From Dipteris shenzhenensis (lineage: Eukaryota), in NCBI GenBank assembly GCA_047967505.1, contig CM106538.1: DNA of 64,000 bases. The stretch is one strand, 5' to 3'. A program made the translations under genes and the position numbers. The notes below the pieces were generated by a model. The model worked only from the letters and a program-made list of their open reading frames with translations, was not told the DNA's origin and did no database searches. This document shows, piece by piece, positions 1 through 64,000 of the stretch (positions are counted from its first letter, which is position 1; every line of letters starts with the position of its first letter).

Positions 1-3000
1 TTAAACAACAAAAAGATGATATAGCATCCACTACCTGGAAGGGGTTTAAAAGAGAATTCAGGAAACACTTCTTACCTCCTGACGAAGCATCCCGAGCTTG
101 GGATCAATATAGGAACCTTCGTCAGAGAAATTTATCAGTGGTAGAATACACTGATAAGTTTCGAGAGAGTGTAATGAAGGTTGACGAACCCCTGCCTCAA
201 TCAATCCAAATGAAAGATTTCATATTTGGATTGAATGATCGAATAAAAATGGAAGTTCGGGCTAAGTACGCGAACACGTTAGATGATGCAATAGCTATAG
301 CCTTGAACTATGAAGATGCCAAGGACAGCAAGCCAAGTGGGTTTGCACAGGTCGGAACCCAGTATGGGTATTCGAAGAAATCTGGGTTTAAGAAGAAGTG
401 GACTAGTAGAGGGAGTGGTTCTCAGTCGAGTGGTCAAGCCAAGCAGGCGAAACCAGCTGAAACTCCTAAATCAAGTACCACCATTGGAGTGAAAAGGAAA
501 GTAACCCCAATGGCAGCCCGGGCTTGGTCTAAGTCTCCCTTGAACCCAGAACAAAGGGAAAAAGCGAGGAGAGAAGGATTATGTTTTGGTTGCCTTCAGC
601 CTCATCAGTGGAAGGATTGTCCACGTAACAAAGATCGTCGGATGGCTGAGATGGTGATCTCAGAGTGCGACGTGGAGATGGAGGGAAGTCCCAAAGCGGA
701 AGAGATGCAGATTCAGCTAGCGGGATCTTCTCAGAGGTTAGTACCTTGTTTGTTATGTGTGTCTGTTGCTAAGCTAGTGACGAGTGCACCTGATAACATC
801 CTATCTAAGCCCGCAGCAATGGGGTATACAGCCTTTAATGATACGGAGTTAATGAAAATGAAAGGGCAAGTGGCCAATCATGATGTCATTGTGTTGTTTG
901 ACTCGGCGTCAACTCACAATGTGATTAACTCCAAGCTCGTGAAGAGGCTGAAATTAAAGACAAGTCCATCTGACTATGCGTATACAGTCAGGATGGTAGA
1001 TGGAAGTTCAACTGAAGTATGGGACCAAAGGGTTACCCAGTTGGAGCTTCGTATTCAGGACTATGCTGAGAAGCTTGATTTTGAAATGACCAAGCTTGCT
1101 CATGCAGATATAGCCTTGGGTATGGCGTGGCATTCTAGGAAGAATCTAGCCATTGATTGGAAAAAGCACGTATATCAATTCAAGATGAATGATGTGCTTT
1201 ATGTCTTGTGAGGTGAGAAAGATATACCTAAGGGACCGTTGGTTTCCATGATGGAAATCCGAAAAGCTCAAATAGAGTTTTTATTCCTTTGCACAGCATC
1301 GGTAGAGCTGGTTGATGATTCTTCGGCTAGCACTGATGTTACGCAAAGTGGTGAGATGGCCAAGCTGGCTAATCTTATAACAGAGGAGTTCTCTGAATGT
1401 TTTAGGGATGAACTACATTATGGGTTACCTCCAGAGCGGAAAGTTCAACATAAGATTGAACTAATCCCGGGGGCAGAACCTGTAAATAGACCTCCCTATA
1501 GAATGAGTTTTACTGAAGAGGCGGAGTTGCGTAGACAACTGGAAGAATACCTCAAGTTGGGGCAGATTCAACCAAGTTTCTCACCTTTTGCTTCGCCAGT
1601 GATATTAAAGAAGAAAAAGGATGATACGTTTCGCCTCTGTATAGATTACAGAGCATTGAATAATATCACTGTTAAGCACAGGTATCCGATGGCTCGGATT
1701 GATGATTTGCTAGATGCATTACATGGAGCCGTGATTTTCAGCAAGATAGATCTTAAGTGTGGCTACCATCGAATCCGGATTAGAGCTGAGGATGTGCATA
1801 AAACCGCTTTCAGAAGCAGGTTTGGTCATTATGAGTTTTTGGTAATGCCCTTCGGACTTATCAATGCTCCAGCGACCTTCATCATGCTTATGAACGATTT
1901 ACTACGTCCGTATATCGGAAAGTTCGTGGTACATTTTATTGACGATATCCTGATATTCAGTGAAAGTATTACTGAGCATCGTGAACACTTAAGAGTAGTG
2001 TTCAGTACTTTGAGGAAAGCCAGTCTTTATGTAAATAGAAAGAAAACTATACTGTGTATGGTTAGGCTTGAATATTTAGGGTTCATAATTACTCCACAGG
2101 GGGTAGAAATGGATCCGAAGAAAGTGGCTGCGATACTAACTTGGCCAATCCCTCAGAGTCTGACCGCGTTGCGATCATTCTTGGGATTTGTCCAGTTTTA
2201 TAGAAGGCATATCAAAGGATATTCCGGAATAGTATCGCCATTGACTTATCTAACCTCAGATAAAGTACCTTTTATATGGGGACAGAATCAACAAGAAAGT
2301 TTTAACACCATAAAACAAGCTGTGGTCACAGGACCGGTGTTAAAAATAGTTGATCCCCAAAAACCGTTGATCCTGGAAACTGATGCAAGTGGCATTGCGG
2401 TAGGAGCAGTTCTCCTTCAAGAGGGAAGGCCAGTAGCCTTTGAAAGCAAGAAGCTTTCTCCCTCTCAAAGGAATTGGCCAACTCATGAATTAGAGTTGTA
2501 TGCTGTTATCCATGCTTTGAAAACATGGAGGCATTATTTGTATGGTTCAGAGTTTTATGTCATGATACTCTGAAACATTTCTGTAAACAGCCTGACTTAA
2601 GGGGCCACCAAGCTAGGTAGGCAGAGCTCATGCAGGAGTTTAATTTAACGATTCGGTACCGAAGAGGAAAAGATAATAAGGTGGCTGATGTGTTGTCTCG
2701 CATTATGCACAACCTGAGTTTCACGGTATTAGAGAGTGCTCTAATGACCGAGATTAGAGAAACTCAAAAAGTGGACGAGTTTGTCCAGAGCTTATGGCCT
2801 AAGGCTCATGTGTTGAAGCCCGGGGAAAGTGAGAAGGATGACCTGGCATCCAGAAAAGGCCAAACATATGCAAGATATACCATAAGGGATGGTATGCTAG
2901 TTAGAAATGGCAAGGTTGTAGTATTTGGTCAGAATGATCTCAGGCAGAGAGTCATTCGACAGTGCCATGATAGCCCGTGTGCGGGACATCCAGGGGTCGA

Positions 3001-4222
3001 GAAGACATATGATCTCGTGAAGCGAGATTTCTTTTGGCCAAAGATGAAAAAGCATATTCATGAATATGTGACACGGTGTTTCTCGTGTCAGGTAAGTAAG
3101 GCCGAGCGGGTGAAGCCACCCGGACTTTTACAGCCCTTGGAAATACCACTAAGTAAGTGGGAGAGCATTTCCATGGACTTTATTGTAGGGCTGCCTACAA
3201 CACAGGGAGGGTATGATTCTATCCTTGTGGTGGTTGATCGTCTAACCAAGATGACTCACTTCATTCCGACTAGAGAGTCTGTTAGTGCCCCGCAAGTGGC
3301 GGATTTGTTTATTAGACATATATTTCGTTTGCATGGATTGCCTAGATCCATAGTGTCAGACAGAGATGTCAGATTTACCGGTCATTTTTGGACAGCGGTA
3401 TTTGAGACACTAAGGACTGAGTTGGGAATGAGTAGTGGGGATCATCCTGAGACGGATGGTCAGACGGAGAGAGTCAACCAGACTTTAGAGGATATGCTGA
3501 GGGCATATGTGTCATTGAGGCAACATACATGGGACAAGTGGTTGCCATTGTTGGAGTTTGCCTACAATGATAGAAAACATTCCTCTACAGGGTTCAGTCC
3601 GTTTGAACTGAACTATGGTTATAGACCAGCCAATCCAACTATAGTTGGAGTACCTGAGAAAGTGCCTAGTGCCGCGAACTTTGTAGTTCAGATGCGGGAG
3701 ATGCTAGCACATGCGAGAGCTAATATCCGGCAGGCTATGGATAGAGCCAAGGTGTATGCGGATGAAAACCGGTCTATAAGAGTATTTAAGGAAGGAGAAA
3801 AAGTTTTTCTCAGAGTTCCTTCGCACTCAAAGTCGTTGACTTCAGGAGAGTGTGCTAAGTTATCACCTCGGTACTGTGGGCCGTGGTTAATTCTAAAGAG
3901 AATAGGCAGTGTAGCCTATAAATTAGAATTGCCACAGGGGTGTAAGGTGCACCCGGTTTTTCATGTTTCGCGCTTAAAGAAATTTTTACATACAGGTGAC
4001 TCACTAATCGAAGGTGTGGTTTTGTTTCAGGAGATAGATGATATTGCAAGGCGCAAACCAACAAGAATCCTGGACCGAGGAACAATGCAAATACGAAATC
4101 AGAAGATACCCACGGTGTTGGTTGCATGGCATGGTCAACCTCTATCCGAAGCTACCTGGGAATCCGTATATCAGTTGCGGAGAGTGTTCCCAGACTTTAT
4201 CATCGAGGATGCTGATGTCTGA
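1..4222 (+). pseudogene. gag-pol polyprotein of copy 1, disrupted
   Basis: ORFs 138-1211, 1239-2573 and 2630-4222 were one ancestral frame. TGA at 1209 is CGA in copy 2; a 10-bp deletion near 2560 relative to copy 2 shifts the frame; TGG>TAG near 2617. Confidence 0.92.
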
Positions 4223-4234
4223 AGAGGGAAGGAA
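4221..4234 (+). promoter_or_regulatory. polypurine tract (PPT)
   Basis: gaagagggaaggaa immediately before TG of the LTR; identical tract at 9553-9566. Confidence 0.9.
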
Positions 4235-4565
4235 TGTTACGCTCTAGCCGAGGTAGCATGATCTCGGAAGAATCAATCGACATTTCCCTTAAGGGATCTA
4301 TCTTTGTAATATATTTGTTTGCGCTTCAGGTAAATGATCGGGAGGGAATTAATGTCAAGGTCCTAGGTGAGGGCTGATAGCACCAGACTAGGTAGATCTA
4401 AGGCCAAGGGCCTAATGCAAATGTTGTGCCTAGGGGCAAAGAATTTAATGCATCCCAAGAGAGGGGTGAAATGTTGCATTAGGAAGGCCCTATATGGATG
4501 ACATGTGGCATCTAGATCTATCTAGGGAATTGGGGGCTTGTTGAGGCTAGAGAGAGAAGAGAAGG
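4235..4565 (+). repeat. partial LTR of gypsy copy 1
   Basis: Starts TGTTACG after the PPT; colinear with 9567-~9870; ends abruptly in gag sequence of copy 2. Confidence 0.88.
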
Positions 4566-7418
4566 AGCCTCATTAGTGGAAAGATTGTCCACGAAACAAG
4601 GATCGTCGGCCTGAGATGGTGGTCTCAGAATGCGACGTGAAATGGAGGGAAGTCCCAGAGTAGAACAGATGTAGATTCAGCTAGCGGGATCTTCTTAAAG
4701 GTCAGTACCTGTTTTGTTATGTGTGTCTGTTGCTAAGTTAGTAACTAGTGCACCTGATAATATCCTGTCAAAGCCCGCAGCAACGGGGTATACAGCCTTT
4801 AATGATACGGAGTTAATTAAGATGAAAGGGCAAGTAGCTAATCATGATGTCATTGTGTTGTTTGACTCAGCATCAACGCACAATGTAATTAACTCCAAGC
4901 TTGTAAAGAGGCTGAAACTAAAGACTAGCCCATCTGACTATGCATATACAGTCAGAATGGCAGATGGGAGTTCAACTGAAGTATGGGACCAAAGGGTTAC
5001 CCAGTTGGAGCTTCGAATTCAAGACTATGCTGAGAAGCTTGATTTTAAAATAACTAAGCTTGCTCATGCAGACATAGCCCTAGGAAGAATCCAGCCATAG
5101 ATTGGAAAAAGAATATTTATCAATTCAAGATGAATGATATGCTGTATGTCTTACGAGGTGAAAAAGATATACCTCAAGGACCGTTGGTTTCTATAATGGA
5201 AATTCGAAAAGCTCAAGAAGAGTTTTTGTTTCTTTGTACAGCACCGGTAGAGCCGATTGATGATTCTTCGGCTAGCATTGATGTTGCTCAAAATGGAGAG
5301 ATGGCCAAGCTGGCTGATTAAATAGTAGAGGAGTTCTCTGATTGATTTAGGGATGAGCTACCTTATGGGTTACCTCCAGAGCGGAATGTTCAGCATAAGA
5401 TTGAACTAATCCTGGGGGCAGAACCTATAAATAGACCTCCCTATAGGTTGAGTTTTACCGAAGAGGCGGAGGTGCGAAGAGAATTGGAAGAATACCTCAA
5501 GTTGGGGCAGTTCAACCAAGTTTCTCACCTTTTGCTTCGCCAGTGATATTAAAGAAGAAGAAAGATGATACTTTTCGCCTCTGTATATATTACAGAGCAT
5601 TGAATAATATCACTATTCAGCACAGGTATCCGATGGCTCGGATCGATGATTTGCTAGATGCATTACATGGGGCCGTAATTTTCAGTAAGATAGATCTTAA
5701 ATGTGGCTACCATCAGATCCGTATTAGAGTCGAGGATGTGCATAAAACCGCTTTTAGAAACAGGTTTGGACATTATGCATTTTTGGTAATGCCCTTTGGA
5801 CTTACCAATGCTCCTGCTACATTCGTCATGCTTATGAACGATTTACTACGTCCGTACATCGGAAAGTTTATAGTACACTTTATTGACGATATTCTGGTAT
5901 TCAGTAAAAGTATTACTGAGCATTATGAACACTTAAAAATAGTGTTTAGTACTTTGAGGAAAGCCAGTCTTTATGTAAATAAAAAGAAAACTATATTGTG
6001 TATGGTAAGACTTGAATATTTAGGATTCATAATTACTCCTGAGGGGGTAGAAATGGATCCAAAGAAAGTGGCTGCGATACTGACTTGGCCAATCCCTTAG
6101 AGTTTGACCGCCTTGCGATCATTCTTGGGATTTGTCCAATTTTATCGAAGGCATATCAAAGGACATTTCGAAATAGTATCGCCATTGACTGATCTGACCT
6201 CAGATAAAATACATTTTATATGGGGACAGAATCAAAAGGAAAGTTTTAACACCATAAAACAAGCTGTGGTCACAGGACCGGTGTTAAAAATAGTTGATCC
6301 CCAGAAACCGTTTTTCCTTGAAACCGATGCAAGTGGCATTGCGGTAGGAGCAGTTCTCCTCCAAGAGGGAAGGCTAGTAGCCTTTGAAAGCAAGAAGCTT
6401 TCTCCTCTCAACGAAATTGGCTAACTCATGAATCAGAGTTGTATGCTGTTGTCCATGCTCTGAAAACATGGAGACATTATTTGTATGGATTAGAGTTTTA
6501 TGTTGATGTTGATCATGATACTCTGAAACATTTTTATAAACAACCTGACTTGAGAGGTCGCCAAGCTAGGTGGGCAGAACTCATGTAGGAGTTTAACTTG
6601 AGGCTTCGGTACCGAAGAGGGAAGGATAATAAAGTTGCTGATGCGTTGTCACGCATTATGCATAATATGAGTTTCACGGTATTAAATGACCGAGATTAGA
6701 GAAACTCAAAAGGTGGACGAGTTCGTCAAGAGCCTTTGGCCTAAGGCCCATGTATTCAAACCGGGGGAAAAGGATGACCTGGCATCCAGAAAAGGCCAAA
6801 CTTATGCAAGATATGCCATAAGGGATGGTATGCTAAAAAGAAATGGCAAGGTAGTAGTACCTAATCAGAATGATCTCAGGCAGAGAGTCATTCAATAATG
6901 CCATGATAGCCCATGTGTGGGACATCCAAGAGTCGAGAAGACATATGATCTCGTGAAGCGAGATTTCTTTTGGCCAAAGATGAAAAAGCATATTTATGAA
7001 TATGTGACACGTTGTTTTTCGTGTCAAGTAAGTAAGGTAGAACGAGTGAAGCCACCCGGACTTTTACAGCCCTTGGAGATACCACTGGGTAGGTGGGAGA
7101 GCATTTCCATGGACTTTATTGTAGGTCTGCCTACGACACAAGGTGAATATGATTCTATCCTTGTGGTGGTTGATTGTCTTACCAAGATGACTCACTTCAT
7201 TCCAACTAGAGAGTCTGTTAGTGCCCCGCAAGTGGCAGATTTGTTTATTAGACATATATTTCGTTTGCATGGATTACCCAAATCCATAGTGTTAGACAGA
7301 GATGTTAAATTTACCGGTCATTTTTGGACTGCGGTGTTTGAGACACTAAGGACTGAGTTGGGAATGAGTAGTGGGGATCATCCAGAAACGGATGGTTAGA
7401 CGGAAAGAATGAACCAAA

Positions 7419-8800
7419 TTTTTTTTTTTTTTTTTGCAAAAAGAGACTTCTATTAAGTATTAAAGAAAAACCGTTAGAGCAAGCTCCATACGGGATACAT
7501 CATGCAATGCACGAAAAGCTCAAGAGCCAAAAAGAAAGGATTGAGGCTGAAAGTGCCATCTCAATCCGGTAGAAGCCTCCGAGAAAAAGGGAGAACCCCT
7601 CCAAACTCGAAGAAAAATAGTCCTTCTAGAAGAGGCTGCCCGTGAAGAACCCTGCATGCTAGCCCATATGGCTATCAAAGTGTGAACCGTGTCAGTCCAA
7701 ATACCCGTGAACACCTGTAATGGGTGTATCTGGGTGCCATCCAAGGCCTCAGTACATCTGGCTCTCCAAATGTGCCAAGAGGAAATGCTAGCCAAAATCT
7801 CCCAAGAGGTGTCCACTGAAACATGAGAAGCTCTGAAAGGAGTAAGTGGTACATCCTGTAGAGAGCAGGGCTCTATCATCTGCCGGCGGACCGAGAGTGC
7901 CCAAGAAGAAGGCTCACCCTCATAAAACACCTGGGGTCCGGTAAGAGATAACCATGCGACCGAGCCCCAAGTCATGAAGAAAGGGGATGTGTGAAAGATG
8001 CTGAGTATCCGAGCAACCCCTTTCCAAACAGTCCTCGCCTGACTGCAGTCCCAAAGGCAATGTCGCACTAACTCCTCTGCAGAGTGACAACGAGGACAAG
8101 TGGGATCAGCCCCAAAACGTGATCTCCACAGGTTCACTGCAATCCCTCCATGAATAGAAAGCCAAAAGAAAAGAGTGATCTTTCTATTTCTGAGGGATTT
8201 CCAGAGCCTCCTCCAGAAATTTCTACGCAAGTCTGCGGTGATGAAGAAGCTTTCCCAATGGGGGGCTCTGGAGGGAATCCAACCCCTACTGTTCAGCTGA
8301 AACCTCCTGGCATTACCAACCGTGAAACGAAAGAAGGGAATCCCCCTCTCTCGGTGCCCATGATCTATCCATTCCCACTCTCCTGGGTCCCACTGCAAGC
8401 ACCTGATAGGTGCACCTCCATATAACCACAACCTCCAGGATCCCAAGGCCAAGAGCAGAGGGTCGGGGTCTAAGTACCACTGCAGGCCCGCTCCAAGGTC
8501 CACAAAACCAGCAATCCTGACAGGCTGAAAGGCAACCTCAAGAAGAATGCCATCCCTGGATGTAGAAAGTAAACCTCCATCCCCAACATCAAATACCAGA
8601 GCGTCTTCCCCGAGACCTCGGAGAGCGATCACCTGTAAAGGAACTGATGTCCGCGAAAAAGCTCCCATCCAAGTGGTGGAAGTAATAGGCAGCTCAACTG
8701 TCCATTCCACCGGGATGGCTGCATCTATCTGCTGAATCCTGCGTGCTACCCCTCTGAGGTGACTCACGGACTGCAGTCTCTGATCCACAGGTAGCCTGAT
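7419..8800 (-). mobile_element. 5'-truncated LINE (family B), ORF2 C-terminus with zf-RVT-like CPRC..HCLWDC
   Basis: poly(T) 7419-7435; TSD aagaatgaaccaaa(tttt) at 7405 and 8801; near-identical to 39567-40380. Confidence 0.96.
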
Positions 8801-9566
8801 AAGAATGAACCAAATTTTAGAGGATATGCTTAGAGCATATGTGTCATTGAGGCAACATACATGGGACAAGTGGTTGCCATTGTTAGAGTTTGTCTACAAT
8901 GATAGAAAACATTCCTCTACAGGGTTCAGTCCGTTTGAGCTGAACTATGATTATAGACTAGTAAATCCAACTATAGTTGGAATACCTCAGAAAGTGCCTA
9001 GTGCCGCGAACTTTGTAGTTCAGATGCGGGAGATGCTAGCACTTGCGAGAGCTAGCATCCGCCAAGCTATGGATAGAGCTAAGGCGTATGCGGATGAAAA
9101 CCGATCCGTTAGAGAATTTAAGGAAGGAGAAAAAGTTTTTCTCAGAGTTCCTTCGCACTCTAAGTCTTTGACTGCAGGAGAGTGTGCTAAGTTATCACCT
9201 CGATATTGTGAGCCATGGTTAATTCTAAAAAGAATAGGCAAGGTAGCCTATAAATTAGAATTGCCACAGGGTTGTAAGGTGCACCCAGTGTTTCATGTTT
9301 CTCGTTTAAAGAAAATTTTGCAAACAGGTGACTCACTAATCGAGAGTGTTGTTTTGTTTCAGGAGATAGAGGATAATGCAAGACGCAAACCAACAGGATT
9401 CCTGGACCGAGGAACAATACAAGTACGCAATCGGAAGATACCCATGGTGTTGGTTGCATGGCATGGTTTACCTCTATCAGAAGCTACCTAGGAATCCGTA
9501 TACCAGTTATGGAGAGTGTTCCCAGACTTTATCATCGAGGACACTGATGCCTGAAGAGGGAAGGAA

Positions 9567-9990
9567 TGTTACGCTCAAGTCGAGGTAACATAACCTGGGA
9601 AGGGTCAGTCGACATTTTCTTTTAGAGGATCAATGTTTGTATTATATTTGTTTGGGCTTCATGTAAATGATAAAAAAGGAATCAAGGTCAAGGTCCTTGG
9701 TGAGGGTGACATGGCACTAGACTAGGTGGATCTAAGGCTAAGGGACCTAAATGCATGAAATGTGCCAAGGGGCAAATAGTTTTAATGATATCCCAAGAGA
9801 GGGGTAAATGATGCATTAAGGAGGGACCCTAAAATGGCATACTAGATCCATCTAGGGAATCTTGGGGCTTGGTGGAATTCAAGTAAGAAAATGCTTCAAC
9901 GTAACGATTTGTGAAGAAGAGAGAACTTACGACCACCGAGATTGGCTGGGAGGTGATTGAATGTGCTTGCACCCGTGATTCGACGTAACA
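9567..9990 (+). repeat. 3' LTR of gypsy copy 2
   Basis: TGTTACG...CGTAACA 7-bp terminal inverted repeat, directly after the PPT. Confidence 0.88.
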
Positions 9991-10346
9991 AGTTAGGAGT
10001 AAACAAGTTTTCGTGTGTCACTACCTCTTAAGACACTCCAGAAACCCTGCCATCTGTCATTCCTACATTCTACCAGATTGATGTCCCCCATGACAATTGT
10101 TGTGTCAAAAGGGCATGGATCCCATAATAGTGTTCTATCTCTGATCGAGTCAGGGGCATAAATTGAGAAAATCTCACATGATAGTTTACCATGCAGAAAC
10201 TCTATTTCTATTCCATTTGTACCTAAGGTAGGAATGGACCTGCCAATGTGACTTTCTAAATGGCACACTACTCCAAGAGCTGCCCCTCCTCTCCCTTCCT
10301 CATGGTCTGTTATAAACCATCTCCTGCTGTTGTCAACCTGTTGCAA
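9991..10346 (-). pseudogene. old LINE APE-endonuclease relic
   Basis: GRGGAAL, SIYAP..DRTLLW and MGDINLVE motifs match the APE EN of LINE ORF2. Confidence 0.7.
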
Positions 10347-10419
10347 TTTGCCATTTGAGTTTCTTTTCCCCTACCTTCAGCTTTTACAAGGCTAGAGAAT
10401 TAGGTTTGATGTCCATTCT

Positions 10420-11104
10420 TTTTTTTTATTTTTTTCACAAAAGAGACTTCTATTAAGTAAGAAAGAAACTCGCTAGAGCAAGCTCTGAGCGAAAATACAA
10501 CATCATGATATCATGAGGATAAATAAAACCCCCTCAAAGTGAGGTGGAAAACAACCAAGGCTGAGGCTGAAAGTGCCACCTCAACCCTGTAAGAGTCTCA
10601 GAGAAGAAAGGAGAGTCCTTCCATTCCCTGAAGAAAGAAGCCCTACTAGCTGAGGCTGCACGGGAGTCTCCCTGTATCCTCATCCATATGGCCATCAAAG
10701 TATGTACGGTATCTGTCCAGATACTAGCCAAAGTGTGCGAGGGATTAACCTGAGTACCCTCCATAGCCTCTGTACATCTGGCCCTCCAGATATGCCAGGA
10801 TGCTATGCTCGCTAAAATCTCCCAAGAAGTATCCACCGAGACATGTACATCTGTAAAAGGAAGGTGTGGTACCACATCCAACGAACAGGACTCAATCTGA
10901 TGACGTCGAACTAAAATGGCCCGAGAGGAGTCAAGTCTCTCATAGAATACCTGAGGCCCTGTAAGAGAAAGCCAAGCCACTGAGCCCCATGTCATAAAGA
11001 ATGAGGAGTGGGCAAAGTGACTGAAAATTATGGCTACCCCCATCCAAATCATCCTCGTCTGTCTGCAGTCCCATAAACAATGCTGAATAGTCTCCGAAGC
11101 ATGT
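10420..11104 (-). mobile_element. 5'-truncated LINE (family A) 3' end
   Basis: poly(T) tail; 16-bp TSD gtttgatgtccattct at 10404-10419 and 11105-11120; colinear with 33253-33915. Confidence 0.95.
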
Positions 11105-11265
11105 GTTTGATGTCCATTCTCTTCAACCATGTGTTTAAAAATCTAGTTTAAGATCATTTGATAATTCTTGAACATTTATGCTCAAGAAAGAGAAATTTTC
11201 CTATAAGTTGTCCGACATATGTATTGATTGTTTTTGGTTTCTCTTCTTCTCGAACTGAATTGGGC

Positions 11266-12201
11266 TTTTTTTTTTTTCAAGAAAATTACTTCATTAAGTA
11301 TGAACGAAAACCGCGAGAGCAAGCTCAAATGCGGGAATACGTCATGCTATGCATGAGGAAAAAACAGCTCAAAAGGAGCTAATAAAAAACAAGGCGGAGG
11401 CTGAAAATGCCACCTCAACCCTGAAGGAGACTCAGAGAAGAAAGGAGATCCTCTCCAAACTCTGAAAAAAGTAACTCTCCTGGCAGTGGCTGCTTTGGAG
11501 GATCCCTGCATGCTCGCCTAGATGGCCATCAGAGTGTGTATTGTGTCGGTCCAAATACTGGCCATAGCCTGGGAAGGGTAAACCTGGGTACCCTCCATCG
11601 CCTCTGTATACTTGACTCTCCAAATATGCCAAGATGCAATGCTAGCCAGAATCTCCGATGATGTGTCTATTGAGGCATGAGTAGGTCTGAAAGGAGTGAA
11701 GGGAACATCCTGAAGTGAACAAGACTCCACTTAGTGTCGCCGTACAATGAGTGCTAGATCTAGATCATGTCCCTCGAAGAATACTTGAGGGCCAGTAAGA
11801 GAACCATGCTATTGAACCCCAGGTCATATAGAAAGGTGCAGTATGAAAGATATTGAAAATCCTAGCAATACCTTTCTAGATCGTCTTTACTTGTTTGCAC
11901 TCCCAAAGGCAATGTTGTACTGACTCAACTGCAATGTGGCAAAGAGGAAAAGTAGAGTCAATCCCAAACCTGGATCTCCACAGGTTCATTGCAATCCCTC
12001 CATGGATAGAAAGCCAAAAGAAAAGAGTGATCTTTCTATTCCCGAGGGATTTCCAGAGCCTACGCCAAAAGTTTATCCGCACATCTGCAAAAATCTAAAA
12101 ACTGTCCCAATGAGGGGCTATAGAGGGCCTCCAACCTCTACTACTGAGCTGAAATCTCCGAGCATTTCTGACTGTATAACGAAATAAGGGGATGCTCTTC
12201 T
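11266..12201 (-). mobile_element. LINE (family C) 3' fragment, cut by an LTR
   Basis: poly(T) 11266-11277; reverse complement of 22960-23895. Confidence 0.92.
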
Positions 12202-12382
12202 TGAAGATGCAAGACATAGAATGGAATGGAAAGGAAAAGCAAGACTAGGAAAGCATAATGGAAATGAAATAATGTGAGAAAGAAATATACAACTAAGCAA
12301 AGTACTTACATGATTAAGAAAGGCATGAGGCTTGATTAAAATGACAATGAGAGTACAATGCCTTTATAGGATAGGCACACAC
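12202..12382 (-). repeat. copia LTR segment (U5/R/TATA side)
   Basis: Colinear with the LTR at 27766-27945 (tgaagatgcaagaca...cctttatagg); minus-strand cctataaagg TATA. Confidence 0.85.
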
Positions 12383-12459
12383 CTAGACCCAAGCCCAGGT
12401 GTAGTCCAAGTTCTACTTTGATTCCAAGTCATGCAAAACAACCATAGATTAGGAAGAAG

Positions 12460-13600
12460 ATGGTGAGGGGGAGGTTAGCAAGAGAGGGTGGTGAGGTAGT
12501 AGCAGGAGAAGATGCGCATAAAAGCGGGGGAATAGGGCGGAGATGTCAAGGGTAAGAGGGCCATAGGGAGAAGATGCGTGGGGGGCAAGGGGGTGATCAA
12601 GTGAAGGAGGTCACAGGGGAGATGGAGGGGAGGAGGCCGCAAGAGGGAGAGGAGGAGTGATGGAGGGGCAGGAGGGCCCAGGATGGGAGGAGGGGTGATG
12701 GAGGTGCAGGAGGGGAGGAGGGGTGATGGAGGTGTAGGTGGTCGTAAGAGGGAGAGGAGGAGCGATGGAGGGACAAGAGGACCCAAGACGGGAGAAGGGG
12801 TGATGGAGGGGTACGTGGTCATAGGAGGAGAGGAGAGGCGATGGAAGGGTAGGAGGGGTATGCGCCACAGGGAGGAGGGGGCCAGGAGGGACACAAGGGA
12901 GTATGTGCTAGCAGGGAGAAGGGGTATAGGAGGGGCACAAAGGGGTATGCGCAGGAGGTAGAAGGCGCTAGGGCAGGACGACGCAGGAGGGGGTGCTGTT
13001 GGCGTTGAGGGGTAGAGACGCAAAGGGGGAGGGGAGGGGCGATGGAAGGAGATGCGAGAGGGGGGGGGGGGGGGGGCTAGGAGATGCCAGGGATGAGTGG
13101 GGGGCAAGGAGGAAGGGGTGCAATAGAGGGGAGGAGAGGTGCGATGGAAGGAAGGAGGAGGGAACATAAGGTGTGATGGGGGGGGAGATGGAGGGGAGAG
13201 AAGTGGGGTGATGGAGGGGGCTAGGAGATGGCACAAGTAGAGCAACATGAAGAGGAGGGGCTGGAGCAGATGGGGAGGATGGCGATGGAGGGATAGTGCA
13301 AGGGTAGGAGGGGGAAGGCGATGGGGCAGGATGATTCAAGCATGGGGCTGGTACAGAACCAAAAGGGGAGACAAAAAGCAGCTTGGCGAAAAAAAGAGTT
13401 GTTAAAAATAGCATGGGAGGAGAGGTAGTCATGATGGCTATGGTGAAGTGGGGAGAAGGGGAGGGATGTGGAGAGAGGTGAAGGAAATGGGGGGAGAGGG
13501 CTGATTTGAAGAGAGAGATGAAGGTAAGAGAGAGGTGAGGGAAAGTGGAGAAAGAGGTGTATGTACACCTTGTGCATCACCACCGAAGCTAAGTGACTCC
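12460..13600. repeat. G/A-rich low-complexity tract with a ~105-bp tandem duplication and a G17 run
   Basis: Composition; 12645-12715 resembles 12750-12815; G run 13060-13076. Confidence 0.8.
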
Positions 13601-14296
13601 AAGCCACCTTTTCCATCCACCACCGAACCTAGGGCACACCCCACTGAACCTCCTTGTGTACCCCACCAAAGCTAGAGGACACCAAACCTCGTTTTGCACC
13701 CACCACCAAACCTAATAGGGAACATGTCCATGTGACACTGCAAACATTCCTTTACATTAATTGACCATGTGGATCATGAGCGTTGTTCACCAAGCTTGTA
13801 GGTGATCAAGGTGTTCCATGTCTCCAAGCTTGAAGGGGTGGCTGCATCATGTTGTGTCTTGGTGCACTTGTAGCATCATGATGACCAAGTTATTCTAGGT
13901 GCTGGGCACCGAGTGTGACCAAGTCATCCTCTTTGTCCTTGAAGCCCTGTAAGAATAAGTCATGCTATGTTCTAGGACCGAGAATGACTCTGACTTGAAG
14001 CACCAACGAGGGCGACCCAGATGTAATGCACGTTGGACTAATTTTTCCAGTAAGGAGTCAATTCCCCAAAAATTGGGTTGAGAAACCATGTAAACTTGAA
14101 AACCGATGAAAGCCTACTAATGAAAAGCCACACACTTAAAAAAGGAGTGTATACAAAATTTAGAGAGAGAAGTTTAGTGAGCGTGATACTGCTTCACTCT
14201 TGAACCATTCACTAGGGCAAGAAGCACATTCCCGTTCAAAGTGGCTAAGTAAACACCGCCACTGGGAATAAGCTTGGAGATGAACAAAGGACCAAC

Positions 14297-14965
14297 TTTT
14301 TTTTTTGGGGGCAAAAAAGGACTTCCATGAAGTATGAATAAAACCCGCAAGAGCAAGCTCAAGGCGGTAATACATCATGCCGTGCAGGAAAATAATCCTC
14401 AAGAGCAGGTACAAAATAACCAAGGTTGACATTGAAAATGCCATCTCAACCTTGTGGGAGACTCAAAGAAGGGAGAGCCCCTCCATTCCCTAAGGAAAGC
14501 AGCCCTCCTAGCTGAAGCTGCCCGAGAGGATCCCTGCATGCTCGTCTAGATGGACATCAGTGTACGTATAGTGTCTGTCCATATACTAGCCATAGTATGA
14601 GATTGGTGAATCTGGGATCCATCCCAAGCCTACGTGCACCTGCCTCTCCAAATATGCCATGCTGAAACGCTCGCTAATATTTCCCAAGAAGAGTCCATCG
14701 AGGCATGCATAGCCCTGAGAGGCATGAACGTCATCCAAAGAACATGGCTCAACTAAGTGTTGTATGATTACTATAGCCCATGATGAGTCATGTCTCTAAA
14801 AACAGACATGAGGCACCGAAAAGGGAAGCCAAGCAATTGAGCCCCAAGTCATGAAGAAGGGGAAAGGAGCAAAAAAACTGAAAATTCTGGCAACCCCCTT
14901 CCATATAACCCATGCGTCTCTGCAATCCCACAGACAATTCTGACTAGTCTCCACAGTAGCACGGT
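14297..14965 (-). mobile_element. diverged LINE 3' fragment (A/B/C group)
   Basis: poly(T) 14297-14306; same 3' UTR signature (gagcaagctc..tacatcatg); CLWDC and FFMTWGS motifs. Confidence 0.88.
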
Positions 14966-15180
14966 GATTGCATAAAAGATAGAGCACTACAGTGCCTTTA
15001 TAACTACTGCAACCTCTTCCATATATTCACCCCTGCCCCAAACACCAGACACTGTAGACTCCCTCAACTCGGGAAGTCTTCATCCCAGACAAGCTTCAAG
15101 CAAAGCACATCATCCAAAAGAGATTTCTATATGCTCATCATCACCAAAATTCAATGCTCTGCACAGACAGACCCAACTTC

Positions 15181-15755
15181 CAGTTTTGCTCTTGGACTTC
15201 GAGAAAGCCTATGACAGAGTAGATTGGGGTTTTCTTGAGGGCACTCTTCTACGGTTTGGATTTTCAGATGCTTGGATCAGAGGGGTGGCCTCTCTTTACA
15301 GATCAGCCCACAGCCAGGTTTTGATTGGAGGGGTAAGGGGTGACAGGTTTCAGATTTCCACATCAGTTCGTTAGGGATGCCCTTCAGCCCCCTTCCTTTT
15401 TCTTTTTGTGGCAGAAGCTATGAGTATCTTCCTTAGATCTCAGGCTGAGCTTTTTGGGCTGAGATTGCCCTTGAGACAGGAGCAGGAGCTTTTTGACTGG
15501 GAGTTGGCTGATGACACTGCTATTTTTATTGAGGCCTCCTTGCAGTCACTTGATTCTTTCCAGACAGCCTTGGATATTTTTTGCTCAGCTGCAGGGGCAC
15601 ACATTGACTGGCATAAATCCTTTGGCTTTTGGATCAGTGATGAGGACACTCCAGGCTGGGGAGTTGACATTGGTTTTTCCTGGATTCAGAGGGGTGTTCC
15701 TATCAGGTATTTGGGATGCCAGGTAGGATTGGACATCTCTCCAGCACAGCAGTTT
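15181..15755 (+). mobile_element. internal RT fragment of LINE family B
   Basis: LDFEKAYDRV, SVR.GCP, LADD; reverse complement of ~41060-41646; bounded by cagttt at both ends. Confidence 0.92.
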
Positions 15756-17320
15756 AAGAAAAGAGTGATATATTCCATTCAAAACAAATCATACTACAGG
15801 TGGGAGAGAAAGTACTCTATCCCTAGCCTCAACAATGTGGCAAAAAAGCCATGGAGGTGGTCTAAAATGCCACGACATCCCAAAAGGGGTCAAGTGAAAA
15901 AATAAAGAGCAGTCCCATGTCCTCATGAAGGATATAAGTCTCCCACGAGCTGCCAAAGAGGTGCCTGTACACCGCTCCCACTGACTCCTGAGAGTGAAGA
16001 TAATCTCCGCCCAAATGGAAGCGAGAGTGTTAGCCTCCGTGCATAAATGGCCCCCAAGGACAAAAGAACATCGCGAACACCATATCCGCCATAGGGTAAT
16101 GCTGGAAATCACCTCCCAGGCTGACCCTGCAGCTGAAGTAGGCATGGAATCCTGAGCTGGTACCGGTACCAAAAGTAAATCCTGCGGCTCCATGATGCTG
16201 GCCTCCGTGGGACCTCGTCTCTGGCGACGCCTGCATGAAGAAACCGTGGTCTCCTGGCTCTGACTCAAAGAGAGTAAAGGCTCCAGATCCTCTCTAGTGA
16301 GCCAAAGAAAGTAGGAAACTTTCCTGGCTCTACTGATGCCCCAAAAGTGGGTCCAGTAGCTCAGCAAGAGCTCTGTAGTAAGTCCCTGTGCGTGTCAATG
16401 TTGGGAGGCAGATGGTAGGTGATGAGAGTCTCTCTGCTGAAGCCTGTAACCTGCCCTCGTCGAGTATTGGAAAAAAGAAAGAGGATGAACGCCTACCACC
16501 GGAGCAGGCCATGCCCACTCACCTGGGTCCCAGTCAAGCTCCATAAGAGGTCGACCCTGAAAAATCCAAAGTCTCCATCTAATATCCTCTGCAATGGTCA
16601 ACCTGGAAGGATCTGTGGCCCGTTCCTTACCCAAGCAACCAATGACCCTGACTCTCTACCAAAGAAGCTCCTGACTCTGAGTGGGATACAATCTTTGAGA
16701 GGAGTCCGTCTCAAAATAAATAAATGGTGCCGGTCCTAATCCCTCCACTCCTGAGGAATAGCTCTCATGATTAGTAATCTGGTGGCAGCAATCTGTCCAA
16801 GTGGCCCATGTCTATCTTTGATCACCTCCTCTGACATCTCCACACCTCCCCTGAACCAATCTCCGACTGTCACAACCCCCTGAGCATGCCATCTGGCCAA
16901 GGGAGTCCTAAGTTCTGTACCAAGGGAAGATCCCTGGTACCGAACCAGGGGGTTATGGTAAAGTGGCTGTCGGGCAATTTCCTCTCTGGAGGAGGGAACT
17001 GCTCTGATGAGGTGTTGTCGAAAATGATCCCATATGTGAATAAGCCTTTACACAAGTGGTGAGGAAGGTTGAGAATGCTGGTCCGTCAGGAAGATCCAAC
17101 TGACTCTACCTGCCCACTGACCTGCTGCGGTGGTGATGGTTCTGAGGACACTAGGGCCAGAGTTTCATGGGATACTATCACTTTACCTTTCTCGCAGGGA
17201 GGACTTGGGGTTCTTGATCCGGAGATGCAGAGCAGAGCCCTTTTAGTCAAACTTCTTGTTAGAGGTTTGACTCTAGGAGATCAACCGTGGAAGCAGTTCC
17301 TACTGCATGGGATTGACCAG
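15756..17320 (-). mobile_element. LINE (family F) 3' part with inverted 5' segment (17129-17320 on +)
   Basis: Minus-strand ORF2 C-terminus (WDPGEWAW, RKVSYFLW, LWRIWCSRC); + segment ARVSWDTITLPFSQGGLG..QPWKQFL is the immediately upstream part of ORF2. Confidence 0.85.
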
Positions 17321-17718
17321 AACAAAGAATGGCGGGCTGCATCACTTCTAGTGTTTGTTGATGAACTGCGGAAAGATATAATAAATTTCTGATTGTGGCC
17401 ATCTTGGGGATTGATGTCTTGAAAAGTTAAGAGTAAGTCATCATGTGGGTTGTGGGTCGGATGTATTTTGAAGCTGATTGCTCTCAGAGTTGTTGAGGGA
17501 TGAAGACCACTTGTCTTGAGTTGTGTAGTCCACTGGGTCTTTCTGAGGTTGTTAGGCTTCCAGAGGAGATGTGGCCAGTGTATGAATTGAATGTAAAGAG
17601 ACAAAGATGTCGAATGAATGTTTTTTACCTTCTGATAGTGCTATTCAGTTGTTTTAAATGTGGATGAGGGTGGTTGTGAAGGCAGATTAGGCTCTTCTGC
17701 TTTTGTCCATCCAACGGG

Positions 17719-18125
17719 CTGAAAGCACAACATGAACTGGAACTGCATCTGAGGGACTCTCAACTCCAGGAGGTTTTATGCATGCATACGACAGAAAGAG
17801 ATAGGTTGGCACAAGACCTAAGTGTACTTCAAGCTAACCATGACTACTTAGCCACTTCACATTCTGCAGCAGAGCGGGGGATAGCTGAGTTGGAGTCTTA
17901 GCTTGAGACTCAAAAGCAGGACCTTAAGGAGATTCAGGAGCAGCACTCTGCATTACAAGATACACATGCCTACAGTCAATGTAGAGCTACTATCCCTATA
18001 GGCAGAGCATACTACTGTGCAGTCCGAGTGTGATCTGTACAGATCAAAATATCACCGATACAAAGGAAAATATGAGAATTCCCGAAATGTGATGGACACT
18101 ATTGAGGAAGAGAATGATCAAGTGT
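17719..18125 (+). pseudogene. decayed coiled-coil protein, probably an accessory ORF of the LTR element ending at 19636
   Basis: Hand translation LKAQHELELHLRDSQLQEVL..ERDRLAQDLSVLQ..IAELES*LETQKQDLKEIQEQHSALQ; two TAG stops and one frameshift; heptad-like pattern. Confidence 0.55.
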
Positions 18126-18652
18126 CTGGAGTCTCTATAGCACCATCTTAGGGCAGGGATGAACAATGACATATGTTTCAGTAGGAGGGTTTTGTATATA
18201 GTTAGCTTGTTTGCCTCCTCACTGTGGCATCTCTTGTTAGCATGTTGGCTTCTCCGCTGGTTTTGGTATTGGGTTAATTTGGTTCCATTTTCAGCTCAAG
18301 CAATTTGTACTTACTCCGCCTTCTCTGGGTGTTTTTCTTGGATTTCAGTACACTTTTGTAATAAAGGAGGTCTTTTTGTAGGCCAATGGCTTCTGAAAAG
18401 CAATTTGATCAGCAAATTTTTGTAACCAGTGGTTTAATAAAGTTTTTGGCGGGTTTTCTTTCAACTCCACTCTTGTGAAACACAATAGGTCTGGATTGGT
18501 GATACATTTGGAAGTTGGGTGGCTCTGATATGTTTTCGATCGGACTTTTTGCTTCACCTATGATGATTCCTGTATTTAGCAAAGGCATTCTTCTTGCACA
18601 TCTTTCAACATCACCTATTCACCGGGACGGTGAATGATTGTGACAGGAGAAC

Positions 18653-19636
18653 TGTTATACTGAGATCATGCATGACCAGCTATGTCTAGTCACTTAGTGA
18701 GGGGATGATATGGTCACAAGGATGACACAAGTCAGGGGATGACATGGTCACAAGGATGACACAAGTTATGGCAATGACATGGTCACAAGGATGACACAAG
18801 TCATGGCGATGACATGGTCACACGATGACACAAGTTATGGAGAGGACATGGTCACCAGCATGGCATAGTCACATGGGGACATAGTCATCAGGAGGACATA
18901 TCACCCAAGCACATGGTCATGCGTCAAGGGTCTTCATGTCGTGCAGTCACACTCTACCAACCTCTGCAGACCTGATTCATTGGTGGCATAGATGTTCATC
19001 TGGCGGTGCCTTGTTAGATAAAGGGTGGCTGCAAGCAGTACACATGGAGTAGTTACAATGCACTGACTCGGCGCAAGCTGGCCGTTGCAGGAGACATGAA
19101 GAGACTCAGCGGCGGGATAGCTAAGGATGAGGGGACAGCCAATAGGAGAGAGGGAGGGGATTTCCCATCTGAAAGGCGAGGGTGAAGAGGGGGATGGGGA
19201 TTCGTTGAACATTGTATGGGGATTGAGAGTGAGAGGGAGAGTGGCTAGAGCTACGAGCTCGCTTGTTGCATTGTTATGGTGTATTGCTACTCTGGATGAG
19301 TGATCTCTGTTTCGGAGAGACTAGTGTATGAGGATCTCTTCATTCTATGATACGCACTTGCTCGCATTATGCTCTTGTCTATCGCTTTCTCCATTTTCTA
19401 TTATTAACGTTGTTCCTTCTTATCTCCTTTGTGGGTTTGTTCTTCCTGTTCTAGCACTCAGCACTCCGTAGCACCTTCAACTAGTGTTGTGTCATAGGTT
19501 CACGCATCACGTAGTGTAGTGCAGCTGAGGTAGAGTTGTGTCATACGTCTATGCATCACCTACTCACGCTTCTCACATCAGTGACCTTAGGCCTCCGGTA
19601 ACACCTCCGGAAGTGAGCGGACCTCCCCCTCAGACA
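18653..19636 (+). repeat. LTR (family G)
   Basis: TG...CA ends; homologous along its length to the reverse complement of 25140-25876, which is followed by a PBS and gag. Confidence 0.8.
18704..18856 (+). repeat. ~35-bp tandem repeat x4.5 in LTR U3
   Basis: Unit gatgacatggtcacaaggatgacacaagtcatggc; tggtcac at 18711, 18745, 18780, 18815, 18849. Confidence 0.92.
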
Positions 19637-22196
19637 CAAGGGGAGGGGCTACCGCTGAGGCAAGGGGAGAAGCTGCAGCCATGGCTGCAACCGGAGCACT
19701 AGTGAACCAAATGAGCAACCAGAACGGGAATATCCAAAGCTTCATAGGGTATGGCATTTTGGACGGAGGCCTCTTGATCTGGAGGGTGTGAAGCTGCACA
19801 CGAACCGGAGTTTATTTAGGGACAGCAGGTGGAGGTACCGAGGGAGTACTCTGCCGAGGAAGAGCACTCTGACGTGAAGGAGCTGTACCAACACCTTGTC
19901 AAGGTTGAGAAGGGGGTGCTAGAACTATTCCATCACTTTTTCGAGGTCGAGGGGGTGATGGAACCTTATCACCCCCCTGTAGAGGTCAAGAGGGAGCTGA
20001 TGTACTAAATGGCTTTTTGGTCCTGTTCTTCTTGTTTCGGCAATCTCTGGTGAAATGCTCAACGGTCCTGCAGATCCTGCACTGGTTCTATCTGCGTGCA
20101 ATCTCCACTCTTTGTCGAAAGAAAGAACTATCCAGATGCTGAAGCATGACATGGTCATCAGATAAATTAGGGTGTAGGGAAAGGACTCCAACTCTAGGAA
20201 CCCCGTCAGCTCTGCAGCTGTAGTGGGCAAACCAGGGAGGGGGGGATCTTAGTGACAATACTGTAGGGTAGTTTCCACATGGCAGCCTACCATTGGATGT
20301 GCCGAGTACGAGGGGGTCCCATGCCTTCGCCTCCTAGCCACGCATAGCCTCCTTCAGCCCCTCAAAAGGCTAGTGGGACTGAAGGAGGGTCTACTCTCTT
20401 TTCTTAAGATATACCAAGGTCCCTTTCATGATCCCATTGTATATGGGATTTCTCCTTTATTTCCACGTGTCACCTGTGCATTAAGGGGACCTTAATACCC
20501 CTCTAATACTTCACATATTACCAAGGTGCCACCACGAGGGGGTTAAACCTGACCAACCAACAAACTCTGATCACCCCCGAATAGGCTGGATTAAACTAAT
20601 AATGGCGACCACACAGGGCTGGGTCAACCCTCAAATCGTTGGACAGCAGATCACAACACAACACGCGCGCACTGACGCAGGTCATCGCTTCCTACGTCAG
20701 TTGCCATCAAGCCGCCACACGGTTCCTTAAGCCGCCATCGCAGTTTTTACACAATCAGTGTCAATCGCCATCATGATCACGCAGATGCCATGTGTTCACA
20801 CCATAGTATGCAGGCCGTCCTTTGATACCACTGTAGGATAGCTGCCACATGGCAGCCTACCATTGGATGCACCAAGTACGAGGGGGTCCCATGCCCTCAC
20901 CTCCTAGTCACGCATAGCCTCCTTCAGCCCCCAGCAAAAGGCCGGAGGGACTGAAGGAGGGTCTACTCTCTTTTCTTAATATATACCAAGGTCCCTTTCA
21001 TGATCCCATTGTATATGGGATTCCTCCTTTATTTCCACCTGTCACCTGCACATCAAGGGGACCTCAATACCCCTCTAATATTTCACATATTATCAAGGTG
21101 CCACCACGAGGGGGGTTAGGACCACACACCTTACCAACAAATACCAAAGTACTCTCGAATCTATAGGAGTAATCGATGGTAAACCTCTGGGAGGCCGGGT
21201 AATCGGATGAAAAAAGAGAACCCCTACTTGGCCTCCTCCACTGGGTCAAAGCCCAGCATGAAAGGGTCAAAGAAAATCTTTGTATGTCCCAATTGCAGAT
21301 ATCCGGCTTTTAGCATGGCGCTCGCAACCTCCGGTGAATCAAAAACAACATGGAAGTAACCTCGCCCTAGTAAGCGAACATCTTTGAGTCGAGGGGTGAG
21401 GTTTGAGGGGAGCGCCGCAAGTATCCAGTCTCTAGCTTGTGATCTCAAAGGATGAGACCCATAGATGTGCGCGATCAAAGTGGTAGAACTTTCAAGTTCT
21501 ACATCCTTCTTGAGTTGCTGCAACTCGTCTTCTGAGAATGTGATTGTTTTTGCGGCCGGTGGAAGCGAGATAGGATTGGCTGATAGAAAATCCATCGCCG
21601 ATCGAGGTGGGAAGGCCGATTTAAACACGGATAAAAGCTCCGTCTAGTGACCCTGTTGCAAGGAGGGGGCTGGGAGGATAGGAGGCGGGGTAGAGAGAGG
21701 GGGAGGGAGGGGCTGAGCGGAGGAGGGGAAGGGGCTGACATAGAGCAGGCTAAGAAGGGAAGGAGGCGGGGAGAGGAGGAAAGGGGCGGGGAGGGGGAGA
21801 GGCTGAGAGGGGGGGGCAGGGAAGGAGGGGTGTAGGGGTAGAGAGAAGGAAGGGGAGGGCTGATGTGGGAGGAGGCGGGGGAAGGCCTGAGGGGGGTTGA
21901 GGAGGGGAGTGGAGGGAGGGGAAAGGAGGCAAGGAGGGAGCTGAAAGAGGGTGGAGAGGGGAGGAGGGGGCAGGTAGCAGGGGAGGGGGCTGAGAGGGGG
22001 CGGAGAGTAAACGAGGGGACAGATAGCGGGGGAGAGGGGCTGGGAGGGGGTGGGGCTGATAGGAGGGAGCAGGAGGCGGAGAGGGGGCAGGGGAAGGAGG
22101 CGGGGGTAGGAGGCTAGGAGAGGCTGGTTGTGAGGGGACTGAGGAAGGGAAAGGAGAGGCTAGAAGTAGGGAGGCAGCTGGGGAGGAGAGCAGCTC
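19637..22196 (-). mobile_element. LINE (family H, A-related) 5' UTR plus ORF1; interrupted by a TRIM, 3' part lost
   Basis: C/T-rich 5' UTR 21650-22196; ORF1 KTITFSEDELQQLKKD..LLGRGYF..; CRIC..HFTRDC knuckle near 20040-20085. Confidence 0.88.
20262..21139 (-). mobile_element. TRIM (non-coding miniature LTR retrotransposon), 878 bp
   Basis: Direct repeats 20262-20562 and 20832-21139, both TG..CA; perfect TSD aatac at 20257-20261 and 21140-21144; PBS TGGTATCAAAG at 20820-20830 (minus); 269-bp internal region. Confidence 0.95.
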
Positions 22197-22469
22197 GACC
22201 GATGGTTGGTAGTTGAAGTTGTGATGGTGCAAAACTCAACCTTTCCATTCCATCTTCACGGCCTCCCTTAGGACCCTTTCGTGACAATATCATTGGGTGG
22301 CAAGGACATCTCTGCTGCCAAACTCTCATATGCGTATACATTTCAGAAATGCTCTCCCCTAGCTTCATAGTATCTATGGACAACTCTTAAACAATCATGT
22401 GCTCGAACTTTTCCATCTTGAAGATTCACAGAAACTCCTCCTTAAGGTCTGCCTAAGTCTAGAATTTAT

Positions 22470-23895
22470 CTTCTACTATAGTAGGCGCCCGATAGGCCTT
22501 TATGAGACTTTCAGAGGATCAGGGACTTATAGTAGTTGGCCACCTCAGAGGGAGTGCAGTTCGGATACAGCAGATCCAGGCAGCCATTCCGCCAGAGTGG
22601 ATTGATACAGATGACATGCCGATCACAGAGTCCACTTGGTGGGGAGCGTTTTCAGGGATGGGCATTCCGTCTCAGATTACTGCCCTGCAGGATGCATATG
22701 AGGATACCCTAGTCTTTGATGTTTAATCGGGAGGCAGACTTATCAGATCCTCTGATGATATTCTTTTGGAGGTTGCCTTTTAGCCTGTCAGGATTGCAGG
22801 TTTCATGGAGTGGGACAAGGACTCACAGTGGTATCTTGACCTCGATCCTCTTCTCCTTGCGCTGGGGTCTTGGAGACTCTGGTTATAGGGTGGTTCCCTA
22901 TTAGGTTATTGCAGTGGGACTCAGGGGAGTGGGAATGGATTGATAAGGGGCATCGAGAGAGAAGCTTCCCCTTCTTTTGCTATACAGTTAGAAATGCCCG
23001 GAGGTTTCAGCTCAGCAGTAGAGGTTGGAGGCCCTCTAGAGTGCCGCATTGTAATAGTTTTCAGATTTCTGTAGTTGTGTGGAAAAACTTTTGGCGTAGG
23101 CTCTGGAAATCCCTCAGGAATAGAAAGATCACTCTTTTCTTTTGGCTTTCTATTTATGGAGGGATTGCAGTGAACCTATGGAGATCCAAGTTCGGGGATG
23201 ACCCTATTTGTCCTCGTTGTCACATTGCAGTTGAGTTAGTACAGCATTGCCTTTGGGAGTGCAGACAAGCGAGGACGATCTGGAAAGGTGTTGCTAGGAT
23301 TTTCAGTATCTTTCATACATCACCTTTCTATATGGTCTGGGGTTCAGTGGCTTGTTTATCTCTTACAGGCCCTCTGGTGTTTTTTGAGGGACATGATCTA
23401 GATCCAGCTCTCATTGTATGGTGACACTCAGTGGAGTCTTGTTCCCTCCAGGATGTTCCCTTCACTCCTTTCAGAGCTGCTCATGCCTCAGTAGACACGT
23501 CTTGGGAGATTCTGGCTAGCATTGCAGCTTGGCATATTTGGAGAGCCTGGTATATAGAGGCGATGGAGGGTATTCAGGTTCACCCTTCCCAGATTATGGC
23601 CAGTATTTGGACCGACATAGTACACACTGTGATGGCCATATGGAGGAGTATGTAGGGATTCTCCAGAGCAGCTACTGCCAGGAGACTTACTTTTTTCAGA
23701 GTTTGGAGAGGATCTCCTTTCTTCTTAGAGTCTCCCTTAGGGTTGAGGTGGCATTTTCAGCCTCCGCCTTGGTTTCTTATTAGCTCATTCTGAGCTGTTT
23801 TTTTCCTCATGCATTGCATGATGTACTCCTGCATTTGAGCTTGCTCTCGCGGTTTTCATTCATACTTAATGAAGTAATTTTCTTGAAAAAAAAAA
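22470..23895 (+). mobile_element. 5'-truncated LINE (family C)
   Basis: poly(A) 23886-23895; ORF2 C-terminal fragments; degenerate TSD aagtctagaatttat (22455) / aggtctggaagtgat (23895). Confidence 0.9.
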
Positions 23896-25116
23896 GGTCT
23901 GGAAGTGATTGGGGGGAAATTGATTGTTACCACACGTCCCGCTGCATCCTTTAAAGAGGAAGGAAAGATATGAAGAAAAGGATGCTTGTTCTCCACCCCT
24001 TTGGCCTTATATGTTGTGGGAAATTTTCTGACATGAACTTAAGCATCTTCATGGTGGAGGTGGCCCTTGATCTTCTGGGTTTTCATGTGGACTGTTTTCA
24101 GTAGTTCAAAAAGTCTCCCTTTTCCGTGGAACTTAGAACTGCCATGGCAGAGGCAACATCTTTACCCAAACCAGGACCCAAAGTAGTTACAACCGGCAAA
24201 GGACCTCCCGATTGAGCAGTAGTAAGGCTGGGCACCACAGGGCCATATGGCTGTGAGGGCATGGGCGAGACAAGGAGCCCTGATGAAGACCACAGTGTCG
24301 GCGTTACTACTGATGTAACCATGGGTGGTGCTGGTGCTGAAGATACTATTGCTGCCAAAGTAGAAGGTGAGAGTGCTGAAGGCATTACTGATGCCAATGT
24401 AGAAGGTGAGAGTACTGAAGGCATTGCTGATGCCAATATAGATTGATGCTGGAAGAGAGGGTGTGACAGAGTGGAAGCTATGAATGATGGGTTAGCAGGG
24501 AAGGACAGATATAGTGGAAAGGATAATGTAGTAGGAGGAGAAAGTGAAACACTGATGGAAGGTTAGAGGCTAGACTGGGGAGGAAGAGATCGGGGTTGTG
24601 CATAAGAGACGTCATAGAACCTTGACCGGTTTGCTATGTCGAGTTGGATGTTAGATGCGATGGCCAGCCCGATAGATGATGTTGTTGATGAAGACATAGT
24701 TGCAAGAGCGGAGAATGTTGTCTTGAACTATACGACCTTCGGATGAAACCTCGTCCTTAGTTCCTTCTTCTTACACATGTTCACCGCTTTGCACTTCTTC
24801 TTCCCTTTAGAGTTTCGATCCAACCACCATGGATCTTGCCGGTCAAAGTGTATGAGAGCTTTGATGAAGTTGCTTGTTTAGGCGAATGTGCCAATGGGTT
24901 CATTTCATGCTCAGCTGCTGGCAGACTTCTTTAACTTCCGTTGCACGTAATGCTTCTTATACGGTTTGGATCTGCAGGGAGCTTTCTCTCCACTCTTCTC
25001 AAGTACCTTCTCGTTCACACTCGCTTCCTCAAGGGTGATAGAACTACTTGGTATAAAATCTCTCTCCTAAGGTCCTAAAACATCACTTCACTTTTTGCTA
25101 CTCAACACCAGCAGTG

Positions 25117-25133
25117 TCCCACTATGATCGCCA
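25117..25133 (-). promoter_or_regulatory. primer-binding site, tRNA-Arg(UCG)-like
   Basis: Minus strand TGGCGATCATAGTGGGA beside the LTR; two C>T changes from TGGCGACCACAGTGGGA (plant tRNA-Arg 3' end, recalled from memory). Confidence 0.7.
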
Positions 25134-26536
25134 TCATAGACAGTCTGAAGGGGAGGTCCGACCACTGGTGTTATAGGAGGCCTAGGGCCACTGATGTGAG
25201 AATCGAGGAGTGGGTGGTGCGTGGATACTGCATAGAGGGCACAATGCGAACCAGATGCATATCATAGAATGAAAGTGGAACCACGTACACCAGTCCACCT
25301 CAGAGATGGAGCAGAGATCACTTATCCAAGATAGCAATACAACGGCAAGCTCGTAGCTCCAGCCTCTCCCTCTCTCCCTCTCAAACTCTGTACAATGACA
25401 ATTGAACCCCCATCCCCTCATCTCCCCTCTTCACGCTTACCTTTTCCTCACGGGAAATCCCCTTCCCTCCTCCTATTGCCTGTCCCCTCATCCTTAGCCA
25501 TCTTGCTGTTCCATCTCTTTATGTCTTCTACAACGGCCAGCTTCTGTCGAGTCGGTGTGTCGTAACTACTCCATGCCGCCTGTACACCACCTTGCCTTTG
25601 ACAAGGAGCTTGACTGGAGGATAAAGCATGTGTGCTACCTATTAGTGTAACAGTAAGGAGGTGGACTGAGTGAAATGAAGGACCTTGACGCACGGTCATG
25701 TGCTTGGGTGATAAGTGACCATGTCCTCTGTGTGACCATGTCATCCATGTGACTATGTCACATGGCATGTCATCTATGTGGCCATCCTCGTCACCATGCC
25801 CATTGTGTGACCGGGACAACGAGGTGATCGTGTCCGTCGGCCACTAGATGGTCTTGGATGATCTCTGTATCCTACAACAGTCATGTTGACTGATCACAAC
25901 GTAATACGTATGCATTATTGCATGTAGACATGTTCATACCTTTTTGAGGGCAAGAAGAAGATCTATGGTAGAATGAGCTTATTTTGCATTAAGTTCTCTT
26001 GTAACACAAACGTATCAATTAAACTGCATGTTATGATACTATGGTAGAATGATCAGTCAAGGAGATCAATTCCAAGTATTTACATCTTGAATAAGCGTGT
26101 CTCTTACAAGGGATGTAGACTTGATCTTGAGAAGTATAATGCATCTAAGCTCCTTTTTTGTTTTGTCACCGTACATGATTAGAAATTTCTCATGAACAGG
26201 AGCATAAATCTTGGTGAGGGAAAAGGAATCTGTTAAGTTGTCCCATAACACAAACCTGCTACTTGAGTTCCATGTTATGGTGCTATGTGTATAAATGTTA
26301 ATGAGATTACATTAGCACAGATGGGAATTAGTAGGCTTGAAATTTGAATTGGGGACATATACAAGTAGTATATTAATGACTCCTTAATCCAGTCCATGCT
26401 TTAAAACTGTCATTGAATGAAGCACGACCTTTATAGTAAGATATTTTGTAAATTGTTTCCCATACTCTATCGAAAATGGTTCATTGCTTATGAAGAAAGT
26501 AAAATATAAATTATTTTCTTCCCAAATTCTTCACAG

Positions 26537-26748
26537 GCAACATCAGTTTTTTGAGCAGCAGAGACAACAGCTGAGGTCTCAACCATCAGGACAGGACACA
26601 GCCAAGATAGACACAATTAAGATTGACAGGCTTTCTCAGCAAAAGAAAAATGCTTGCTCACTAGACATTGCCAGCTTGAAAAATCTTTCTCGGCTCGCAC
26701 CATGTGCTGTTGGTGGACAGAGTGAGAATATTGACAGTCTAGCTTCAG
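26537..26748 (+). CDS. HEIP1: internal exon of a HEIP1/REDIC1 (C12orf40)-like meiotic crossover gene; the locus is probably a pseudogene
   Basis: Acceptor ttcttcacag, donor G|gtatga, 212 nt open (phase 2 to 1): (R)QHQFFEQQRQQ...SLDIASLKNLS matches the recalled RQKQYFEQRR..SLDILSLLNLS motif pair; AT-rich intronic flanks. Confidence 0.72.
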
Positions 26749-26939
26749 GTATGATGGATCAATACAGTTATATATTCTTGAGAAATATAGTTTGTTAACT
26801 TTTTGATGGATGCAGTATTTAAGTGACATGGTTTCTATAGGCTACTTTGTCAAAACTATGCTTTTACTCCTACCTATGACAGTCAGATAGACAACTTGAA
26901 GTTGGAATGAAGTAGAAATCACTTAATTTTATGCTTGTC

Positions 26940-28064
26940 TAGTTTTCTAATTGCTTTTTTTAGTCTGGGCATTTTCTTCTCCTTTCAAACTCTGCTCATT
27001 CATGCATTTGTCTGCATCCACAAATTCAAGTTGTCTTATGCCTCAAGTGCTTCATCATCTTCGATGGCATCCCAAACATTCTCCTTCATGAGAAGGAGTT
27101 GTACTTTTGTTTGCCATGTAGGGAATCCGTCCCCCTTGAATTTGTCCACAAGAAGAGAGTTGGTGGAAAGTGCACCCATAAAGCTGGCAGCTAGGAGAGA
27201 GAAGAGTGATGGATAGAATGAAGGGCATAGGCGAGCTGAGGGAGAAATGGAGGGCTGAGGAAGAAAAGGGAAAAAATAATGCACAAAGGAAGAAATGGGA
27301 GAAATGGCGGGTACAATGGAGATGTAGGAGAGGAAGGAATGGCAGGCAGAACAGCAGTGAATAGAGAAGAGGAGCGGGCAAGCTGTACGGGCAGAGAGTA
27401 TGGGCAAGCTGTACGGCACAACAGTCCTTGCTGTTGTACGGCTGTCTGTACTGCTGGTACGGATAGAGAAGCGGGCAGAAATGACTGGCTTGCTGCTTGC
27501 TGCGAGCTGAGCACTAGGCCAAGAGAACGGCGCCTAGGAGCGAAGCACGGGGCTGCCACGAAAGGAGCTGAGCTGCCTCACACCATTGGAGTTGCCACGA
27601 GCCTTGAGTTGAGTTGCCATTGTTAGTGAGGCTCAGGGTGGAGGGAGTAGAGCTCAAGATGGAATTGGAGAAGCCATTCCTCCAAGGGGAATGAGGGAGA
27701 GAGGCTTCAATGTCCTCAATCTCTTACCTCAACCTCTTGGAAGATAGTCTAGCTCTGATACCATATGAAGATGCAAGACATGGAATGAAATGGAAAGTCA
27801 AAGCAAGACTAAAAAAGCATAAAGGAAATGAAATAATGAAAGAAATATACAACCAAGCAAAGTACTTACATGATCAAGAAAGGCATAAGGCTTGATGATT
27901 ATAACAATGAAATTACAATGCCTTTATAGGGTAGGCGCACACACTCTAAGTGTCAAATGTATATGGGATGAGTCCCATAGCGGCACGTGGCACTCTAGGA
28001 TATAAAGTAGTATAGTACCCTAGAATACACTAAAAGTCACTCAAATGGACTCCATTTCCTAACA
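26940..28064 (-). mobile_element. Ty1/copia 5' end: LTR 27766-28064, PBS 27752-27763, leader, gag start (ATG 27179)
   Basis: TG..CA LTR; TGGTATCAGAGC (tRNA-iMet); VDKFKGDGFPTWQTKVQLLLMKENVWDAIE is a copia gag N-terminus. Confidence 0.9.
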
Positions 28065-28499
28065 ATAGTCTCACAGGCCATCTCATGGTGGTCAAGGATA
28101 AATCTATGGCTAGGATCTCATGCTAGCAAAGGTGCCCAAGGGTGAAGGTTTACAAAATGGGATGGACTCCCCCAAATGGCTTTCTTCCTTGCATGTACAA
28201 GGATTGATCTTAGACCTTTGTGTGGACCGAGTTTCTCATGTCTGCAAGAGGTACCATGGAGGCAAACACATATCGCATGGCCTAAATCATATGGTGACCA
28301 GAGGTGATTTACAAAAGACAAAACACAAAACACAAAACTTATGGAGTACTACTCCAGGCAGAGAACCTCAAAATTGACCAAGTGATGATAAAAAAAGCTG
28401 AAAAGATAAAGTCTTTATTTTCTTCTAAGATAGTCTTTATTTTCTTCTACCACAAAGTTTGTGACTTCATTTGCTGATGGAGTCCTCTCTTCAACTATA

Positions 28500-28960
28500 T
28501 TTGCTTTGTTGTTGATGTAGCCCTTCTTCACAAGATATGCTTCACTTTCCTTGTAGTTCTCTCCTTTTCCAAAAGAGAAGCTTCGATACCCACCAAGTTG
28601 GATGTAAAAGTGTTGCTATACTCTCCATCTATAAAGCTTTTGAGTAAAACTTGTGCACTAAATGCCTTTTCAAGTTGCACCCAAACTTCATGTGAAGTCT
28701 CACACCCATCAATGTGATGAATGTATGAGTCACTAAGTCCCAATGCTATGATTGCAAGGGCCTTTTCATATTGGACTATCCGCTATACTTCCCTTGGCTT
28801 CTTTTCTTTACCGTTTGCCACATTCCATATCCCTTTTTCCATAATGGTGAACTTCTTGTTCTCCACAATCTTCTTGAAGTGTCCAAGATTTATCTTGATA
28901 CCATAACATATTATCTTGATCATATCACATCCAAGCTTATCACTTACAATCTTTTTAGAC
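28500..28960 (-). pseudogene. old copia gag relic
   Basis: EKGIWNVANGKEKKP..KALAIIALGLSDSYIHHIDGCETSHEVWVQLEKAF (UBN2/Retrotran_gag_2-like). Confidence 0.75.
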
Positions 28961-29177
28961 ATCAAGGTTAGGGTAGAGCACCCAATGAAAAATGATGATC
29001 TTCTATATATGTCACTATGAACAAGTAAGTACCTTTGCACAACTCCTTCACCTTGTGAAAACATGATATTGAGTAGGTCTTACCACTTGATATGTGGCAG
29101 TGTCTAAACTCTTACAACCAGTATCTCTCAACACAAGTCACCAATCTCCAAAATGATGACTATTCCTTTGCAAATGG

Positions 29178-32100
29178 TGTTGGAACTGTGGGGAGACACG
29201 AAGTGGATAAAGAACACGAGAGTGTAGTCCACACACAAAGCTCCACTGAATAGTTCAACAATGGAAGTACAAGACTTGGGATATATATGAAACCCAAGTA
29301 TAAAGTGAAAACCCTAGACTAGAATAACTTAGACCAAGTCTAGCCTACAATACCATATCATTGTATGTCCTATCAAATCCCCCCTCAACGGTATGGCTGA
29401 AGTACTCTGGGAACTCCTCATAAGTACCTAGGGTCCCTAAGGTACAATGGTTACACAAATTCATCCTACAGGATATAGCAACCTATGGGAGTATTACAAG
29501 AAAAACAATGTCATTTTACAACCCCCCTTGACATTGTTGTAGTAATGTCTCTGATTCCCAAGCCTGTTCGATGATGTACAAACACTTTTGTTGACAGGCT
29601 CTTAGTGAAGATATCTGCTACATTGTCCTCAGATGGACAATAGATGAGGCTAATGATGCCATTTGCTATACAATCCTGTATAAAGTGATAGTGATTTTCC
29701 ACATGTTTCATGCGAGCATGAAAAACAGGATTGTTACCAATCTTTATGCAACTCTGACTGTCACATAAGATAGAGGTGGCCTGATCATCTTGTGAATGAT
29801 GCAAGTCATAAAGTAGCTTCCTTAGCCATATGCATTTTGTAGTAGCTGCATTTGCTGCCTTATACTCCGCTTCACTTGAAGAAAGAGAGACCCTGGCTTG
29901 CTTCTTACGTAACCAAGATATGCATGCGGAACCCAAAGAGAAACAGTAGCCAGAAATGGATTTTCTATCATCAATGTCCCCTGACCAATCAGAATCTGTG
30001 AAGCCACATAGATCAAGATCACAAGCATTGGTATAATGCATCCCAAGAGTAATAGTGCCATCCACATATCTGAGAACACGCTTGGCGGCATTCCAATGAG
30101 TGATAGTGGGACAATGCATAAGCTGACTCAATACTCCTACAGCATAAGCAATATCAGGCCTTGTGGAACACAAATAGATAAGACTCCCCACCAACTGTCT
30201 ATACAAAGTGCCATCAAACTTTTTAACCTTATCATACTTAGACAGTTTGAGACCCTTCTCAAGAGGTGTAGCTGCAGGCTTACTATTCTCCATGTGAAAT
30301 CTCTGTAATATACTCCTGGCATACTTAGTTTGGGACATGAAAATACCATCTTGAGTTTGCCAAAACTCAATGCCCAAACAATAGTGCAGTAAACCCAAGT
30401 CTGTCATATCAAATGACCGAGACAAAGCTGATTTTACTGATGCAATATTTCCCTCATCACTGCCAGTAAGCATGATATCATCCACATAAAGAATAAGAAT
30501 GATGATTTCTGATTTTTCTTGAAGCACATAGAGATTTGGCTCAGTATGAGTGCTAACAAAGCCCTATGATAACAAGAACTGATGGATTTTATGGTACCAA
30601 GCCCGAGGTGCTTCTTTCAGCCCATATAAAGCTCTGCGAAGCTTGCATACCTTTTGTTCCTGTCCCTTAACCACAAAACCTTGGGGCTGCTGCACATAGA
30701 CCTCTTCCTTTAGGTCTCCATTTAAGAAGGCTTTCTTCACATCCATCTGATATGAACAGGCCAACCGTAACTTGCAGCAAGAGAAATGACAGTCCGAATG
30801 GTTGTCATCTTGGCTACAGGAGCAAAAGTCTCCTCACAGTCAATTCCTTTCTCCTGACTATATCCCTTGGTAACTAAACGGGCTTTATGTTTCTCAACTG
30901 TGCCATCAGAATGATATTTCAACTTATAAATCCACTTGGTGCCAACTACATTCTTCCCAACAGGGAGATCAACCAATTCCCAAGTGGCATTCTTTTCAAT
31001 GGACTGAATTTGAGATTTCATAGCATCTTCCCATAATGGGTGTCCCTGAGCATCCTCAAAACACTGAGGTTCAATTTCAGCTTCCATAACTGTGCTCATC
31101 AAGGCATAATTGACCTGATTTTGTGCTTGCCTTGTACTAGACCTTGTTCTCCCCAACACAGGCTGATTTTGTGCATCCTGAATGGTAGCCCGAGCCCATC
31201 TAGGAAGGGGCTGACTAGCTGCAGCAGGCTGAGACTGGATCTGCAAATTTTACCCTCCTCCTTTCACAGACAATAGGCTGATTTTCATTGACTGATTTCT
31301 GAACTGAAATTTCAGAAGTGCTACCTTCATCAGTATGGTGAATTTCTCCAAATGTAGTGGAGGAAGAACTTGATGTGTTAGACACATGTGATGGTATATC
31401 TTCTGACTCAAAATGAACAATAGCCAAAGGTGTAGTTTCCTCAATGGGCATATGTAAATCATTAGGCATAATGCACGCTACATTGCTGCATCCATGTATC
31501 TGATTATGTTGACTACAAAGTTGTACTTCTACACCCATAGATTCCACAGCCACCCTCATGCTTCTAGCACCTAGTGTTTTAGACCTTGTTCTTTGTATAG
31601 CATAAGCACGACAGGCCGCCCGCATTGAATCCAACAATCTTCTCCTATGAGAACGTATTGAATGTAGCCTCTCTTCTATTCGTCTTGCCATCTTCTGTAT
31701 CCACATCAACCAACTACGTAAAGATCTATTCCTCAAAGGGAAAATAGCTTAATCAAATAACTCATGCATCATCCCTAACCATGACAAAATTGATGGATCT
31801 CAACCAATGTGCCCTAAGGAAGAAAATAATTTACAAAAGCAAGAAGCAAGGTTAATTAGAAAAGCCATCCTTTTTCCATTTATCTAAAATTGAGAGTTGA
31901 CCATCTATGCATTGAACTCGCCAAAATTCTCAGAAAGAGACATGATTGCACTTCACAAGTAACCTGAAAATAAAATGCAAATATAGATAGCAAATCTGCC
32001 CCAAAGGTGTTGTCACAAAGCACAATTCCCTTCTGGAATCACAAGGCAAAATGGGCAATAGTATTTGCTCTGTAAGTATTCTCAACTTTCAGCCCAACAA

Positions 32101-33056
32101 AGGCTCGATAAGCATCAACCAAAGGTATAAAATCTGAAGCAAATGTTTGCTTGAAAGGCATCCAATGATAGCATTCACTGTGCCAACCTTTGGCTCCATA
32201 TGCATCCGATAATTTGCCCCCAATTCTGATTTTTTTCTGCTGCGTGTAAAATATCACAAGAAAAGTGATCTCCCAGTCCAAAATAGCTTCAAGATGACTC
32301 CAGAAAGAAGTCGACCAGATTTTGGGAGCTGAAACAGTCCAAAATCAGCAACAAAACTACCAGGAATGAGGTGGCCCAGCCTAGATGGTCCTCTTGGAGA
32401 AATGCGAACTGAAAATAGGCTGGAAACTGATGAAAAACAGCAAGGAAATGCCAGATCTGAAGTTGTCCAGGCACAGGATGCTCCAAGAAGCAGTTCGAGC
32501 TGATGTAGGGGCTGGAAACTGACAAAATCAGCAGCAAAAGTGCCCAGAATGAGGTCGCCCAGCCCAGATGGAGCTCCTGAAGATAGGCGACTGGAAAAAA
32601 GTGCTGTAAATCAGCAAGTGGAGCTGATTTTGAGGATGTTTGGCTGCGAAAGATCCCAAAAACAGCAAGTCTGTAGTCGCCTAGGTCCAGCAGTGGCCCT
32701 GGTGAAGGTGCCCAGCTACAGGAGACAAGCTGCTACAGGCAAAAACGAGCTGGCTGGACTGATTTCTTCGCAATAGAAGTGACTCTTCGCAAGAGAACTG
32801 AAACCCGGGAGTGGTAGAAGCACGGGAAGCAATGCGGGAACCAAGCTCTGATACCAATTGTTGGAACTGTGGGGAGACATGAAGTTGATAAAGAACACGA
32901 GAGTGTAGTCCACACACAAAGCTCCACTGAATAGTTCAACAATAGAAGTACAAGACTTGGGATATATATGAAACCCAAGTATAAAGTGAAAACCCTAGAC
33001 TAGAATAACTTAGACCAAGTCTAGCCTACAATACCATACCATTGTATGTTCTATCA
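29178..33056 (-). mobile_element. Ty1/copia with both LTRs but lacking recognisable gag/PR/IN
   Basis: 198-bp LTRs 29178-29375 and 32859-33056 (5 differences counted); PBS 32845-32856; PPT 29376-29388; TSD aatgg/aatag. Confidence 0.95.
29511..31246 (-). pseudogene. copia RT-RNase H, frameshifted
   Basis: [55 protein letters not shown]. Confidence 0.95.
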
Positions 33057-33346
33057 AATAGCACTCAAACATAGACAATGTAAACATCATCACCATAAAT
33101 GACAAGTATTATGACACTTGTGGAGTGCGAGTTTTTTTTGGCTATCTTACTTCTGCTAGCACCTAGCTTGCATCTCAATACTTTCTTGCTCTCTTCCGAA
33201 GAATCCAGATTGGTTTGATAATTATATGCAGCCGAGCTGGCTGCCTTTTCCATGAAAAAGACTTCTATTAAGTAAGAACAAAAACCCGCGAGAGCAAGCT
33301 CAAGGCGGAATACATCATGAAATCATGAGGATAAATAAAAAATCCC

Positions 33347-36300
33347 TCAGAGTGAGGTGGAAAGAAGCCAAGGCTGAGGCTGAAAGTGCCATCTCAACCC
33401 TGTAGTAGATTCAGAGAAGAAAGGAGAATCCTTCCATTCCCTGAAGAAAGAAGCCCTCCTAGCTGAGGCTGCACGGGAGTCCCCCTGCATACCCGTCCAT
33501 ACGGCCATCAGAGTATGTACGATGTCTGTCCAGATACTAGCCAATGTGTGCGAGGGATGAACCTGAGTACCCTCCATAGCCTCTGTGCATCTGGCTTTCC
33601 AGATATGCCAGGCTGCTATGCTCGCTAGAATCTCCCAAGAAGTATCCACAGAGGCATGTACAGCTGTAAAAGGACGGTGTGGTACCACATCCAACGAACA
33701 GAACTCAACCCGATGACGTCGAACCGAAATGGCTCGAGAGGAGTCAACTCCCTCATAGAAAACCTGAGGTCCTGTAAGAGAAAGCCAAGCCACCGAGCCC
33801 CAAGTCATAAAAAGTGGGGAATGGGCAAAGTGACTGAAGATCCTGGCTATCCCCATCCAAATCAATCTCGCCTGTCTGCAATCCCATAAGCAATGCTGAA
33901 TAGACTCCGAAGCAGAAAGGCAACGAGGGCAAGTAGGGTCGGCTCCGAATCTGGACCTCCAAAGGTTCACTGCAATCCCTCCATGGATAGAAAGCCAAAA
34001 GAAGATAGTGATCTTTCTATTCCTGTGGGATTTCCAGAGCCTCCTCCAGAAGTACCTCTGCTGATCCGCAGTAATACCAAAAGTCTCCCAATGAGGAACT
34101 CTGGAGGGTCTCCAACCTCTACTACTGAGCTGAAATCTCTTGGCATTATCGACCGTGTAACGAAAGAAGGGGATGCTCTTCTCTCGATGCCCCGCGTCAA
34201 TCCACTCCCACTCTCCGAGGTCCCACTGTAAATACCTGATGGGAACTCCTCCATAGAGCCAGAGCCTCCAAGACCCGGTGGAGAGTAGCTGGGGGTCAGG
34301 GTCTAAGAATCACTCTGAATCTGATCCCTGCATCAAAAGACCTACAACCCTGATAGGTTGAAAAGCAGACTCAAGCAAGATGTCCTCTGTGGACCTGAGC
34401 AATCTGCCACCATCCTGGACACTAAAAACCAAAGCATCCTCCTGTGCATCTCGGAAAGCTAAGACCTGAAGCGGAACCCCGCCTCTCGAGAAAGTACCTG
34501 CCCAAGTGGAGGAAGTGAGTGGCATATCATCTGTGTCTATCCAAGCCTCTGGAAGGGCTGCCTCAATTTGCAAGATCCTCCCTGCACTCCCTCTGAGATG
34601 TCCTGTCAACCTTGATTTGGTTTCCTCTGGAAGCCTACGGAAAGCTTTCCAAGATCCCAAAGAAGAAGCAGGTCCCCTCTCCCACCTGGCCCACTGCATG
34701 TAGAGTGAGGCACCCAATGGCCTGCCAAGATCATCTAAAATACTGTCGTTCCACATGATGGGCTGCCTATTAATCTCTTCCCGGGAGGAAGGAGGAATCC
34801 TCCGAAGAGAGCTTCTGAAACTGGCCCAAGCTTTCAGAATGGCAACCATGAGAGGGGACGAAGGTGACCTGAGGTGTGCTGTGGTGAAGATCCATCTAAC
34901 ACTGCTCATCCAGTCTCCTCCTGAGGAAGGTGTGCACCTCTGTATGCTGCTGATAAGAAAGTCCTTCCACGGTTCCTGTCCTGGCATAAGTCCTCGCACC
35001 ACCATCTTGCAAAGTAAAGCTCTGCACTGTAAATCTGGATCAATAATGCATGGTAGAAATACCCAAGCCGACCTGGCAGCCCAAATACCTGATAGGCACA
35101 CCCCTCTGAACCCAAGTGAACCCTATGTCAAGCCCCCAAACTGGAGTGTCCTCATCACTGATCCAAAAGCCATTGGATTTATGCCAATTTATCTGCGCCC
35201 CTGCCGCCAAGCAAAATAAATCCAATGCTGTCCTGAAAGAAGTGAGTGTCTGTGGAGAGGCATCCAAATAAATCGCTGTGTCGTCAGCCAACTCACTGTC
35301 AAGTAGCTCCTCTTCTCTTCTGATGGGAAGTCTCAGCCCAAAGATGTCAGCTTGAGATCTAACATAGATACTCATAGCTTCGGCCACGAACAAAAAAAGG
35401 AAAGGAGCAAGGGGGCATCCCTGATGGACTGATCTCGAAATCTGAAATCTCTCACCCCTTACCCCACCAATAAGTACCTGGCTATGGGCTGATCTGTACA
35501 AAGAGGAAACACCTCTGATCCAAACATCAGTGAATCCAAAGCAAAGAAGGGTGCCCTCCAAAAAACTCCAATCTACTCTGTCATAAGCTTTTTCAAAATC
35601 CAATAGTAGAATGGCAAGATTCTGGCCACTCTGCATGGCCCACTCTGAAGCTTCCCAGAAAGAAAAAATGTTATCAAAAATACTTCTGCCATGCACAAAA
35701 CCCGTCTGAGTGTCATGAATAAGATCAGGGAGAAGTGGCTGCAATCGGAGCCTGATAGCCTTGGCCAGAATCTTGTAACAAGTCCCAAGAAGTGTGATAG
35801 GCCTCCACTGGGACAATAAATTTCTGCTACCTCCTTTTGGGATAAGGTGGATGAGACCCTCTGTAAGCGACCCAGGCATCTCGCCAGAGTCCCAGATGGC
35901 CTGCATGGCTGAAGTAATATAGTCTCCAATCATATCCCAAAATGCAATGAAAAAAGACGGGGTGAGGCCATCTAAACCTGGGCACTTGCCCTTGTGAAGG
36001 GCTGAAAGTGCAGTCCTGAACTCTGTGTTGGTAAAAGGTGCGTCGAGTAGAACATGCATATCCGGATTCACCAACACAGGGATACTCTGCCAAATAGCCT
36101 ATCTAGCATCCTCTCTATCGTGTGTCTCTGGATCAGCAGTAAGGAGGGTGGCATAGAAATCTGAAGCTATCCGTAAGACGTCATCAGGCTCTGTCTGTAA
36201 AACCCCATGTGAGTCAATAAGCTGGGATACACTCTCTCTACTATGTCTAGGGCCAAGAGTAGAGAAAAAGTGTTTATTGACTCTACCACCCATCTGAATC

Positions 36301-37418
36301 CAGAAGGACTCCCGTGCATGAAAGGCATACTCTGCTCTCTGATCAAGCAATAACTGCAGATGAGCCCTTGCTGCAGCAAGGCGCTCCTGAATCCAAGCAT
36401 CTGAAGGCCGTTTCTGCTCTTCCCTCTGGAAAGCTGCCAACTGCTGGCGAACACCAATCTCATGTCTGAGAATATCTCGTCTCCTGGTACAAGCAACTGA
36501 GCAGTAAAAGTCGCTAATACCAGAAAGGGCAGCGGCTACATGTGATGGATGTGGCTGCCCACCCTGGACATGAGCAAACCATATTTGTAGGGCTGCCTCT
36601 GTAAGGTCCTCCTCTGTGTAAAAGGCATCTGGAATCCTGATGCTGGTAGACCGGTCTCTCAAGTGAGGCTCTGAGATAGCCAGCACAACAGGGAAGTGAT
36701 CTGAAGTGGAAACCCCCGCAGCAATGCATACCGATCCACCTCTGTCTAGTGCCCAGTCATCTACATAAAATCTGTCAATGCGTGCATGAATAGGCATCTG
36801 TTGCCTCCTGTTCGACCAAGAGAACAGGAGGGACTGTGGCTGAATAAGAAAGGCATCATCACACCAAGTATCTCTGCCACAGAAATGGAAAAGGAAGGCA
36901 TCCCAAGCTGCTCTCTCCAAAGAGTGAAGTCCGCCTTCTCTACCCCCTTTTTTGTCTGACGGTAACTCGACCATGTTAAAGTCACCTCCAATCACCCATG
37001 AATCCACAATGGGGGCCCAGGAGAGCAAGGTCTTCCACATAAGGACACGTTCCCCTCTAATGTTGGAGGCATATAGGTTAAGGAAGCCAACCTTACACCC
37101 TCCAATCAAAAGAATAATCCACTGAGCTCTAGAGGGGATAATGACTCCGTGCCCAACAACTAAGGGGAGAACCGCCGACTGCGAAACTGAAATAGAAGTG
37201 CCTCCCCTGGTGCCCAAGGCAGGCGACCAAAAAGTATGGCCAGAAAGCAACTTGCCTGACTTGGCACAATCTCTATAATCCAGCTTGTGCTCTTGAATAA
37301 ATAATATATCAATGGAACCCCCAGTAACACCTAGATGAAGCTGATCTCGGATCAGCTGTCTACGGCGGCGATGTGGGACGCTACCTAGGCCCTGTATGTT
37401 CCAACTGATAATCCTCAT
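33347..37418 (-). pseudogene. LINE A ORF2 (APE endonuclease, RT, zf-RVT), disrupted
   Basis: MRIISWNIQGL, QEHK, GDFN, RIDRF, SDH; WRPITL, DFEKAYD, QGCPL, LADD; stop at 36099; ~290-bp deletion near 35055 versus B. Confidence 0.94.
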
Positions 37419-38955
37419 CGACGGGAGGATGTAGAGTGGAACACCTTACCCGACCTAGTGGCGGAAACAAACCCCTCAACAGGGGAAGACCTCCTGCTCG
37501 AGGAGGGAGGGATGGAACCAAGTGGTGGAAAATCAACAGGGGAAAGAATCCTGGCACCTGAAGAAGAAGCCCTGTCAATAGGAAACCCAACCACTGGCTC
37601 CCCAAAAGTAGCGGGCACAAACTCCTCCTCTGGGAAATCTGAACTCTCTGCCAAGGCTGAAAACGAGTTCCTGTGGAGCAAGCCAGACACCGGAGTGCGA
37701 AGGATCCCTTGTGAGGGAAGAGGATCAAAAGTGTAAGCTATCCCCTTCCCCCTATCCAAGGGAGGAAGTGAGGAATGCTCTCTATCCTGTGTCTGCCCAG
37801 CCGCGGAGATCTCTCCTGCCTCAAAAGGAGCATCTGGCACTGCTGGATCTAAGGAAGAAGCTGCAACTGGGGAGGAGTTCGAAGCTTCAGCGTCTCGGAC
37901 TGTGCAGGGTGAGACAGGAGGGACAGCTCAAGGTGAAGCAGAGTCTACTAAGGTACCCTTGTGAACTGAAGGAGGGACCTGCACACGTACTGGAACCCAC
38001 TGTAGAGCGTCGCGTGTGCCTGAGGGAGGTGGGGGTCGAGGAGCAGGTGAAGGACCTGTACCATCCCCCTGTCGAGGCCGAGGAATAGGTGCCGGACCTG
38101 TACCACCGCCTAACTGAGGAGGACCGCCAAGCGAAGGACGAGGAGTAGGAGCTGGATCTGTACCACCCCTCTGTCAAGGTCGAGGGGCAAGTGCAGGGTC
38201 TAATCCACCCTCCTGTCCCCCCTGTCGATGCCCTGGGGCGGTAGTTGTACCAGAGGGCTTCTTGGGCCTTTTCTTCTTCCTGGGGCAATCCCTGGCAAAG
38301 TGTCCCGAGGTCCTGCAAATCCTGCACTGGTCCTGTCTGCCTGATGGCGAAAAAAGGAACCATCCGGGCGCTGGATCATAACGTGATCCATCTTGAGGTT
38401 AGGATCCTTGCAAAGGACCCTAACTCTAGGAACCCCATCAGCCTTGGTTGCCTCTGCTGCAGTCAATGGCAACCCAGGGAGGGGTGGGATCTCAACAACT
38501 GCGCCAAAATGCTCCCCAATAACAGAAAGAAGTCGATGGTAAACCTGGGGAAGCCCGGGGAACCTGATGAAGAGCGAGAAGATTTTCTTATCTGCCTCTA
38601 CTGGGTCGAAACCAATGTGAAAGGCTTCAAAGAAAATCTTCCTGTGTCCCAGGTGTAAAAACTCAGCCTTGAGCAAAGTGCTCGTAGCCTCTGGAGTGTC
38701 AAAAACAACGTGGAAAAAACCTCGTCCCAGAAGACGGACATCTAACAATCGTGGAGTGAGGTCTGGGGGGAGAGCCGCAAGCATCCAGTCTCTGGCTTGG
38801 GATCTGGAGGGGTGAGACCCGAAGATGCGTGCTAGCAACGTGGTAGAGCATTCAATCTCTACATCCTTCTTGAGCTGCTGCAACTCGTCTTTAGAGAAAG
38901 TGATAGTTTTCACGGCCGGTGGAGGTGGAGTAGGATTGGCTGACGGGGTATCCAT
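37415..38955 (-). pseudogene. LINE A ORF1 (RRM-like plus CCHC), frameshifted near 38345
   Basis: Homologous to B ORF1; CRIC..GHFARDC in a shifted frame; ends SATRSGKVF..SSRR. Confidence 0.88.
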
Positions 38956-39650
38956 CGCCAATCAAGGTGGGGAGGCCGACTCTAACAAATTAAACGCTCC
39001 TTCCGTTCCAAATAAGCTGCAGGAGAAAAGGGGGCAGAAGGAGGGGAAAGGAGGCAAGGAGGAAGCAGGGGGCAAGGGGAGGGAAGGAGGAGAGGGGTTG
39101 AGAGGGGAAAGGGGCAAGCTGAGAGGGAGGGAGGGGGCGCTGGAGGGGAGGGCTGAGAGGGAGTGGAGAAGAAGGAGAGGGAGAGGGAGAGGAAGGAGAG
39201 AAGGGAAGGGGAGGAGAGGGGGGGGGGAGGGGGCGGAGAGCAGGGAGGAGGCGGGGGGGAGCAGGCTGAGAGGTAGGGAGAGGGCTGAGAGGAAGAGAGG
39301 GGGCGGGAGAGCAGGCAGGGAGGGGGCGGAACAGCAGGGAGGGGGCGGAATAGCAGGGGGGAGGGGGCGGAAGCAGGGGGAGGGGGCGGAACAGCAGGGG
39401 GGAGGGGGCGGAAACAGGGGGAGGGGGCGGAAAGGCAGGGGGAGGGGACGAGGGACAGGCAGGGGGAGGGGGCGGAGCAGCAGGGAGGGGGCAAGGGACA
39501 GGCTCGCTGGCTGCCTTTTCCAATGCTGACAGCTTGGCAAATTTTATTATTATTATTATTATTTTTGCAAAAAGAGACTTCAATTAAGTATCAAAGAAAA
39601 ACCGTTAGAGCAAGCTCCATACGGGATACATCATGCCATGCATGAAAAGC

Positions 39651-42600
39651 TCAAGAGCCAAAAAGAAAGGATTGAGGATATAGTGCCATCTCAATCTAGT
39701 AGAAACCTCTGAGAAAAAGGGAGAACCCCTCCAAACTCGAAGAAATATAGTCCTTCTAGAAGAGGCTGCCCATGAAGGGCCCTGCATGCTAGCCCAGAAA
39801 TTTCTACGCAAATCTGCGGTGATGAAGAAGCTTTCCCAATGGGGGGCTCTGGAGGGAATCCAACCCCTACTGTTCAGCTGAAATCTCCTGGCATTACCAA
39901 CCGTGAAACGAAAGAAGGGAATCCCTCTCTCTCGGTGCCCATGATCTATCCACTCCCACTCTCCTAGGTACCACTGCAAGCACCTGATAGGTGCACCTTC
40001 ATATAACCACAACCTCCAGGATCCCAAGGCCAAGAGCAGAGGGTCGGGGTCTAAGTACCACTGCAAGCCCGCTCCATGGTCCACAAAACCAGCAATCCTG
40101 ACAGGCTGAAAGGCAACCTCAAGAAGAATGCCATCCTTGGATGTAGAAAGTAAACCTCCATCCCCAACATCAAAGACCAGTGTGTCTTCCCCGAGACCTC
40201 GGAGAGCGATCACCTGTAAAGGAACTGATGTCCTCGAAAAAGCCCCCATCCAAGTGGTGGAAGTAATAGGCAACTCAACTGTCCATTCCACCGAGATGGC
40301 TGCATCTATCTGCTGAATCTTGCGTGCTACCCCTCTGAGGTGACTCACGGACTACAGTCTCTGATCCTCAGGTAGCCTGAGAAAAGATTTCCAAGAGCCT
40401 ACTGTGTAGGCGGGGCCTCTCTCCCATTTAGACCACTACATGTAATGGGAAGTGCCCAGTGGTCTGGCATGCTCGTCAAGAATACTATCATTCCAAATGA
40501 TCGGCTGCCTATCAATCTCTTCGACGGTAGAAGGTGGAATCCTTCGAAGAGTGTTCCTGAAGCTCTCCCAAGCTTTCAGAATGGCAGTCATGAGAGGAGA
40601 GGCAGGAGATCTGAGAGGGGCTGAAGTGAAAATCCAGCGAGGGCTGTCCACCCAATCATCTCCCAAGGTTGGTGTGCAAGGCTGAATGTGTCCAAAAAAG
40701 AAATCCTTCCAAGGTTCCTGCCCAGGCATGAGTCCCCTCACCACCACCTTACAAAGCAATGCCCTGCACTGCATGTCTGGGTCAATGACATTAAGGCCCT
40801 CTTCACATGTAGGGAGAATAATGGTCTTCCAGGCCACCCTTGCTGTAACATCTACTGTGCCATCAAGTCTACTCCATAAAAAATTCCTGACTGGTCTGAT
40901 GAGCTGAGTGATGCAATCCCTAGACCGGCACCAACAAGAACACACAAACCAGGAGGTGGCCAAGAGAACCTGGTTCACTACCACAACTCTAGATGCAAGG
41001 TCGAGTTTGGCAGAGCTCCAGAAAAGGAGCTTTTTCCTTATACTTTCTAGTACTGGGGCAAACTGCTGTGCTGGAGAGATGTCCAATCCTACCTGGCATC
41101 CCAAATACCTGATAGGAACACCCCTCTGAATCCAGGAAAAACCAATGTCAATTCCCCAGTCTGGAGTGTCCTCATCACTGATCCAAAAGCCAAAGGATTT
41201 ATGCCAGTTAATGTGTGCCCGTGCAACTGAGCAAAAAATATCCAAGGCTGTCCGGAAAGAATCAGGTCACTGCAAGGAGGCCTCAATAAAAATAGCAGTG
41301 TCATCAGCCAACTCACAGTCAAAAAGCTCCTGCTCCTGCTCCTGTGTCTGTCTCAAGGGCAATCTCAGCCCAAAAAGATCAGCCTGAGATCTAAGGAAGA
41401 TACTCATAGCTTTTGCCACAAAAAGAAAGAGGAAGGGGGCTAAAGGGCATCCCTGACGAACTGATCTGGAAATCTGAAACCTGTCACCACTTACCCCTCC
41501 AATCAAAACCTGGCTGTGGGCTGATCTGTAAAGGGAGGCCACCCCTCTGATCCAAGCATCTGAAAATGCAAATCGTAGAAGAGTGCCCTCAAGAAAACCC
41601 CAATCTACTCTGTCATAGGCTTTTTCGAAGTCCAAGAGTAAAACTGCTAGCCTCTGCCCACTCTGCATAGCCCACTCTGTGGCTTCCCAAAAGGAAAAGA
41701 TATTATAAAAAATGCTCCTGCCATGCACAAAGCCTATCTGATTATCACGGATGAGGTCTGGAAGAAGGGGCTGTAATCGGATGCTGATCGCCTTGGCAAG
41801 GATTTTGTAAAGAGTGCCCAAAAGAGTGATGGGTCTCCAATGGGATACAAAATTCCTGTTGCCACCTTTCGGGATAAGGTGAATGAGTCCCTCGGTCAGT
41901 GAGTCAGACATCTCACCTGAGTCCCAAATGCCCTGCAGCGCTGAAGTAATATGACCACCTATCATATCCCAAAAGGCTATATAAAAAGAAGTAAGACCAT
42001 CGGAACCAGGGCATTTGCCCTTATGAAGGGCAGAGAGAGCAGTCTTGAATTCTGTGTTGGTAAAGCATGCATCAAGTGAGCATAACATCTCTGGGGTGAC
42101 CAACACAGGTAAACTCTGCCAAACTTCATCTCTAGCCACCTCTCTAGCCTGTGAGTTCGGATCTCCGGAAAGTAGGGAGGTATAGAAAGCTGTCGCTAAA
42201 TGCATGACGGTTTCCGGATGGGACTGCAAAACACCGTCAGAGTCAATAAGCTGCCTGGCACTCTCTCTACTATGTCTGGGACCAAGTGTAGAGAAAAAGT
42301 GTTTATTAACTCTCCCTCCCATCTGTATCCAAAAGGACTCCCGTACATGGAAGGCATACTCTGCTCTCTGATCAAGCAAGGTCTGCAAGTGAGCCCTTGC
42401 CGCAGCAAGGCGCTCCTGTATCCAAGCAATTGATGGTCGTTTCTACTCCTCCCTCTGTAGGGCTGCCAGCTGCCGGCGGATACCGATCTCTCGCTTGAGT
42501 ACCTCACCTCGCCGAGCACTAGCAATGGAGTGATAGAAGTCGCTGATACTGGCAAGTGCTGTGGCCACATGTGAAGGACCGGCCACCCCCCCTTGCATAT

Positions 42601-43444
42601 GAGAAACCCAGATCTCCAACACTACCTCTGTAAGAGTCTCATCTGTGTATAAGGCGTCTAGGATTCTGATACTATGAGATCGTCCTCTCAGATGAGGCTC
42701 TGAAATGGACAAAATTACCGGAAAATGGTCTGAAGTGGAAACACCGGGTGCAATGCAAACTGTCCCCCCTCTATCAAGAGCCGAGTTACCCACATAGAAT
42801 CTGTCAATCCGAGCATGGATAGGCATCTGCACCCTATGGTTCGACCATGAAAACAAAAGTGACTGAGACTGAACAAGAAATGCATCATCTGACCAAACAT
42901 CTCTGCTAGTGAACCTGAACAAGAAGGCATCCCAGGCTGCTCTCTCAAGGGGGTGGATACCACCTTCTCTGCCCCCTTTCTTATCAGAAGGTGCCTCAAC
43001 CATGTTGAAGTCACCTCCAATAATCCACGAATCCGCAATGTCAGCCCAGGAGAGCAACTCTTTCCAAAACAAAACACGGTCCCCTCTGTTGTTTGGAGCA
43101 TAAAGGTTGAGGAAACCAACCTTACATCCGTCAATCAAAAGTAAAACCCACTGGGCCCTGGAGGGGGTTATGGTACCGTGTCCAATGACCAGAGGGAGAA
43201 TAGAGTCTGAAACTGAAATGCATGTACCTCCTCTGGTTCCCAAGGCAGGAAGCCAAAAAGTCCGGCCTGAGAGCAGCTTACCTAACTTGGAGCAATCTCT
43301 GATATCCAGTTTGTGTTCCTGAAGAAAAAGAATGTCTAGGGAACCACCTGAAACACCTGGATGGAGCTGGTTCTTGATCAGCTGTCAGGGACGGCGATGA
43401 GGGATGCCGCCCAATCCCTGTATATTCCAACTGGCTATCCTCAT
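39651..43444 (-). pseudogene. LINE B ORF2, several stops and a 549-bp deletion
   Basis: MRIASWNIQGL start at 43444; EN and RT motifs in ORFs 42443, 41267, 40436, 39605. Confidence 0.94.
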
Positions 43445-44814
43445 CGGCGGGAGGAAGTGGGTTGGAATACCTTACCCGACCTGGTGGCGGAAACAGAAAC
43501 CTCTACCGGAGTAGACCTCCTGCCATACACACGAGGTCCAAGGGGAGGAAAGTCCACAGGTGAGAGAGAGAAGGATCTCTCAAGAGGGATGCCGATAACT
43601 GGCTCTGCAAAAGTAGAGGGTACAAAATTATCATCTGGGAGGCTAGAGAGGTCCTCCAAAGCGGAAAATGAGTTCTGCTGAGCCAGTCCTGGGGAGGGGG
43701 TACGAAGGATTCCTACCGAAGCAGGAAGAGAATCTAAAACCCTCTTCCCTCTGTCCAAAGAGGGAGGCACCTGTACTGGATCCTGATCAAAAAGTGGTGC
43801 GGACGAGGTGCCAACAACCATTGCTGAGGAAGGTACAGCCTGATCCAAGGGTGGAGTCGAACAAGGCTCCTGAATAGTAGTCTCCTCCTGAGGCTCCAAG
43901 GGGGTAGCCTTCGAAGAGGTGGAGGAGTGAACTAAAGTAGAGGGCCTAGCCGCGATCGAAACCCACCGTGGGCCAGAGGTGGTGCGGGGTGCCGAAGGGA
44001 CTCCAGTAGCCCTAGGAGAGGGGGGAGCCCGTGTCTGAGGCCGTGTCTGTGGAGCGGTAGGTCTTGTTCCAGCTCTCTGTCGTAAGCTAGTACGAGTTGG
44101 TTGCTTTGTGGGCCTCTTTTTTTTCTTTGGGCAATCTCTAGCGAAGTGCCCCGAGGATTTGCAAATTCTGCACTGGTCCTGCCGATCTGCAACCTCAAAT
44201 CTCTGGCGGAAGAAGGACCCATGGGGTCGCTGTAGCATGATGTGGTCATCTGAAATATTGGGGTCCTGGACAATGATCCTAACCCTGGGTACCCTGTCCA
44301 TCCTGACCGCCTCAGCAGCCGAAGAGGGCTCGCCAGGGAGAGGGGGGATCTCTGCCACCATACCAAACCTCTTGCCAATAATTGAAAGAAGCCGGTGATA
44401 AACTGAGGGAAGACCAGGGAACCTGATGAAAACAGAAACTCGCTGCTTGTCCTCTTCAACTGGGTCAAATCCCAGTTGAAAAGGAAACAAAAAGATCCTC
44501 CTGTAGCCTAGAAGTAGAAACCCGGCCTGTAGCAGGTCTCTCGTGACGTCCGAGGAATCTAGGCACACCTGAAAGAAACCCCGTCCCAACAAACGAACAT
44601 CCTTGAGGTGGGGGGCGAGGTCCTGAGGAGGCGCTGCCAGCATCCAATCTCTAGCTTGTGACCTGGAGGGGTGTGAGCCATGAATGCATGCGAAGAGAGT
44701 TGTGGAACACTCATGCTCCAAATCCTTTTGCAACTACTGCAGCTTGTCTTTTTTAAAAGTGATAGTTCTCGCGGCCGGTGTGGGCGGAGACGGATTGTCT
44801 GAATGGGAACCCAT
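43441..44814 (-). pseudogene. LINE B ORF1, one premature TAG near 44735
   Basis: LLGRGFF RRM-like segment, CRICKSSGHFARDC, Pro/Ser-rich tail. Confidence 0.9.
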
Positions 44815-45749
44815 TCGTCAATCGAGGTGTGTTGGCTGATTCAAACATAAAAAATAGAACTCCGTCCGCTTTCCTGAAAACCCAGCAGACCCCTAAAAGA
44901 GAACAGGGGTACTCCGAATGAACGAGGGGGTGAAGAACAAGGGAGAGAGAAGAAGAAACCAAGGGGAGACAACGGCAGCAAGGAGGAGGAGGGGAGGATA
45001 GAGGAGAGGAGGAGAGGAGGAGAGGGGGAGAAGAGGAGTAGAGGAGAGGGGAAGGAGAGAGGAGGAGAGGAGAGGGGAGGAGAAGCAAGGAAGAGCAGGG
45101 GGGGAGAGGAGGGGATAGGCTGCAGCGGGGGGGGGGGGGGCAGCAGGCTGCAGCGGGGAGGGAGCAGCAGCAGGTGCGGGGGGGAGCAGCAGGCTGCAGC
45201 GCAGGGGGAGCAGCAGCAGGCACGGGGGGGGAGCAGCGCGGGAGGCTGCAGCAGCAGGGGCAGCGCGCAGGGGAGAAGGCAGCACGGGGGAAGGGGGCAG
45301 AGCAGGGGAGAGGGCAGGTAGGAGGGGGCAGCGAGGAGGGAAGGGAGGGGGCAGCGAGGAGGGAGCAGGAGGAGCAGCAGGGAGCGGGGAGAGAAGCAGC
45401 AGGAGGAGCGGGGAGAGGAGCAGCAGCAGGGAGGAGGAGCAGCAGGAGGGAAGGGAGGGGGCATCGAGCAGGGAGAGGAGGGGAGCAGGAGGAGCGGGGA
45501 GCAGCAGCAGCAGCAAAACTCCTTTTGTTGCTCTAACAGCTTGGCAAAATTTAAGGGCATAGTTGTGGCGGAAGTTAATCATGCACGTCAGACCTTTTGC
45601 CCATATACAAGAGAATTTGCTATTGAGACAGGTAGTTTGAAACAATGATGCTCATGTAGATCAAAGGGTGCTAAACCTATATACTAGATAGTAGACTTGC
45701 TCATGTAGATCGGAGGGTGCTAAACCTATAGACTTCCTCAATTAGCTTA

Positions 45750-48455
45750 AAACTCAAGATGCTTTAGTCCACAAATGCATAGTCTGAGGTGGAGTTAACA
45801 TGATGGATGTGTAGAGTACTTTCTTGATCTCTCCAAGAAGCTGGACATATATAAGCATCGATGCAAGCAACAACATAAGAGGATAAAGAACTCGAGGGCG
45901 AGTTTGCTTTGCTGAAGAGTGCTTGGGGTGCAAATCAAGAATTGGCATAGGTGATATTAGAAAGGCAAGCCTTGCAAGCAAATCTGGATGCATTGAGGGC
46001 AGAATGGGAAATGGTGGTCGACCTATAGAATTGGATGCAGAGGGTGTTGAGGGCCGTGGTTTTATTGGACCTTGATTTTACCGATCCCCTAGTCCTTGTA
46101 CGAAAGGACTAGGTATGCCGCTCAACAAGATTGGGTTTTAGTAATGAGTTTGACAAGAACCCCTTAAGCATGATACTACCTACGATTCTAGGGGAATCAA
46201 GTATAATGCTAGCCAAGCAATTAGTCGTAAGTGTGCATAATATAACTGACCATTCAAGCAAGGCTATGATGACTCCATAAACCTTCTTGGGCTAAAGAGA
46301 AGCCTACTGCTTTGTCCTGCGGAGGTATTCGAGGAGAGCAACACGTATAATATCCTTTAGCCTAATAGTCCCTTAGTGCCAAGAGTTTGTTCGCCATCAA
46401 CTAGAGATGAGAATCCTCTCTATCCAGCAAACCTGGGGAAACACTTGATAGATCTAGCGGCACTTAAGGACACCTCCTAGCACTTTCAACCATTATGCTC
46501 CTCCCATGCTCCCTCAACGCCCATCATACTCATCCCATCATCATGGCAAATGAGGCCAATGTCATCATCACAAACCTCTGAGTCTAAGTCACTCTCATAT
46601 GCCTCTCTAACGCCTCTACCATTGATTGCAATAAAGCTATCCTCATACAGCTAGAATATGATTTGTGTCCACCACTCTCATAATAATCATATGCATCATC
46701 CAATGTGTTAGAAAAATCTATGAGTTTATCTCTAGCTTTGTTAAGTTTCCTAGATGAGGGTCATGGCAAAATTCCTTAATGATCCCATAGATCGAGCATT
46801 GGGGGACAAAGCTGAGGAGTACCCTTGGCAGGTGAGTTGAAGCCTTACCGAGTGGTTTGAAATATTTAGTGAGCTTCAAAGAGTCTGGTACCAGGACCCA
46901 GTAGATTGAATGCCATGCAAGTGAGAGTAGTTAGAGATGGGAGGGTTGAGGGAACTCCGAGAAACTGAGCCTTGCCATGCCAATAGGGCTAGTTTTGATG
47001 CCTGATTAGGCACAAATAAGACTGACTTTGGTTTAGAAGAACCCAATTTGGTGGGAGAGGTTAATCAAGCAAATGCACCACTGTAGGAACAAGGCTCAGA
47101 TTCTACACTAGCGCAGGTGTAAAGGCTGACGATCTGCAGGTAGGATACCTAGAAAAGAAAGCATTAGAAGCTAGCATTGACTTATTATCTGCACCCCATA
47201 ATTGAGATAGGAGATTTAGCAATTGAGCCGGTGTCCGTACTCCTCTCGAACAATTATGTGGTTGTTTTCAATACACCACAATAGAAAACTCCACTAATAA
47301 TTGTGCCAATGCCTTGTTGAAATAAAAAAATTTGTTGAATAGAATGGAGGAGATGCCCAGATTGCGGTCTAAGGCCAAGGTACTTGACTATCTGCTCTAG
47401 CAAGTGAAGTAGCTCGAGCAGTCGGAGTCAATACTTAGTCAAACAGAGATCTATTAGTGCAGCCATCTAAAACAGGTATAGAACAAAATTTTTGATTGGT
47501 CAAAACTCTAGGATGGTCAAACTTTGACCAGATTTTGATTGTTTCCCCCAAATGGAACAATCTGAAGCTGGAGGCCCAAATTGGAGCTGAAAAAAGAAGC
47601 ATTCAAGGGGATTTCGGCATGGAAATGAAGCTCTTACTGAGAACTACTTCCAGCAAAGAGAAATGGCGAAATTTCACGTTGTGTCATAGTGGAGAGATGT
47701 GCCTATTCCGATTGGTATTTGTGTGATTTGTCTACAATCACTGCACCATTTGAGCTCAAATTTCGTGAGCAAACTCCTTACAGCATTGCCCTACGGTGTG
47801 TTAAAGGAATTAGTGCAATTGTACTCCAGCATGACGAATTCATTGAAGTTTTGTTGAAAGTTTGTCAAACGAAGACTGTGTCGGCATGCGCAGTAGAGGC
47901 GAGCATTCTCCAATTCCTTTGAGCCAAAGAGTCGCCCCAAGTCAAGGATGCTTCAGCTCAAAGGGCTTGGCAAATCATGCAGCAACAAAGCTAAGAAAAA
48001 TCTGGAAGAGAAAGAGGGAAAAATGTGGAAGGAGGTGGAGAGTGGAGAAGAAGGTGATGAGGTGGCACTTTGGAGCTAGATTAAGCTAGGAGCATGAGGT
48101 GGAAGCTCAAGGAGGATAGAGTGTCTCTGATATGACATGTTGGGAAGTGGGAGAGAAGGAGGAGATCATGGAAGAGAGTGTGGGAACCAAAGAGCAAAAT
48201 GTTCCATCGAGTTGAGAGAAAGTCCTTTTTTTTTATAGAATGGGAGAGAGATTGGCCTAGATCATAGGTACCTCTCCTACATCAAAGGAAATCATTCCCT
48301 ACATCATAAATCAAAGGCACCTCCCCATGTGGGGGCCTTTGCATTACATCATCACTTATGTCATAGTCTAGACATATCATAGCACTTAGTGTGCTACACA
48401 CACACACACACACACATGATCATAGAGCAAGCCCTTGATCACAAAATTCCCGACA
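45750..48455 (-). mobile_element. heavily decayed LTR element 5' part; LTR 48138-48455
   Basis: TGTTGGGAA...TTCCCGACA terminal inverted repeat; degenerate iMet PBS (tctctgatatga, 48124-48135); internal extent uncertain. Confidence 0.6.
48396..48416. repeat. (CA)n microsatellite inside the LTR
   Basis: acacacacacacacacacaca. Confidence 0.95.
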
Positions 48456-49114
48456 TGACTCTTGTGGGGTAATGGGTGGTAAATGTGTGTGTGCTTTGGG
48501 ACGGGGTAGTGGTCCAAAAGAGGTTTAGATCCTTTTTTTGGGGGGGGGAGGTCTAGATCCTTTGAAGCAACTTACCATTATGTACACAGTAGTATGAGAT
48601 AGTATTGGTTCATTGATGGCTAGTGGATCATAGATGGAGGTGTACGCATGAGTGTTTGAATACTTGCAGCATGGAAAAGATTCCATTGGTTATGTTTATT
48701 TTATCATGATGCTAGCTTGGGGGCTTGTCCCAACACTTAAATGTATTTGTGCCATATAGAGGGAGGCATGTTCCCTTATCTTGTTGTTTTACATTCACCA
48801 AGGATACTGAATGATTTAGTGCCGGGGAAAACTGTTGTAGGCCTTGTGGAGAATGGAGTAGAAGAGGCCTAAATGGGGATAAGTAGGAGAGAGCCATGTG
48901 GCATAAAAGGAGTTACCCCACATATGATGGGTTGTGGAGAGGGCTTGGGGAAGTTGCCATAAGTGTATTTGAAGGAGACTTGTGTTTTGGAAAAAGGGGG
49001 AATTCTGCATCTGAGTCTTATCTTGTTTCATTTGTTGGTGTACTCTTCTTTCAGTAATTTGTGATTATAGGTTGTCTTACCATAGGGCCTAGGACACACT
49101 CCCCCCAAAAAAAA

Positions 49115-49169
49115 TGTGTGTAGATATGTATGTATATAAATGCATATACATACACATACACACACACAC
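49115..49169. repeat. compound (TG/TA/CA)n microsatellite
   Basis: tgtgtgtagatatgtatgtatataaatgcatatacatacacatacacacacacac. Confidence 0.9.
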
Positions 49170-49975
49170 TTGTTTTTTGGGAGGGTAAAAGAACCTTTCA
49201 TTAAGAAGAATGTACATTCATAGCTATCTCAAAGTGAGACAAGTACTACTCATGCTAAAAAACTGAAAAGAAAACATACTCTAGTTGCTCCAGTAAAGAA
49301 CAGGTAGTACTAGACAGCTAAAGACACTTCTAGCTAGGCCGCAGGAAGAACACCCATGAAATGTGCATCCTGAAGGGAGCGATGCAGGGAGGAACGGAAG
49401 AAATGATAAACATCCACAGTGGATTGTCCATAGAGCCGAGAGTTATGGGCATGATATAAAGACCATAGTGCCCAATAACGACACCAAGTGAAAAATTGAA
49501 TATAGTCGGTGTAGAAGTATATCTCTCAAAAAACCAAAAGTGCCTACCATAAGCAATGCTAGGAAATCAGACACGAAGATAAGTCCCCAATCTGGAAAGA
49601 AAATCATTGGGCAACCGGGCATATCTAGAGTAGATGCAGGACTGTCTCCCTTGGATATGAACAAGATGGACAATGGGAGGAAGTAATGCACATGGCAACG
49701 AAGAATGAACTCATTGGTAGAGCACCAACCAAACACCGCCATAAGAAATGTTGTTGCCTGAGTAGGAGCTTATTACTGTTCCAAATACGACCAAGACAAA
49801 CCTTCCACCAAGTAAGAGGTTTGTCCAAATGCCAAATAAAAAGGCCACGCTCTTGAATCCATAGCTGTGATAAAAGAAGATGATAAGCTTTCTTGGCAGC
49901 AATATCTGCCACAAAGAAGAAAGTAGAATAACCTAGAATGCCTCGATCTCGAATCTCCAATCCATAAGAGAATGG
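49170..49975 (-). mobile_element. 3' fragment of an older D-related LINE (D')
   Basis: T tract 49170-49178; WHLDKPLTWW..FLWRCLVGALP..CPSCSYPRETVLHLL homologous to the D ORF2 C-terminus. Confidence 0.85.
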
Positions 49976-52190
49976 TTTTTTGTGAGATTTGCTTTTCCAA
50001 AATATCTCCATAGCCTGGGACATATAGGAAGCCAAATGCTTAAAAGACCAGGGAAGAAGAGGCAAATAAAATTGCACATATGCCATAATGATAGACTGTA
50101 CTATTCGAAGTCGAACATGTAGAGGTCAAGTGGACAAATGCCAGTATTCCAGCTTCTTGTTAATCTTTTGAAGCACCCATTTGAGCTGTTGTTGAGGGGT
50201 AATATTCCAGCCAATGGGATACCCTAAATGCCTCACAATAGTATGGGAAGAAACAATGTGGCCTGGCCAGAGAAGTGCATGCCAATCAACTTCTTTCAAT
50301 GCTAGAAGATTCGATTTTTGAAAGTTAATATGCAGTCCAGCAGCTATGCCAAAATCATTTAGAGTATGCATCAAATGAGAGAGGTCACTTTGAGAATTCT
50401 TGGGCATGAAATATGAATCATCAGCATATGCCTGTGCAAGAAACGGTTGTGCCCCTGGAATTTGCAAGCCATGAAGCTGTCTTGTATCTACAAGATGGTC
50501 CATATGCAACAATAACGGATGAGTAGCAATGGCATATAGTAGCGAACTAAGGGGGCAACCCTGTCTCACTGAGCGGGTCATAGTCCATGTCCTTGACAAC
50601 CCACCACCAAGCAAACACTGCGCAGTGGCATGAGAATAGAACCAGTAAATAATATGGACCAGCCGAGGGCCAAATCCCAATTTATGCATAGTCTGAGAAA
50701 TAAAATCCCAATGGACAGTATCAAATGCTTTCGCAATGTCCACTTGTAGAATGAGAACATCTTGTTTAGAATATTTGGCATACTCAATTGCAAGCAAAGC
50801 ATTGGAGATATTGTCAGTAATCTGCCTTCTGGGAACAAACCCATACTGCCTGGGATGAAGTCCTGCTTGCAAGATAAACGGAACCCTGAGGACAATCATT
50901 TTGGCAATGAGTTTGTAAATGACTGGCATAAGAGATATGGGCCGCCAATCAGCCATTGTCTCACACAACCTTTTTTTGGGGATCAATTTGACAAGGCTAT
51001 GTTTCCAAGAAGGAGGAAGAGATTGTTCTGCCCAAGCATGATTGATCATAAGAAGAAGAGTGTTCTTGAGATCACCCCAAAATGCACGGAAAAATTCAAC
51101 AGTCAATCCATCCCAACGAGGAGAGCTGCCTTTACGTAAATGACTCAAAGCATCATCCAGTTCATTAAGCATAAAGGGCTGCTCCAATGCATGAGCCTGT
51201 TCTCGAGACAATATAGGGTGAACATGCATAAGAAATTGAGACCTAGCTGCATTCACTTGCATCGAATGATCAGGCTAAGGAGAAAAGAGATGCTGGAAAT
51301 GACTAGAGCATTGCGATTCCAATTCTAATTTGGAGGTGGTCCAGGTGCCATCATCTTGCTTGATCCTGCAAATATCCTCCTTTCGGCTATCCGCATGCAG
51401 GCTTTTCAAGAAGGCTTTGGAGGAGCAGCCCTTATCCAAAAGGGGTTTCATACGAGCTCGGATTTGCCACTTCTTTAATTTGCGAAGATCATTTTGATAG
51501 ATGATATGAACCGCTCCATCAAGAGAGGGACTACTATTCTCCATTATGGAGGTGATAAGTACTCCTACAGAGACTGGAAGGAATTATGTCCTGTTCAGAG
51601 GAGGTGAGGTGCCTATAAGAGCTGATTACATCCATTTGTTGCTTGTGAGATTGAGCCCATTTCAGCTTCAGCCTGAGGTTTCCCATGTAACTCCGTCCAT
51701 AATCTTGAATAACAGCCTGCAAGCGATGGGCAAGACTAATCCAAGCGAAATCCATTGGATTACAGATCAATGGGAAGCAGTCATGACCACATTTCAGGGA
51801 AAAATTCCTGGTTGTCCTATTTCTACTGCTTTTATTCATGATTGGAAGAGAATTCTCTCTTATGCTAAATGGTCAGGTGCTTCTTCCCATCATGGTAATT
51901 CTCTTCGCTTGGAAAGCATCCATTGGAGCAAGGTGTTTGAATCGCCTCTTGCTTTACAGGCACCTATTAAAGCATATAATCTTATGAAATTGAGCATAAG
52001 ATTTGTCATAGATGTTGTGGATCAACATGGTTATGTACTTTCATTTCCACAAGCTTGCAGGACATTCCCCTTGGGTCTACATCATAGGCCCATTTGGAGA
52101 ATACTTACAACTATGTTGCAGCCATTTGTTCCTGTTCCTCCACTGTTTGTACAGGACAAATTACTGGACTGGAATCTGATTTCCTTATCT
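49976..52190. mobile_element. rearranged family D LINE: minus segment 49976-51755 joined head-to-head to plus segment 51753-52190
   Basis: Minus part corresponds to 59209-60900; plus part corresponds to 61091-61528. Confidence 0.9.
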
Positions 52191-55045
52191 ATGATCTTCG
52201 CAAATTAAAGAAATGGCAAATCTGAGCTCGCATGAAACCCCTTCTGGATAAAGGCTGCTCCTCCAAAGCTTTCTTTAAAAGCCTGCATGCAAATAGGCGA
52301 AAGGAGGATATTTGCAGGATCAGGCAAGATGATGGCACCTGGACCACTTCCAAATCAGAATTGGAATCACAATGCTCTCGTCATTTCCAGCATCTCTTTT
52401 CTCTTCAGCCTGATCATTCGATGCAGGTGAATGCAGCCAGGTCTCAATTTCTTGTGCATGTTCAGCCTATACTGTCTCGGGAACAGGCTCATGCATTGGA
52501 GCAGCCCTTTATGCTTCATGAACTGGATGATGCGTTGAGTCATTTACGTAAAGGCAGCTATCCTCGCTGGGATGGATTGACAATTGAATTCTTCCGTGCA
52601 TTTTGGGGTGATCTCAAAAACACTCTTCTTCTTATGATCAATCATGCTTGGGCAGAATAATCTCTTCCTCCTTCTTGGAAACATGGCCTTGTCAAATTTA
52701 TCCCCAAAAAAAGGTTGTGAGAGACAATGGCTGATTGGCGGCCCATATCTCTTATGCCAGTCATTTACAAACTCATTGCCAAAATGATCGTCCTCAGGGT
52801 TCGATTTATTTTGCAAGCAGGACTTCATCCCAGGCAGTATGGGTTTGTTCCCAGAAGGCAGATTACTGACAATATTTCCAATGCTTTGCTTGCAATTCAG
52901 TATGCCAAATATTCCAAACAAGATGTTCTCATTCTGCAGGTGGACATTGCAAAAGCATTTGATACTGTCCATTGGGATTTTATTTCTCAAACCATGCATA
53001 AGTTGGGATTTGGTCCTCGGCTGGCCCATATTATTTACTGGCTCTATTCCCATGCCACTACGCAGTGTTTGCTTGGCGATGGGTTGTCAAGAACCTGGAC
53101 TATGACCCGCTCATTGAGACAGGGTTGCCCTCTTAGCTCGCTACTGTATGCTATTGCTACTCATCCATTATTGTTGCATATGGACCATCTTGCCACAGCG
53201 CACCTTCATGGATTGCAAATTCCAGGAGCACAGCGATTTCTTGCACAGGCATATGCTGATGATTCATATTTTATGCCCAGGAATTCTCAAAGTGACCTCT
53301 CTCATTTGATGCAGACTCTGAATGATTTTGGCATAGCTGTTGGACTGCATATTAACTTTCAGAATTCAAATCTTCTAGCATTGAAAGAAGCTGATTGGCA
53401 TGCACTTCTCTGGCCAGGCCACATTATTTCATCCCATACCATTGTGAGGCATTTAGGGTATCCCATTGGCTGGAATATTACCCCTCAACAACAGCTTAAA
53501 TGGGTGCTTCAAAAGATTAACAAGAAGCTGGAATACTGGCATTTGTCCACTTGGCCTCTACATGTTCGACTTTGGATAGTGCAGTCCATCATTATGGCAT
53601 ATGTGCAATTTTACTTGCCTCTTCTTCCATGGTCTATCAGGCACTTGGCTTCCTATATGTCCCAGGCTATGGAGATATTTTGGAAAAGCAAATCTCACAA
53701 AAAGGCTTTGCGATTACTTCCCATGCAGTCTGTTTGTTCTCCTAAGACTCATGGGGGACTGAATATACTCAATCTTCAGTTTCATATGTTAGCAAGAAAG
53801 AGCACTATGATTGCTGATTTTTTCCAAAAAAAATAGCCATGGGCTATTATGTTAGCAGCTATGTGTGGAAACATGATGTCCCATTCATATGGGCATTGGA
53901 TTACAGATCACTGGGAAGCAGTGATGACCACTTTTCAGGGGAAAATTCCTGGTTGTCCTGTTTCTACTGCTTTTATTCATGATTGGAAGAGAATTCTTTC
54001 TTATGCTAAATGGTCAGGTGCTTCTTCCCATCATGGTAATTCTCTTCGCTTGGAAAGCATCCATTGGAGCAAGGTGTTTGAATCGCCTCTTGCTTTACAG
54101 GCACCTATTAAAGCATATAATATTATGAAATTGGGCATAAGAATTGTTGGAGATGTTGTGGATCAACATGGTTATGTGCTTTCATTTCCACAAGCTTGCC
54201 GGACATTCCCCTTGGGTCTGCATCATAGACCCATTTGGAGAACACTTACAATTATGTTGCAGCCATTTGTTCCTGTTCCTCCGCTGTTTGTATAGGACAA
54301 ACTACTGGACTAGAATATGCTTTCCTCATCTCCTGCTACCTGTTCACTTTCAATGCATAATCTCACTTCCTCGATGGTCTACAGGTTTCTTCTTCCACCG
54401 CCATGGATTGATAAGCATGCCAACACTCTTTGGAATTTGGATAGGCCTTTATCTTGGTGGCAATTACAACTCAAGAAAATTTGGAAAGCCAAATTGCCAT
54501 TGAAACAGAGGCTTTTCTTTTGGAGATGTATAGTGGGAGCTTTTTCCGTTGGGGTGAAATTGGCAGCACGTCGTATTGCTTCCTCTTCATGCCCTCGTTG
54601 CTCTCATCCCCGCGAGACAGTTCCCCACTTGTTATGGTCCTGCCCGCACTCTCGAGTATTGCTCACTCATGTCTCTCATTTGCTGCGGCTTCGATTTCCC
54701 TCTATCAGATTCGGGAAACTCTTTTGGATGTTTGGATGCTTCTCATCTCAGATGTCTGCTTTCCTTCTTTTCTTTCACTGGGCTCATTTCTGGCTATTAT
54801 GGACCATTTGGACACAGAGATTGCATTCTAGGATGGGACAACAGTTTCCTCAGGCATATGCCTTCTTCAGAATGTCCCTCAAGCAATCTTTATATGATAG
54901 TTATGCTGCAAAGGACTTGGATGCTACTAGTCTTGAAGTGTTTTCTGACTGTTTTTGAGTTTTTCCATTAGGCTTCTTTTGGAGTCTAATGCCATGTACA
55001 TTGATTTAATGTTAATAATATAGCTACTGGTTTCACAAAAAAAAA
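52191..55045 (+). mobile_element. 5'-truncated LINE, family D
   Basis: Colinear with 59411-62242; RT (WRPISL, DIAKAFD, QGCPLS, YADD); poly(A) 55037-55045. Confidence 0.95.
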
Positions 55046-55053
55046 GTGTGTGT

Positions 55054-56624
55054 ACCCCTCAACAACAGCTCAAATGGGTGCTTCAAAAGATCAATAAGAA
55101 GCTGGAATACTGGCATTTGTCCACTTGGCCTCTACATGTTCGACTTCGGATAGTACAGTCTATCATTATGGCATACGTGCAATTTTATTTGCCTCTTCTT
55201 CCCTGGTCTTTTAAGCATTTGGCTTCCTATATCCCAGGCTATGGAGATATTTTGGAAAAGCAAATCTCACAAAAAGGCATTGCGACTTCTTCCCATGCAG
55301 GCTGTTTGCTCTCCTAGGACTCATGGGGGACTGAATATTCTCAATCTTCAGTTTCATATGCTGGCAAGAAAGAGCACTATGATTGCTGATTTTTTTCAGC
55401 AAAAACAGCCATGGGCTATTATGTTAGCAGCTATGTGTGGAAACGTGATGTCCCATGCATATGGGCATTGGATTACAGATCACTGGGAAGCAGTCATGAC
55501 CACATTTCAGGGGAAAATTCCTGGTTGTCCTGTCTCTACTGCTTTTATTCATGATTGGAAGAGAATTCTCTCTTATGCTAAATGGACAGGTGCTTCTTCC
55601 AATCATGGTAATTCTTTTCGCTTGGAAAGTATCCATTGGAGCAAGGTGTTTGAATCACCTCTTGCTTTACAGGAGCCTATCAAAGTATATAATCTTATGA
55701 AATTGGGCATAAGATTTGTCGGAGATGTTGTGGATCATCATGGTCATGTGCTTTCATTCCCACAAGCTTGCAGGACATTCCCCTTGGGTCTGCATCATCG
55801 GCCCATTTGGAGAATACTTACAACTATGTTGCAGCCGTTTGTTCATGTTCCTCCGTTGTTTGTACAAGACAGATTGCTGGACTGGAATCTGACTTCCTTA
55901 TCCCCTGCTACCTGTTCGCTCTCAATGCATAATCTGGCCTCCTCGATGGTCTACAAATTTCTTCTTCCACCTACATGGATTGATAAGCATGCCAACAATC
56001 TTTGGAATTTGGATAGGCCTCTATCTTGGTGGCAATCATGACTCAAGAAAATTTGGAAAGCCAAATTGCCATTGAAACATAGGCTTTTCTTTTGGAGATG
56101 TATAGTTGGAGCCTTCTCCATTGGGGTGAAACTGGCAGCACGTCGCATTGCTTTCCCTTCCTGCCCCCGTTGTTCTTATCACCGTGAGACAGTTCCCCAT
56201 TTGTTATGGTCTTGCCAGCACTCTCGATTATTGATCACTCATGTCTCTCATTTGCTGCGGCTTCGGTTTCCCTCTATCAGATTTGGGAAACTCTTTTGGA
56301 TGTTTAGATGCTTCTCATCCCAGATGTCTCCATTCCTCCTTTTCTTTCACTGGACTCGCTTTTGGGTACTCTGGACTATTTGGACACAGAGATTGCATTC
56401 TAGGATGGGACAACAGTTTCCTCAAGCATATGTTTTTTTCAGAATGTCCCTCAAGCAATCTTTACATGATAGCTATGCTGCGAGGGACTTGGATGCAACT
56501 AGCTTTGAAGTGTTTTCTGACTGTTTTTGAGTTCTTCCATTAGGCTCTCTTTGGAGTCTAATATCATGTACATTGATCTCATGTTAATAATATAGTTACT
56601 GGTTTCACCAAAAAAAAAAAAAAA
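55054..56624 (+). mobile_element. 5'-truncated LINE, family D
   Basis: Colinear with ~60678-62242; poly(A) 56610-56624; gtgtgtgt on both flanks. Confidence 0.95.
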
Positions 56625-56716
56625 GTGTGTGTGTGTGTGTGTAGATGTGTGTGCGTGCTGCAGGGTGAGAGAGAGCTGCGCGCAGGTGTGTGTGAGAGAG
56701 ACAGCCTCGCCAGGAT

Positions 56717-57081
56717 CCCGTACAGCCTCCACTCCTGTCCGTACATCTGTACGGTCGCCGTACGTTTACCGTACGACCGTACGAACAGGTCTGGCTCAGC
56801 CTTGCGCAGTTTTGAGCAGTCCTGCACGTGTTTGCATCGCCATCGCTGTACCTTTTTTGAAGGCCCTTCCGTACGTCCGTAGAACCCTGTCCATTTCCGT
56901 ATAGTCTAGTCTCCGTGTGCAGTTTTGTTTCTTGCGTACAGTCTCCTTGTTCCCTGTCAGCATCTCCGTATGGTTCAGTCTCGTCCGTACAGTCTCCTCC
57001 GTATATCCGTACACTCCCGTCTTGCCCGTACAATCCTGCACCTTTTCCGTACAGATTATCACGTTCAAACCCTGCCGTACA
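56717..57081 (+). promoter_or_regulatory. CCGTAC motif cluster in the LINE D 5' UTR (putative internal promoter)
   Basis: 14 GTAC cores counted in ~365 bp, 12 of them CGTAC on +. Confidence 0.6.
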
Positions 57082-57128
57082 GTTCTGGTTTTTTCTGCGA
57101 CTTCATCAATCCTGCCCTGCTTACCTCC

Positions 57129-58214
57129 ATGGAGGACCATCTTAAAAGTTATTCCTGGAAGGACTTGTCCCAGGACTCCAAAAGACAGCAAGTTGATTTC
57201 TCTACCTCGGCCTCTGTAGATGCTCACTATGTTTTCGACATGCTCAAGGATGAATTTCACCACAGCCGGAAGGAGTGGGCCAAACCTCCCCCGGTCCTTA
57301 AGTATAAGCTGAAGCTGCCCTCATTGGTCACTCCTTTCCGGAAGTTCTCTCAGCAAGCAGTTATCATTTTCTTCCCTGGGAAGTTACCTTCAGCAAATGA
57401 TGTGGCTCAGTGGGTTCATGCTTTATTGGGAGGTTGCTTTGTTGAAGGAGTATACTTTGCTTCTCGAGGTTTTTATGAAGTGCACTTTTTGGATGCCTCA
57501 TATCGTCAGCAGATATTGGAGATGTCCCCTCTATTCTATGGCAGACAAATGGTGCATGTCATCCCATGGTCGCCAAACAAGGATTATCACTGTCTCATTC
57601 GACATCACTGCCCTGTATGGGTTGAGGTAGTGGATTTTCCGGATTATATGAGGGCTGAGTTACCAAGTCTGGCAGCTACTTTGGGGCAAGTTATATGCCC
57701 ACCCCGTCCTTCGGGTAATCGAAATCGGTTTTGTGTTCTTTGGGATACAGATCACCCAACCCCTCCTTCCATTGCGGTAGAGGTGGAGGATGTTCCCTTG
57801 GGCGAAAAATATTTTGACTTGAAATGGGGAGTCTTTGCAGGTGCTTGTTTCACATGTCATAAGTTTGGCCACCTAGCTTCACAGTGTCCTGCAGTCCTGC
57901 ATCAGCTCCCACCTACAGCTATTGCTCCAGAAAATACTTCCCCTCCAACTTATGGTCCAGGGCCTAAGGCTATGCCTAGCAAGTTGGGTGATGTGGCATC
58001 TAAATCTGTTCCTCCCAAAGAAAGTGTGGTCCAGGTTTCAGCCAAGCAAAAGGATAAGGGAAAGGGCAAAATTCAGAATCTAATGCCTCTCCCCAGGGTG
58101 CCTGGCAGCAACCCAAAAAGGTATTTGTGCTCAAGCCATGACCGTTACAATCTCGGCATTGGGATGCCTCTACTTCCACCCCTGGTCAGGCCTCTACCCC
58201 TACTGATAGCCTGA
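57129..58214 (+). CDS. LINE D ORF1 (RRM-like plus CCHC knuckle); C-terminus possibly frameshifted
   Basis: SRGFYEVHF, VIPWSP, CPVWVEV, CFTCHKFGHLASQC. Confidence 0.85.
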   Translation: MEDHLKSYSWKDLSQDSKRQQVDFSTSASVDAHYVFDMLKDEFHHSRKEWAKPPPVLKYKLKLPSLVTPFRKFSQQAVIIFFPGKLPSANDVAQWVHALLGGCFVEGVYFASRGFYEVHFLDASYRQQILEMSPLFYGRQMVHVIPWSPNKDYHCLIRHHCPVWVEVVDFPDYMRAELPSLAATLGQVICPPRPSGNRNRFCVLWDTDHPTPPSIAVEVEDVPLGEKYFDLKWGVFAGACFTCHKFGHLASQCPAVLHQLPPTAIAPENTSPPTYGPGPKAMPSKLGDVASKSVPPKESVVQVSAKQKDKGKGKIQNLMPLPRVPGSNPKRYLCSSHDRYNLGIGMPLLPPLVRPLPLLIA

Positions 58215-58375
58215 CTTTGTGGGTTGATGTGCTTAAGAAGGGTATTTTTGTATGTGACAATGATGAGGACTATAGAGCTAATGATCCAGGAGGCTAGGTG
58301 GACGTCGATGTCATGGCTGAGGCCTGACAACTTATACCTTTACTATGTTTTTTGGTTCGGCTGTACATATCTTCT

Positions 58376-61300
58376 ATGTCTACTTCAATTACTTGCATTA
58401 CATACAATGTTCAAGGTCTTTGCAATGTCAATAAGTGGAGACTTATTTGGCACTATGTACATAGAATGCACCCCGATGTAATTTCTTTACAGGAACACAA
58501 CCAACACTTCTTGGCTGGCCAGCAAGGCCACTTTGTTGGTTATGACATCTTTTATGCTGGCACAATGCACTTTTCGGGGGTATGCATGCTGGTGAAACAT
58601 GATATGCAGCCCACGGTTGCTCACAATGACCCCCAGGGTCGATGGAGATGCATCTGTCATGCTGATCTTTATGAAATAGCATCTGTTTATGCCTCTCAGA
58701 CTTCTGCGACAAGAGCTCAAATGTGGGCCTCCCTCAAACAATATCCATGGCTGTCTAATGCCTTTTTGTGTGGAGACTTTAATAACTCGCCTGCCATCCA
58801 AGACAACACCACTCATCGTTCTCACATGATCCCCACTGAGCTTCGACATTGGGAGGATATGCTTTCTTTCTTGCATGCAGAAGATTTATGGCTCTCAACA
58901 AGGGATAGAGATATGCGTTACACATACCGTCACAATGCCTTTACTCATTACTAGGCTCGACTTGATAGATGGTATCTGTTGCATGCTCAGCAGTATGCTA
59001 GTTTTACATGCGCATTACGGGTTGATCATTCCCTCTTGCTATCTGATCACTTTCCAGTATGCTTGACATTATCTATAGCACATTTGACAGATGATATGCC
59101 GTTTTTTGGTCGTCGCCACTCCATGTTAATAGTGCTTACTTGCTTCATCAACAATTTCAGAACATGGTGAGAGTGGTTGTCTGCCCCCTCCTCTTACGTC
59201 AGGAGGACATGGATTTCGCTTGGATCAGTCTTGCCCATCGCTTGCAGGCTGTTATTCAAGATTATGGACGAAGTTACATGGAAAACCTCAGGCTAAAGCT
59301 GAAATGGGCTCAATCTCACAAGCAACAAATGGATGTAATCAACTCTTATAGGCAGCTCACCTCCTCTGAACAGGATTCTTGCGCTTATGCGGTTCATATC
59401 ATCCATCAAAATGATCTTCGCAAATTAAAGAAGTGGCAAATCCGAGCTCGCATGAAACCCCTTTTGGATAAGGGCTGCTCCTCCAAAGCCTTCTTTAAAA
59501 GCCTGCATGCGGATAGGCGAAAGGAGGATATTTGCAGGATCAGGCAAGATGATGGCACCTGGACCACCTCCAAATCAGAATTGGAATCGCAATGCTCTAG
59601 TCATTTCCAGCATCTCTTTTCTCCTCAGCGTGATTATTTGATGCAAGTGAATGTAGTTAGATCTCAATTTCTTATGCATGTTCAGACTATATTGTCTCGG
59701 GAATAGGCTCATGCATTGGAGCAGCCCTTTATGCTTAATGAACTGGATGCTGCTTTGAATCATTTACGTAAAGGTAGCTCTCCTGGTTGGGATGGATTGA
59801 GTATATCTCAAAAACACTCTTCTTCTTATGATCAATCATGCTTGGGCAGAACAATCTCTTCCTCCTTCTTGGAAACATGGCCTTGTCAAATTGATCCCCC
59901 AAAAAAGGTTGTGTGAGACAATGGCTGATTGGCGGCCCATATCTCTTATGCCAGTCATTTACAAACTCATTGCCAAAATGATTGTCCTCAGGGTTCGATT
60001 TATCTTGCAAGCAGGACTTCATCCCAGGCAGTATGGGTTTGTTCCCAGAAGACAGATTACTGACAATATCTCCAATGTTTTGCTTCCAATTGAGTATGCC
60101 AAATATTCTAAACAAGATGTTCTCATTCTGCAAGTGGACATTGCAAAAGCATTTGATACTGTCCATTGGGATTTTATTTCTCAGACTATGCATAAATTGG
60201 GATTTGGCCCTTGGCTGGTCCATATTATTTACTGGTTCTATTCTCATGCCAATGCGCAGTGTTTGCTTGGTAGTGGGTTGTCAAGGACATGGACTATGAC
60301 CCGTTCAGTGAGACAGGGTTGCCCTCTTAGTTCGCTACTGTATGCCATTGCTACTCATCCTTTGTTGTTGCATATGGACCATCTTGCAGATACAGGGCAG
60401 CTTCATGGCTTGCAAATTCCAGGGGCACAGCCGTTTCTTGCACAAGCATATGCTGATGATTCATATTTCATACCCAGGAATTCTCAAAGTGACCTCTCTC
60501 ATTTGATGCATACTCTGAATGATTTTGGCACAGCTGCTGGACTGCATATCAACTTTCAGAAATCGAATCTTCTAGCATTGAAAGAAGCTGATTGGCATGC
60601 ACTTCTCTGGCCAAGCCACATTATTTCTTCCCATACTATTGTGAGGCATTTAGGGTATCCCATTTGCTGGAATATAACCCCTCAACAATAGCTCAAATGG
60701 GTGCTTCAAAAGATTAACAAGAAGCTGGAATAGTGGCACTTGTCCACTTGGCCTCTACATGTTCGACTTCGGATAGTACAATCTATCATTATGGCATATG
60801 TGCAATTTTATTTGCCTCTTCTTCCCTGGTCTTTTAAGCATTTGGCTTCCTATATGTCCCAGGCTATGGAGATATTTTGGAAAAGCAAATCTCACAAAAA
60901 GGCTTTGCGACTACTTCCCATGCAGTCTGTTTGTTCTCCTAAGACTCATGGGGGACTGAATATTCTCAATCTTCAGTTTCATATGTTGGCAAGAAAGAGC
61001 ACTATGATTGCTGATTTTTTTCAGCAAAAACAGCCATGGGCTATTATGTTAGCAGCTATGTGTGGAAACATGATGTCCCATGCATATGGGCATTGGATTA
61101 CATATCACTGGGAAGCAGTCATGACCACATTTCAGAGAAAAATTCCTGGCTGTTCTGTTTCTACTGCCTTTATTCATGATTGGAAGAGAATTCTTTCTTA
61201 TGCTAAATGGTGAGGTGCTTCTTCCCATCATGGTAATTCTCTTCGCTTGGAAAGCATGCATTGGAGCAAGGTGTTTGAATCGCCTCTTGCTTTACAGGCA

Positions 61301-62155
61301 CCTATTAAAGCATATAATCTTATGAAATTGGGCATAAGATTTGTTGAAGATGTTATGGATCAACATGGTTATGTGCTTTCATTTCCACAAGCTTGCAGGA
61401 CATTCCCCTTGGGTCTGCATCATAGGCCCATTTGGAGAATACTTACAACTATGTTGCAGCCATTTGTTCATGTTCCTCCACTGTTTGTACAGGACAGATT
61501 ACTGGACTGGAATCTGACTTCCTTATCTCCTGCTACCTGTTCACTTTCAATGCATAATTTGGCCTCCTCGATGGTCTACAGATTTCTTCTTCCACCGCCA
61601 TGGATTGATAAGCATGCCAACACTCTTTGGAATTTGGATAGGCCTTTATCTTGGTGGCAATCACAACTCAAGAAAATTTGGAAAGCTAAATTGCCATTGA
61701 AACAGAGGCTTTTCTTTTGGAGATGTATAGTGGGAGCTTTTTCCATTGGGGTGAAATTGGCAGCACGTCGTATTGCCTCCTCTTCCTGCCCCCGTTGCTC
61801 TCATCACCGTGAGACAATTCCCCATTTGTTATGGTCTTGCCCGCACTCTCGGATATTGATCACTCATGTCTCTCATTTGCTGTGGCTTCGGTTTCCCTCT
61901 ATCAGATTTGGGAAACTCTTCTGGATGTTTGGATGCTTCTCATCTCAGATGTCTCCATTCCTCCTTTTCTTTCACCGGGCTCGTTTTTGGATACTATGGA
62001 CTATTTGGACACAGAGATTGCATTCTAGAATGGGACAACAGTTTCCTCAGGCATATGCTTTCTTCAGAATGTCCCTCAAGCAATCTTTATATGATAGTTA
62101 TGCTGCGAGGGACTTGGATGCTACTAGCCTTGAAGTGTTTTCTGACTGTTTTTGA
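58376..62155 (+). pseudogene. LINE D ORF2 (APE EN, RT, zf-RVT), multiple stops and frameshifts
   Basis: MSTSITCITYNVQGL, LQEH, GDFN, RLDR, SDHFPV; YADD; CPRC..ETIPHLLWSC. Confidence 0.94.
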
Positions 62156-62559
62156 GTTCTTCCATTAGGCTCTCTTTTGGAGTCTAATGTCATGTACATT
62201 GATTTCATGTTAATTTTATAGTTACTGGTTTCACAAAAAAAAGTATGTATGTATATAGGCAAGATCAAGGTGCATATCTACACTCCACTCGGACCATGAT
62301 CACTAAGTTTTCCCATCAGAGAGCATGGACCAACAGACCCTTGGGAGATAACAGAGCCGAGGTCTAGAGCAAGACACGACAGAATTGCCATCGGGTTGAT
62401 GCACAGATCAGGATTAGGGACCTTCTCTCCATGTTCACTGAACTGGAGGCATGACTGACGGGTGTGACAGATCTGATATAGGGCCATAGCTAGGAGACCA
62501 CAAAAGACCATACATATGGACTGTTGCCAGCATTCTATCACAGTTTTATGGCACTGCAG

Positions 62560-63595
62560 CCTGGTACACCGCCCTCTCCCTTGGGCTTGACCCTTTCACT
62601 ACATTGAGGGCTTTTCTGAAGTCAACCATGCTTGGGCTGAGGACTCAATTCCAGAATTCGCCTTTGTTTTTTGGCAGCCAGCTAGTGCATGTGTTTCCAT
62701 GAATGCCAACGCAGGATTACCAGAGTCTTACTCGGCACAAATGCCTTGTGTGGGTGGTGGAGGTTGTAGATTTGCCTTTATACTGTAGGCAAGCCTTGCC
62801 CTATGTGCGTAAAGTGTTGGGGAAAGTCGTATGTTCTCCACGCTCTCCTAGAAATGCCAATTGATTTTGTGTTCTATGGGATACTGATAGACCCACACCT
62901 CCTCATGTTGATTACAGTGGAGATGTAGGGTATGCCTTCTTAGCAGGTGTTTTTAAAGTTGAAATGGGGTAATTTTGCACGTGCGTGTTTTGAACGAGGC
63001 AAGTTTGGCCATATGCAATTTGAGTGTCCTCAACTCTTATTGAAGCCTCCCCCCGCGGCTACAGCCCCTAATGAACCCTCCTTGCCTAGGCCAGTTGTCA
63101 TGCAATAAACTCCATGGTTCAGGGGCTGTTACCCCACCTAAGAATAATGATAAGGGCAAGGCTAAAGTTGCTTCTGCTCCATCTAAATCGAGGGGTCAAA
63201 AAGTTGTGAGAGAAAAATTTTCTGCTTCTGATTGGCAACAGCCTAAGAAAACATTTAAGCCAAGACCCATCTAGTTAAAGCTGGACAAAGACGGCATCTA
63301 CATCCAAGGATGTCTCTTTGCGTGATGGTTTTGGTGTTGGTAACCTTTGGTCTGCTGTTGTTTGTTCCAATCCATTATTTTTGTTTCATATGGCTGCTAC
63401 TTCATCAGATAATCCAGTCTCTCCTTCGCCTGGTTCGAATAAAGAGCAAGGAAATGCTTATGATGGGTATGCTGGCTCACCAAACGTGGTGCAGCCATGC
63501 ATGTTAAAATCCTGAAATTTGAACTTGGTTTATCTCATACTATACGTATGTATATATCATTCAAATGCTTTTCCTATAATGTTCAGGGCTTCTAC
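62560..63595 (+). mobile_element. decayed D-related LINE ORF1 and ORF2 start, cut by an LTR
   Basis: LVHVFP..VEVVDLP..LGKVVCSPR..FCVLWDTDRPTPP, DKGKAKV, and FSYNVQG near 63570. Confidence 0.75.
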
Positions 63596-64000
63596 TGTAG
63601 AGATATATACAATGATATGGTGATGTAGGATAGACTAGGACTTCGTCTATTTTAGAGTTTTTGTGTGCTCTAGTACTTGGACTATACATACCAAGTACTT
63701 CTACTTCATTTGGTTGAACATTTCAGTTGGAGTTCACTTGTGTTCATGTCTTGTTCTCTTGTGTTCACAACTCTTCTCCATTCTTGTTCCTACATGTGGT
63801 ATCAGAGCTAGTCCTTCCAGCCCTGTCATTTGTTTCCCCGTTCTCCTGCGTGCTCCTGTTGGACTTCTGTCACGGAGAAGAAGTTAGTTTTTGCTGATTG
63901 ACTTCTCTTTTGGCTGTCCTGAGCTCCCACGAGCTTCGTGTGATCTTGAGCTTTAGTTTTGTTGCGAGATTTTGCACCAGGAAGCACTGTTTGTCAAGGA
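63596..64000 (+). mobile_element. copia 5' LTR (63596-63794) plus PBS (63797-63808); element runs off the window
   Basis: TGTAG..CTACA, 199 bp, related to the 198-bp LTRs at 29178 and 32859; TGGTATCAGAGC follows. Confidence 0.88.

Follow-up and report, generated by a model that had tools for sequence, protein, structure and literature searches.

The HEIP1-like exon and its missing partners

The window analysed here is a 64-kb stretch (64,000 nucleotides) of contig CM106538.1 from the fern Dipteris shenzhenensis; its plus strand carries an exon at 26537-26748 that encodes part of the N-terminal conserved domain of a HEIP1-like protein in its fern-type form. The exon is bordered by a CAG acceptor (26534-26536) and a GT donor (26749-26750) and ends in phase 1. 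When an HMM of the HEIP1 N-terminus built from 30 sequences was run on all six-frame ORFs, the ORF at 26421-26795 matched model positions 19-87 with an E-value of 5.6e-13, the next best ORF having an E-value of 1.8. Fern proteins are the closest matches of the exon, with 48-49% identity to P0001 and to P0002, the latter from Adiantum capillus-veneris; its motifs RQ.Q.FEQ..Q and SLD..SL.NLS make up the second part of the conserved N-terminal patch, and the same N-terminal pattern is seen in the Arabidopsis HEIP1 sequence, as given in PMC9957857. The exon is still open, its splice sites are intact and the conserved residues are kept; judged by its sequence, it is a genuine HEIP1 N-terminal exon. 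In two fern gene models, P0005 and P0006, the coding sequence runs on past the position of the 26748 donor, and their first intron-encoded residues are identical to those of the window, which supports both the position of the donor and its phase 1.

Set against the HEIP1/C12orf40 pro-crossover family, as described in PMC10265981 and PMC9957857, the locus shares the N-terminal patch; however, this exon is the sole family piece found in the window. The first N-terminal part, encoded by exon 1 (MLQWMGG.RRKV), gave no match in any frame by HMM or regular expression, and a degenerate DNA pattern for it, with up to 3 mismatches allowed, found nothing in the window; this part may lie outside the window. 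A regular-expression search of the window for the fern GTQWTP motif returned no true match. A full-length HEIP1 HMM (26 sequences) against the window, and tblastn with the two closest proteins and then with all 36 relatives against both the window and a LINE-excised version of it, recovered exon 26537-26748 only; the matches of the 36 relatives elsewhere, 14 in total, all had E-values of at least 0.13. As exon 1 and GTQWTP are absent from the window, the locus may be a fragment; the fern gene models P0004, P0009 and P0017 are likewise without exon 1, which suggests a long first intron instead of a loss.

Two LINEs six bases apart

Downstream of this exon lie two adjacent LINEs, both on the minus strand. 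LINE A (33253-39505, 6253 bp) contains an ORF1 that is DUF4283-like, an endonuclease, a reverse transcriptase (RT) and a zf-RVT region; LINE B (39542-45535, 5994 bp) contains an ORF1 with a zinc knuckle, an endonuclease and an RT. Each is enclosed by its own target-site duplication (TSD), an exact 17-base repeat for LINE A (33236-33252 and 39506-39522) and an exact 13-base repeat for LINE B (39529-39541 and 45536-45548), with only 6 bases (39523-39528) between the two duplications. The first-pass annotation had described this co-oriented pair with its 17-bp and 13-bp TSDs and 6-bp spacer, and repeat comparison confirmed both duplications base for base.

On the basis of their Pfam domains, LINEs A and B are assigned to the L1-type non-LTR retrotransposons. 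Thirteen selected ORF pieces from the two elements were scanned, and seven matched: zf-RVT, RVT_1 (E = 3e-27) and Exo_endo_phos (5.8e-08) in LINE A; RVT_1 (3.8e-22), Exo_endo_phos (5.7e-10) and, in ORF1, zf-CCHC above its cut-off (1.1e-05) in LINE B. In both elements, which run on the minus strand, the endonuclease precedes the RT; the DUF4283 match of LINE A ORF1 scored 20.3 bits, under the 27.2 cut-off. No LTR-like terminal repeat for either element was present among the 20 listed of 27 repeat families. Comparison of the two by blastn aligned stretches of 2695, 964 and 1317 bp, with identities of 75.4%, 70.7% and 67.0% respectively; by these alignments they are relatives, yet neither is a copy of the other.

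The 5' leader of LINE A (39208-39492, minus strand) is a tandem array of 19-22-bp units that are G-rich on the plus strand and so C-rich on the sense strand of the element, and LINE B has an equivalent leader array at 44981-45510. The description of both elements as full-length holds in that each has a repeat-rich 5' leader, ORF1 and ORF2; it fails in that neither is intact, the ORFs of LINE A being damaged by at least two in-frame stops and several frame changes, while ORF2 of LINE B keeps a single frame throughout but is interrupted by in-frame stops. Both are now dead elements. The domain set and order (an ORF1 zinc knuckle, then in ORF2 an APE-type endonuclease, RT and C-terminal zinc-binding region) are those of plant L1-type LINEs, as are the variable TSD length (13 and 17 bp here), the A-rich or (TAA)n 3' tail of LINE B and of other copies, and the presence in the window of 5'-truncated sister copies; the differences are that both copies are dead and that LINE A is entirely without a tail, whereas the left end of LINE B carries a (TAA)n-like tail and sister copies in the window have poly(A). 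Named families among such elements include Ta11, Cin4, Karma and BNR.

The surroundings are rich in transposons, which by estimate account for over half of the window, with LINEs making up roughly half of it. A Copia-type LTR element with RVT_2 inside (29178-33056, minus strand) occupies the same putative intron; its LTRs (29178-29378 and 32859-33059, 201 bp) are 97.5% identical, and the 5-mers on its two sides agree at 4 of 5 positions. At least seven 3' ends of the LINE superfamily occur in the 64 kb, five by signature at 0-1 mismatch and two diverged; unlike LINEs A and B, most of the other copies are 5'-truncated. TSD-flanked LINE insertions, insertions lying next to each other and broken copies are all familiar phenomena. 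The arrangement resembles the retrotransposon-disrupted exons and nested or adjacent clusters of large plant genomes in that independent insertions, every one flanked by a separate TSD, stand side by side and break up a unique segment; the Copia element nearby and the LINE fragments record the same process in the window. It differs in that a single putative exon of 123 bp took both insertions and that the two elements are full-length.

The restored 123-bp segment

Excision of both elements, with one TSD copy kept for each, joins three plus-strand pieces into a segment of 123 bases: 33232-33252, which follows an AG (33230-33231) and includes the left TSD copy of LINE A; 39523-39541, made up of the 6-bp spacer and the left TSD copy of LINE B; and 45549-45631, which ends at a CAG|GTAGTT donor (GT 45632-45633). 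The forward frame is open in the phase set by the single leftover base at the 26748 donor; recomputation thus reproduced the AG..GT segment of the first-pass annotation, stop-free, phase 1 to 1 and in frame with that donor. The open frame by itself is within chance expectation: two of the six frames of the segment are open, one of them antisense, and under lax AG..GT criteria candidates cover 36-50% of non-TE positions, the figure of 50% applying to any phase-compatible stretch that is open for at least 90 bp.

The picture changes when the splice sites are included. Under strict criteria (a YAG acceptor, at least 10 T in the 20 bases upstream, at least 90 bp of open frame in phase 1, and AG|GTA at the donor), which were set after the candidate had been seen, the segment is the sole candidate in about 9.9 kb of real non-TE sequence, and a 3-Mb Markov-2 simulation yielded 0.09 candidates per 10 kb, covering 0.12% of positions. 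Relaxed criteria place candidates on 0.8-2.3% of positions in local null models and give only three within the 10.6 kb past the 26748 donor. The combination of consensus splice sites with a phase-compatible open frame exceeds chance. The GC content of the segment is 0.455, its flanks having 0.353 and 0.410; the known HEIP1 exon is similar, with 0.448 against 0.32-0.33 in its surroundings. Copia pieces occupy most of 27.0-33.06 kb, and with transposons taken out the candidate would therefore lie close to the 26748 donor, at about 0.9-2.6 kb. The 'recognition' value of a protein atlas for the 31-residue contiguous part of the peptide was 3106, over the calibration line of 2300, compared with 1256 for one equal-length intronic control ORF, the only control; this is weak evidence for an exon, and the best feature scores (0.80 and 0.85) are inside the range of shuffled sequences. 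Splice consensus, phase and exon-like GC are far over the local background; the support for an exon is intrinsic to the segment.

Homology contributes nothing further in its favour. The first-pass annotation had looked to homologues of the peptide as a check, and within the proteins compared this went against it: by Smith-Waterman comparison with 200 shuffles each, none of the 36 HEIP1 relatives is similar (best z 1.60, equalled by 14 of 200 shuffles), and a word-based search of 42 residues, including the longest contiguous part, against longer proteins gave 0 hits from 1 candidate. These tests have low power, as HEIP1 diverges fast in this part. The peptide was also considered as the positional homologue of the variable linker in four fern-type proteins, where linkers are 34-41 residues long, comparable to the peptide, and a few residues align by eye; this was rejected, the Smith-Waterman tests being non-significant and the fern linker-region profile giving 0.4 bits, a score reached by 132 of 2000 shuffles. 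A second gene owning the exon was likewise rejected, 92 ORFs near the site giving just Copia gag pieces and sub-threshold matches in Pfam, and NCBIfam returning nothing meaningful for four ORFs. A match to DUF608/glycosyl-hydrolase family 116 at 46587-46760 on the minus strand (E = 0.0011; 18.8 bits, the cut-off being 26.3) is treated as chance and had no backing from a database search or a solved-structure search.

An origin of the segment as the next exon of the HEIP1-like gene is thus favoured by the neighbouring HEIP1 exon, the splice consensus, the phase and the GC content, while on the other side none of the 36 relatives bears the peptide; on this sequence evidence we judge the chances that it was such an exon to be about even, and its use as an exon is something we infer.

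Origin of the split segment

The double LINE insertion is real, and what it represents is a probable exon damaged by transposons in the ordinary way. Two related L1-type LINEs would have inserted on the minus strand in two separate events of target-primed reverse transcription, with first-strand nicks 19 bp apart on the same (plus) strand. Their target would be a short unique stretch, most probably the 123-bp exon (phase 1 to 1) that came next in a HEIP1 copy of the fern type. Once split, it should no longer be spliceable as one unit; the likely result would be in-frame skipping, with 41 codons lost from a poorly conserved part, or loss of this HEIP1 copy. The closeness of the insertions is most simply put down to the very high regional LINE load and to a pair of similar A|AT nick sites that share a strand. 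We hold this account, a double insertion into a probable HEIP1 exon, to be an evenly balanced call. The earlier description of the gene as knocked out goes too far: a 123-bp exon of phase 1 to 1 is symmetric, skipping it preserves the frame, and a knock-out therefore remains conjectural. If the exon is real, the locus would offer a natural insertion allele of a gene that promotes meiotic crossovers, in a lineage where HEIP1 is not known to have been studied; either a 41-residue segment would be dispensable through in-frame skipping, or its function would be carried by another copy. The case also shows that, where a genome is rich in transposons, exons split by them escape both ORF tracks and gene prediction.

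A serious competitor, though one we hold to be somewhat improbable, is that the 123 bp are a chance exon-like stretch in a large transposon-filled intron and that the LINEs are ordinary intronic insertions which struck nothing coding. A gene that is needed should a priori seldom carry insertions in its exons, which counts against the exon account. Surviving insertions are expected to be far commoner in introns than in exons, which counts for this reading, as do the Copia pieces already present in the same putative intron, the peptide's absence from all 36 relatives and from the database search, and the ease with which open AG..GT stretches arise under lax criteria. However, a consensus acceptor and donor with the required phase and length occur on just 0.1-2% of simulated positions, no other strict candidate was found in about 9.8 kb of real non-TE sequence, and the exon-like GC and an atlas recognition over the calibration line, unlike that of the single control, also point to an exon.

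It is unlikely that the exon is real but belongs to a HEIP1 copy that is decayed or incomplete, either a pseudogene or a fragment left by duplication, in which the LINEs entered selection-free DNA while a working HEIP1 persists elsewhere. Two insertions in one exon are easily tolerated only if that exon is dispensable, and the window holds one conserved HEIP1 piece, with exon 1 and GTQWTP missing; HEIP1 is moreover required for normal crossover numbers, according to PMC10265981. Against such decay, the exon at 26537-26748 is open with splice sites and conserved residues intact, the transposon content is high enough that missing exons may be outside the window, and the three fern models that also lack exon 1 suggest a long first intron.

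Less probable again is a more specific claim, that the HEIP1 exon was struck twice within 19 bp because the endonuclease or meiotic-gene chromatin makes it a recurrent target, leaving the copy inactivated or 41 residues shorter; were this true, crossover control might be affected, or the plant might depend on a second HEIP1 copy. The weakest proposal is a LINE insertion hotspot, or local DNA structure or chromatin that drew LINE B to the 5' flank of LINE A or LINE A to the 3' flank of LINE B (the hotspot and the targeting of the flank of A being suggestions of the first-pass annotation): the nicks 19 bp apart on one strand, both preceding AT, the full length of A and B among mostly 5'-truncated copies and the G/C-skewed tandem repeats of their leaders are compatible with it, but it is unneeded and very improbable in a window whose estimated LINE share is about half and which has at least seven superfamily 3' ends, where a rough estimate (7-12 insertions into ~30 kb of pre-LINE DNA) gives a 3-8% chance of a pair within 19 bp. 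In a large genome, LINE pairs of this kind should consequently turn up many times over; further LINE fragments in the window are also closely spaced, for example those at 11101 and 11266.

LINE pair and its insertion sites

LINE A is a 6253 bp minus-strand block (33253-39505) enclosed by an exact 17-base repeat (33236-33252 and 39506-39522), and LINE B is a 5994 bp minus-strand block (39542-45535) enclosed by an exact 13-base repeat (39529-39541 and 45536-45548); both repeat pairs were identified by direct reading and by script, and only 39523-39528 separates them. Pfam matches were obtained in seven of 13 chosen minus-strand ORF pieces, with zf-RVT, RVT_1 and Exo_endo_phos in LINE A (DUF4283 falls under the cut-off) and RVT_1, Exo_endo_phos and zf-CCHC in LINE B. 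Due to these domains on minus-strand pieces, both are predicted to be L1-type LINEs antisense to the putative gene; they show the L1-type features tested except that LINE A has no tail, the assignment being one of domains rather than of clade placement. Between the two, blastn yields alignments of 2695 bp (75.4% identity), 964 bp (70.7%) and 1317 bp (67.0%), and their 300-nt blocks are 72-80% alike; they are related yet distinct elements.

Both LINEs have 5' leaders made up of G/C-skewed tandem arrays of 19-22-bp units (39208-39492 in LINE A and 44981-45510 in LINE B), strongly G-rich on the plus strand and C-rich on the element sense strand; such arrays could adopt unusual DNA structures or serve as a repeat promoter. 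ORF1 of LINE A starts after its leader. The first-pass annotation described both elements as full-length, which is fair given the leader arrays and the similarity of another copy in the window to LINE A, which stops at position 6225 of 6253, 28 bp short of the 5' end. Both LINEs are broken: according to the ORF list, ORF2 of LINE A is interrupted by in-frame stops (36099-36101 and 34310-34312) and by a change of frame around 35040-35122, with further frame changes in its ORF1, and ORF2 of LINE B keeps a single frame with breaks at 42443-42445 and 41267-41269 and another between 40352 and 40435. The tail of LINE B is (TAA)n-like (39542-39570), the 3' end of LINE A (33253-33265) is without any A-rich tail, and sister copies carry poly(A), one at 7418-7440 having about 17 A; three kinds of 3' end thus occur in one LINE family.

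The two priming nicks map to the plus strand, one after 39522 (in the empty site) and the other 19 bp away after 39541, each directly preceding AT; their common strand accounts for the shared orientation of the LINEs. At least seven three-prime ends of this LINE superfamily occur in the window (five with the signature at 0-1 mismatch, two diverged), located at 7445, 10445, 11281, 14320, 33260 and 39576 on the minus strand and at 23882 on the plus strand. Six of the seven are antisense to the HEIP1-like exon (26537-26748, plus strand), but this does not amount to a clear orientation bias, as the plus-strand LINEs at 51.5-62.2 kb run the opposite way. The chance of one such close pair in the window was put at 3-8% (a rough estimate, not a computed value), and many such pairs are therefore expected in a large genome; the hotspot, or attraction of one LINE to the other, proposed earlier is not required to explain their closeness. 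Exons split by transposons, and insertions lying side by side, are both familiar from other cases; the present case adds an instance rather than a new kind.

HEIP1-like exon and its donor

With the ORF around 26537-26748 as query, two fern-type proteins with 48-49% identity were recovered among 104 candidates, one of which NCBI lists as a hypothetical protein from Adiantum capillus-veneris; a full scan with this protein gave 35 relatives with E up to 0.001, whose N-termini contain the HEIP1 pattern. The HEIP1 sequence of Arabidopsis (At2g30480) given in PMC9957857 shows the same N-terminal pattern. An HMM of 30 N-termini run against six-frame ORFs of the window matched only ORF 26421-26795 (E 5.6e-13; next best 1.8). 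The window exon shows the N-terminal features of the HEIP1 family in part only, with both of its HEIP1 motifs in the fern-type wording.

One base is left over at the 26748 donor, which is therefore in phase 1. P0005 and P0006, both short gene models from ferns, read through the equivalent donor, and their first intron-encoded residues match the window's read-through; we infer from this agreement that the intron is conserved in position, phase and first bases. Several public fern-type HEIP1 models (P0004, P0005, P0006, P0009 and P0017) look mis-predicted; three fern-type models begin within the intron that precedes the second exon and three run on past the donor that follows it before stopping, which suggests long introns around the second exon in those genomes too.

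Restored 123-bp segment as a candidate exon

Deletion of both LINEs and one copy of each repeat restores a segment of 123 bases (33232 to 45631) bordered by AG at 33230-33231 and GT at 45632-45633; the one open forward frame continues the single base left by the exon ending at 26748, and one antisense frame is open as well. Lax criteria (AG..GT, phase-compatible, open for at least 90 bp) cover 50% of non-TE positions and so mean nothing for exon status. Under strict criteria (YAG, at least 10 of 20 T upstream and an AG|GTA donor) the segment is the sole candidate in 9.9 kb of non-TE sequence, none being left once it is taken out, and 3 Mb of Markov-2 simulated sequence yields 0.09 candidates per 10 kb with 0.12% of positions covered. 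Relaxed criteria raise coverage to 0.8-2.3% and give three candidates in the 10.6 kb past the donor, one of the other two being in a Copia gag remnant; as the criteria were set after the candidate had been seen, the true chance level is nearer these upper figures. The GC content of the segment (0.455 against flanks of 0.353 and 0.410) contrasts with its surroundings much like that of the HEIP1-like exon (0.448 against 0.32-0.33). The atlas 'recognition' value of 3106 for the 31-residue contiguous part, against 1256 for a single intronic control and the tool's line of 2300, is weak evidence for an exon. Just past the putative donor lie two copies of a 37-bp unit, spaced 49 bp apart and 92% identical (45649-45734).

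The stretch between donor and candidate is for the most part Copia, comprising minus-strand gag remnants at 27039-28782 (DUF4219, E 6e-4; Retrotran_gag_2, E 1.7e-8) and, beyond them, a minus-strand Copia-type LTR element at 29178-33056. The LTRs of the latter begin with TG and match over 201 bp at 97.5%, its flanking 5-mers agree at 4/5 bases, and the internal region, which includes RVT_2, is apparently not long enough for a complete element. Without transposons the candidate would therefore lie only about 0.9-2.6 kb past the donor, an ordinary intron length.

Homology searches with the peptide were negative: 42 residues including the longest contiguous part had no database match among longer proteins, Smith-Waterman alignment against 36 family proteins gave a best z of 1.60 with 14/200 shuffles equally good, and 132/2000 shuffles scored as well against a profile of the linker from the N-terminal patch to the fern GTQWTP motif. 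Matches by tblastn and a full-length HMM of 26 sequences, on the window and the LINE-excised window, were confined to 26537-26748. PMC10265981 describes similarity between plant and animal HEIP1 homologues as restricted to the first ~75 residues of a largely disordered protein, and refers to some 250 N-terminal residues that are conserved among plants; this confinement and disorder limit the power of the homology tests, but do not reduce it to nil. The signals weigh toward an exon perhaps 50-fold or more, set against a low prior probability of finding a surviving insertion in an exon (from a fraction of a percent to about 10% for an unconstrained locus). On balance the odds lean slightly toward the segment being an exon, and its being an exon of this HEIP1-like gene is an even call.

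The gene had been considered knocked out by the LINEs; this is more than the sequence shows, since a 123 bp segment in phase 1 at both ends would, if skipped, drop 41 codons in frame. Neither HEIP1 exon 1 nor the GTQWTP motif was found within the window; the missing exons may lie outside it, as transposons by our estimate make up over half of the 64-kb window and exon 1 is likewise absent from several fern gene models. A decayed HEIP1 fragment is a possible reading of the locus.

Other elements in the window

A 58-residue minus-strand ORF at 46587-46760 gave the top non-TE score among 92 ORFs scanned with Pfam, to DUF608 (glycosyl-hydrolase family 116); with an E of 0.0011 and 18.8 bits where the cut-off is 26.3, and unconfirmed by a database search and a search of solved structures, the match is probably due to chance. 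Plus-strand Ty3/gypsy-type polyprotein pieces occupy 1-9500 (gag, protease, RT, RNase H, integrase and SH3, with RT and integrase present twice) and are broken up at about 7418-8893 by a LINE fragment on the minus strand, which shares 92-96% identity with LINE B. A LINE cluster at 49625-62155, with no nucleotide-level match to LINE A or B, contains one minus-strand element (49625-51274) and at least two on the plus strand with DUF4283, endonuclease, RT and zf-RVT.

Follow-up and report, generated by a model that had tools for sequence, protein, structure and literature searches.

Six pieces of one LINE lineage lie contiguously within 14.5 kb of the window (the whole analyzed stretch of 64,000 nucleotides), and members of the other LINE families in the window lie dispersed between LTR elements. 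The 3' ends in this array run into GT-type repeats. The locus raises the question whether the repeats attracted the elements, were brought along by them or adjoin them by accident. The arrangement suggests that the lineage, here called D, aims at GT microsatellites.

Copy IV (56643..62242, plus strand) is near full length. Its 5'UTR extends to 57128, ORF1 starts at 57129 and ORF2 runs from about 58376 to the stop at 62155, followed by the 3'UTR; stops and frameshifts interrupt the ORFs. Two shorter copies precede it on the same strand. Copy II (52191..55045) is 5'-truncated at D 59411 and 92.6% identical to copy IV, and copy III (55054..56624) is 5'-truncated at D 60677 and 93.8% identical to copy IV. 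Copy I is composed of an inverted arm (49977..51755, minus strand), which corresponds to D 59209-60900 with 94-96% identity, and a direct arm (51753..52190, plus strand), which corresponds to D 61091-61528 and has lost its 3' end. The arms are joined via a TGGATT/CAT microhomology with a gap of 190 nt between them. This layout, inverted upstream and direct downstream, is a twin-priming-type inversion. Within the inverted arm a 74-bp stretch (51515-51588) replaces 13 bp of copy IV.

The array is bordered by two more distant relatives. D' (49181..49976, minus strand) is a 5'-truncated 3' part with the zf-RVT region (E 1.2e-4) and the 3'UTR, corresponding to approximately D 61490-62242. It had been described in an earlier note on this DNA as a diverged D copy. 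This assignment does not hold, as D' gives no nucleotide match to D and resembles it at the protein level only (33–52% amino acid identity by tblastx); D' is a separate, related family. On the other side, the degraded fragment E (62258..63620, plus strand) adjoins the last GT tail and comprises ORF1 and the first EN residues, beginning close to where ORF1 starts. It is 45–60% identical to D ORF1 in amino acids and 65% identical in nucleotides over 358 bp. Elsewhere in the window E has no LINE-related match; a single match of 12 amino acids (2838-2873) is at chance level. The head-to-tail stacking claimed previously is hereby extended by a sixth fragment of the D lineage.

The domain content of D is that of an APE-type LINE. 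Pfam detects Exo_endo_phos (E 4.3e-10), RVT_1 (E 3.2e-31) and zf-RVT (E 8.5e-12) in ORF2. In ORF1, DUF4283 (E 8.5e-6) scores 25.9 bits, slightly below the cutoff of 27.2, and zf-CCHC (E 0.006) also lies below the cutoff. An ORF1 with DUF4283 and CCHC marks plant L1s, and the Gossypium and Lactuca matches of D carry PF14111. The best homologue of solved structure is human LINE-1 ORF2p (E 2.6e-23, compared to 4.7e-17 for R2). That D is an APE-type LINE of the L1 group is borne out by the domains and by this match. D shares 63% of its amino acids with an Adiantum sequence. In the reverse transcriptase tree it clusters with Adiantum and two further sequences (support 99), outside a clade of 13 seed-plant L1 rows and apart from families B and C of the window; the deep nodes of this tree lack resolution. 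Poly(A) 3' ends, 5' truncation and twin-priming inversion are additional L1-type traits. No Tx1 name is present among the 120 listed matches of D, and the match P0012 from Xenopus, which scores 462 bits against human ORF2p, is a genuine L1. The traits of Penelope-like elements (GIY-YIG endonuclease, PLE-type reverse transcriptase) are absent, as Pfam gives APE, RVT_1 and zf-RVT only. An RTE-type element with a microsatellite tail does not fit either, since D has two ORFs and an A-run ahead of the repeat. Judged from sequence, D is best placed as an L1-group LINE of a separate fern lineage.

In copies II, III and IV and in D', the sense strand of the element passes from poly(A) directly into a GT-type repeat. 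In copy II, A9 (55037-55045) is followed by GTGTGTGT (55046-55053, plus strand), and this (GT)4 is the spacer between copies II and III. The A15 of copy III (56610-56624) is followed by (GT)9 at 56625-56642. The plus-strand stretch 56625..56700 contains this (GT)9, AGAT(GT)3 and a GT/GA-rich run, and the border with the 5' end of copy IV is approximate. Copy IV ends in A8 (62235-62242) followed by GTATGTATGTAT, which forms a (GTAT)3 AT tail or spacer at 62243..62257 (plus strand). The D' junction occupies 49142..49180 on the minus strand and reads, leftwards from 49179, AAAAAACAA and then (GT)6 ATGTGTATGTATAT. The repeat on the sense strand is GT at all four 3' ends and never AC.

Seven other LINE 3' ends in the window served as controls. 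Ordinary sequence follows each of them (minus strand: 7420, 10420, 11266, 14297, 33246 and 39550; plus strand: 23895); the one at 39550 has an A/TAA-type tail. The difference (4/4 vs 0/7) has a Fisher p of 0.003, with three of the four D-lineage ends in one array and hence not independent, so that the effective sample is about 2–3 loci. The earlier note had reported the passage from poly(A) into GT-type repeats and the lack of a microsatellite at the seven ends of groups A, B and C; every junction was found where it had been placed, and so was the contrast. GT/AC runs of at least 8 bp are rare (nine in 64 kb, 0.16% of the window bases), with seven of the nine at 48.3-56.7 kb, and perfect 12-mers of the purine-T type with at least three G make up 0.03% of the window positions on both strands. 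The association of poly(A) and GT is real, non-random and consistent in orientation.

The copies are separate insertions. Their 5' truncation points differ (D 59411, D 60677 and full length), and so do the poly(A) lengths (9, 15 and 8). Private substitutions amount to 65 in copy II, 68 in copy III and 26 in copy IV over 1555 columns, and to 28 in copy I, 68 in copy II and 33 in copy IV over 1487 columns. Private change is thus about 4.3% in copies II and III compared to about 1.8% in copies I and IV, a difference of about 2.3-fold. This separates two age classes (p ~1e-5) with copies II and III older and copies I and IV younger. In the stretch present in all four copies, 7 of 54 variable sites are common to two copies. 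The younger copy IV is placed between the GT tract of the older copy III and the old fragment E. One GT-rich spot has repeatedly received D-lineage insertions, all in the same orientation with respect to the repeat. The array had been ascribed before to D insertions, and truncation points and private substitutions now resolve these into separate events of at least two ages.

These data bear on two explanations that do without repeated targeting. Head-to-tail order and a short spacer are what a tandem duplication of one inserted copy with its GT flank would produce, and the earlier note had set this as one of the cases against its own reading. The units measure 2855 bp, 1571 bp and about 5600 bp and have different 5' ends, the spacers and poly(A) tails are of unequal length, and the substitutions form a star-like pattern in which derived changes are hardly ever shared. 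Such a duplication is contradicted on each of these points and is extremely improbable. Alternatively, the stack could stem from one integration in which the reverse transcriptase switched templates, leaving a D RNA at its 5' end or in its interior and resuming at the 3' end of a second D RNA, with no target between the copies. The joint of the copy I direct arm and copy II (D 61528 to D 59411) has neither poly(A) nor homology and resembles an internal template switch, and differing truncation points are compatible with such a concatemer. A single event does not predict the 2.3-fold difference in private substitutions, and it leaves the GT at D' and after copy IV unexplained. This origin is very improbable.

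We propose that D, D' and E form one fern lineage that would insert by target-primed reverse transcription into (GT)n.(AC)n-type tracts. The AC strand of such a tract would serve as primer for the first strand, so that new copies would end in poly(A) followed by GT on the sense strand. Each insertion would leave GT beside it, so that later copies could land in the same tract, and repeated landing would yield a head-to-tail stack. In having poly(A) ahead of the repeat, and stacked copies, the array resembles microsatellite-targeting APE LINEs. In the proposed model the GT repeats would have been present before the insertions, and the preference would be a property of the element (its endonuclease, or the fit of primer and RNA end) and not of the locus. 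A primer ending in AC cannot pair with the poly(A) end of the RNA, and the priming step would therefore depart from the L1 model. The probability of this model as a whole is put at a little under one half (about 45%).

The 5' flanks do not distinguish a target from a tail. The GT-bearing flanks of copies III, IV and E all double as the 3' tail of a neighbor, and the 5' flank of copy I at 49976, the sole 5' junction with a foreign flank, is the body of D' and has no GT. Thus, the window cannot separate a target from an element-borne tail. GT on both sides of the copy at 55054 had been claimed before; it is present, and the left GT is at the same time the 3' flank of copy II. The junctions 49976/49977 and 52190/52191 lack GT, in agreement with the caveat raised previously. 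At copy IV no clear target-site duplication is readable.

A GT or GTAT tail that is reverse-transcribed or added at priming would account for the same junctions. D would then bring an A-tract with (GT)n(GTAT)n, and arrays would arise secondarily, by pairing of an incoming RNA, through its GU end, with the AC strand of a tail already in place. The GT stretches have a common compound form, (GT)n followed by GTAT units and then AT. The form (GT)n-GTAT-GTAT-AT is common to D', copy IV and the mirror arm of a palindrome described below (or to copies III and IV, if copy IV split the tail of copy III), and an AGAT interruption is common to the copy III spacer and this mirror arm. Compound form and interruption could reflect a templated tail. 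The lack of GT in the 5' flank of copy I also fits, and PMC6007223 proposes, for RTE and other LINEs, that microsatellite-like RNA ends pair with the target. On the other hand, the poly(A) runs look like real, variable tails, and the GT lengths vary from 8 bp to more than 25 bp. For the microsatellite-tailed RTE LINEs, the table in PMC6007223 gives the repeat itself as the end and lists no A-run ahead of it. Furthermore, (AC)10.5 at 48396 and (GT)5 at 48484 have no element in them, so the locus carries native GT/AC tracts, unoccupied and 700 bp away. There is no second poly(A) behind the GT, which rules out simple 3' transduction. Overall, an element-borne tail is a serious but rather unlikely alternative.

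The palindrome at 49096-49190 is arranged tail to tail and has GT beside poly(A) on both strands. Its mirror arm (49100..49141, plus strand) consists of CCCCCC, A8 and TGTGTGTAGATATGTATGTATAT and is an inverted match to the D' tail, and a fifth A8-TGTGTGT... junction lies on the plus strand at 49107-49140. The inverted match covers 41 columns with a score of 40 (shuffled sequences: mean 16, maximum 28), and the hairpin has a folding energy of -22.5 kcal/mol (z -5.9). The palindrome doubles the end of the 3'UTR, the poly(A) and the GT as one unit, as expected for a tail that belongs to the element. It is awkward for a pre-existing target, as a single microsatellite cannot supply both strands unless the inverted duplication came after insertion. 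Upstream of the mirror arm no LINE body is present, and 47900-49114 has no similarity to any LINE of the window. That the plus-strand A8 (49107-49114) terminates a SINE or LINE was also considered and rejected (no LINE similarity, no tRNA). Hairpin-type miRNA matches in the region of this A8 are sub-threshold only.

Two further origins of the junctions were discarded. The birth of a microsatellite from a poly(A) tail, a pathway described in PMC3812793, yields A-rich repeats, and for (GT)n all bases would have to be changed. Had an L1-like TTTT/A nick opened a resident poly(A) for insertion, new copies would lie within the A-run, but they are found after the GT.

The whole evidence comes from one stretch of 14.5 kb. 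A GT-rich, rearrangement-prone spot could have gathered D copies passively, whether because insertions favor the ends of resident LINEs, because recombination is low or because Z-DNA-forming repeats break, with the GT ends being coincidental. The inversion, the non-homologous joint and the palindrome are other rearrangements at this locus, and the position of Drosophila Waldo-A and Waldo-B near CA repeats is ascribed to passive accumulation in PMC3812793. Such an accident does not explain the exact junction of poly(A) and GT, consistent in orientation at four of four ends including a different family on the other strand. Additionally, the same tracts were struck by two age classes, and the other LINE families of the window show nothing similar. 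Accidental accumulation is improbable.

Targeting of microsatellites by (GT)n-directed D elements would have parallels in animals. Sequence-specific APE LINEs are described from the animal R1 and Tx1 clades (PMC4640811, PMC3812793, PMC4494074). In the R1 clade Mino targets (AC)n and Waldo (ACAY)n, and in the Tx1 clade Kibi targets (TC)n, Koshi (TTC)n and crocodilian Tx1 elements (TTCC)n/(TTTC)n (PMC3812793, PMC4494074). Like D, these LINEs combine an APE endonuclease with a reverse transcriptase, and their 3' end adjoins the simple repeat. Unlike them, D belongs to a fern lineage with Adiantum sequences and has a plant-type ORF1 (DUF4283) and zf-RVT. SINEU-3, a transposon-targeting SINE mobilized by Tx1, forms tandem copies by sequential insertion and in this resembles the D stack (PMC4494074). 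As given in PMC4494074, non-LTR elements count as target-specific when the target is present in more than 20% of the flanks; for D it is present in four of four 3' flanks in the window, which represent one array and one solo end.

Other systems share single features with D. Togen, a group of (TG)n-specific NeSL-related fish LINEs, has the same repeat type but encodes a restriction-like endonuclease, whereas that of D is APE-type (PMC4640811). The Penelope-like elements Chlamys and Naiad of the green lineage show an insertion bias for (CA)n, (C)n or (TA)n and occur as partial-tandem and inverted 5'-truncated copies (PMC8557442). Their layout of an inverted truncated copy, partial tandem copies and a full copy is strikingly close to the D array, and the CA/GT-type bias in plants and algae would be shared. 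As described there, they have a GIY-YIG endonuclease, a PLE-type reverse transcriptase and no poly(A), in contrast to the APE, L1-type reverse transcriptase and poly(A) of D. L1-CS of Cuscuta europaea is a plant L1 lineage that prefers a repeated target (the satellite CUS-TR24), as D would, and this preference is common to several diverged masters, but its target is an L1-like TTCTA/TTTCAA site in the satellite monomer and not a dinucleotide microsatellite (PMC8091179). Microsatellite-tailed LINEs and SINEs, such as plant RTE with (GTT)n, also carry a simple repeat at the extreme 3' end, and pairing of RNA tail and target is proposed to guide nicking or priming (PMC6007223). As presented in that source they end in the repeat itself, while D, which is not an RTE element, has a run of A8-A15 first.

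A literature search found no plant element, and no member of L1 proper, with specificity for microsatellites. If the fern L1 lineage is aimed at (GT)n, this specificity would have arisen independently in plants, and the lineage would be a second case in nature in which to study how a dinucleotide repeat is read, be it by an APE domain or at the primer-RNA step. Such targeting might also contribute to an explanation for the growth of LINE nests and compound repeats in very large fern genomes. The broader claim is that a fern L1-group lineage, of an age that allows for families as distant as D, D' and E (~50% amino acid identity), is (GT)n-specific, nicks the AC strand and builds self-extending head-to-tail arrays. 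It would be the first APE LINE with microsatellite specificity that neither comes from an animal nor belongs to the R1 or Tx1 clade, and the claim is put forward tentatively, as possible but doubtful. If GT is instead an element-borne tail behind poly(A), such a 3' end would be out of the ordinary among L1-group elements and would deserve description all the same.

Copies beyond the window were sought in several collections. An exact 24-nt pattern of the D 3' end has no match in metagenome or viral contigs, and a protein-guided locus search with the ORF2 C-terminus gave no match in metagenome or prokaryote genome contigs. A search for minus-strand ORFs running through flank, AC repeat, poly(T) and 3'UTR (88-residue query) returned two candidates, neither of them significant. 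Twelve sequencing runs contain part of the stretch (best share of words 0.38). In four runs, 279, 26, 18 and 61 contigs match 56500-62330 with at least 85% likeness, in an alignment that skipped the simple-repeat stretch 56600-56657. These counts indicate that the D family is multi-copy and present in several organisms. The contigs are of low depth, and 56500-57084 is without cover in all four runs. Among the 24 of 102 loose contig ends that are listed, none lies at 62242. Thirteen listed loose ends of the 'before' type have no GT repeat; the one at 59805 is an indel and several of the other 12 resemble diverged homologous sequence, and they were hence not counted as evidence. One run contig stops at 62240 and continues with 36 unaligned letters.

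Six contiguous pieces of a single LINE lineage occupy 49.1–63.6 kb of the window. Copy IV (about 56643–62242, plus strand) is placed after copy III and serves as reference for the D family of the array, so that D positions below are its window coordinates. Copy II (52191–55045) and copy III (55054–56624) lie on the same strand and start 5' at D 59411 and D 60677, respectively. Copy I consists of an inverted arm (49977–51755, minus strand, equivalent to D 59209–60900) and a direct arm (51753–52190, plus strand, equivalent to D 61091–61528). To the right of copy IV, the fragment E (62258 to about 63620, plus strand) comprises a degraded ORF1 and the first endonuclease residues. It has 45–60% amino-acid identity to the ORF1 of D and no LINE-related match in the rest of the window, where its sole other match is 12 amino acids long and at chance level (2838–2873). 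The minus-strand end left of the array, D' (49181–49976), had been regarded as a diverged D copy. It in fact represents the 3' portion of another but related family, with no nucleotide match to D and 33–52% amino-acid identity across the zf-RVT region.

Copy IV is nearly full length and has two ORFs, both interrupted by stops. ORF1 includes a DUF4283 domain (E 8.5e-6, slightly under the Pfam cutoff) and a CCHC knuckle (likewise below cutoff). In ORF2, Pfam identifies an APE-type endonuclease (E 4.3e-10), RVT_1 (E 3.2e-31) and zf-RVT (E 8.5e-12). About 21 bp at 59800–59805, present in copy II and in contigs of two sequencing runs, are missing; with this gap and several stops, copy IV is not an intact element. 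Of the 16 CCGTAC hexamers on the window's plus strand, 11 fall in the 491 bp 5'UTR, mostly in the CCGTACA/G form, together with 15 CCGTA motifs (56718–57080). Since the GTAC core is a binding motif of SBP/SPL-type factors, this cluster may be a putative internal promoter array of the element.

The closest solved homologue of D is human LINE-1 ORF2p (E 2.6e-23), with R2 behind (4.7e-17). The window looks fern-like: among the matches listed, the top proteins for the reverse transcriptase are from Adiantum nelumboides (63% and 60% identity) and the tier below is at 40% or less. A tree of 33 rows (30 of 120 listed matches plus three window sequences, none a labelled Tx1 sequence) clusters D with Adiantum sequences (support 99). 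With deep nodes unresolved, D falls outside a seed-plant L1 clade of 13 rows and apart from the remaining LINE families of the window; the Xenopus sequence in this tree is a true L1. The D family is multi-copy in four organisms, as judged from contigs of four public sequencing runs, with the repeat at 56600–56657 masked and no displayed contig end at 62242. No D copy turned up when metagenome, viral and prokaryote collections were scanned by sequence pattern and by protein, and a search for stray ORFs spanning the 3' junctions of other D copies gave none.

All four D-group 3' ends pass from poly(A) into a GT-type repeat, as the earlier note had described. Copy II runs from A9 through GTGTGTGT into copy III, copy III from A15 into (GT)9 AGAT(GT)3..., and copy IV from A8 into GTATGTATGTATAT. 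On its own strand, D' continues from A6CAA into (GT)6 ATGTGTATGTATAT. In the proposed internal control, the other families contribute seven 3' ends, each with ordinary sequence beyond it and one with an A/TAA-type tail (4/4 versus 0/7, p = 0.003, Fisher, a value that overstates independence because a single array supplies three of the four ends). The repeat on the element's sense strand is GT in every case and never AC; therefore, the first-strand primer ended ...AC-3' each time. The 64 kb contain nine GT/AC runs of at least 8 bp, together 0.16% of all bases, and the interval 48.3–56.7 kb accounts for seven. An (AC)10.5 tract (48396–48416) and a (GT)5 tract (48484–48493), both unoccupied, lie 70 bp apart and give a weak hairpin-type Rfam match.

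Private changes number 65, 68 and 26 in copies II, III and IV (1555 shared columns) and 28, 68 and 33 in copies I, II and IV (1487 columns). Change in II and III is thus about 2.3 times that in I and IV (p about 1e-5), which indicates at least two insertion waves at the same spot. The younger copy IV entered between the GT tract of III and the old fragment E, and the younger copy I between D' and copy II. There is good support for a stack in which members of one fern LINE lineage inserted one after another, and in a consistent orientation, at GT-type repeats. Simple tandem duplication is ruled out: unit lengths and 5' ends are not the same and substitutions are star-like, with only 7 of 54 variable sites shared by two copies in the 437-column four-copy stretch.

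The layout of copy I is as expected from twin priming. Its inverted arm corresponds to RNA that lies upstream of the part copied into the direct arm (gap of 190 nt), the inversion point has TGGATT/CAT microhomology, and at the left junction a T-run falls on an A5 inside the element. Its own 3' end is absent. Copy I joins copy II without homology or poly(A) (D 61528 to D 59411), through either template switching or a deletion that came later. At 51515–51588, copy I has a 74-bp stretch where copy IV has 13 bp; a contig of sequencing run X1 agrees with the copy IV form.

Targeting of GT repeats in the broad sense is given a probability of roughly 45%. The preference of the endonuclease for (GT)n, proposed earlier, is a plausible hypothesis. 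A pre-existing target is favoured by native GT/AC tracts that stand empty 700 bp to the left of the stack, and by poly(A) lengths that vary like those of real tails. Target-specific APE LINEs share a junction layout of poly(A), repeat and next copy, and by analogy the similar layout here would point the same way. For SINEU-3, a Tx1-mobilised SINE targeting a Mariner transposon, PMC4494074 explains tandem copies by insertions that followed one another. A GT tail carried by the element itself, though less probable, accords with several features. All upstream GT (III, IV and E) doubles as a neighbour's downstream GT, and the sole foreign upstream flank, that of copy I, lacks GT. The GT stretches are also built alike, with GT units followed by GTAT units and finally AT.

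An imperfect palindrome at 49096–49190 also favours such a tail. Here the D' end is mirrored on the opposite strand as a 41-column inverted repeat. In each arm CCYCCC is accompanied by poly(A) and a GT/GTAT stretch, and the hairpin has a folding energy of -22.5 kcal/mol (z -5.9). The plus-strand arm (A8 and GT) and the spacer of copy III have an AGAT interruption in common. One microsatellite cannot give GT beside poly(A) on both strands, which implies an inverted duplication after D' insertion or a GT stretch of its own for each end; the palindrome may have arisen by foldback duplication or by two tail-to-tail insertions. Against GT/AC-hairpin miRNA families it gave only sub-threshold matches. 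For RTE and others, PMC6007223 proposes pairing of an RNA-end repeat with the nicked target; if true, tail and target would be two sides of one mechanism.

Microsatellite-specific LINEs named in PMC3812793 include Waldo (ACAY), Mino (AC), Kibi (TC), Koshi (TTC) and Dong (TAA). PMC4494074 adds crocodilian Tx1 families at TTCC/TTTC, and PMC4640811 the fish Togen families, which target (TG) with a restriction-like endonuclease. Chlamys Penelope-like elements of the green lineage target (CA)n, and their partial-tandem and inverted-copy structures, as outlined in PMC8557442, are much like the D array; Chlamys has a GIY-YIG nuclease, however, which D lacks. In Cuscuta, according to PMC8091179, a plant L1 lineage prefers a repeated target, but this is an L1-like site within a satellite. 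The literature searched (subscription journals and Repbase reports being outside its scope) yielded no case of microsatellite specificity for a plant or L1-proper LINE.

Long purine-rich (GGAGG-type) tandem repeats occur at 12615–13220, 21693–22114, 39130–39492 and 44981–45515. Two of these lie at the 5' ends of minus-strand LINEs of other families (about 33246–39500 and 39550–45500), which therefore seem to have C-rich arrays in their 5'UTRs. A minus-strand LINE of another family ends at 39550 in an A5(TAA)6A-type tail replacing plain poly(A), the kind of A-rich microsatellite expected to arise from a poly(A) tail. Two neighbouring Ty3-type polyprotein copies (3–9874) are 87–89% identical, and a LINE inserted on the minus strand interrupts the second at about 7420–8800. 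Repeats of 201 bp, at 29178 and 32859, bound a Ty1/copia-type element (RVT_2) at 29178–33059.
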